Origin: Nostocales cyanobacterium LEGE 11386
GTDB taxonomy: Bacteria > Cyanobacteriota > Cyanobacteriia > Cyanobacteriales > Nostocaceae
Assembly (NCBI GenBank): GCA_015207155.1
Contig: JADEXK010000019.1
Coordinates: 18,438 to 50,437, forward strand
Direction of reading: 5' to 3'
DNA length: 32,000 nt
The notes under the pieces: model-generated
Database searches by the model: none
The model's input: the letters and a program-made list of their open reading frames with translations, nothing else
Told to the model about the DNA's origin: nothing
Position numbers and translations under genes: made by a program
Shown: piece after piece, positions 1 through 32,000 of the stretch
Position numbering within the stretch: position 1 is the first letter of the stretch
Layout: the number at the start of each line of letters is the position of its first letter

Positions 1-2108
1 ATTTCTAGGATCTTAATTGGTTTTCCAGCATTATCTGTTTGTAAAACCCAACGACTGGCGACACTGATAGGTTGACTATCCCGCCTGAATTGGTTCAGTT
101 CGCCTTCCCAATAGCCTTTTTCTAAAAGTTCTGCTGTAATTTTTGGCAACGGTTGCGGAAATTGAGTTTTCAAGAGAGTATGTGAAATTTGCCCCACAGC
201 CTCGGCTTGCTCCCAGCCATACATATACTCGGCTCCCTTGTTCCAAAAGTTGATCGCCCCATTTAAGTGGCGAGTGATGATGGTATCGTGTGCTAAATCC
301 AGTAGTTGTGCTTGTTCTAAAAGTATGAGTTGGGTTTGTTGCTGCTCTATCACCGTTTTGAGCAAGCGATCATTTGTCTCCTTCAGTTGTGCGGTTCGCT
401 CTACTACCCGTTGCTCAAGTTCAGCATTCAGTTGTTGCAGGACAATCTCGGCTTGTTTGCGTTCGCTAATGTCTCGACAAACGCAGAATCGCAAAATTTC
501 CCCTTCCCACTCCACGACGCTAGCGCTGACTTCTACATCGTATATCGAGCCATCTTTTCGCCGGTGACGAGTTTCCAAGACTCCACTTTTTAAGCTAATG
601 TAATCACACATTAATTGCTGAAGCTGTTCAGGGGTATATTGAGCATCCCAGTCAAAAACATTGAGCTTTGCAGTTTCCTGGGGTGTGTAGCCGAGCATCT
701 GAGCAAATCGAGGATTGGCATCTAACACGTTTCCTTCCATATCTAAAATAACGATGCCATCAAATGAGGTATTAAAGAGTGTCTGAATCCGGAGAGCTTC
801 TTTTGCTAAAGTTTGTTCTGTTTGTTTGCGCTCAGTTAGTTCCGTCTGTATCTGTTCAAATAAAGCAGCCTGTTGGATAGCAATACTCACCTGCGCTCCT
901 AACTGCCGCAGTAGCTCAATTTCTGAGGATTGCCATTCACGAGGAGCTGCACAGTGATGCGCCGCAAGTAATCCCCACAATTCATCTCCCAAGAAAACGG
1001 GAACGACCAAATTGGCCCTGACTTGGAGGCTGGCTAAAAATTCCACATGACAAGGACTGATTCCAGCATGATAAATGTCAGCTTTCGCAGTGACTAACCC
1101 TTGTTTAAAGGGTTCGACGTTCTCTTCACCAATGCAAGGGTCGTAAATTTGGAGTGGTAAAATCGGCATCCATTCCGGTGCAACAGACTCGACAATAATT
1201 CTGCCACCCCAGCCGGGAGAAAATTGAAAGACAGTCACGCGATCGCATCCCAAAAACTGCCGCACTTCATCGACAGTGGTTTGCAAGATATCTTGTAAAT
1301 TAAGCGATCGCCGGATGCGCTGAGTCATTTCCATGACTAAGCGTTGTTGCTCAAATTGCTGTTCCAGCAGTTCTTGTGCTTGTTTGCGATCATCTATGTC
1401 TATGACAGTTCCCATGATGCGGATCGGCTTACCTACTGCATCATAAAACGCCTTTCCTCGTCCCTCAATCCAGTGGATGCTACCATCTGTCCAAATCACA
1501 CGAAACTCACACTGGTAGGTGCTATGAGTTTGCAGTGCCTGTTGTAGTGTTTGGTTGAAGGAAGAGCGATCGTCAGGATGCAGACACTCATCAAAAGTTT
1601 CATATCTACCGTCAAAGCTACCAACAGCCAACCCAAATAATTGTTCGTGTTCTGGTAACCACTTGATTTCTCCTGTCACCAGATTCCAGTCCCACATTCC
1701 CATATGCGCCGCAGATAAAGCCATTCGCAGTTGCTCGGCATTTTCTTGAGCTAGTTGTTGACTCAGTTTTTGAATCTTGTGTTTACTGTTGAGAAAGTTG
1801 CTAGTAAGCAGATTAATGATCAAAGCAACCAGGATAAAAATGCTTAACTGCAATACATCTTTTGCTTGAAAAAGCCAAAGTTGATATCTAGGGGGAAGAA
1901 ATATATAGTTAATTATTAAAATCGAAAAAATAACTGTAACCAACCCTGGACGAAAGCCACCATACCAGGTACTAATAAGAATTGCTATGTAAAAAAAACT
2001 ACCAAGAGTTTCCGATAGAAGCGGTTCTAGCCAGAGTTTGAGTAGGAGGGCGATCGCAGTTGAGCCAATGGCAACACCGTAGGCCAATAATCGCGGATAA
2101 AGTCTCAT
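1..2108 (-). CDS. Membrane-anchored multidomain sensor protein, N-terminal ~700 aa: DUF4118-like TM block, PAS, two-Cys bilin-type GAF, PAS, PAS. The 3' end (presumably a kinase core) lies beyond the left window edge.
   Basis: The ORF is missing from the track only because it runs off the window. My reverse-strand translation from ATG 2108 (MRLYPRLLAYGVAIGSTAIALLLKLWLEPLLSETLGSFFYIAILISTWYGGFRPG...) stays open to position 2. There is a PAS block (MGMWDWNLVTGEIKWLPEHEQLFG...HPDDR...GSIHWIEGRGKAFYD). The GAF block at nt ~860-1330 reads CDRVTVFQFSPGWGGRIIVESVAPEW...IYDPCIGEE...ADIYHAGISPCHVEFLASLQVRANLVVPVFLGDELWGLLAAHHCAAPREWQ. Two further PAS blocks follow. The start lies 23 nt after the stop of the regulator gene upstream, which looks like an operon. 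Confidence 0.85.
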   Translation of the reverse strand, partial: MRLYPRLLAYGVAIGSTAIALLLKLWLEPLLSETLGSFFYIAILISTWYGGFRPGLVTVIFSILIINYIFLPPRYQLWLFQAKDVLQLSIFILVALIINLLTSNFLNSKHKIQKLSQQLAQENAEQLRMALSAAHMGMWDWNLVTGEIKWLPEHEQLFGLAVGSFDGRYETFDECLHPDDRSSFNQTLQQALQTHSTYQCEFRVIWTDGSIHWIEGRGKAFYDAVGKPIRIMGTVIDIDDRKQAQELLEQQFEQQRLVMEMTQRIRRSLNLQDILQTTVDEVRQFLGCDRVTVFQFSPGWGGRIIVESVAPEWMPILPLQIYDPCIGEENVEPFKQGLVTAKADIYHAGISPCHVEFLASLQVRANLVVPVFLGDELWGLLAAHHCAAPREWQSSEIELLRQLGAQVSIAIQQAALFEQIQTELTERKQTEQTLAKEALRIQTLFNTSFDGIVILDMEGNVLDANPRFAQMLGYTPQETAKLNVFDWDAQYTPEQLQQLMCDYISLKSGVLETRHRRKDGSIYDVEVSASVVEWEGEILRFCVCRDISERKQAEIVLQQLNAELEQRVVERTAQLKETNDRLLKTVIEQQQTQLILLEQAQLLDLAHDTIITRHLNGAINFWNKGAEYMYGWEQAEAVGQISHTLLKTQFPQPLPKITAELLEKGYWEGELNQFRRDSQPISVASRWVLQTDNAGKPIKILE

Positions 2109-2130
2109 GATTCTTTCCCCTGCTTCTGTA

Positions 2131-3996
2131 TCAAATCAGCTTTGGGTTATAACGCGATCGCCTTCTTTCAATGCGGCTCAGTACCCGTGTGACAATTTCC
2201 GGGACTAGCACTGGCTTGGTGATAAAATCATCGGCTCCAGCAGCAAAGGCTTGCTGAAGGGATTCAGCACTAGTATGGGCTGTCACCACCAAAATAGGTA
2301 AATCTCCCCACTGGGTATCTTGCCGCACGACTTGACATAACTCTAAACCGTTAACTATGGGCATTTCTAAATCTAACACCACCAAGTCTGGAGATGTTGC
2401 CGTCATTACTTGCCAAAATTGCTGCGGTTGCGAGAGAGTTGTCACCTCCAATCCCCACGGAGTGAGTAAGGCTGATAAGCCAGTCAAGATTACAGGGTCA
2501 TCATCTACAATTAAGACTTTGGCATCTGTGGCTTTGGGTTGAGATAAGACACGAGCGATCGCTTGAAAAATTTGCTCGGTGGTCGCAGGCTTATGCAAAA
2601 ATTGTCTTGCGCCTAAGCGTGACACAGCCAATCGGTCGGCGAGGCTATCCCGCCCAGTAAAAACAACAATTGGTAGGTCAGGTAGTTGCTTTGCTAGTTC
2701 CCGCAGCAGTGTTAATCCATTTTCTTCTGTACCAGGAAAGCTCAAATCCAGTAAAATTGCGTCAGGAGTTGCCAAAGTTAAGCGCGATCGCGCAGTTTTT
2801 AAATCAGGCGCAATTTTCAATCGCATTCCCCAGGCGTCTGCTTCTGCCAACAACCGCCCCGTCAGCATCGCATCATCATCAATCACCAACACGCGATGAG
2901 TCTGACGCAGGGGGGTAGGTTGAGTATTAACGGTAACAGGCGGCTTTGTTAGCTCTTGTTGTAATGCTGTCACCAGTTGAGAAAATCTAGTAATTTCATC
3001 ATTTATTAAGGTGCGATTATATATCAGTAATTGCTCTAATTCCCATGCCAGCTTAGAACCTTCTGGATAGCCGAACGATCCCATCGAACCTGCTAACTTG
3101 TGAGCTTCATGTAATGCCTGTTGCTGTAATTCCTGGTGTAATTTCTCAGCCACAAGTGCTATTTTTGCTTGTTCTAACACCGCCACCTGTTGACCAAAGG
3201 AATCACGGAATCGTTCTAAGACTCGATTAACAGAGGTTAAATCTTGAGTGCGGGGTTTTTTTTGAGTATCCTGCTGTGCTGAAGTTTCCACATGAGCAGC
3301 TAGAGAATTTTCTGGAGCTGGCTTGACGCGATAGCCCATTCCATAGACTGTTTCCAGAATGTCTTCGGTGAATCCTCTGGCTTTGAGTTTCTTACGTAAG
3401 TCTTTAATATGAGTTGTCACAGCATGTTCAATCGGTGCATCATCAAATCCCCAAAGCTTATCTAAAATCATCCTGCGGCTAAAGATGCGATTGGGGTTTT
3501 GCAAAAACAATTCCAGTAGTTTGTATTCTGTTGCTGTGAGTGGAATTATCTGCTCATTACAAGCTACTTTACCAGATATTTGGTCTAAACAAAGATTTCC
3601 CCAAGCTAACGCAGATGGTGCAATTGTCCCACTCCGGCGTAATAAAGACCGGATTTTTGCCAGCAATGCTTGCGAGTCGTAGGGCTTAATGACGTAATCA
3701 TCTGCTCCAGCATCTAATCCTTCTATGATGTTTGCATTGCAATTTTTGGCAGTTAGTAGCAGAATTGGTTTGTTGTAGCCATGCGATCGCAGTTGCCGAC
3801 ACAAGGCAATACCATCCAGTTTCGGCATCAGCCAGTCCAGTAAAATTAAATCATATTCAGCCGACATCACCAGGTCTAACCCAGTTTCACCATCGTTAGC
3901 TAAATCAATAATGTAATGATTCGCTCTCAGTAAATCTGCCAGTGCAGTACTGAGTAATATGTCATCTTCTACCAACAAAATTTTCATGAGCGACAC
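2131..3996 (-). CDS. RcaC-like multidomain response regulator: REC, OmpR-type winged helix, HPt, REC, REC
   Basis: 621-aa ORF. REC1: MKILLVEDD...DLILLDWLMPKLDG...LLLTA...VIKP. OmpR-type wHTH: LTATEYKLLELFLQNPNRIFSRRMILDKLWGFD...YGMGYRVKP. HPt-like helix with an HKLAGS motif: ALHEAHKLAGSMGSFGY. REC2: VLVIDDD...AILLDLSFPG...VVFTG...LHKP. REC3: VLIVDDD...LVVLDLEMP...LVVTA...ITKP. The domain order matches RcaC of Fremyella diplosiphon as I recall it. Confidence 0.9.
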   Translation of the reverse strand: MSLMKILLVEDDILLSTALADLLRANHYIIDLANDGETGLDLVMSAEYDLILLDWLMPKLDGIALCRQLRSHGYNKPILLLTAKNCNANIIEGLDAGADDYVIKPYDSQALLAKIRSLLRRSGTIAPSALAWGNLCLDQISGKVACNEQIIPLTATEYKLLELFLQNPNRIFSRRMILDKLWGFDDAPIEHAVTTHIKDLRKKLKARGFTEDILETVYGMGYRVKPAPENSLAAHVETSAQQDTQKKPRTQDLTSVNRVLERFRDSFGQQVAVLEQAKIALVAEKLHQELQQQALHEAHKLAGSMGSFGYPEGSKLAWELEQLLIYNRTLINDEITRFSQLVTALQQELTKPPVTVNTQPTPLRQTHRVLVIDDDAMLTGRLLAEADAWGMRLKIAPDLKTARSRLTLATPDAILLDLSFPGTEENGLTLLRELAKQLPDLPIVVFTGRDSLADRLAVSRLGARQFLHKPATTEQIFQAIARVLSQPKATDAKVLIVDDDPVILTGLSALLTPWGLEVTTLSQPQQFWQVMTATSPDLVVLDLEMPIVNGLELCQVVRQDTQWGDLPILVVTAHTSAESLQQAFAAGADDFITKPVLVPEIVTRVLSRIERRRSRYNPKLI

Positions 3997-4262
3997 CCTG
4001 GAAGATTGCTTATGACAACTTCACTACATCTGGCCTTGTCTTCCGCCCAATCGTGCTTGTGTTTTATCTATATACATCATTACATGCTAAACAGTAAATT
4101 AAGGGTTTTAGCTTCTAAAAACTTTTGTAGTATTCATCATAATTAATTTTCAAACTTGATAGCGTGCGATCGCACCAGAGATACTGTTCAGTTAGGGACA
4201 ATTAAAGTATCACCTGTTGTATGTTCTTGTAAGAGTCTGTAAAGCCGAGGCTAGATATTCAG

Positions 4263-5693
4263 ATGTTTGCATCAACTATTACCAAACCAGAAGAACGCCA
4301 TGCTCTTGTTATTGGGGGAAGTATTGCTGGACTGTTAGTAGCTCAAGTACTGACCAAATACTTTCATCGGGTAACAATTATCGAACGAGATTATTTAAGC
4401 TCTCAACCTGAACAGCGCCCTGGTGTACCCCAAGCTCATCACCTCCACGTCCTACTCAAACGGGGTCTGGATATTATTGAACAGCTTTTTCCAGGCATTC
4501 AAACTGAATTAGCAGCATCTGGCGCACTTGCCATTAACGCCAGCGCCGATTACCTGTGGTATGGGTTAGGTGGATGGTCACCCCGGTGTAGTTCCGATTT
4601 GAACGTCTACAGCTTAAGTCGGAATTTGCTCGAATCCATGATCCGCCGTCGTTTAGCTACTAACAACCGTGTTGTATTTGTGCAAGCCGCAACTGTGACT
4701 AATTTGCTGTCTAACCCCGAAAAAACTCAGGTTACGGGTGTGCAGGTACGCCAAAAACTTGATGATAGGCAAGATACTTCCCCTAAACAAACAGATTTCA
4801 CTGCTGATTTGGTAGTAGATGCTAGTGGCCGCAATTCTCGCGCTCCTCAGTGGTTAGAGGCCATGGGTTATGCACCACCAAAAGAAACTGTGATTAATTC
4901 CTTTTTAGGCTATGCTAGTCGCTTATATCAAATCCCAGAAAACTTTCAGGCTGATTGGCAAGGTGCATTAGTTACAGCAAAAGCGCCAGGCACACGCGGC
5001 GGTGTGATATCTGCGGTCGAAGGAAATCGTTGGGTAGTCACACTTGCTGGAATTGGTCGAGATTATCCACCTACTGACGATGCTGGCTTTTTAGACTTTG
5101 CTCGTAGCTTACGCAATCCAATTATCTACGAAGCCATCAAAAGTGCCCCAGCCATTTCGCCTATTTATGCCTATCACCGCACGGAAAATAGTTGGCGTCA
5201 CTATGAAAAACTGTCGAGGTTACCGTCAGGATTTGTGCTAGTCGGTGATGCGGTTTGTGCCTTCAATCCCGTCTATGGACAAGGTATGACTACTGCGGCT
5301 TTAGGTGCATTGACCTTAGACGAGTGTTTAAACAAGCAATTATCTCACCATGCTGATGGCAATTTAATCGGGCTATCCCAAAGCTTTCAAAAGCAATTGA
5401 GCAAAATCATTGCTGTCCCCTGGTTGATGGCGACAGGTGAAGATTTTCGTTGGCAGACTACTGTGGGGGGACGACCCAATTTGCTGACACAACTCATGCA
5501 GATGTATCTAGATCAAGTGTTGCTGCTGGCTGCTGAAAGTGCTGAAATCCATAGGCTTTTCTTAGAAGTGATGCATTTACTTAAACCACCCAGTGTTTTT
5601 TTTCATCCTCATGTCTGCTCTCAGGTGTTCAAGCGAATCATTAACAAGAGTGATAAAAAGTGGAGAAGAAGTGAGGTAATCTATCCCTCATAA
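4263..5693 (+). CDS. FAD-dependent oxidoreductase, class A flavoprotein monooxygenase-like
   Basis: 476-aa ORF with a dinucleotide-binding GxGxxG (VIGGSIAGLLVAQVL), a DG motif (DLVVDASGRNS) and a GD motif (GDAVCAFNPVYGQGM). It is transcribed divergently from the regulator gene. Confidence 0.85.
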   Translation: MFASTITKPEERHALVIGGSIAGLLVAQVLTKYFHRVTIIERDYLSSQPEQRPGVPQAHHLHVLLKRGLDIIEQLFPGIQTELAASGALAINASADYLWYGLGGWSPRCSSDLNVYSLSRNLLESMIRRRLATNNRVVFVQAATVTNLLSNPEKTQVTGVQVRQKLDDRQDTSPKQTDFTADLVVDASGRNSRAPQWLEAMGYAPPKETVINSFLGYASRLYQIPENFQADWQGALVTAKAPGTRGGVISAVEGNRWVVTLAGIGRDYPPTDDAGFLDFARSLRNPIIYEAIKSAPAISPIYAYHRTENSWRHYEKLSRLPSGFVLVGDAVCAFNPVYGQGMTTAALGALTLDECLNKQLSHHADGNLIGLSQSFQKQLSKIIAVPWLMATGEDFRWQTTVGGRPNLLTQLMQMYLDQVLLLAAESAEIHRLFLEVMHLLKPPSVFFHPHVCSQVFKRIINKSDKKWRRSEVIYPS

Positions 5694-5906
5694 AACTCAG
5701 CCCTCTGTTTCAGTGACTCGGCTGATATATCGATTAAAACTGCCACCGGAAAGTTTTGGCAGTCAAATTGCCACAATGTCACCTGATTTTCATCGCCTCA
5801 ATTCATTCCGTAAAATTACTCCCATAAAAATAGAAAAAACTGAAACACTTGCTTTATTCTCCCTCTATATAGTACATTTGTTCTTACGTATCCTGGTTCT
5901 GATTTT

Positions 5907-5935
5907 CCCCACCTCATCCGTGGGGTTTTTGTTTG
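5907..5935 (+). terminator. Rho-independent terminator-like hairpin
   Basis: CCCCAC (5907-5912), loop CTCATCC, GTGGGG (5920-5925), followed by TTTTTGTTTG. It sits 214 nt downstream of the oxidoreductase stop codon. Confidence 0.55.
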
Positions 5936-6038
5936 TCTTCTGAGTTGATGCGACAACAACCATTGAGCAACTATAGCAAAGTGCTGTAAAGCCCTGCGGG
6001 CATGGCTGCGCTTATAGCCCGTGCTGAGTGTTAACCCA

Positions 6039-6358
6039 ACGTGAGTTCGACAAGTGGAAAAAACCCCTCTCCAAACCTCTCCTCTGCCAGGCTATGGTGT
6101 ACCCACAAGTCTTCATCTTTTCCCCTCTGTGCCCTCTGCGTCCTCTGCGGTTAATGATTTTTTGAAACCACAGAGGCGCAGAGAACGCAGAGTAAGGAGT
6201 TTCGAGAGTTATTCTTTCTCATTTGTAGAGATGTGTGCACACGGTAGCCCCTGCCAGGAGAGAGGCTTTGAAACCTTGATTTTTAGTTGAAAATCAGGGA
6301 GATTTTTGCCCCTCTCCGTGTCGGAGAGGGGTTGGGGTGAGGTTCATCGAATTCACGT
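6039..6358. mobile_element. MITE copy A (320 bp) carrying a nested 160-bp secondary insertion
   Basis: Terminal inverted repeats are ACGTGAGTTCGA (6039-6050) and TCGAATTCACGT (6347-6358). A 7-bp direct repeat TAACCCA flanks the element at 6032-6038 and 6359-6365. The subterminal inverted repeat is AACCCCTCTCCAAACCTCTCC / GGAGAGGGGTTGGGGTGAGGTT. The backbone is near-identical to the copy at 20817-21015. The inner element at 6091-6250 is flanked by the direct repeat CTGCCAGG (6083-6090 and 6251-6258). Confidence 0.8.
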
Positions 6359-6599
6359 TAACCCAGTAGCTTCATTGCTCTGAGCAATTAACACTGTCCT
6401 AACCTATGTGACTACAGCTATAACTATCCCTCGCTACGCGGTGAGCGCAGCTATGCGCTTTTAAGGGTATATACTAGGAAGTCGCGTGAGACCAAGACCG
6501 CACTTGCTCCACCCTGCGGTCAGCCGTAGCAGCGTCTACAGCACTCCCCTGCGACTTCGCTCAGGGTAAGAATTGCACTCAGCACTCATTAAATCAGCC

Positions 6600-7823
6600 T
6601 TATCGTTCTGCTGGTAAAGGTGCAGGACTAACTACTACTTGAGCAATTCGCCCATTACGTTCCACTTGTATTTGTAAAGGGTTACCGATTGTGCTGTTTT
6701 CTACAAGCTTTTGCACTTCTTCAATTTTGGTAACAGGTTGGTTATTAATGCTTTGAATTACATCACCAGGCCGTAGTCCAGCAACCGATGCTGGAGAGCG
6801 AGGCACGATACTCACCAATAAAACGCCTTGATCTGCTGTAAGATTAACGCGATCGCCTGCTCTAGTATTAATTCTTTCTTTCAGTTCTGGTGTCAACGTC
6901 ACCATTTGAATGCCCAAGTAAGGATGATCAACCCTACCTTTAGCAATTAATTCTTGGGAAATTCTTTGCACTGTATTAATGGGAATGGCAAATCCTAACC
7001 CTTGTGCGCCTCGGATAATTGCTGTGTTCATCCCAATTACTTCACCTCTGACATTGAGTAATGGCCCGCCAGAGTTACCAGGGTTAATCGCCGCATCCGT
7101 TTGAATATAGTCAACACGCTTGTCACTCACCCCAATATCACTACTAGAGCGACCAGTAGCGCTAATAATCCCCGAAGTAACTGTATTATTGAGTCCTAAA
7201 GGATTGCCAATGGCAATTACTGCTTCTCCCGGTTGCAAGACATCAGAATTACCTACAGGTAAGATTGGCAGATTATTGGCATCAATTTGAATTAAAGCCA
7301 CATCAGTAACCGGATCTTCACCCAGTACTCTGCCATCATAAGTCCTGCCATCCTTCAGGGTAACAGTTACAGAGTCAGCGCCATCGACCACATGGGAATT
7401 AGTTAAGATTTGACCTGAGGAGTTAATAATAAATCCAGAACCACTACCCTGCTCAACTCGCTCTCTAGGCTGTGATGGCTCTATATCGCCAAAAAACCGC
7501 CGGAAAAAACGATCTTCTGGTAAACGAGAAGTTACGGTTCTAGATGCATCAATCCGCACTACTGCATCTCCCACCTTTTGAACTACTGCGACCACAAAGT
7601 TAGGATCTCCAGATGCGGAAATAATTGCTGGGGGAGTAATTGCCGGACTGTTATTATTTGTATTTTGGGTTCCCACCTGAGGCTCATTGGTTTTGGCAGG
7701 TAGAAGCGAGCAGCCCCCCAGGGACACCACTGCTACCCCACTTACTAGCACCAACTTGATCATGTGGGGCCAACCCCAGGTATCAATATTGTGGACTCTC
7801 AAGTCATGCTCTTTTGTCTTCAT
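6600..7823 (-). CDS. HtrA/DegP-family periplasmic serine protease (trypsin-like domain plus PDZ)
   Basis: 407-aa ORF with the catalytic triad context TNSHVV, DVALIQ and GNSGGPLLN, and a C-terminal PDZ (GLRPGDVIQSINNQPV). The N-terminal hydrophobic segment ends in a lipobox-like LGGC. An alternative start at Met21 (nt 7763) is possible. Confidence 0.9.
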   Translation of the reverse strand: MKTKEHDLRVHNIDTWGWPHMIKLVLVSGVAVVSLGGCSLLPAKTNEPQVGTQNTNNNSPAITPPAIISASGDPNFVVAVVQKVGDAVVRIDASRTVTSRLPEDRFFRRFFGDIEPSQPRERVEQGSGSGFIINSSGQILTNSHVVDGADSVTVTLKDGRTYDGRVLGEDPVTDVALIQIDANNLPILPVGNSDVLQPGEAVIAIGNPLGLNNTVTSGIISATGRSSSDIGVSDKRVDYIQTDAAINPGNSGGPLLNVRGEVIGMNTAIIRGAQGLGFAIPINTVQRISQELIAKGRVDHPYLGIQMVTLTPELKERINTRAGDRVNLTADQGVLLVSIVPRSPASVAGLRPGDVIQSINNQPVTKIEEVQKLVENSTIGNPLQIQVERNGRIAQVVVSPAPLPAER

Positions 7824-7992
7824 GTGTCTTTACTTCTCCGTGCTAGTCAGTGGGTGGTAGAATCTTGCCTACCGGGTTTGTCCCAGAATGATGACAACTC
7901 TCAAGCTCATTTTCTGTCCATAACTTCTAAATATTAAATTAGTACGTGTTGATATCTTCTATTGTGATGATTAGCAGCCAAGGTGGTAAATA

Positions 7993-9375
7993 ATGGAAAT
8001 TCCCATTGACAGTCTGTGGAATCAGGTGTTAGAGCGCTTACAGCTAGAACTATCCCGTCCCACCTTTGAAACTTGGATCAAAACTGCTAATGCGGAGCGA
8101 TTAGAAAATAACTGCTTGATAATAATTACTCCTAACCCTTTTGCTCGTAATTGGTTACAAAAATATTACATCAACACGATCGCTCATGTAGTGCAAGACA
8201 TTTTGGGTCATCCTGTAGAAATCTATATTACTGTTGCTCAGGGTGATGGAATTACCCATTTGGGAGAACGAGATGCTGCTTGGGAGTTACCTAACCCAAG
8301 TATCATCGCTGAAACTGTGCCCCAAAAAAAGCAACCCACTACTGATTTAAACTCTAAATATGTATTTTCGCGATTTGTTGTTGGTGCTAACAATCGGATG
8401 GCTCACGCCGCATCCTTGGCTGTGGCGGAATCTCCAGGGCGGGAGTTTAATCCTTTATTTTTATGCGGTGGTGTCGGCTTGGGCAAAACCCATCTGATGC
8501 AAGCTATTGGTCATTATCGCCGGGAAATTTGCCCAGATTCCAAAATATTTTATGTGTCCACAGAGCAATTTACTAACGACTTAATTACAGCCATTCGCAA
8601 TGATAGTATGCAAAGTTTCCGGGAGCATTACCGAGCGGCTGATGTGTTGTTAGTAGATGATATTCAGTTTATTGAAGGTAAAGAATATACCCAAGAAGAA
8701 TTTTTTCATACTTTTAACACATTACATGAAGCTGGTAAGCAAGTAGTCATAGCTTCCGACCGTCCCCCTAATCAAATTCCTCGATTACAAGAACGTCTGT
8801 GTTCCCGGTTTTCTATGGGTTTAATTGCTGATGTGCAAACTCCAGATTTAGAAACTAGGATGGCAATTCTTCAGAAAAAAGCTGAGTACGAAAATATTCG
8901 CCTCCCCAGAGATGTAATTGAGTATATTGCTTCTAACTACACTTCTAATATTCGCGAGTTGGAAGGAGCCTTAATTCGGGCACTAGCTTATATTTCTATT
9001 TGGGGTTTACCAATGACAGTAGAAAATATCACACCAGTTTTAGAAACACAAAGCGAAAAAGTAGAAGCTACTCCAGAAACGATTTTAGCAGTTGTTGCTG
9101 ATACTTTTGATGTCTCAATTGAAGACCTGAAAAGTAACTCACGGCGGCGAGAAATTAGTTGGGCACGTCAAATAGGTATGTATTTAATGCGCCAACGGAC
9201 TGATCTGAGTTTACCGAGAATTGGTGAAGAGTTTGGTGGTAAAGATCATACAACGGTAATTTATAGTTGTGACAAAATTGCCCAACTCCAAGAAAGCGAT
9301 CGCACTTTAGCACAAACCCTCCGTCAATTGAGCGATCGCATCAATATGACTAGTCGTTCTCAAAAATCAACTTAA
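7993..9375 (+). CDS. dnaA: Chromosomal replication initiator protein DnaA
   Basis: 460-aa ORF with Walker [11 protein letters not shown], Walker B LLVDDIQF and a C-terminal DnaA-box-binding domain ([14 protein letters not shown]). A DnaA-box cluster and dnaN follow it. Confidence 0.97.
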
Positions 9376-9390
9376 ATTCTCAAAAAATTG

Positions 9391-9630
9391 TTTTCCCCAA
9401 CTACTACTGCCATAATTGTTGAGTAATTCAGGCAAAATATTAAGCAAAGTATAAAAACTGATTAAATTTAACTTTGTCTGTGGAAAAATCATTATTTCTT
9501 GGGGAAAACTTGATTAAGTATGATTACCCTGTGGAAAAAATAGGGGGTTTTTCCACAAGTTTTCCACAGCTATTAACCGACTCAACCATTCTTTCGCTTG
9601 ACTTGTGGCAAGTTTTCCACAGTTTCCACA
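9391..9630. promoter_or_regulatory. oriC candidate: DnaA-box cluster in the dnaA-dnaN intergenic region
   Basis: Exact TTTTCCACA boxes lie at 9549-9557, 9560-9568 and 9613-9621 on the + strand. Their complement TGTGGAAAA lies at 9479-9487 and 9530-9538. Near-boxes are GTTTCCACA (9622-9630), TTTTCCCCA (9391-9399), its complement at 9500-9508, and TTGTGGCAA (9603-9611). An AT-rich stretch follows at 9634-9666. Confidence 0.8.
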
Positions 9631-9689
9631 ATTCTGATAAATATCTATGATTTGATTAGTAAAAGCAACGTACCACTCCCCACTCCCCT

Positions 9690-10844
9690 ATGAAATTAGT
9701 TTGCGCCCAAAGCGATCTCAGTACAAATCTTTCACTCGTTAGCCGTGCAGTCCCGTCACGACCGACTCATCCGGTACTTGCCAATGTGCTGTTACAAGCA
9801 GATGCTCAAACTAACCAAGTTAGCTTAACTGCCTTTGATCTCAGCTTGGGTATCCGTACCAGCTTTCATGCTGAGGTATTAGAAGGAGGCGCGATCGCTC
9901 TGCCAGCTAAACTACTTTTAGATATCACCTCGCGGCTGCCAGAAGGCGAAGTCACTTTAGATGATGAATCAGCCGAAACATCCACCGGTGAAGGTCTCAT
10001 CGTTACCCTGACGCCAAAAAGTGGACATTATCAAGTCCGCGCCATGGAAGCTGAAGAGTTTCCCGAACTACCTATAATTGACAACACTGAACCCCTTAAT
10101 TTAACTACTACTGCCTTAATTGAAGGATTACGCGGTTCATTATTTGCTACCAGTGGTGATGAAACCAAGCAAGTACTAACGGGAGTACATTTAACAGTAA
10201 AACAAGACATCCTAGAATTTGCCGCTACCGACGGACATCGCCTCGCCGTAGTAGAAACCACTAACGAAAGCCCCCTTGGTGATCATGGTCAACTAGAAGT
10301 GACAGTCCCAGCTAGAGCCTTACGCGAACTACAACGAATGTTGGCTCATAATGCTGCCTCCGATGAAGCGATCGCTTTATATTTAGATCAAGGTCAAGTT
10401 GTGTTTGCCTGGCAAAATCAAAGATTGACGAGCCGCACCTTAGACGGGCAATATCCAGCTTATCGCCAACTCATTCCACGCCAATTTGAACGCCAAGTGA
10501 CAATTGAACGGCGACAATTTATCAGCACTTTGGAGCGAATAGCCGTGCTAGCTGACCAGAAAAATAATATTGTTAAAGTCAGTATTGACAGCGCTGCCCA
10601 GGAACTGACTTTATCGTGTGAAGCTCAAGATGTGGGTAGCGGTAGAGAATCTATACTTGCAAAAATATCTGGAGAAGATATAGAAATTGCTTTTAACATC
10701 AAGTATTTGATGGAAGGACTAAAAGAGTTACCATCTGCCGAAATTCAAATGAACCTCAATCAACCCCTGACTCCAGTGATTTTTACACCAGTGGGTGAAT
10801 TAAAAATGACTTATTTAGCTATGCCTGTACAACTCAGGAATTAG
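9690..10844 (+). CDS. dnaN: DNA polymerase III beta sliding clamp
   Basis: 384-aa ORF with a typical N-terminus (MKLVCAQSDLSTNLSLVSRAVPSRPTHPVLANVLL). It has the typical length and the typical position after dnaA. Confidence 0.97.
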   Translation: MKLVCAQSDLSTNLSLVSRAVPSRPTHPVLANVLLQADAQTNQVSLTAFDLSLGIRTSFHAEVLEGGAIALPAKLLLDITSRLPEGEVTLDDESAETSTGEGLIVTLTPKSGHYQVRAMEAEEFPELPIIDNTEPLNLTTTALIEGLRGSLFATSGDETKQVLTGVHLTVKQDILEFAATDGHRLAVVETTNESPLGDHGQLEVTVPARALRELQRMLAHNAASDEAIALYLDQGQVVFAWQNQRLTSRTLDGQYPAYRQLIPRQFERQVTIERRQFISTLERIAVLADQKNNIVKVSIDSAAQELTLSCEAQDVGSGRESILAKISGEDIEIAFNIKYLMEGLKELPSAEIQMNLNQPLTPVIFTPVGELKMTYLAMPVQLRN

Positions 10845-10852
10845 CAGGGTTT

Positions 10853-10901
10853 GTAGTAAGCACTTTAGTGCTGAGAAAATCAGGACTAAAGTCCTGACTA
10901 C
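10853..10901. repeat. Compound hairpin element between convergent genes; possible bidirectional terminator
   Basis: GTAGT...ACTAC encloses two hairpins, AGCAC-TTTA-GTGCT and CAGGAC-TAAA-GTCCTG. It lies between the dnaN stop (10844) and the stop of the photoreceptor kinase (10916). Confidence 0.5.
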
Positions 10902-10915
10902 GAACTTGCTTAACA

Positions 10916-13900
10916 TCAATTTAAACTTGACAGACTAAGAGGGGAAATCGGGATTTCAATCCAGAATTCTGTACCTGAACCTGGTTGAGAATTACATTTA
11001 AAAAGACCGTGGTGCTTCTCCACCACAATTTGATAACTAATTGATAACCCTAAACCAGTACCTTTGCCTACAGGTTTGGTAGTGAAAAATGGGTCAAAAA
11101 CTCTTTTTTTGACAACTTCGGGTATACCACTTCCATTGTCGGCAATGCGAATAATGACACTTTTAACTTTGTTATTCAATTCACCAATACTAGTATGAAT
11201 GGTAATTTGATGAAGATGAGTTGCTGATTGCGACTCCCGTTGATTTTCTATCGCATCGATCGCATTGCTCAAAACATTCATAAATACTTGATTCATTTGT
11301 CCGGCATAGCACTCTACCAACGGTAAATCAGCGTATTCTTTGACTACGTGAATACCGGGACTATCGGGTTGGGCCTTCAAACGATGCTGTAAAATCAGCA
11401 AGGTACTATCAATACCCTCGTGAATATTCACAGCTTTCATTTCCGCTTCATCCAGACGCGAGAAATTGCGTAAAGACATAACAATCTGCCGGATGCGATC
11501 AACCCCAATCTTCATAGAAGATAAAGTTTTAGGCAAATCTTCGGTCACAAATTCTAAGTCCATCTCTTCCGCCCGCTCAATAATTTCTAGACTCGGATGA
11601 GGACAATGCTGCTGATAAAGAGCTACCATACTCGCTAAATCCTCAGCATATTCACTTACATGGGCTAGGTTGCCATAAATAAAATTCACTGGGTTGTTGA
11701 TTTCGTGAGCAACACCTGCAACCAGTTGACCCAAACTAGACATTTTCTCGGTCTGGATCAGTTGGGTTTGAGTTTGTTGTAAATTTTGCATAGCTTGTAC
11801 TAGCTGATCTGCCTGTTCCTTGCTCTGCTTTAGCAGCTCGGCTTGTTGCAGTGCTACCCCCAACTGATTGGCAATTTGAGCAATGAACTTAATTTCTGCG
11901 GCTTCCCAGTAGCGGGGTGTAGAGTTTTGATAAGCCGCCAACAAACCCCAAAGTTTTTGCCCAATAAAAATTGGCGCGATCGCATAAGCTTTTACCTGAC
12001 ATTTCTCCAGAAATGCAACATGACATTCAGAGTGACCAGCCTGATATATGTCATTTACGGCAAAGGTTTGATTGTGGCGATATCGCCCACCTTGAGTTTC
12101 CTGTAAATAAGAATCTTGCCAAACTGTATTGACATCTAACCCTACTAACTTCACCCAGCCGTCAACGACAAACTCAGCGACAAACTCACCACTCCAATCT
12201 GGGTGAAAGCGATAAACAGCCACGCGATCTGCTTGCAGAGATTTACAAATTTCCTGAGTAGTAGTTTGAAAAATAGCATTTAAATCTAGAGATTCCCTAA
12301 TTTTTGCCACAACTTCAAACAATACCCGTTGTCGTTCTGCCGACTGGCGCAAATTTAATGCTTGCTGCTGTGTTTGTGCAAGTAGTTCAGCTTGTTGGAG
12401 TGCTACCCCAAGTTGGGCTGCAACTTGACTCAAAAAGTTAACTTCAGAGGTTTGCCACTGGCGGCTACCAGAGTGTTGATAAGTTGCCAGCAAGCCCCAA
12501 AGTCTCTGCCCCACAAAAATAGGAGCCAGCACAAAAGCATGAATATGAAACTCTTCTAGATTCTCGATATGACACTGTGTGAACCCCATTTTGTAGATGT
12601 CGTCTACTGCAAATGTTTCGTTGTAGCGGTAGCGTCCTCCTTCTGAATCTTGTAAGTAAGTGTCATTCCAAACCAAATTAATTCCTAGTTTGGACTCATT
12701 TAACCAGTATGGGCTTGCAGCCTCAAAATCGCCGACAAATTCACCACCCCAATCAGCACTGAAGCGATAAATGGAAACCCGATCAGCTTTAATTAATTGA
12801 CAAACTTCTTTGGTAGTGATTTGAAAAATGGTATTCGTGTCTAAAGATTCCCGAATTTTGGCAATCACCCCAAATACAGCTTGTTGTTGTTCAGATGTCC
12901 GTTGCAGTTCAAGTGTGCGTTTTTTCACTTGATGTTCTAAGTTGGCATTAAAGGATTGCACCTGCTGGTATAGTTCATATTGCTGAATGGCTGATGCAAA
13001 ATGGTTGCCGATTTCTCTAGCCAGTTCAATCTCTGCAACCGTCCATTTTTGAGCTTGTGCTTTTTTAGATTCCCGCCACACTTCAAACGATAAACGGGGA
13101 TATACTTGCCTTTGGTCAAAGTCAAATTGACCTGCCCACAAAGTTTCTGTATCTATTTCGTTGCGGAAAATACTTAAATAGCCCACTAATTGCTGACGAT
13201 ACTCGAGTGGGATCATCAAGATACTGCGAATTTTAGTTGGTTGGAAGGCAGCTTGTAAACTTCGCAGTTCTGGAGTTTGGTATATGTCGGAAATTGCCCA
13301 AACCTCATAGTCGTGAGACTTGTAATGTTCCTGCCAGACGTTATATTGCTCCATCAGTGGATATATATTTTGTGCTGGCATTACAGGCTGCTGTCCGCAG
13401 GTATAAACCTGGACACAATCGCTCCCTGGTATCAAACATTCTGTTAGGCTTGTAACTTTGCCATGATGGAAATCAAAAGCTTCATTTCTGAGGCAAAGCC
13501 TGCCACCACAACCATCAAAGGCGGCAACAGCTGCTTCTAAAGCTGGCTGTAAGACAATTGTTGGCAGTGAATGCAGCAGGGCAGAAATCCGGTTAATAAT
13601 AGTTTCTCGTTGTGCTTGTTCACGAGCTTGAGTTAACAGGGTACTTTGCGCGATCGCGATCGACAACTGATCTACTACCATCTGCACCGCTTCTAATTCA
13701 TATTCTGAAATCGCACGTGATTCAGAATTGTGAGATACTAACAAACCCCAAAGTTCATTTTGATAGAAAATAGGCGCTACTAAAGAAGATTTAACCCCCA
13801 TTGCCGTTAAATATTCCACATGGCACGGGTCTACAGGGCGATACCGGATATCCTCTGATAATATTTCTCCATTTTCCAACTCGTGCAGAGGACTTTGACC

Positions 13901-14236
13901 AATTTGCTGCGTTTCCACATTGACAACAGAGCGCACCCTTGATTTAATAAATAATTCGCGGGCGTGGGGTGGAATGTCATCAGCTGGAAAATTTAGCCCC
14001 AGCAATGATGGTAATCGGTTCTCATGAATCGACTCACCTATAACTTGGCCACTACCATCGGCATGAAATTGATAAATCATTACTCGGTCAGTTCCTAATA
14101 ATGAACAGACTTCTGCCGTCGTTGCCGTGATAATTTCTTCTAGTTCTAATGTTTGACGGATACGATTTGTAATGCGGCGCAGTACACTTTCTTGGTTAAT
14201 ACTTTCCCGCAAATTTGATTTAGCGATCGGTGACAT
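10916..14236 (-). CDS. Knotless phytochrome / cyanobacteriochrome hybrid histidine kinase: bilin GAF, PHY, two CBCR-type GAFs, HisKA, HATPase
   Basis: 1106-aa ORF. GAF1 has the DIP motif [13 protein letters not shown] and VDPC138HVEYL. The second domain carries the PHY-tongue motifs W367AG, P380RLSF and W387RE. GAF3 reads [16 protein letters not shown]...FTQC555HIENL. GAF4 reads [16 protein letters not shown]...HSEC738HVAFL. HisKA is GVAH844EINNP, and the ATPase has N, G1 and G2 boxes (NAIDAI, DNGSGI, GTGLGLS). Confidence 0.9.
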
Positions 14237-14559
14237 TGCTTTTAATTAAATAAGTTTCCAAAAAATTAATAATGAGACAACCATAAATCTAAAAACATTC
14301 TGGAATTTATTTAATAGCTTTGTCCACAGTGTAACTACGGGCAAAATAATTATAATAAGATTTATTTTTTAATAAAAGCTTACATTTTAAAGTAAAAAAT
14401 AAGTTATTGCTAAGAGAAAGTATTTTTTTGATAAATTCTTGTCTGAAATATAAAAACCCAATTAACACATCAGGAGATAATTAAAGTCAAAAGTAGAGAT
14501 TTTCTGCTTGCCTAGTCTCCACTTTTGACTATTTATTTTTGTGGAACCTATCAGCAAAA

Positions 14560-15747
14560 TTAAACTTTTACATTGTCAGTAAAGCGAATTTTTAGATAGT
14601 CTTCTTCCATCTTTGCTCCCCCTGGTTGTAGTGCTGCCAAGGCTTGTGGCAATACTAAATTACGGCGGTGGTTGCCAATAGTGATATTTAATTCGTCACC
14701 AGTTTTACTCAGTTGAATTTGGTTTTTGGGAATTCCAGGTAAGTAAATTTCCAAACTATATTGGTTTTGCACCTGCACAACTCTAATAGTTGTTTCTTTG
14801 TAATATACCTGAGTTGGGTCTTCATCTTTGTAGAGAGTTTCTTTCAGACGTTCTAAGGCAGCTAAACCGCACATCTCCTCAGAAAAAAGCGGCACTTCTT
14901 TTACAGGCAGAGGCAGAAAGTTGTCATGTATTTCTTGCCGATATTGCTGCTGGCTTTCCTTCCACCGTTGGAAAAAGGGGTCTTGTACTTCTTGAGGAAT
15001 AATGCGATTAGCTATCACTAAGTCTGTTGCCACATTATATAAACTCAGATAAGCATGGGCGCGGAGAGATTCTTTAATCACCATCTTTTCTGGATTAGTG
15101 ACGAGGCGCACTGAGGTTTGAGTATTATCGGTTAATACTTTTTCCAGAGCTTCAATTTGCTCATAAAACTCGTAAGGTGCATCCATCACCTCTTTATCTG
15201 GTAGAGAAAAACCGGCAATTGGTTTAAAAAAAGGTTCAACCAAAGGTCGAAGTGCTACCGAAATATTTTGAAATGGCTTGTAAAAACGCCGCATGTACCA
15301 GCCACCGACTTCTGGTAAACTCAACAGGCGTAATGCTGTGCCGGTAGGTGCTGAGTCGATAATCAAAACATCAAATTCGCCTTCGTCGTAATGGCGTTTC
15401 ATTCTTACCAAGCCAAAAATTTCATCCATGCCTGGTAAGATGGCTAATTCTTCTGCTTGAACTCCTTCTAAACCCCTTGCTTGTAAAACTTGGGTGATGT
15501 AACGCTTCACAGCACCCCAATTTCCCTCTAGTTCTTGCAGTGCATCAAGTTCTGCACCCCACAAATTGGAGCGGATTTCTTGCGGTGCGTGTCCCATTTC
15601 TAAGTCAAAACTGTCTGCCAAAGAGTGCGCGGGGTCTGTACTCAAAACAAGTGTGCGGTACCCTAGTTCTGCACAACGGAGTCCAGTGGCGGCAGCAACG
15701 GAGGTTTTGCCTACGCCGCCTTTGCCTGTCATCAAAATTACACGCAT
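14560..15747 (-). CDS. ArsA/Get3(TRC40)-family ATPase with a C-terminal HSP20-like domain
   Basis: 395-aa ORF with the deviant Walker [10 protein letters not shown], the ArsA signature-like [12 protein letters not shown], and a C-terminal beta-rich segment ([38 protein letters not shown]). Confidence 0.88.
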
Positions 15748-15865
15748 GGATGATTACGTCCTGTCTCAGGATTATTTACATTTATTTACATTATCAACTG
15801 TTTAAAGAAAATAAATGCTGTTTTAGCACATCTAGTGGACTGATACGACTAAATTGATGCATGAT

Positions 15866-15927
15866 GATTGTCTTGTGGAACAGACATCTTGCCTGTTCTG
15901 GGCGGGCAAGATGCCCACCCCACAATC
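15866..15927. repeat. Imperfect long hairpin repeat (GGCGGGCAAGATGCCCACCCCACAA family)
   Basis: GATTGTCTTGTGGAACAGACATCTTGCC ... GGCGGGCAAGATGCCCACCCCACAATC forms an imperfect inverted repeat. A related half-site, TTGTAGGGCGGGCATCTTGCCTGCC, occurs right after alaS at 27491-27515. Confidence 0.6.
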
Positions 15928-15980
15928 ATTTGTTTATGCCCCAAATTAGCCTTGCCACGCCACTAGCTTCTGCTATTTCA

Positions 15981-16361
15981 CTAAAAAGAGAAAAAATGTT
16001 GTTTTAACACGTCTAACCGTGAACAGTGCCAATAATCGATGTGGGAAATAATTAAATTAGATGAATTAATCTTTAATTCACTCCAGCCAGAAATAGAAAT
16101 CCGTGGTTTCCAAGGTAGGGGAGTATTCCAGCTAAGTGTCCATTCAGTTTTGATGCTGTCTCCTAGATGTTGAATATCATGTACATCCATTCGAGGATTG
16201 ACAAACCAAGTTTGGATGAAATCAATCATCTGCTTATAGCGTTCAACACCACGAAATTTATTTAATGGGTCTTGAAAATAAACATCTTCAGCGTAAATAC
16301 TGTAAGTTTGATTGCTGGGAAATCTTTGATAGTCTGCCTTAAGGATGTCAATAATATGCAT
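15981..16361 (-). CDS. Conserved small protein, probably DUF2358 / NTF2(SnoaL)-like
   Basis: 126-aa ORF. The family call rests only on my recollection of similar cyanobacterial and plant proteins (YFQDPLNKFRGVERYK...W..PW.PRISISGWSEL). No catalytic motif was checked. Confidence 0.6.
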   Translation of the reverse strand: MHIIDILKADYQRFPSNQTYSIYAEDVYFQDPLNKFRGVERYKQMIDFIQTWFVNPRMDVHDIQHLGDSIKTEWTLSWNTPLPWKPRISISGWSELKINSSNLIISHIDYWHCSRLDVLKQHFFSF

Positions 16362-16407
16362 TTGTGTAAATTAGTTTGATATGTAAACAAGGTGAGCAGA
16401 TTAATTT

Positions 16408-16986
16408 CTATTGAACATTAATATCTACCTCATTCCATAGCCGTTCTAACTGACGTTGCCAAGCAGCTAATACTTCTTCTCGCGCTTCTGAAGTTTGGTT
16501 GATTTCACCCATCAATCCTTCTGCATAAAACCGTTCTAGGCTTTGCATGGTAGCCTGGAGTGATTGCCCTTGCTGTTTTGCTGTCTGGATAATTTGCCGA
16601 ATCCGACTTTCAATTAGTCGATTGAAGACATTATCTAAACCTGCTGCGTGTAAAGATACAAGTCGAGCGATCGCACTGGTAAAATCTGCACTTACTAAAG
16701 TGCCACAATTGTGTTGATACACTGCCCAAACTACACCATCATATAGAGCATAGCGGACTTCTTGTGTGTCATCAAAGTTAGCTTCTAAAAACTGTGCTAA
16801 AAAAGGTTGAGCTTCTTGCATTGGCACAATTGGCAATAGAACTCGTATCCAAGTATGATCCTCAGAAAGCAGTACTAATAACCGAAAAGTAGAGGTATCA
16901 ACTTGCCATGAGCCAGGAGCGATCGCCTTTACTTCTGTAGTTCCAAATAATTTTGTGAGCGTCCCCGCAATTTCTTCAGGTGTCAT
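16408..16986 (-). CDS. Conserved hypothetical protein, possibly YbjN/secretion-chaperone-like fold
   Basis: 192-aa ORF with coding-like composition and no overlapping competitor. The fold suggestion is weak and rests on pattern only. Confidence 0.6.
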   Translation of the reverse strand: MTPEEIAGTLTKLFGTTEVKAIAPGSWQVDTSTFRLLVLLSEDHTWIRVLLPIVPMQEAQPFLAQFLEANFDDTQEVRYALYDGVVWAVYQHNCGTLVSADFTSAIARLVSLHAAGLDNVFNRLIESRIRQIIQTAKQQGQSLQATMQSLERFYAEGLMGEINQTSEAREEVLAAWQRQLERLWNEVDINVQ

Positions 16987-17021
16987 AGTCTTTTGTGAGC
17001 GTCTAGCTTTAGCGTAACGCT

Positions 17022-17270
17022 TTAAAGTTCACCAGGTGTATTGGCTGATGCTTGAGATTGCTGTGCTACTTGCTGGACTACTTCCAAAGGTAAATCTAAC
17101 AATTGAGCGATCGCCTCCCAGCTCAAACCAAACTGGATCATTCGCGGTATTGCTTCTAACTTGCCTTGCTGCTTACCTGCCTCTAAGCCTGCTTCTAGTC
17201 CTTGCTGTTTACCTTCTGCTAGGGCTTCCTGATAAACTTTGCTTTGTTTCAACTCATTTAAACCTAACAT
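17022..17270 (-). CDS. Small protein resembling the C-terminal tail (DUF4351/DUF2887-like) of Rpn/YhgA-type PD-(D/E)XK putative transposases; possibly a gene remnant
   Basis: 82-aa ORF, LKQSKVYQEALAEGKQQGLEAGLEAGKQQGKLEAIPRMIQFGLSWEAIAQLLDLPLEVVQQ. This is the typical tail motif of those proteins. No nuclease domain is encoded upstream on the minus strand (17271-17457). Confidence 0.45.
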   Translation of the reverse strand: MLGLNELKQSKVYQEALAEGKQQGLEAGLEAGKQQGKLEAIPRMIQFGLSWEAIAQLLDLPLEVVQQVAQQSQASANTPGEL

Positions 17271-17457
17271 TGCTTCAATCTCCTCGCGGCTCTTTTGCGG
17301 TAATTTGTTTCACTGTTATGGAGGAATTGCACTTTAGGCTGCTCAGTTTAGCTTACCGTGTCAATGGTGATTCATCTTTTGCCACTACCAATGATGACTG
17401 GGGAAAATCTTGCGGTAAAATCTCTCAATGGCATCTTGTGCAGATAACGTATAAAAC

Positions 17458-18042
17458 ATGACTAAACTACTTGTGGTAGCCACAGGAAATCCAGGTAAGC
17501 TGCGGGAAATGCAAGCTTACTTAGCAAATTCTGGTTGGGAATTAACCCTCAAACCTGAAGAATTAGAAATTGAGGAGACAGGCGACACCTTTGCAGAAAA
17601 TGCTTGTCTCAAAGCCTCTGAGGTTGCTCAAGCCACAGGACAATGGGCGATCGCTGATGACTCTGGCTTGCAAGTAGATGCTCTCAATGGCGCACCAGGA
17701 GTATATTCGGCGCGTTATGGCACAACCGATGCCGAACGCATTGCTAGGCTATTAAGGGAATTAGATCACAAAACTAATCGGCAAGCACAATTTGTTTGTG
17801 TAATCGCGATCGCTCGTCCCGATGGTACGATTGTTCTCCAATCGGAAGGTATTTGTCGCGGTGAAATTCTCCATGTACCCCGTGGCGCAGGCGGTTTCGG
17901 CTACGATCCAGTTTTTTACGTTCCCGAACAGCAATTGACCTTTGCAGAGATGACAAAGGAGTTGAAAGGGTCAATAAGTCATCGAGGTCAGGCGTTGCAA
18001 GCTTTAATTCCTCAATTGAAAACTATTTTGCATCAAGAATAA
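17458..18042 (+). CDS. rdgB: Non-canonical purine NTP pyrophosphatase (RdgB/HAM1 family)
   Basis: 194-aa ORF with the ATGNPGKLREM, FGYDPVF and SHRG motifs of the Ham1/RdgB family. Confidence 0.9.
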   Translation: MTKLLVVATGNPGKLREMQAYLANSGWELTLKPEELEIEETGDTFAENACLKASEVAQATGQWAIADDSGLQVDALNGAPGVYSARYGTTDAERIARLLRELDHKTNRQAQFVCVIAIARPDGTIVLQSEGICRGEILHVPRGAGGFGYDPVFYVPEQQLTFAEMTKELKGSISHRGQALQALIPQLKTILHQE

Positions 18043-18279
18043 GTTATGAGGAGGAAGATAATTTTTGATTGCTGTTGTATGAGATAAAAGGATATTTAAG
18101 GTAACAAGCATAATTTTATAAATATGCTCTAACTAAATAGTGTGAATTTTGTAAAAATCAAACTCTAACGAAAGATTTTGACTAATCTAACTTGAGTTGG
18201 AGCACTACCCTTTTGGGATTAATCACAATATGATGACAACTTTTGATAGTGAGGCGTGGCGTTAGCCATAGGTAATTAT

Positions 18280-18540
18280 ATGAAGCCTTTAGCAATCGCA
18301 ACTTTAGCGGTAATTTTTGGCAGTTTTCCATTTACTGGATTAAGTTCAATCTCCAAGGTTATAGCCCAAGAAACAGAGACCCCATCTCCTATAGAAGCTC
18401 CTACAGATTCTGGTGTTAATCAGAAGATTGACATTCAAGTAGACAATGAAAACGAAATTGAAATTGAAGTAGAATCTCAACAAAATCCCTTACCTCAACC
18501 AGCTCCTGAAACTGAAAATAATTCTGATATGTCTGATTAA
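18280..18540 (+). CDS. Small secreted acidic protein
   Basis: The track ORF starts at GTG 18256, but ATG 18280 gives a classic signal peptide (MKPLAIATLAVIFGSFPFTGLSSISKVIAQE). An acidic repetitive tail (DNENEIEIEVESQQ) follows. Confidence 0.5.
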   Translation: MKPLAIATLAVIFGSFPFTGLSSISKVIAQETETPSPIEAPTDSGVNQKIDIQVDNENEIEIEVESQQNPLPQPAPETENNSDMSD

Positions 18541-18788
18541 ATCTTTCTCAGGAAATGGTGGCTTGTAATATCTGGACATTGCCTCCTGAGTTTTTACAGT
18601 ATTGACATGAATTAACCCTTTCAAGGTGTAATTTATTTTTCTTGGTGTCTTAGTGGTTAAACAATGACTTTTGCAACACAAAGGCACAAAGATGGAGGTT
18701 TTGCCGATTTTACTGGCGATCGCCACCTCAGGAATATCAATCATAGATAACCAAGCCACCGAAATCAAGATTATCAGAGGACACTGAA

Positions 18789-20351
18789 ATGGATAGCTTC
18801 GATTATGTAATTTTGGGAGCTGGACTAGGTGGACTTTCAGCTGCTGCTTGCTTAACCAAACAAGGATACCGAGTTGCAGTTTTAGAAAAACATTACTTAC
18901 CAGGCGGCTGTTGCCATACCTTTGATTATGGTGAATACAGTTTTTGTGCTGATGTGCATTATATTTCTCAATGCGGCCCCGGTCAGACCATAGGGCAATT
19001 CCTCAACTATATTCAGCGAAATGTCCCTTTTAACAGCCTCGACCCAGACTGCATAGACCGAGTGATTACACCAGAAGCAGATTTTAAAATTCCCTTAAAT
19101 TGGGAAAATCTGCGATCGCGTTTACTCGCCACCTTTCCCGAAGAGACCGACGCCATCAACCGCTACTGTGATGAAATTCAGCAAATCCATCAGGAAATTT
19201 ATAGCCTAGTACGGGAAGTACGCTGGTTTGATCAGAAATGGTCTGACTGGTTGAAACTGCCTAAATACCTGAATTTGTTTCGCAAGCGCACTTGGACTTT
19301 GCAAGATTTATATAATCATGTGGGGTTATCGCCCAAATTGCAAGCAGTCTTAGCAGGGCAAAGTGGTGATTATGCACTACCACCAAATGAAATTGCCTTA
19401 CTTACACATACTTCTTTAGTTTGGGATTATTCAGAAGGCGCTTACTATCCTAAACATCATTTCAAACACTTTGTCAATACTATTGCTGAGGCAATTACTA
19501 CTGGTGGAGGCGTGATTAAATATTCAACTCCTGTTAGTCATATTCAAGTGAGTAACCACACTGTCCAAGGTGTAGTTGCAGGTGGTAATATCTATCACGC
19601 CAGCAAAGCTTATATCAGTGACCTTGACCCGAAATTAACAGTGCAGTTAATGCATGATGCTGAAGCCTTAAGTCATAGGGAGCGTCAACGGCTCACCAAT
19701 TATGAATACTCAGCTAGTGCATTTAACATTTACTTGGGTTTAGATAGCCGCTTTGAGCCACAGAATTACGGTATCGGTAACTGGAATATCTGGTACTATC
19801 CCACAGGCGATTTAAATAGAGAATATCAGCAACAATTGCAAGGTAACCTCAGCCAACCGTGGATTTTTCTATCTTGTCCAACAATGAAATCCAGGGAACC
19901 AGGAATGGGGCCAGAAGGACATCATGTCCTGGAAATTGCCACTGTTTGTCCTTATGAACCTTTTGCACATCTGCACAAAACTAACCTCAAGACTTATAAA
20001 GCTAAAAAACGGCAAATCTACCAGAAAATCATGAATAGTGTCCGAGATTTAATTCCCGATGTAGACAAGTACACCCGGATGAAGGTTTACGGCACACCCA
20101 CCACCAGCGAATTTTATTTAGGGCAACCGCAGGGTAATATTTACGGTGCGAAGTTAGTTCCTCAACAAGTAGGCCTAAATCGCCTGGGATACATGACAGA
20201 ATTGCCTAACCTCTTTTTTGTGGGGGCAACTGCTGGGTATCCCAGTGTACCAGGTGTAATTGGTAATGGTATGGATGTAGTGGAAATCATTACAGGGCAA
20301 TCGGTACGGCAAAACCTAGAAATGCCTAAGCCTTTAGTTGCAGTTGGATAA
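18789..20351 (+). CDS. Phytoene desaturase (CrtI)/amine-oxidase-family FAD-dependent oxidoreductase
   Basis: 520-aa ORF with an N-terminal Rossmann motif, DYVILGAGLGGLSAAACLTKQGYRVAVLEKHYLPGG. Length and C-terminal region are typical of the family. Confidence 0.85.
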   Translation: MDSFDYVILGAGLGGLSAAACLTKQGYRVAVLEKHYLPGGCCHTFDYGEYSFCADVHYISQCGPGQTIGQFLNYIQRNVPFNSLDPDCIDRVITPEADFKIPLNWENLRSRLLATFPEETDAINRYCDEIQQIHQEIYSLVREVRWFDQKWSDWLKLPKYLNLFRKRTWTLQDLYNHVGLSPKLQAVLAGQSGDYALPPNEIALLTHTSLVWDYSEGAYYPKHHFKHFVNTIAEAITTGGGVIKYSTPVSHIQVSNHTVQGVVAGGNIYHASKAYISDLDPKLTVQLMHDAEALSHRERQRLTNYEYSASAFNIYLGLDSRFEPQNYGIGNWNIWYYPTGDLNREYQQQLQGNLSQPWIFLSCPTMKSREPGMGPEGHHVLEIATVCPYEPFAHLHKTNLKTYKAKKRQIYQKIMNSVRDLIPDVDKYTRMKVYGTPTTSEFYLGQPQGNIYGAKLVPQQVGLNRLGYMTELPNLFFVGATAGYPSVPGVIGNGMDVVEIITGQSVRQNLEMPKPLVAVG

Positions 20352-20368
20352 GCATTTACGCCCAGTAA

Positions 20369-20505
20369 AGAGTGCTGAGTTGAAAGTGCTGAGTGCTGAG
20401 TTAAGAAACCGCCCGCACTTCGGCAAGGCTCGGCGACCACCAGGGGCGGGGCATTTACCGAGTGCGAAAGTGTTTCCTTCCTCTTGTTATTACTCAGCAC
20501 TCAGT
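20369..20505. repeat. Structured repeat element bounded by inverted TGCTGAG/CTCAGCA heptamer runs
   Basis: The left arm is GAGTGCTGAGTTGAAAGTGCTGAGTGCTGAG (20370-20400). The right arm is ACTCAGCACTCAG (20492-20504). The interior has nested inverted repeats, CCGCCC...GGGCGG and GCACTTCGG...CCGAGTGC. Confidence 0.6.
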
Positions 20506-20553
20506 AGGGTAAATCCCGCCAACAGGATCAATAATTACTGTTGACGGGAAGCA

Positions 20554-20787
20554 TCACAGTTCTAAATCCTCTGTTTCTTCTGTTTCCAAGTTATAGGTAT
20601 CCATGATCTCTTCCACTTCTTCTTCCACATCCTCATCTTCGTAATAGCTTTGATCAATAGATACATAGGACACTAATCGGCCAGTACTTGCCAACCAATC
20701 GAGTAAGGATTCCTCTTGCTTGAGAGGAATTACAGGTGTTGGTTGGTGACGGGGTTCTTCTCGGAGAGCAGGAGATAGCTTAATCAT
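20554..20787 (-). CDS. Small acidic conserved cyanobacterial protein, possibly DUF3134
   Basis: 77-aa ORF, ALREEPRHQPTPVIPLKQEESLLDWLASTGRL, followed by a poly-acidic tail. The family name comes from memory only. Confidence 0.6.
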   Translation of the reverse strand: MIKLSPALREEPRHQPTPVIPLKQEESLLDWLASTGRLVSYVSIDQSYYEDEDVEEEVEEIMDTYNLETEETEDLEL

Positions 20788-20816
20788 GATTTTTTACCCC
20801 CGAAGACTCTTAATTA

Positions 20817-21015
20817 ACGTGAATTCGACAACTATCAAAAACCCCTCTCCAAACCTCTCCCCTGTCAGGAGGAGCCACTGCGTTGCGCGGGTTCCCCGCG
20901 TTGTAGCACGTGGCGTTAGAGGCTTTGAAACCTTGATTTTTAGTTCAAAACTAGGGAGATTTTTGCCCCTCTCCGACACGGAGAGGGGTTGGGGTGAGGT
21001 TCATCGAACTCACGT
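20817..21015. mobile_element. MITE copy B (199 bp)
   Basis: Terminal inverted repeats are ACGTGAATTCGA (20817-20828) and TCGAACTCACGT (21004-21015). A 7-bp direct repeat TTAATTA flanks the element at 20810-20816 and 21016-21022. The backbone matches copy A (6039-6358). It also carries a ~47-bp internal GC-rich palindromic insert, GAGCCACTGCGTTGCGCGGGTTCCCCGCGTTGTAGCACGTGGCGTTA. Confidence 0.85.
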
Positions 21016-21174
21016 TTAATTAACAGTGTGAACTGTGTATTTTGAAAAGCTTCTTTCTTATGGGTGATATTTTTGTATATCTGGAGAAGCAATTCTCATA
21101 GAAGATAAACAGAAGTCACTGCCGAGTATTGAAGTGATAATATATTGTTGTCGGCGCTCTAATCCCCGCTCTAG

Positions 21175-21663
21175 ATGAACAAAGCATTGGATGAAACGCT
21201 TTCAATTGAAATTGCCCAAAGCATCACAAGCAAAGCTAATAAGCCATTTGATAATGCTTACAGAGCAGTATTAGCAACAGAGAAAGCCAATTATGTCCAG
21301 GGGTTTTTAGCTGTTGCTGAGAAGCCATATCAACCAATTGAACATGGTTGGATGGAATTAAGGGATGGCTCAGGTCAGGATTGTGTTGTACGTATTGTTG
21401 ATCCTACCCTGCCACACCTACACAAAAGTTCCCAAGAACTTTGGTACTTTGCGGCACAAAGCTTAAATATTAAGCAACTGAAAGCGATAATTGCAGAATC
21501 ACAAGAAGATTATCCAGAAGACGATCCACTACCAATATATGGTGATGCGCCTTATGAATATTACGGTGATGTGATGTTGGGTGGTAAGGAATACTTAGAA
21601 GCTTATCAAGCAGCAGAGGCTAAGTGTAAAGAACTCCGAATATCCCACGCCAAAAATTACTAA
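21175..21663 (+). CDS. Hypothetical protein
   Basis: 162-aa ORF with coding-like composition. I recognised no motif. Confidence 0.6.
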   Translation: MNKALDETLSIEIAQSITSKANKPFDNAYRAVLATEKANYVQGFLAVAEKPYQPIEHGWMELRDGSGQDCVVRIVDPTLPHLHKSSQELWYFAAQSLNIKQLKAIIAESQEDYPEDDPLPIYGDAPYEYYGDVMLGGKEYLEAYQAAEAKCKELRISHAKNY

Positions 21664-21693
21664 CAAAGTCCCCTGTCCCCTATCCCCTTCATA

Positions 21694-22374
21694 ATGAGCC
21701 AGACTGCGTTAAATTTAGTTGCAATCTCTATATTTCTCATGACTTTATCGGTGCTGCTGGGGCCATTAATTCATTTGTCCCCGACAGTACCAGCAATTGC
21801 TACTTTCACTATTTTGGGAATAGCTACTTTCGATAATTTCAGCTTGCAAGGCAAGGGCGGTGCTATTTTTGTAGATTGGATTGCTGGTTTTTCTCCTGAA
21901 CACCGCGATCGCATTATCCACCATGAAGCCGGACACTTTCTCGTTGCACACTTGCTGGATATTCCTGTGACTGGCTATACTCTCAGTGCTTGGGAAGCTT
22001 GGAAACAGGGGCAACCAGGACAAGGTGGTGTTACCTTTGATGATGCTGAATTAGCATCTCAACTAGAAAGAGGAACAATCAGCGCCCAAATTCTAGACCG
22101 CTATTGCACAATTTGGATGGCGGGTATTGTTGCCGAAACTCTTGTTTTTAATCGTGCTGAAGGTGGGGCTGATGATCAAAGCAAGCTTGCAGGAGTTCTA
22201 GCAAGTTTGGGCTTTTCAAAATCAGCTTGTCAGCAAAAACAACGGTTTCATATTCTCCAAGCAAAAACTCTACTGCAAGAAAATTGGTCTAGTTACGAAG
22301 CTTTAGTCCAATCGATGCAACAACGCGCCTCTGTTGCAGATTGTCAAGGTGTTATTAGTCAGTCTGCTTCTTAA
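21694..22374 (+). CDS. Membrane protein with a HEXXH zinc-metalloprotease motif (FtsH peptidase-domain-like)
   Basis: 226-aa ORF with two N-terminal hydrophobic helices and then IIHHEAGHFLVAH (HEXXH). Confidence 0.75.
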   Translation: MSQTALNLVAISIFLMTLSVLLGPLIHLSPTVPAIATFTILGIATFDNFSLQGKGGAIFVDWIAGFSPEHRDRIIHHEAGHFLVAHLLDIPVTGYTLSAWEAWKQGQPGQGGVTFDDAELASQLERGTISAQILDRYCTIWMAGIVAETLVFNRAEGGADDQSKLAGVLASLGFSKSACQQKQRFHILQAKTLLQENWSSYEALVQSMQQRASVADCQGVISQSAS

Positions 22375-22398
22375 ACTCACTAAGGGACTAGTATTTTT

Positions 22399-22509
22399 CA
22401 CTCAGCACTCAGCACTCAGCACTTAGAAAAACACTCAGCACTCAGCACTCAGCACTCAGCACTCAGCACTCAGCACTTAGAAAAGCACTCAGCACTTAGA
22501 AAAGCACTC
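22399..22509. repeat. Heptameric tandem repeat array (STRR-like), unit CTCAGCA
   Basis: The array is (CTCAGCA)x3, CTTAGAAAAACA, (CTCAGCA)x6, CTTAGAAAAGCA, CTCAGCA, CTTAGAAAAGCACTC. It fills the gap between the convergent genes ending at 22374 and 22511. Confidence 0.9.
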
Positions 22510-22510
22510 T

Positions 22511-23536
22511 TTAAGATGAAACTGCTCTAAGATGCGAAACTGAAGGGAAATAGTCACGCCCAACAGATCGATTACGTCCAGTAGCTTTAGCCTGTAACAA
22601 GTATTGGTCAGCACGATGGAGTAAGTTAAAGCCATTATCATCATCTTGTTCTTGCAGACACGCAGCACCTAAGCTAATCGTGATGTTAATAGTTAGTTTA
22701 CTGTTGATTGTAAACGGTTCCTCGCTGACTACACGGTTGAGACGCTCTGCCACTAGCAAGGCTTCCTCGCCATTGGTGTTAGCTAAAATCACCACAAATT
22801 CCTCTCCACCATAACGGAATGGAGTATCTTGAAACCGCAGATTATGCCGCAGACGGCTACATAGTAATTGCAAGAGGCGATCGCCAACTAAATGACCGTA
22901 GGTATCGTTAACTTGCTTGAAATAATCTACATCTAAAATAATTAAACTCAAGGCAGTTCCTTGAGTCCGTGCTTTTTTAATTTGTCTGGGTAATTCCCAT
23001 TCCAAAGCCCGGCGATTATTCATATCTGTCAACGAATCAGCTAAGGCGATCGCTGATAATACATCATTTGTCCGCAGTAAATCGCGGTATTTTTGTGCTT
23101 TTCGTATCCCGACTGTCAATTGGGCTAGTAATAGACCGTGATTTGCCATCATGCTTGTAAAACTTCGGTCTGTTTTTGCCTCAGGAAGCTGCCAAATATA
23201 AGCGTCAGATCCTTGCCTGAGTGCATTGGCAGTCATTTCTAATTCCCACTCCCAGCCATGCTGATTTCTCGCTGCTAGCTGTTGGGGACGATCTTCCAAA
23301 AGAATACAGTATATCCAGGATAGCTGGGTCTGGTCTTTGAGCCAACGACACAGTTCCATACTGCCATCCAAACTAGCCTGCACAAGTATTACATCTGGCG
23401 GTGTAATTTGCATGTGCGACACTGCCTGATTGACATCCATGATAACTTCTATACTAAAAGCGGTTGCGTCAAGGATCTGATCGGGAAGTGTGGCGAGAAA
23501 GTTCTTACTTCCAAAGACCAGAATAGAAATTTTCAT
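22511..23536 (-). CDS. Diguanylate cyclase with an N-terminal pseudo-receiver domain
   Basis: 341-aa ORF. The GGDEF domain has an active-site GGEEF and an RxxD I-site at canonical spacing (RFQDTPFRYGGEEF). In the N-terminal REC-like fold the phospho-acceptor position reads Q (PDVILVQASLDG) and the acidic pair is missing (ILVFGSKNF). Confidence 0.9.
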   Translation of the reverse strand: MKISILVFGSKNFLATLPDQILDATAFSIEVIMDVNQAVSHMQITPPDVILVQASLDGSMELCRWLKDQTQLSWIYCILLEDRPQQLAARNQHGWEWELEMTANALRQGSDAYIWQLPEAKTDRSFTSMMANHGLLLAQLTVGIRKAQKYRDLLRTNDVLSAIALADSLTDMNNRRALEWELPRQIKKARTQGTALSLIILDVDYFKQVNDTYGHLVGDRLLQLLCSRLRHNLRFQDTPFRYGGEEFVVILANTNGEEALLVAERLNRVVSEEPFTINSKLTINITISLGAACLQEQDDDNGFNLLHRADQYLLQAKATGRNRSVGRDYFPSVSHLRAVSS

Positions 23537-24215
23537 TGCTGTGCTTTCTGCCCTATTTCAAGCTAAAACTTGCTGCTTTTTCCGAGTATTAAATATATCG
23601 GTATTTCTGACACAGGGTTATTACCCTATATTTGATATTATCAGCGCTAAATATATCACTGTCTGCAAATTTTAATCTCCTCTTAATACCTAGGTTTTAT
23701 TAAACTTGAGTAACTTAAAGTTCTCATAATTACTGTCTGCCTTTTCATATTTTTTTTAAAACAGTAAAAATACGGAATATTTTTCCTGCTCTTAAAAGTC
23801 TTACTGTGATTTACAGATATGAGTTATTTTCGAGCATTGCCTAAGCAGAATATTTGTATTTACATGAACTTTAAAAAGGCAAAACTTTTACTTCTGTATA
23901 ATGTTGAAAAAAATATAAAATTTTATTTTTATCCGTAAAAACCGAGGTGTCTAATGAATATAAAAAATGTTATATACCTTACATAGCAGAGCATTTTTCC
24001 TTGGGGGAAGATGCTTTTTCGGTATTTAGCAGTAGCATCAGGCAGTTTAAGCAAGTGTTAGGCAATTAGACCTGCATCTGACTGTGGTAGCTTTTGGTTA
24101 TGTATTTAATTAGCTCTATATTTTTAAATGTTTCATAAACTAACTGATGAAAATGCATAAATAATCAATATGAACTTGATTGAAATTTACTATAAAATAG
24201 TTCAATAATTTACAA

Positions 24216-24238
24216 TTCCGCCCATTGAATGGGCGGAA
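24216..24238 (-). terminator. Perfect 10-bp hairpin downstream of the metallochaperone gene
   Basis: TTCCGCCCAT (24216-24225), loop TGA, ATGGGCGGAA (24229-24238). On the minus strand it is followed by TTGTAAATTATTG. Confidence 0.55.
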
Positions 24239-24308
24239 ATATCAAAATTAAATTGTTTTGATATAGCTAGTTCTATATCTAACTAATTTTGCAGAAATCA
24301 GGCTATAA

Positions 24309-24509
24309 TCAATAGCCTTCTATTTTGTACCCAGCAGCAACAATTACCTGTTTGATAGATTCCTCAGAAGCCGAAGATTCCACAGTAACTGTTTTATCTG
24401 GAACATCCACATCCACCAGCGCATGAGGTTCCATGACATGGATAGATTCAGTAATTTTTGCTGCACAATCTTCACAGGCCATATCTGGAACTTTTAATTT
24501 TAGTGCCAT
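24309..24509 (-). CDS. Heavy-metal-associated (HMA) domain metallochaperone, Atx1/CopZ-like
   Basis: 66-aa ORF with the metal-binding loop PDMACEDCAAKI (MxCxxC). Size and ferredoxin-like pattern resemble cyanobacterial Atx1. Confidence 0.85.
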   Translation of the reverse strand: MALKLKVPDMACEDCAAKITESIHVMEPHALVDVDVPDKTVTVESSASEESIKQVIVAAGYKIEGY

Positions 24510-24837
24510 TACTTACCTCAGTATATGAGTTTTATTTTTGCAAATTATTCCCATATTATTGATGCAGAGTGCGATCGCACATCTTACTAGAGTGAGGTAA
24601 TTGGGGAATTCACAGATAGAGAATTACACAATCACTGCATATAACTGCCTACGGGCAAAAAATGCTGGCAGCAAACTGAAACAAAATGCAAAAATATAGA
24701 TATAAAGCTACTTATGGAAATACACCTAGTAGATAACTGTCCCAGCAGCAACTCACTTACGGCATACTTTGTCTGTAAAAGAGACAAACTATCTTCTGCG
24801 GACGTTCCCTAATTTATTAATCCTACTTTTTCCACCC

Positions 24838-27480
24838 ATGCCTGATAATCCCCAGAAACTTAGCGGTAACGAAATTCGCAACTCATTCCTTAACTTCTTT
24901 GCCCAGCGAGGACACCAAATTCTCCCCAGTGCTTCCGTTGTGTCAGAAGACCCGACCTTGTTGCTGACGGTCGCGGGGATGGTACCATTTAAGCCGATAT
25001 TCCTGGGACAGCGCACACCAGAATTCAATCGGGCTACCACTTCTCAAAAGTGCATCCGTACCAACGACATCGAAAACGTGGGACGCACCAAACGCCATCA
25101 CACGTTTTTTGAGATGTTGGGTAATTTTAGCTTTGGTGATTATTTTAAAGAACAAGCGATCGCTTGGGGTTGGGAAATCTCCACCAAAGTCTTCGGCTTA
25201 TCTCCAGAACGTCTGGTAGTCAGCGTCTTTGAAGAAGATGATGAAGCTTATAATATTTGGCGCGATCAAATTGGCGTACCAGCAGCCAGAATTAAGCGCA
25301 TGGGTGCAGATGATAACTTTTGGACAATGGCTGCTACTGGGCCTTGTGGCCCTTGTTCGGAAATTTATTATGACTTCTACCCGGAACGCGGTGATGAAAA
25401 TATCGATTTAGAAGACGATACCCGATTTATCGAATTTTATAACCTCGTCTTCATGCAATATAACCGGGATGCATCAGGTAATTTAACACCTCTGCAAAAT
25501 AAGAATATCGATACTGGCATGGGTTTGGAACGGATGGCGCAAATCCTCCAACAAGTATCGAATAACTATGAAACTGATTTAATTTTCCCGATTATCCAGA
25601 CAACAGCCCAAATTGCGGGGATTGATTACCACAGCAGCGATGAGAAAACTAAAGTCTCACTGAAAGTTATTGGTGATCATGTGCGTTCCGTTGTCCACAT
25701 GATTGCCGATGAAATTCGCGCCTCCAATGTGGGGCGGGGTTATGTGTTGCGGCGCTTAATTCGGCGGGTAGTGCGTCATGGGCGATTAATTGGCATTGCT
25801 GGCGAATTTATTAACCAAGTTGCCGAAACTGCGATCGCGCTTTCTGAATCAGCTTACCCCAATGTGCGCCAACGAGAAGCAGCTATTAAAGCTGAACTGC
25901 AACGAGAAGAAACCAACTTCCTGAAAACTCTAGATAGGGGTGAGAAACTTTTAGCAGAAGTCATCCAAGAGGTAAAACAGCAAAATCAAACCCAAATTAG
26001 CGGTGAAAGTGCCTTTACTTTATACGATACCTTCGGTTTCCCGTTAGAACTCACCCAAGAAATCGCGGAAGAAAATCACCTCACAGTTGATGAAGCGGGA
26101 TTTGATGCCGAAATGCAAAAACAGGTGGAACGTGCCAAAGCCGCCCACGAAACCATCGATTTAACTGTACAAGGTTCCCTCGACAAGTTAGCCGAACACA
26201 TCCACGCCACCGAATTCTTAGGTTATACCCAAGCTGCGGCGACAGCAAACGTTGAAGCCATATTAATAGATGGCATTGCCCAAGAAGCAGCAGAAGCCGG
26301 GACAGAAGTGCAAATTGTCCTGAATCAAACCCCATTTTATGCAGAATCTGGGGGACAAATAGGCGATCACGGTTATATCTCCGGTGATGGTGTGTTGGTG
26401 CGCGTGGAAGATGTGAAAAGAGAATCTGATTTCTTTGTCCACTTTGGACGCATCGAACGCGGTACAATCCGAGTAGGAGATGCTGTGACTGCTCAAATAG
26501 ATCGGGCTTGTCGTCGTCGCGCTCAAGCTAATCATACTGCAACGCATCTATTACAAGCAGCGTTAAAGAAAATTGTCGATGATGGTATATCTCAAGCCGG
26601 TTCCCTGGTTTCCTTTGATAGATTGCGCTTTGACTTCAACTGTCCCCGTGCATTGACACCAGAAGAAGTCCAGCAAGTTGAGGAACAGGTGAATACTTGG
26701 ATTGCCGAAGCCCATACGGCGAACGTAGAAGTATTACCTTTAGCAGAAGCCAAGGCTAGAGGTGCAGTTGCCATGTTCGGAGAAAAATACGGCGAAGAAG
26801 TCCGCGTGATTGACTTTCCTAGCGTATCAATGGAACTGTGCGGTGGAACTCATGTCAATAATACTGCGGAGATTGGCATATTTAAAATTATCTCTGAAGC
26901 TGGTGTAGCGTCTGGGGTACGACGCATTGAGGCTGTGTCTGGCCCAGCAATCTTGGATTATCTCAATGTTCGGGATAAGGTAGTCAAAGATTTAAGCGAT
27001 CGCTTTAAAGTTAAACCCGAAGAATTACCAGAGAGAATTACCACGCTGCAAACTGAACTGAGAAATAGTGAGAAAGAATTAGCCAGTTTGAAATCACAAT
27101 TGGCGATCGCTAAATCTGACAGCTTGCTGCAAACAGTAGAATCTGTAGGCGATTATCAAATTTTGGTAGCGCAAATGGAAGATGTTGACCCGGAATCTTT
27201 GAAAACTGCTGCTGAAAGGTTACTGCAAAAAATCGGTAACGGTGCAGTGGTTCTGGGTTCGGTTCCAGAAGAGGGGAAGGTAAGTATAGTTGCAGCCTTC
27301 AGTACAGAGGTGAATAAAAAGGGACTGCAAGCCGGTAAATTTGTCGGTGCTATTGCGAAGATTTGCGGCGGTGGCGGCGGTGGTAGACCGAATTTAGCCC
27401 AAGCCGGCGGACGTGATGCGAGTAAGTTACCGGAGGCGTTAGCCAAGGCGCAGAGTGATTTGCGATCGGCCTTGAGTTAA
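24838..27480 (+). CDS. alaS: Alanine--tRNA ligase
   Basis: The class II core reads HTFFEMLGNFSFGDYFK, the editing-domain HxxxH is HTATHLL, and the C-terminal DHHA1-type tail is GGGGGGRPNLAQAGG. The track ORF starts at TTG 24769. ATG 24838 (MPDNPQKLSGNEIRNSFLNFF) gives the canonical ~880-aa protein. Confidence 0.97.
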   Translation: MPDNPQKLSGNEIRNSFLNFFAQRGHQILPSASVVSEDPTLLLTVAGMVPFKPIFLGQRTPEFNRATTSQKCIRTNDIENVGRTKRHHTFFEMLGNFSFGDYFKEQAIAWGWEISTKVFGLSPERLVVSVFEEDDEAYNIWRDQIGVPAARIKRMGADDNFWTMAATGPCGPCSEIYYDFYPERGDENIDLEDDTRFIEFYNLVFMQYNRDASGNLTPLQNKNIDTGMGLERMAQILQQVSNNYETDLIFPIIQTTAQIAGIDYHSSDEKTKVSLKVIGDHVRSVVHMIADEIRASNVGRGYVLRRLIRRVVRHGRLIGIAGEFINQVAETAIALSESAYPNVRQREAAIKAELQREETNFLKTLDRGEKLLAEVIQEVKQQNQTQISGESAFTLYDTFGFPLELTQEIAEENHLTVDEAGFDAEMQKQVERAKAAHETIDLTVQGSLDKLAEHIHATEFLGYTQAAATANVEAILIDGIAQEAAEAGTEVQIVLNQTPFYAESGGQIGDHGYISGDGVLVRVEDVKRESDFFVHFGRIERGTIRVGDAVTAQIDRACRRRAQANHTATHLLQAALKKIVDDGISQAGSLVSFDRLRFDFNCPRALTPEEVQQVEEQVNTWIAEAHTANVEVLPLAEAKARGAVAMFGEKYGEEVRVIDFPSVSMELCGGTHVNNTAEIGIFKIISEAGVASGVRRIEAVSGPAILDYLNVRDKVVKDLSDRFKVKPEELPERITTLQTELRNSEKELASLKSQLAIAKSDSLLQTVESVGDYQILVAQMEDVDPESLKTAAERLLQKIGNGAVVLGSVPEEGKVSIVAAFSTEVNKKGLQAGKFVGAIAKICGGGGGGRPNLAQAGGRDASKLPEALAKAQSDLRSALS

Positions 27481-27496
27481 TTGTCTTCTCTTGTAG

Positions 27497-27520
27497 GGCG
27501 GGCATCTTGCCTGCCTTAAT
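27497..27520 (+). terminator. Possible alaS terminator hairpin
   Basis: GGCGGGCA (27497-27504), loop TCT, TGCCTGCC (27508-27515, one G-T pair), then the A/T-rich TTAATCATAAATT. It forms part of a dispersed repeat half-site. Confidence 0.4.
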
Positions 27521-27546
27521 CATAAATTCAGTTACACAATACTTTT

Positions 27547-27882
27547 ATGACTATCAAAAAACTCCTTTTCCAAGAAATTGAATCCTCCCCAGACTCTCTT
27601 CTAGAAGAAACTCTAGACTTTTTGCGCTTTCTCAAAACTAAGCAAGAAGCAGACAAAAAAGATACACCTGCCTCACCAGTTAAATTAGAAGATACCCAGA
27701 GACTACCAGAATCTCAGTCAGTAGACAATTCTCAATTACCTTACCGTCCAGCTTCCGGGCGTTCAATTCTGAGACACGCTGGAACCTGGGAAGGCGATGA
27801 CTTTCAAGAGTGTCTTCAGTTGGTTTACGCCACGCGTGGTAAAGCCAAATTTGATTATGACTTGAATCCTTTTGATTCATGA
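27547..27882 (+). CDS. Type II antitoxin-like protein (DUF2281-like N-terminus), partner of the downstream PIN fragment
   Basis: 111-aa ORF with N-terminus LLFQEIESSPDSLLEETLDFLRFLKTKQ and C-terminus GRSILRHAGTWEGDDFQECLQ, as in cyanobacterial VapB-type antitoxins. Its stop overlaps the next start in ATGA (27879-27882). Confidence 0.65.
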   Translation: MTIKKLLFQEIESSPDSLLEETLDFLRFLKTKQEADKKDTPASPVKLEDTQRLPESQSVDNSQLPYRPASGRSILRHAGTWEGDDFQECLQLVYATRGKAKFDYDLNPFDS

Positions 27883-28145
27883 ATCTATTAGATACAAACC
27901 ACTGTAGCGCCATCATCCTCGGCGAACCAAACGTCATCCGTCGAATAGCTGAGGTAGGAGAATTAAATATTGCTACCTGCGTAATTGTGCAGGGAAAACT
28001 TACATATATGATGGAAAATTCTGCCAAGAGAGAAACTAATCTCGCTCGGTTGAAAGATTTTCTCGCAAATATAGGTATCTACAGCGTTACAGAGGACAGC
28101 CAAAGACCAAACAGAAGTATCAACAATAACGCTCATGTCTGCTGA
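27879..28145 (+). pseudogene. Truncated VapC (PIN-domain) toxin
   Basis: The 88-aa ORF starts with the PIN N-terminal motif MNLLDTNHCSAII...ATCVIVQGKLTYMMENSAKRETNLARLKDFL. PIN-like sequence ends at about residue 74 (nt ~28100). After that the sequence is unrelated (QRPNRSINNNAHVC), and the C-terminal acidic residues of a ~130-aa PIN domain are absent. Confidence 0.6.
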
Positions 28146-28351
28146 CGTTGCTGCTTGTAGTCATAGTCTGCATCATAATCGATAGTACCAAAGAGTTCTA
28201 ACACTTTAAGCCGCTTACGACGTTGAATATATTCGCGTAGTGCTGTTTCCACCAGAGAATCAATGGACGCGTGGTCTTTAAGTGCCAATGCTTCTTGTAG
28301 TAGGGCTTCGTTTATGTTGAGTGGTGTAGCCACAATCAATTTTGATTCCAC
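28133..28351 (-). CDS. Orphan VapB-family (DUF2191-like, RHH) antitoxin
   Basis: 72-aa ORF, LNINEALLQEALALKDHASIDSLVETALREYIQRRKRLKVLELFGTIDYD. The cognate toxin gene expected downstream on the minus strand (below 28133) is absent. That space is occupied by the truncated plus-strand PIN fragment. Confidence 0.65.
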   Translation of the reverse strand: MESKLIVATPLNINEALLQEALALKDHASIDSLVETALREYIQRRKRLKVLELFGTIDYDADYDYKQQRQQT

Positions 28352-28378
28352 AACTGACTAAATCGATAGTAACGCATT

Positions 28379-28531
28379 CTGTATCTGGCCCGGCGATATT
28401 GGATTATCTCAATGTTCGCGATAAAGTAGTCAAGGATTTAAGCGATCGCTTTAAAGTTAAACCCGAAGAATTACCAGAGAGAATCACCACTCTGCAAACT
28501 GAACTGAGAAATAGTGAGAAACAATTAGCAA
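28379..28531 (+). pseudogene. Relic fragment of a second alaS allele, equivalent to alaS nt 26933-27085
   Basis: The alignment is collinear with a constant offset of 1446 nt and no indels, with 11 mismatches in 153 nt. It encodes VSGPAILDYLNVRDKVVKDLSDRFKVKPEELPERITTLQTELRNSEK, identical to AlaRS. A further 7-nt match (ACGCATT, 28372-28378 = 26922-26928) lies across a 4-nt gap. Homology ends abruptly at ~28531. Confidence 0.92.
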
Positions 28532-28771
28532 CATTCACGCGCTACCGCTATTCCCTGATTTTACCAGTAGTCATTGACACCAATATTTTTGTCTCACGCA
28601 AAGGCGCAAAGACGCAAAGAAAGACATATTATCAGCAATAGTATAGTTTAATTTAAATACATGAAAGTTGCTGTAAAAGCGAAAACCAAAATTCATAGCT
28701 ATAATTTATACCGTTTGAAAATTCTACTGTGATAGACTAGTCAAGCATAATCCCTGACTGATACTTGCTAA

Positions 28772-30376
28772 ATGGTGTACGTCTATTCAAATTTCGACCA
28801 GAAAAACCTCAAATGGTTTCCCAACGATACCACCCGTGCAACCCTGCTCACAATCAAAGTCTTACGAGGTCAAATACGTGGTCTTAAGGGAGTTACTATT
28901 GACTTTCATTATCCAATAACAGCCATTGCTGGACGGAATGGTTCTTGTAAAACTACAGTTCTCGCTTTATCAGCCTGTGCCTTTCACAACAAGTCTAATA
29001 GCTTCAAGTTACCTGGAAGAAAACATCCTTATTATACTTTTTCAGATTTCTTTATCCAGACAAAAGAGGAATCACAACTTGGTGATATAGCAATTCACTA
29101 TCAAATTCTTCACAACAACTGGAGAATTACGAAGCATAATGCGAATAAGGCTGGTTCAAGTTGGCAGCTACGCCGGAAGAAGGCTGGAAGTCGATGGAAT
29201 AACTATGATTCAAGAGTTATACGCACCGTTGTATTTCTTGGTGTTGAGCGTATTGTTCCACATGCAGAAAGAAGTGTATCTAAGAGCTATAAAGGTCGGT
29301 TTCAGCCAGCAACAGATCACGGATGGGAAGATAGTGTTCGTGTAACTGTAGGAAAAATTCTTGGTACTAACTATACAAGTTTTAGCTATAGTCGATATGC
29401 AAGATATCGTTTGCCTATTGTGGCTAAGAACGATTTGAAGGTCTATTCGGGCTTCAATATGGGAGCAGGTGAACACTCTTTATTTGAGTTATTCTCAATC
29501 ATCCATGAATGCCCAGATGGTTCACTTATTTTGATTGACGAGATAGAATTGGGTCTTCATGAGAAGGCACAAGAAAAATTAATTGAAGAATTAAAGAAAA
29601 TATGTGAAAAACGTAAATTCCAAATTATTTGTACAACTCATTCTTCTCGAATTATTGAATCATTACCACCAGAAGGCAGAATTTTTATTGAACGCATTGG
29701 TGATCAGACTACTATCATACCAGAAATTTCGCCAGCCTATGCAACTGGAAAACTTTCTGGTCGTCTAAATGTTGAGTTAGATATTGTAGTAGAAGATGAG
29801 GCAGCTCAATTAATAGTAGAAACAGTTTTAGATAATGAGCTACGCTCACGTACAAAAGTTTTACCTATTGGTTCAGCAACAGCAGTTATGCGATATCTTA
29901 GTGCAAAATATAAAGAATATACGTACAAACAAGATGGAACTATAGAACTTTGTGTAATTCTTGACGGTGATCAAGCACCGAAAAAATCTGAGCATATTAG
30001 GCAATTCTTAAACAGTCTGGAAAAACTTAATGATACGGAAAAAGAAAAGGCTAAAGATTGGGTAGAAAAACGCCTGACATTTCTACCGGGAAATGATTGG
30101 CCTGAATTATGGATTATTACGCCAAACAATAAAGAAGCATTTTACGAAAGATTTCAGAGAGAATTCCAAATATCGAATGCAGCAGTCGATGAAATGTTAG
30201 ATTCAGCATCTAGGGCTGGTAAGCATAATGAATTCAATGAAGTAGCAAAAATATTAAATTATGATGATAAAGTTGTAGCCAGTCATCTCATTAAGAGTGC
30301 TTTTGAATCAGAACCAGAAGAATCAAAAAGAATTATTAATTTCATGCGGGGTTTTCTGGGAGAGAAAAAAATATAG
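28772..30376 (+). CDS. SMC/ABC-type ATPase fused to a TOPRIM-like C-terminal module; OLD-family/GajA/PARIS(AriAB)/AbiL-like candidate defence nuclease
   Basis: 534-aa ORF. Walker A is AGRNGSCKT (nt 28931-28954). There is a signature-like YSGFNMGAGEHSLFEL, a Walker B/D-loop LILIDEIELGLHE (nt ~29525-29560) and an H-loop ICTTHSS. The C-terminal part has ELDIVVEDEAAQLIVE (acidic beta-strand, E341) and CVILDGDQ (DxD, nt 29963-29971), as in Toprim domains. The gene contains no HIP1 site. The CDS call is confident, but the function is inferred. Confidence 0.8.
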   Translation: MVYVYSNFDQKNLKWFPNDTTRATLLTIKVLRGQIRGLKGVTIDFHYPITAIAGRNGSCKTTVLALSACAFHNKSNSFKLPGRKHPYYTFSDFFIQTKEESQLGDIAIHYQILHNNWRITKHNANKAGSSWQLRRKKAGSRWNNYDSRVIRTVVFLGVERIVPHAERSVSKSYKGRFQPATDHGWEDSVRVTVGKILGTNYTSFSYSRYARYRLPIVAKNDLKVYSGFNMGAGEHSLFELFSIIHECPDGSLILIDEIELGLHEKAQEKLIEELKKICEKRKFQIICTTHSSRIIESLPPEGRIFIERIGDQTTIIPEISPAYATGKLSGRLNVELDIVVEDEAAQLIVETVLDNELRSRTKVLPIGSATAVMRYLSAKYKEYTYKQDGTIELCVILDGDQAPKKSEHIRQFLNSLEKLNDTEKEKAKDWVEKRLTFLPGNDWPELWIITPNNKEAFYERFQREFQISNAAVDEMLDSASRAGKHNEFNEVAKILNYDDKVVASHLIKSAFESEPEESKRIINFMRGFLGEKKI

Positions 30377-30430
30377 TTTTTTGGGCTTGTATGGAATAAA
30401 TCAAATTTAGGCAGGCGATCGCAACTCAAA

Positions 30431-31036
30431 TTATCGAGGAAGAATATCATCTAGGCGAAGTTGAAGACGAGGCAAAAGCGGTGAATTAATCAATTGATTT
30501 AATCGATATTGTTGTTGAGTATAAGTATCTTCAACCAGTTGGCAAATAGTAAAAGTTGGTTGTTTTGGTTTACCAATAAAAGCTACACCACCCAATCCTC
30601 GATAATCGACAATCCAATATTCAGGAATGCCTAAAAGTGCATACTCTTCAACTTTGCGAGCATAGTCAGTTTCCCAATTTGTACTCACAACTTCAACCAC
30701 CAATTTAATTGAGCGTCCCAAAGTAACTATGGGTTCTCGTTCCCAGAGGGGTTCACGAGCAAGAACTGTTTCATCTAGAACCACAACATCAGGACGACGA
30801 ATTGTCGCTGCATCTGCAAAGGGATAAATTAAACAAGTGCGAGGAATAAACCAAGGAAGTTTTTCTGCAACAAGGTTTATACCTATTTGGGTTGCAATTT
30901 TACCACTCACCGTTTCGTGGAGGCCAGTGGGTTCCATGTCAATTAGTTCTCCGTCTGCTAATTCATAGCGGGGATTATCTTGATATTGAGAAAGAAAATC
31001 TTCTTTAGTGAGGTTTTTTTGGGAGATATAGGCCAT
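30431..31036 (-). CDS. Uma2-family (DUF820) putative endonuclease
   Basis: The sequence reads YELADGELIDMEPTGLHETVSG...RRPDVVVLD...KLVVEVVSTNWETDYARKVEEYALLGIPEYWIVDYRG, a PD-(D/E)XK-like Uma2 pattern. The track ORF extends to 31165, but ATG 31036 (MAYISQKNL...) gives the usual ~200 aa. The extension runs through HIP1-containing repeat sequence. Confidence 0.85.
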   Translation of the reverse strand: MAYISQKNLTKEDFLSQYQDNPRYELADGELIDMEPTGLHETVSGKIATQIGINLVAEKLPWFIPRTCLIYPFADAATIRRPDVVVLDETVLAREPLWEREPIVTLGRSIKLVVEVVSTNWETDYARKVEEYALLGIPEYWIVDYRGLGGVAFIGKPKQPTFTICQLVEDTYTQQQYRLNQLINSPLLPRLQLRLDDILPR

Positions 31037-31361
31037 TGACTCAATCTCCGGTAATTTATATGTTCTTATCTTAAAGTATCTAACCACACCATAGCAAAAA
31101 CGATCGCACAACCTCAACTCTCGTAAAGCGCGATGGCGCTTTGCGCCCGCCGGAGGCGATCGCATTATTTCTATATACTTGTTTTAGGAAAACAGAGTAC
31201 GTGTATCTACAAGCTACTTCAGCTTTTTCAACACTTCTTTTTAACTAGGCGACGGCGAGTAACAAATATTCTAGCTACTAGATCAATATCTACAAGCTAG
31301 TTAGCTCGGATACATTTTGTGATCAAAAATCCAATATTTTAGCCAAACTTTGATAGTGCGA

Positions 31362-31736
31362 TTAAAACAGCCGAAAAATGAACGGATAACGGAACGGTTG
31401 ATCAGAATTAGTCAGACAATGCCACAGCGCCCAAATTGTCAGTCCCCAGTGTAGTGCAAAGCCCAAAGCCACAAGGGGGAAGAATAAAATTCCACCAATG
31501 CCAAATGTGAGCCAAGACAGAATCCCGATGGGAACCCCGATTATAGTTGCCCAAAACCAAACATTGAAGTGAAAATTAATCGATTCTTTGGCGTTGCTTT
31601 TCACAACTGGGTCGTCGGAAATTAAGTTAATTACAATCGGCACCCCAATTGAGAACAATGTTGTACTAAAGAAAATTGCCCCGTGACACAGAGATGATAG
31701 CAATTTACGCTGATTAGAATCGTATCCAACTTGCAT
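31362..31736 (-). CDS. Small integral membrane protein, DUF4870-like
   Basis: 124-aa ORF with 3-4 hydrophobic helices and an inter-helix KSNAKESINFHFNVWFW segment typical of the family as I recall it. Confidence 0.65.
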   Translation of the reverse strand: MQVGYDSNQRKLLSSLCHGAIFFSTTLFSIGVPIVINLISDDPVVKSNAKESINFHFNVWFWATIIGVPIGILSWLTFGIGGILFFPLVALGFALHWGLTIWALWHCLTNSDQPFRYPFIFRLF

Positions 31737-32000
31737 CCTGGTGGCTCCTAAACTCGGTTGATAATTCCGATTTTAACGAACATTTAATAGGTTTAATATT
31801 GTAGTTTACCGTACTCAGGAAGGTTTCCGGACTCTTGCTTGAGATAAATTAACTTTGACTATTATTCATCAACTAAATTATGAGGTTTACCGAACACCTA
31901 CATGATTTGTGAATGTACTTATTGCTTTAACACTATTGTAGAGGGCGATGTCTTCAAACAGATCGCCGATTTCCGAGTTCGTCACGCGATCGCTGCTATC

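Follow-up and report, generated by a model that had tools for sequence, protein, structure and literature searches.

The alaS gene of Nostocales cyanobacterium LEGE 11386 is followed, in the 32,000-nt stretch of DNA analyzed here (the window), by the debris of toxin-antitoxin (TA) cassettes and then by a second, partial copy of its own 3' part. This 153-nt segment is most likely a dead fragment of another alaS allele, a recombination scar that has no function of its own. Sequence comparisons support the view that the two repeat copies derive from two alleles that evolved under purifying selection. They also support the entry of foreign DNA at the 3' end of alaS, with a copy of that end brought along. 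The structure probably arose by homology-anchored insertion-duplication, either of the Campbell type or through homology-facilitated illegitimate recombination (HFIR), and was later reduced by deletions.

Codon pattern of the alaS repeat

The alaS-internal segment 26933-27085 and the relic at 28379-28531 align without gaps over 153 columns with 11 mismatches, and a repeat search identifies this pair as the sole long direct repeat of the region. In the alaS frame, the 50 complete codons contain 10 synonymous differences and one replacement (GAA/CAA, E/Q). Nei-Gojobori estimates are dS = 0.38, dN = 0.009, and omega = 0.023. This codon pattern has a probability of 2.7e-6 if both copies evolved neutrally and 3e-4 if one was constrained and the other neutral; in 20,000 simulations that each drew 11 random mutations, the number of synonymous changes never reached 10. 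The substitutions are mixed in kind, with 6 transitions and 5 transversions. All 11 relic-specific bases are frequent among 139 functional alaS sequences from other Nostocales, leaving no private mutation; the relic therefore represents part of a second functional allele that has not decayed.

The preliminary description had reported the same gapless repeat with the same counts of mismatches and of synonymous and replacement changes, and it had traced the copies to two functional alleles. The alignment, the significant codon test, and the presence of the relic-specific bases in functional alaS genes bear this out. The edges that it gave for the relic (28379 and 28531) hold only in part: the repeat is real, but both ends are shared with DNA that is not from alaS. 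The first four bases, CTGT (28379-28382), are common to the vapBC cassette, and in Calothrix NIES-3974, where a copy of this cassette (L083) lies away from any alaS, the match to the window stops at 28382. Because CTGT is also the cassette end, the unambiguous alaS-derived part begins at 28383. On the right, GCAACA (~28527-28533) overlaps a spacer that is found after the first PIN gene in another Nostocales locus, L001.

The relic DNA is 86 to 95% identical to the alaS genes of relatives, and its translation corresponds to AlaS residues 699 to 751 with 92% identity. The ORF that spans it has no Pfam match, including the AlaX and tRNA_SAD families. An AlaX-type or other alaS paralog, which the preliminary description had listed as an alternative to its own reading, is rejected on these grounds. 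A diversity-generating retroelement is likewise rejected, as the mismatches are of all kinds instead of affecting only the adenines in a single copy, and a domain scan of the window ORFs found no reverse transcriptase.

As to which copy is native, both are about equally distant from the alaS genes of the closest relatives. The relics of the window and of L001 differ by 8 synonymous changes and 1 replacement (dS = 0.29), compared with a dS of 0.33 between the alaS genes of the same two genomes; the four copies are roughly equidistant. Judged by these distances, the relics behave like samples of functional alleles, not like pseudogenes that have been decaying since one insertion.

Toxin-antitoxin remnants around the relic

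The features of the region are listed in Table 1.

Table 1. Features of the alaS region of the window
Feature	Position	Strand	Evidence or remark
alaS, intact, 880 aa	24838..27480	+	ORF and translation; full-length tblastn self-match; 85-96% identity to Nostocales AlaS
Repeat copy 1, within alaS	26933..27085	+	Codons ~699-750, helical linker before the C-terminal DHHA1 domain
G+C-rich terminator-like hairpin GGCGGGCA tct TGCCTGCC after the alaS stop	27497..27515	+	Read from the sequence
DUF2281-family antitoxin gene, cassette 1	27547..27882	+	Pfam PF10047, 6.7e-7
PIN toxin gene, cassette 1, truncated after ~73 codons	27879..28098	+	Weak PIN match
vapC (PIN) toxin gene, first ~13 codons, rest deleted	28098..28136	-	ORF start MSVIVDTSVWSLA
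vapB antitoxin gene, cassette 3, apparently intact	28133..28351	-	Pfam PF09957, 5.8e-10
vapBC cassette, upstream end; terminal 4 nt (CTGT) form the junction microhomology with the relic	28352..28382	.	Comparison with L083
Relic, most likely the 3' part of a second alaS allele, truncated on the right	28379..28531	+	Codons ~699-750; left junction identical in L001 and L084/L085
Spacer fragment X, joined to the relic via 6-8 nt of microhomology (GCAACA)	28525..28566	+	Match to L001
Scrap of a PIN_3 toxin gene, first codons (VVIDTNI), cassette 2	28566..28588	+	Match to L049
Small dispersed repeat CTCACGCA ... GGCGCAAAGACGCAAAG	28590..28624	.	Recurs in other loci
Resumed alaS-downstream DNA of cassette-free relatives	28674..30376	+	Includes an AAA_21 ATPase gene (28772-30376)

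The hairpin recurs 3' of alaS in many relatives, with an extra loop insert in L001, L004, L031, and L049; a simple terminator scan missed it in the window. The DUF2281 antitoxin gene shows 91 to 95% nucleotide identity to genes at the same position after alaS in L001 and L049, and its homologs are also present on Nostocales plasmids. The PIN gene that follows is intact in L001 (147 aa, 6630-7073). At window position 28098, homology to L001 skips from 6849 to 7890, and the vapC remnant that begins there shares the start MSVIVDTSVWSLA with the intact 136-aa VapC of L001 (7518-7928). The vapB gene has 487 homologs, mostly cyanobacterial; one of these is labelled “alanyl-tRNA synthetase” in the public record.

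On the other side of the relic, spacer X is a 95% match to L001 7099-7140, located after the cassette-1 PIN gene there, and the PIN_3 scrap is a 23-nt match to L049 11664-11686, inside an intact 148-aa PIN_3 gene. The dispersed-repeat fragment previously noted near the relic was recovered, and five other loci (L084/L085, L072, L039, and L047) carry its motif, the inner part of which varies. DNA matching the window from 28674 onward starts ~70 nt after the alaS stop in L070 and L024. Its ATPase is assigned to AAA_21 in Pfam and to HEC-04 in PADLOC (1.4e-50). A domain scan found no integrase or transposase domain in the larger ORFs of the window, in line with the preliminary description.

Recurrence in other Nostocales

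In a survey of about 155 loci, confined to alaS, a 3' fragment of the gene is found downstream of an intact alaS in ten, namely the window and nine other Nostocales, always in direct orientation. The bracketed segments are 0.3 to 2.8 kb long and carry vapBC, DUF2281-PIN, a PIN_3 pair, hicAB, brnTA, an ATPase, or unknown ORFs. Listing and scanning of their ORFs revealed no recombinase within the bracketed segments of any of the ten. The left ends of the repeats lie at AlaS codons 520, 699, 721, 769, 792, 808, 835, and 836, a spread of 316 codons. The right ends lie between +0 and ~+61 nt past the alaS stop and coincide with the limit of donor-recipient downstream homology: +12 nt in L105, +9 nt in L049, the stop itself in L031, and the hairpin plus ~60 nt in L073.

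The junction between vapBC and the relic is identical in the window, L001, and L084/L085, and it is thus seen in three independent assemblies; the relic-bearing loci include isolate genomes. The length of the relic differs, with at least 178 to 189 nt remaining in L001, 153 nt in the window, and only ~24 decayed nt with a stop codon in L084. This variation does not fit a conserved functional element, which the preliminary description had listed as an alternative. L084 also retains a scrap of alaS codons ~822-829, so that the original relic must have been long. The L001 contig ends 16 nt past the point where its relic stops matching alaS. The relics of L073, L072, and L150 contain stops and deletions.

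In two Nostoc genomes, L049 and L031, the working alaS is of the native Nostoc type but has a foreign tail and hairpin from ~45 nt before the stop. The native tail and the native DNA that follows it are found in the downstream fragment instead, and both are identical to those of L026/L040-type genomes. It is this combination of an imported tail with a displaced native one that argues for entry of foreign DNA carrying its own alaS end. L105 contains a fresh 1,084-nt repeat (99.8% identity) that brackets a 2.8-kb block. In five other genomes this block is an ordinary neighbor of alaS. The L105 junction interrupts the final ORF of the block and shows a short (roughly 5 to 10 nt), imperfect microhomology.

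Proposed origin of the duplication

According to the favored scheme, DNA of a related cyanobacterium brought in the 3' part of alaS followed by TA cassettes. It would have recombined into the resident alaS on one side by homologous recombination within the gene and on the other by an illegitimate joint at the 4-nt CTGT microhomology near codon 700. Equivalently, a single crossover could have integrated the fragment after its circularization at the CTGT joint. Either route would yield a complete hybrid working alaS, the cassettes, and the displaced alaS 3' part as a direct repeat. The copies would differ almost only at synonymous sites because both are made of pieces of functional alleles. Deletions mediated by microhomology would later have trimmed the relic to 153 nt, and most of the toxin genes would have been destroyed in the same way. 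We infer the route and the order of events from the scars; addiction modules presumably help such unstable direct-repeat structures to persist.

Two expectations of this scheme can be compared with the data. Microhomology is present at the non-homologous junctions, namely at the vapBC/relic joint (CTGT), at the L105 junction, and at the right end of the relic (GCAACA), and the duplications in L105, L049, L031, and L073 stop where donor-recipient homology stops. A single simple crossover poorly explains the fact that the window and L001 relics share the junction yet differ in sequence from 15 nt inside it. This divergence would call for patches of mismatch repair, for recurrent exchange with functional alleles, or for multiple transfers. 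The cassette order also differs: the window has the relic and then spacer X, whereas in L001 spacer X precedes vapBC, which would require a nested double insertion.

Both HFIR and circularization with a single crossover are experimentally documented (PMC3240628), as are duplications induced by transformation (PMC3784515). In HFIR, homology within a conserved gene anchors one end, and the other end joins at a microhomology of a few bases; integration of a circle, in turn, duplicates the homologous segment on both sides of the insert (PMC3240628). These features fit the window, L105, and L049. However, the documented HFIR and transformation duplications are laboratory observations in other bacteria, whereas the process at alaS, a presumed natural counterpart of insertion-duplication in the laboratory, is reconstructed from scars. 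The usual outcome of classical HFIR is insertion with deletion, not duplication.

Scars of this kind are already known, and those at alaS represent a new example and a recurrent integrase-free cassette hotspot. In the icd/icdC pair of Escherichia coli, prophage e14 displaced the native 3' end, and the copies recombine into chimeric genes (PMC13626634). Foreign DNA (e14 or phage 21) likewise gives a housekeeping gene a new 3' end, and the displaced native end remains as a downstream direct pseudogene fragment with mainly conservative or synonymous differences (PMC13626634). In contrast to the 15-kb prophage e14, which encodes a site-specific integrase of its own and inserts at one fixed attachment site, the alaS inserts are 0.3- to 2.8-kb TA/defense cassettes with no recombinase, variable boundaries, and microhomology junctions.

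A further step, which we regard as possible but doubtful, is that, in Nostocales, a cassette shuttle without an integrase uses the 3' end of alaS as its homology handle. The relic would recombine with the working 3' end to release a circle that holds one alaS 3' segment and the TA/defense cassettes. Through RecA-mediated recombination at alaS, the circle or an equivalent linear DNA could then enter any related genome. With every cycle, segments would be exchanged between the element and host alleles, keeping the relic functional-looking, and the TA genes would penalize loss. Arrays could grow by repeated insertion beside alaS and shrink by deletion. The minimal mobile elements of Neisseria resemble the alaS loci in that one slot beside a conserved gene is filled by different small cassettes from strain to strain, and homologous recombination in the flanks moves these cassettes. 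However, they are clean double-crossover replacements, after which no partial copy of the flanking gene stays behind.

Alternative explanations

The preliminary description saw in this arrangement the signature of an integrative element or of a recombined foreign segment. In the former case, a phage, ICE, or island with the alaS 3' end in its attP, comparable to e14 and phage 21 at icd, would have inserted by site-specific recombination. Later loss of its integrase and of most of its other DNA would have left a remnant like a cis-mobilizable element (CIME). Foreign DNA bracketed by direct repeats of a gene 3' part, an imported copy that completes the gene, the synonymous nature of the differences, and the same architecture as in icd/e14/icdC (PMC13626634) would all be expected of such a remnant. 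Small integrase-less segments with repeats of a conserved-gene 3' end at their borders are well represented by the CIMEs (Streptococcus thermophilus fda/ICESt) and tRNA-gene islands, which the alaS segments resemble in all these respects. CIMEs, though, retain short exact att sites of the cognate ICE integrase, and neither an att core of this type nor a cognate ICE was found at alaS among the surveyed loci. The absence of a recombinase from all ten bracketed segments and of any intact version from the surveyed alaS loci also argues against such an element, as do the scattered left ends and the homology-limited right ends. In the window, the junction falls where the vapBC cassette ends, at 4 nt of microhomology, and the L105 insert consists of genes that neighbor alaS in another strain type, with its cut lying within an ORF. 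A fixed attachment core is rejected, as the boundaries vary among insertions and the junctions are microhomologies. Thus, of the earlier proposal, the entry of a foreign segment with its own copy of the target is retained on the evidence of the L049/L031 tails, but its origin as a decayed integrase-borne island is unlikely. An integrase encoded elsewhere in the genome may act in trans.

It is very improbable that the relic is retained for a function, be it as part of a small protein (ORF 28342-28641), as a vapBC promoter region, or as an RNA antisense to alaS. The synonymous bias would then reflect purifying selection on the relic itself, and the bias between the relics of two genomes, the 99-aa spanning ORF, and the location next to the 5' side of vapB are consistent with this. 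However, three genomes have three different cut points, other relics are disrupted, and the spanning ORF ends in unrelated scraps. A promoter scan found no promoter-like site inside the relic, and the relic has no Rfam match. Every variant of the relic also occurs as an allele in working alaS genes, which fits exchange rather than selection in place.

An in situ tandem duplication of the alaS 3' region with neutral decay, or an assembly artifact, is scarcely credible despite the mere 1.4 kb between the direct copies: neutral decay predicts mostly replacements and is contradicted by the codon test (even with one copy constrained), by the lack of private mutations, and by the shared junction, the intervening DNA consists of foreign cassettes found elsewhere and on plasmids, and the recurrence of that junction in independent assemblies, along with isolate genomes among the relic-bearing loci, speaks against an artifact.

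Significance

With homology-anchored insertion-duplication as the probable origin, small TA and candidate defense cassettes can accumulate beside an essential conserved gene without a dedicated recombinase, and the sole trace of their entry can be a partial gene duplicate. Since both copies start as functional alleles, the relics could serve as datable, allele-level records of horizontal exchange. If the shuttle operates as outlined, conserved-gene ends would represent a general, overlooked route of cassette mobility in cyanobacteria. On the practical side, alaS fragments can mislead gene calling and annotation and can break assemblies.

The alaS fragment derives from a functional allele

The fragment downstream of alaS (the relic) at nt 28379 to 28531 aligns gap-free with nt 26933 to 27085 of the gene, differing in 11 of 153 columns; this pair is the sole long direct repeat in the alaS part of the window. 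Over 50 whole codons in the alaS frame, the copies show 10 synonymous differences and a single replacement (E/Q), giving a dS of 0.38, a dN of 0.009, and an omega of 0.023 by the Nei-Gojobori method. The synonymous excess has a P value of 2.7e-6 under a neutral null and 3e-4 under a generous one, with the working copy constrained and the relic alone drifting, and none of 20,000 simulated sets (11 mutations each, with the observed transition share) reached 10 synonymous changes. When compared with 139 distinct functional alaS sequences, the relic has a common base at all 11 differing sites and no private mutations; it is the working copy that has the rarer state at several of them, including a G at 26979 found in just 15 of the 139. 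The repeat and the synonymous bias reported in the preliminary description are thus borne out, and its proposal that the copies come from two functional alleles was right.

The relic is a displaced gene end, in itself nothing out of the ordinary. It translates to AlaS residues 699 to 751 and so is not an AlaX-type paralog, and its substitutions are of every kind, so the two copies are not a retroelement template/variable pair. Relic and working copy are almost equally similar to alaS at locus L004 (90.9% and 91.4% identity, respectively) and about equally far from that of Cyanocohniella sp. LLY (L001). Identity between the window and L004 falls from ~96-98% to 88-93% near nt 26938, a drop that does not exceed the mosaic variation of the gene as a whole.

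Between the relics of the window and L001 there are 9 differences, of which 8 are synonymous (dS, 0.29); the working genes of the two genomes have diverged to a comparable degree in these codons (dS, 0.33). The four copies are roughly equidistant, with 8 to 12 differences. Pseudogenes diverging since a single insertion would be expected to show ~3 replacement changes per synonymous one, so both relics must have been drawn anew from functional alleles. Crossovers or patches of repair whenever the cassette block was transferred could account for this, as could subsequent exchange with alaS DNA.

Surroundings of the relic

Features of the window and related features of other loci
Feature	Position	Strand	Remark
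dnaA, dnaN	7993-9375, 9690-10844		side by side, ~15 kb upstream of alaS
Dispersed repeat, 99 nt	6261-6359, 20918-21016		93% identity
Dispersed repeat, 54 nt	6038-6091, 20816-20869		87% identity
Tandem heptamers CACTCAG/CACTTAG	22399-22518		inverted partial copy 2 kb off, 20370-20401
alaS	24838-27480	+	880 aa
Hairpin			after alaS stop, between the two copies
DUF2281 antitoxin gene	27547-27882		between the copies
PIN toxin gene	27879-28098		cut after ~73 codons, between the copies
vapC		-	first 13 codons, between the copies
vapB	28351-28133	-	intact-looking, between the copies
Spacer fragment			42 nt, downstream of relic
Scrap of another PIN gene (PIN_3)			23 nt, downstream of relic
Small dispersed repeat	28590-28624		downstream of relic; copies at L084 9758-9771, L072 11194-11207, L039 10208-10221, L047 77-90
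Post-alaS DNA of cassette-free type	from 28674		matches sequence right after alaS in Komarekiella (L070) and Brasilonema (L024)
AAA_21/SMC-like ATPase gene	28772-30376		PADLOC candidate defence family HEC-04, 1.4e-50, nearly full length
Uma2-family endonuclease-like gene	30431-31165
DUF4870 membrane-protein gene	31362-31736
Three-gene block (371, 128, 268 aa) after alaS	L105 3240-5539; L003, L058, L060, L078 ~10760-13100; L115 1204-3494

No integrase or transposase domain is found in the larger ORFs of the window, and no Rfam family within nt 23500 to 32000. An integron-like attC reading of the hairpin was dropped because it is an ordinary post-alaS feature in many genomes without cassettes. 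The small dispersed repeat is conserved at its ends (CTCACGCA ... GGCGCAAAGACGCAAAG) and variable between them, and looks like the very small mobile repeats known from Nostocales; a comparable small insert occupies the loop of the post-alaS hairpin in L001, L004, L031, and L049. The ATPase gene is the immediate downstream neighbour of alaS in L070 and L024. In Brasilonema sp. UFV-L1 (L024) it is in turn trailed by an alaS scrap, so its arrival may have been like that of the cassettes. A Uma2 or DUF4870 gene lies at varying distances after alaS in relatives (L081, L084, L150, and L075), indicating that the slot is variable.

Junction and trimming

In Cyanocohniella sp. LLY, the left junction of the alaS fragment is identical to that of the window; the fragment extends ~25 nt further and then diverges 16 nt before the contig end. 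Two syntenic metagenome contigs, L084 and L085, have the same joint between vapBC and the relic, followed by ~24 decayed nt with a stop codon, a scrap matching alaS codons ~822 to 829, and the Uma2 gene. The original relic must therefore have been long, probably extending as far as the stop codon, with different trimming in each lineage. Such trimming rules out a conserved functional element.

Calothrix sp. NIES-3974 (L083) carries the same vapBC cassette at a distance from alaS. This copy resembles the window no further than nt 28382, which makes the junction the cassette end. Four nucleotides, CTGT, are common to the cassette and alaS (GGCTGT|GTCTGG), an overlap that is the mark of an illegitimate joint, not of an attachment core. 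The right end of the relic meets the spacer through GCAACA, and only a few bases are shared at the deletion junction at 28098. A scan of metagenome contigs gave no exact match to the junction of vapBC with the relic. In L083, a 72-aa VapB homolog (P0139, nt 8001 to 8219) that is not beside alaS is labelled "alanyl-tRNA synthetase" in the public record. The label is probably a misannotation, which may have spread from a locus where, as in the window, vapB adjoins an alaS relic.

Recurrence in Nostocales

An alaS fragment is found downstream of alaS in 6 of the 80 species-representative genome loci; L105 and L150 were added from metagenome contigs. All fragments are in direct orientation. A protein search with the AlaS C terminus returned mostly partial genes at contig edges; two of its hits proved to be artefacts, one of a scaffold gap (L081) and one of a frameshift-ridden assembly (L082).

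Loci with an alaS fragment downstream of alaS
Locus	Between alaS and fragment	AlaS residues	State of fragment
Window	DUF2281-PIN and vapBC debris	699-751	153 nt, no private mutations
L001, Cyanocohniella sp. LLY	in order, intact DUF2281-PIN, second antitoxin and cut PIN_3, intact vapC-vapB	699-758	~180-190 nt
L084/L085, metagenome contigs	230-aa ORF, antitoxin gene, vapBC	~699-706, scrap ~822-829	decayed, stop codon
L049, Nostoc desertorum	DUF2281 antitoxin and PIN_3 pair	721-879	frame open
L031, Nostoc sp. FACHB-892	PIN_3 pair	769-879	frame open across called 105-aa ORF
L073, Desmonostoc vinosum	hicAB	835-880	stop codon, 6-nt deletion; repeat takes in hairpin and ~60 nt
L072, Nostoc sp. CMAA1605	93-aa ORF	836-879	decayed
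L024, Brasilonema sp. UFV-L1	ATPase gene	792-817	short scrap
L105, metagenome contig	2.8-kb block, three unknown ORFs	520 to end	1,084 nt, 99.8% identical to working copy, ends 12 nt past stop
L150, metagenome contig	brnTA	808-867	decayed

The working alaS of L049 and L031 matches the local Nostoc type up to a conserved block ~45 nt before the stop; beyond it, the tail and hairpin are of the kind usual in the window's clade. In the downstream fragment, both the tail and the DNA beyond it are local, matching L026 and L040. A foreign tail with hairpin and cassettes has thus been recombined in, displacing the native end. Here too the differences between the copies are mainly synonymous, with synonymous-to-replacement counts of 12:2 in the body of the L049 fragment and 29:11 in that of L031. 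A comparison made to see whether the alaS 3' end travels with the DUF2281-PIN cassette showed its identity between the window and L049 to be no higher than elsewhere in the gene, save for the last 45 nt.

Five other genomes have the block inserted in L105 as the usual downstream neighbour of alaS; in L105 the junction, which lies at a short microhomology, truncates its last ORF. The locus looks like a recent import, anchored in alaS, of the alaS-downstream region of another strain type. The block is conserved, lies immediately downstream of alaS in several Nostocales, and has no match in Pfam or PADLOC for any of its three genes.

Origin of the duplication

The scar fits a homology-anchored insertion-duplication, whose sequence-level features it displays. 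Incoming DNA would start inside alaS and run through the gene end into foreign genes. As alaS is presumably essential, products without a complete gene would not survive, which would explain why the imported copy always completes it. The DNA could be joined homologously at one end and illegitimately at the other, or close into a circle and integrate via a single crossover; both fates of linear DNA have been shown experimentally (PMC3240628). Duplications can also arise in transformation, when pairing involves two sister chromosomes (PMC3784515). Direct repeats invite deletion, and addiction modules would help such structures persist. The spacer and PIN_3 scrap follow the relic in the window and precede vapBC in L001, an arrangement that suggests two nested rounds of insertion and then at least four deletions. 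Relatives of the DUF2281-PIN cassette occur on plasmids of Nostocales, and VapB proteins with 80-90% identity are common among cyanobacteria, a distribution that would be anticipated for mobile cargo; the plasmid search matched toxin-antitoxin homologs and no alaS piece. Neither the VapB nor the DUF2281 protein of the window had an exact match in the protein collection searched.

The nearest classical case is icd of Escherichia coli, in which prophage e14 provides a replacement 3' end and the original end remains, displaced, as icdC (PMC13626634). Its architecture and synonymous signature are the same as those of the alaS locus. However, that family is defined by a site-specific integrase and a fixed site, and at alaS neither was found: no bracketed alaS-to-fragment segment of the listed loci encodes a recombinase, the left ends of the fragments spread over 316 codons, and the right ends lie where downstream homology stops. 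The integrase-type island proposed earlier is accordingly unsupported. The literature searched contains nothing specific on alaS as an integration site, and a recurrent recombinase-free cassette slot beside this gene appears not to have been described previously.

Other features of the window

As dnaA and dnaN are adjacent, the window may be near a replication origin. The heptamers lie between an ORF (21694-22374) and the 3' end (stop at 22511) of a minus-strand GGDEF gene. The 99-nt and 54-nt dispersed repeats, each with copies ~14.7 kb apart, look MITE-like; the former contains a G+C-rich hairpin (CCCCTCTCCG...CGGAGAGGGG).

Follow-up and report, generated by a model that had tools for sequence, protein, structure and literature searches.

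HEC-04 (Hma-embedded candidate 04, PADLOC PDLC04149) is a single chain of ~490-535 aa in which an ABC ATPase is followed by a C-terminal Toprim domain. It lowers the plaquing of several coliphages, its defence is abolished by K62A as well as by E319A/D375A/D377A, and the strain carrying it was assayed without IPTG owing to apparent toxicity (bioRxiv 10.1101/2024.01.29.577857). The paper on IbfA, which summarises the HEC-04 work, lists T4 and T5 as affected (PMC12111858). IbfA, borne on IncI1 plasmids (R64/pUA1135) of Enterobacteriaceae in an operon with ProQ/FinO-like neighbours, interferes with phage as a single gene; its phenotype against a P22-like phage is abortive-infection-like, with neither ATP depletion nor loss of phage DNA replication (PMC12111858).

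OLD nucleases (class 1 from Thermus scotoductus, PDB 6p74; class 2 from Burkholderia/Xanthomonas, 6nk8/6njx) likewise comprise an ABC ATPase followed by a Toprim and a helical domain. Further defence-type ABC ATPases are found in Gabija GajA, PARIS AriA/AriB, the PtuA of Septu and retrons, and the retron Eco8 effector; GajA and the Eco8 effector have a Toprim domain too, and all four depend on partner proteins or on a retron RT/ncRNA.

In this study we examined a gene for a 534-aa protein downstream of alaS in a 32-kb window, i.e. the whole stretch of DNA analysed. An earlier note, made from the letters alone, had described it as an unclassified, possibly undescribed, horizontally acquired phage-defence candidate. 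Judged by homology, it is intact and belongs, as a cyanobacterial member, to HEC-04/IbfA, a single-gene anti-phage family that has been described and experimentally tested before. The assignment extends to filamentous cyanobacteria a defence family so far tested in Enterobacteriaceae only.

Domain architecture of the 534-aa protein

The gene starts with ATG and keeps an intact reading frame. The ATPase and Toprim motifs listed in the earlier note (Table 1) are real, and their catalytic positions are invariant in 45 homologues, one of them an IbfA-type plasmid protein, which places them far beyond chance.

Table 1. Features of the alaS-ATPase locus (positions within the 32-kb window)
Feature	Position	Strand	Basis or remark
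alaS, upstream neighbour	24769..27480	+	ORF; 85-93% identical in amino acids to the alaS of related Nostocales
Inserted block between alaS and ATPase gene: DUF2281 antitoxin, two truncated PIN toxins, VapB, alaS fragment	27481..28673	.	Comparison with relatives, Pfam
Conserved upstream region with TAGCTATAATTTATAC (28696-28711)	28674..28771	+	Alignment
HEC-04/IbfA-family gene	28772..30376	+	ORF; PADLOC HEC-04 profile; homology; homologues full-length at 515-535 aa
ABC/SMC-type ATPase head, ~aa 24-329	28841..29758	+	Pfam, invariant columns, AlphaFold, Foldseek
Walker A GRNGSCKT, aa 54-61 (K60)	28931-28954	+	Motif positions in the ORF
Signature-like YSGFNMGAGE, aa 225-234 (S226)	29444-29473	+	Motif positions in the ORF
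Walker B (D256/E257), in LILIDEIELGLHE of aa 252-264	29525-29542	+	Motif positions in the ORF
H-loop TTHS, aa 288-291 (H290)	H290 at 29639	+	Motif positions in the ORF
Predicted Toprim core, ~aa 335-440	29774..30091	+	C-terminal model, Foldseek, invariant residues, HEC-04 alignment
Toprim acidic strand IVVEDEAAQ, aa 338-346 (E341/D342, past strand 1)	E341/D342 at 29792-29797	+	Motif positions
Toprim G367/S368	within 29774..30091	+	Invariant residues
Toprim ILDGDQ, aa 396-401 (D398-G-D400, past strand 3)	D398-G-D400 at 29963-29971	+	Motif positions
Predicted C-terminal helical domain, ~aa 441-534 (invariant P444, W447, H485)	30092..30373	+	Secondary structure of models; OLD match
Uma2	30431-31165		Neighbour of the ATPase gene

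The Pfam search proposed in the earlier note recovered the ATPase part (aa 35-297: AAA_21, 1.6e-16; AAA_15, 8.4e-14; SMC_N, 1.8e-8) but not the C-terminal domain, with DUF4435 and Toprim/OLD lacking a match. Indeed, no Pfam or NCBIfam model recognises this domain: aa 300-534 gave nothing meaningful and no Toprim/OLD match in Pfam even at E<=10, and an OLD-type Toprim was likewise not detected in the profile search of the PDB.

The AlphaFold model of the whole protein (pLDDT 89.2) has as its best full-length PDB match in Foldseek the Thermus OLD nuclease 6p74 (E=2.5e-12; whole-chain TM-score 0.35), and OLD, PtuA, GajA and SMC/Rad50 heads are among the matches of the ATPase head. When the C-terminal 239 residues were modelled alone (pLDDT 90.2), the top five matches were OLD C-terminal regions (6nk8/6njx/6njv/6njw; E=5e-5 to 2e-4, prob 1.00, moderate TM-scores of 0.43-0.53), aligned over ~210 columns that extend beyond the Toprim core into the helical domain, and the acidic, putatively metal-binding residues occupy the positions expected of a Toprim fold. 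The Toprim assignment combines this predicted structure with the HEC-04 model and the conserved acidic residues. According to the models, the protein thus joins an ABC-type ATPase to an OLD-like Toprim domain at its C-terminus and presents the Toprim/helical fold typical of the OLD family. This architecture, suspected from the start, is supported by Pfam for the ATPase part and by PADLOC and AlphaFold/Foldseek. The viral library BFVD was uninformative, its matches being limited to ABC ATPases of a generic kind and to a few 'ATP-dependent endonucleases' of giant viruses.

Affinity to HEC-04/IbfA and to OLD nucleases

The PADLOC search places the protein in a described family, where the earlier note had thought an undescribed variant possible. 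The HEC-04 profile matches over the full length (170 bits, E=1.4e-50), pairing aa 33-529 with profile positions 33-489 of 494; the score is about equal to that of the experimentally tested HEC-04 representative against its own model (5.2e-53), and HEC-04 is the sole PADLOC match of the C-terminal domain alone. This full-length match supports the candidacy for phage defence, by analogy with the tested homologues. In direct comparisons the identity is only 28% with E. coli HEC-04 (first 399 aa compared, E=3e-39) and 27% with an IbfA-type plasmid protein adjoining ProQ/FinO (BLASTP, E=3e-18, over aa 35-407). The latter shares the P-loop, signature, Walker B, H-loop, VED(D/E) and DGD in the homologous stretch, whereas its C-terminal helical part is unalignable by BLASTP.

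Position for position, the protein keeps the Walker A lysine and Toprim E/DxD that HEC-04 needs for defence: K62, E319, D375 and D377 align with K60, E341, D398 and D400. The mutants suggested at the outset (K60A, E341A, D398A/D400A) are therefore exact equivalents of the defence-abolishing HEC-04 mutants, and a confident model with a residue map for mutagenesis is now available. The protein differs from HEC-04 in having ~24 more residues between the Walker A lysine and the Toprim glutamate and a conserved N-terminal helix (M1-D19) that finds no HEC-04 counterpart in the alignment, and its gene is chromosomal, cyanobacterial, adjacent to alaS and outside any Hma system.

Among the alternatives, an assignment to canonical class 1 OLD nucleases (P2 Old/Thermus scotoductus type), as opposed to a separate HEC-04 lineage, survives best, although we regard it as unlikely. 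The structural matches of the whole chain and of the C-terminal domain point in that direction, as do the similar length (534 vs 512-528 aa) and the label 'predicted ATP-dependent endonuclease of OLD family' that some sources attach to homologues. However, the low whole-chain TM-score and the silence of the Pfam Toprim/OLD models argue against it, and at the sequence level the Thermus enzyme is reached through the Walker B segment alone (E=0.052 with a single sequence; 2.9e-7 with a profile, aa 251-294). Moreover, the ATPase inserts of these systems are structurally distinct according to Payne et al. (bioRxiv 10.1101/2024.01.29.577857), and HEC-04 is a much stronger full-length match.

Residence next to alaS

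The neighbours recognised in the earlier note (decayed toxin-antitoxin modules, an alaS relic and a Uma2 gene) were identified as DUF2281, VapB, two truncated PIN genes, an alaS copy and Uma2. The toxin-antitoxin genes of the 1.2-kb block between alaS and the ATPase gene are decayed, and its alaS fragment (28372-28529) is a 162-nt internal copy, 91% identical to 26922-27083. The block is absent from Komarekiella, Brasilonema and a metagenome contig, in which ~170 bp separate alaS from the homologue downstream of it and the flanking genes are the same. It is shared with Cyanocohniella sp. LLY, which keeps 1040 bp more. We do not claim a single Campbell-type integration with a shared alaS-fragment boundary; the L002 copy of the fragment starts ~70 nt later than those of the window and L004.

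Sequence conservation resumes directly upstream of the ATPase gene (Table 1), where a 16-nt invariant block aligns with Komarekiella, Brasilonema and the metagenome contig; TATAAT stands at 28700-28705, 66 nt before the ATG. This region likely holds the gene's own promoter, an assignment drawn from the alignment, by which alone the TATAAT is visible. A simple scan for consensus promoters reported none on the + strand upstream of the gene. Neither Rfam matches nor tRNA genes were found in the window, and hence no tRNA-linked integration site.

Pairwise identities of the ATPase and alaS are congruent and give the same grouping. The closest relative, Cyanocohniella sp. LLY / Nostoc sp. LLA-1, is 95% identical in the ATPase and 93% in alaS. 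At the nucleotide level the ATPase gene (82-83%) falls within or slightly above the range of the flanking core genes (71-82%). From these comparisons, the ATPase gene is to all appearances a long-standing chromosomal neighbour of alaS and not a recent foreign arrival, and the newcomer in the source genome is, by the same comparisons, the toxin-antitoxin/alaS-relic block, inserted later. The presumed horizontal acquisition thus finds no support at the site shared by Komarekiella, Brasilonema and the metagenome contig.

Such a stable place could point to a host function, and one has to consider a housekeeping or DNA-maintenance ATPase-nuclease that is inherited vertically along with alaS and has no immune role. 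At least four lineages keep the gene next to alaS, and the identities are congruent; the neighbourhood consists of housekeeping genes (dnaA, dnaN, alaS) and is not a defence island, and the IbfA authors speculate on roles outside defence (PMC12111858). We nevertheless judge this explanation very unlikely. The comparison of alaS-downstream regions, already envisaged in the earlier note, found the gene in some Nostocales but revealed no universal synteny: it is missing behind alaS in all 80 loci from other cyanobacterial species, 68 of which extend 3 kb or more downstream. The distribution is therefore patchy, a usual pattern among defence genes. The homologues of Anabaena catenula, Phormidium and Mastigocoleus lie in unrelated contexts. 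The Komarekiella copy is equally close (78%) to those of Phormidium and the window, implying that the gene has moved between orders. In Cyanocohniella sp. LLY the gene is truncated, and the ATPase protein diverges faster than alaS (78-79% vs 85-88% amino-acid identity). Furthermore, the homologues with experiments behind them are defence genes (bioRxiv 10.1101/2024.01.29.577857; PMC12111858).

The opposite explanation, a recently acquired foreign islet gene, draws on composition (GC 0.366 vs 0.462 in alaS; GC3 0.256 vs 0.410), on the absence of HIP1 sites (GCGATCGC), on the flanking toxin-antitoxin debris, alaS fragment and Uma2, and on an alaS-DUF4870 interval whose length in relatives ranges between 1.3 and 9 kb. 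The HIP1-poor islet described in the earlier note holds in so far as the gene has no site, the nearest being at 28442 and 30415. Within the window alone this is unremarkable, since 34 sites in 32 kb give P ~0.18 of none in 1605 bp and there are four larger gaps. Sites are also lacking in 7/7 cyanobacterial homologues examined, against ~10 expected in total from local densities, a count that is no independent test because the homologues are related. As HIP1 depletion and low GC are common to all seven, they are best seen as traits of the gene family. Together with the conserved site and upstream region, the agreement with the alaS identity matrices and a nucleotide identity no lower than that of flanking genes, this leaves recent acquisition highly improbable, and on these sequence comparisons it appears largely refuted here. 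The locus offers a caution for genome scanning: low GC, lack of HIP1 and toxin-antitoxin debris mimicked a fresh island, when relatives indicate that the defence gene is old and the toxin-antitoxin block new.

Proposed function

We consider it probable that the gene encodes a single-polypeptide HEC-04/IbfA anti-phage protein, long resident behind alaS, in which an ATPase sensor or switch would govern an OLD-like Toprim nuclease with an abortive-infection-like outcome. The ATPase head most likely dimerises on ATP and would serve as infection sensor or switch. By analogy, the Glu and DxD acidic cluster of the Toprim domain would bind metal and cleave nucleic acid, and this cleavage may halt phage multiplication at the cell's expense. 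Family, fold, conserved catalytic residues, intact frame and stand-alone layout come from the present analysis; the literature on homologues supplies phage defence, its dependence on the Walker A lysine and on the acidic Toprim residues, and the toxicity seen upon induction. For the protein in its cyanobacterial host, we infer its activity as well as its trigger and substrate, and the locus adds nothing direct on the HEC-04/IbfA mechanism (trigger, substrate, role of ATP).

The PARIS effector AriB reportedly attacks RNA (e.g. tRNA). By analogy, the cyanobacterial clade might form a functionally distinct HEC-04 branch whose Toprim domain attacks RNA (e.g. tRNA) and not DNA, with a functional meaning to the stable position behind alaS, although we see little chance of this being so. 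An RNA target would fit IbfA, with which phage DNA replication goes on and late gene expression collapses (PMC12111858), and the unusually stable post-alaS place in several Nostocales would then not be accidental.

Comparison with partner-dependent systems

The ORF and Pfam survey of the neighbours bears out the stand-alone gene, with no helicase or second subunit adjacent, that had been read from the sequence. OLD class 2 and Gabija have a partner helicase, whereas no UvrD/GajB-type helicase adjoins the 534-aa gene, the neighbours being antitoxins, PIN remnants, Uma2 and DUF4870. In eight homologue contexts examined, neither an RT/ncRNA nor a conserved partner gene was seen and the neighbours varied; HEC-04/IbfA homologues thus appear to stand alone. 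Head domains of GajA, AriA/AriB, PtuA and the Eco8 effector resemble that of the 534-aa protein, but the corresponding models are blind to its C-terminal domain and none of the partners they need occurs at the locus.

That the gene is an orphan retron effector (type I-B ATPase-Toprim), a fused PARIS (AriA-AriB) or an AbiL system is extremely improbable: PADLOC ATPase-Toprim_I-B matches at E=2.1e-29 (aa 230-485), the AriA, PtuA and AbiLi models match at 1e-13 to 1e-20 and the PDB sequence search finds AriA and PtuA, but these matches centre on the signature, Walker B and H-loop, the AriA and AbiLi models cover the ATPase part only, no DUF4435/AriB-type match or nearby reverse transcriptase ORF was found, Rfam is empty, and the PARIS chain 8ux9_A is a marginal match to the C-terminal domain (Foldseek E=0.1, TM 0.27). 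The retron-effector link was dropped because the I-B match was gone once the ATPase part was removed. We considered whether library proteins of ~300 aa, whose match to the C-terminal domain begins at residue 71, might be a split two-gene variant, and rejected this; they are truncated gene calls, since their residue 1 corresponds to the invariant M230.

Anatomy and predicted fold of the ATPase-Toprim protein

The open reading frame described in the earlier note was recovered at exactly the coordinates it gave, together with all the motifs it quoted. The ABC head is complete (Walker A, signature-like serine, Walker B and H-loop), and residues K60, D256, E257, H290, E341, D342, G367, D398 and D400 were invariant in an alignment of 45 homologues that takes in one enterobacterial IbfA-type protein. 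Residues 1-19 were also conserved, which supports the annotated start.

Features of the ATPase-Toprim gene, its product and its surroundings (nucleotides in window numbering; aa, residues of the protein)
Feature	Position	Strand	Remarks
dnaA	7993-9375		adjacent to dnaN
dnaN	9690-10844
Phytochrome-like histidine kinase	10916-14236	-	1106 aa, three GAF domains
DUF2281 antitoxin	27547-27882	-
VapB antitoxin	28133-28351	-
PIN toxin genes	between alaS and ATPase		two, both truncated
Internal alaS fragment	28372-28529		162 nt, 91% identical to 26922-27083
ATPase-Toprim gene	28772-30376	+	ATG start, 534 aa, frame intact
Walker A, GRNGSCKT	aa 54-61		K60
Signature-like, YSGFNMGAGE	aa 225-234
Walker B segment, LILIDEIELGLHE	aa 252-264
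H-loop, TTHS	aa 288-291
Acidic strand, IVVEDEAAQ	aa 338-346
DxD motif, ILDGDQ	aa 396-401
Uma2	30431-31165	-
DUF4870	31362-31736

Pfam profiles matched the ATPase half only (AAA_21, 1.6e-16; AAA_15, 8.4e-14; SMC_N, 1.8e-8), with no match past residue ~300 even when the C-terminal domain was searched alone, and NCBIfam returned just sub-threshold PtuA and Eco8 matches on the Walker B segment. An AlphaFold2 model of the full protein, built from a 44-sequence alignment (mean pLDDT 89.2, pTM 0.82), retrieved Thermus scotoductus OLD (6p74) first in a Foldseek search of the PDB (E=2.5e-12), followed by retron and Septu PtuA, Gabija GajA and retron Eco8. Whole-chain TM-scores were low (0.25-0.41), as expected where domain orientations differ, and residues 296-534 were therefore modelled alone (pLDDT 90.2). 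Burkholderia and Xanthomonas OLD proteins supplied the first five PDB matches of this model, each time through their C-terminal Toprim region (E=4.7e-5 to 2.1e-4, probability 1.00, TM 0.43-0.53); GajA came next (E=0.017), and the PARIS entry 8ux9_A was marginal (E=0.1). E341/D342 directly follow strand 1 (aa 336-340) and D398-G-D400 follow strand 3 (aa 392-397) in the model, acidic residues after strands 1 and 3 being the canonical Toprim positions. The prediction shows a Toprim core with an E/DxD acidic cluster, then a helical domain. The earlier reading of an ABC ATPase with a C-terminal Toprim was right: the Toprim assignment is supported by the predicted structure, the conserved residues and the HEC-04 profile, with no curated Pfam model behind it.

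Assignment to the HEC-04/IbfA family

The suggestion that the gene might be undescribed or unclassified was not borne out, as the PADLOC-DB profile HEC-04 (PDLC04149) matched at full length (E=1.4e-50; aa 33-529 against profile positions 33-489 of 494). HEC-04 is a single gene; in E. coli it lowered plaquing by several coliphages. The protein tested (E. coli MOD1-EC5853, WP_044502283.1) lost its activity in K62A and E319A/D375A/D377A mutants, and apparent toxicity on induction led to its strain being assayed with no IPTG added (Payne et al., bioRxiv 10.1101/2024.01.29.577857). T4 and T5 are named among the affected phages in a summary of that work in the IbfA paper (PMC12111858). Compared over its first 399 residues, as in Table S2 of bioRxiv 10.1101/2024.01.29.577857, E. 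coli HEC-04 shared 28% identity with the window protein (E=3e-39), K62 aligning with K60, E319 with E341 and D375/D377 with D398/D400; the mutants proposed earlier (K60A, E341A and D398A/D400A) are equivalents of those that abolish HEC-04 defence. IbfA of IncI1 plasmids, a homologue of HEC-04, acts against a P22-like phage with a phenotype resembling abortive infection (PMC12111858), and a 518-aa IbfA-type plasmid protein encoded beside a ProQ/FinO gene aligned over aa 35-407 (27% identity, E=3e-18). By every testable feature the protein is a member of the HEC-04/IbfA family, and its homology to these tested relatives upholds phage defence as a candidate function.

Among the candidates scored from a 90%-clustered protein database, 1363 proteins matched at E<=1e-5, and homologues of 515-535 aa (47-95% identity) are present in many cyanobacteria as well as in Blastocatellia, Thermodesulfobacteriota and Methanosarcina. 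The C-terminal domain searched alone recovered 187 cluster representatives at E<=1e-3 among 1.84 billion, and in every complete matched protein it formed approximately residues 295-520 of a ~520-aa protein.

Related systems were also considered. The PADLOC ATPase-Toprim_I-B match (2.1e-29) was lost with the C-terminal domain alone and is mostly ATPase signal. The partner genes that Gabija, OLD class 2, PARIS/AbiL and retron I-B each require are absent beside the ATPase gene; neither a helicase nor a second subunit was found among its neighbours in the window.

Defence by HEC-04 requires the Walker A lysine and the acidic cluster (bioRxiv 10.1101/2024.01.29.577857). On its predicted fold, the window protein would work like an OLD-type ATPase-Toprim nuclease, in which ATP-dependent dimerisation of the heads would switch on the Toprim nuclease once an infection cue is sensed, with an outcome resembling abortive infection. 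IbfA lowered burst size and cell viability without lysis, leaving phage DNA replication unimpaired and late transcripts reduced (PMC12111858). The latter two observations leave room for a non-DNA target; the substrate may be DNA, as in OLD, or RNA.

Probable long residence beside alaS

The closest full-length homologues, from Brasilonema sp. UFV-L1 (79%), Komarekiella atlantica (78%) and a metagenome contig (L089, 79%), all follow alaS in the same orientation at a distance of ~170 bp, behind the same GGDEF-HMA-alaS genes as in the window, and in Komarekiella DUF4870 lies downstream. In these three relatives alaS is followed by an inverted repeat and a T-run, a terminator-like hairpin as judged by eye. 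Nucleotide alignments to them break off at the stop codon of alaS (27480) and pick up again at 28674, some 100 nt short of the ATPase start, the resumed stretch including a 16-nt invariant block (TAGCTATAATTTATAC, 28696-28711). The skipped interval, 27481-28673, with its toxin-antitoxin remnants and alaS fragment, is hence an insertion in the window's lineage. This insertion is shared with Cyanocohniella sp. LLY, whose copy is 1040 bp longer with intact PIN genes; the window has lost these 1040 bp, truncating both PIN toxins and keeping both antitoxins.

Pairwise identities of alaS and the ATPase gave one grouping, ((window, LLY), (Komarekiella, (Brasilonema, L089))), and the nucleotide identity of the ATPase to Komarekiella and Brasilonema (82-83%) fell inside the range of the flanking genes (71-82%) or just above it, both of which argue for long residence beside alaS. 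Third-codon-position identity was higher in the ATPase (0.70-0.74) than in alaS (0.59-0.64), which could reflect strong AT bias or later exchange between lineages. Mobility is clear at the family level: the Anabaena catenula, Phormidium CLA17 and Mastigocoleus copies occupy unrelated contexts, and the Phormidium-Komarekiella identity (78%) equals the window-Komarekiella value. The comparison downstream of alaS that the earlier note proposed gave a mixed result, the gene occupying the same site in three relatives but being absent from 80 of 80 alaS loci from other cyanobacterial species (68 with >=3 kb of downstream sequence). DUF4870 lay 1.3-9.1 kb downstream of alaS in eight of these loci, so the alaS-DUF4870 interval is variable. 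We therefore argue, from these comparisons, that the window gene is probably an old resident beside alaS, retained patchily, within a horizontally moving family; the horizontally acquired islet first proposed does not hold, the inserted part being 27481-28673.

The lack of HIP1 sites had been cited for horizontal acquisition. The ATPase gene is AT-rich (GC 0.366, GC3 0.256, vs 0.462 and 0.410 in alaS) and does lack HIP1 sites (GCGATCGC) as claimed, but this gap is insignificant within the window (P ~0.18; four gaps are larger). None of the seven cyanobacterial homologues examined had a site either, against ~10 expected in total from local densities, in a test that is not independent as the homologues are related; this indicates that the atypical composition is an enduring trait of the gene and no sign that it arrived recently. 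This composition (no HIP1 site, GC3 0.256) persists even in copies that stayed at one locus through speciation.

Neighbourhood and flanking variation

The toxin-antitoxin remnants, alaS relic and Uma2 gene reported earlier, and the lack of a partner, were all confirmed. The neighbourhood is core chromosome: besides dnaA, dnaN and alaS it holds genes for an HtrA-type protease, the phytochrome-like kinase, an ArsA-type ATPase and Ham1, along with those for a GGDEF protein and a small HMA protein. From the adjacency of dnaA and dnaN the window is possibly near the replication origin; the cumulative GC skew is lowest at ~24-25 kb and rises afterwards.

The alaS 3' flank gathers toxin-antitoxin cassettes interleaved with partial alaS copies (window 27481-28673; LLY contigs L004 6160-8364 and L002 1-3200). 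The LLY MAG holds at least three such copies on two contigs (L004 8170-8349; L002 202-534 and 2240-2743), accompanied by DUF2281/PIN, HicB and VapBC genes, suggesting that recombination or integration has recurred at this end of alaS. The closest ATPase homologue (95%; L002 3201-4713, Cyanocohniella sp. LLY, also Nostoc sp. LLA-1) is truncated: DUF2281-like sequence is fused directly at the position matching codon 20 (window 28831), so that the conserved N-terminus is missing, a stop falls ~10 codons early, and Uma2 is reduced to its last 195 nt. This copy may be a pseudogene, or assembly of the MAG may have created a chimera where toxin-antitoxin sequences are repeated. Uma2 separates the ATPase from DUF4870 in the window; Komarekiella lacks it at this position and has DUF433 and an antitoxin/PIN pair instead, so the downstream flank is also variable. 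Brasilonema (L084 3809-5146) carries an IS605 OrfB (TnpB-like) gene inserted immediately upstream of alaS, which neither the window nor Komarekiella has there.

Elsewhere in the window, a dispersed repeat (20918-21016 vs 6261-6359, 93%; 20816-20869 vs 6038-6091, 87%) containing a 23-nt inverted match may be a small mobile or regulatory repeat, and a DNA repeat (11832-12307 vs 12381-12862, 67% identical) corresponds to tandem GAF domains of the phytochrome-like kinase.
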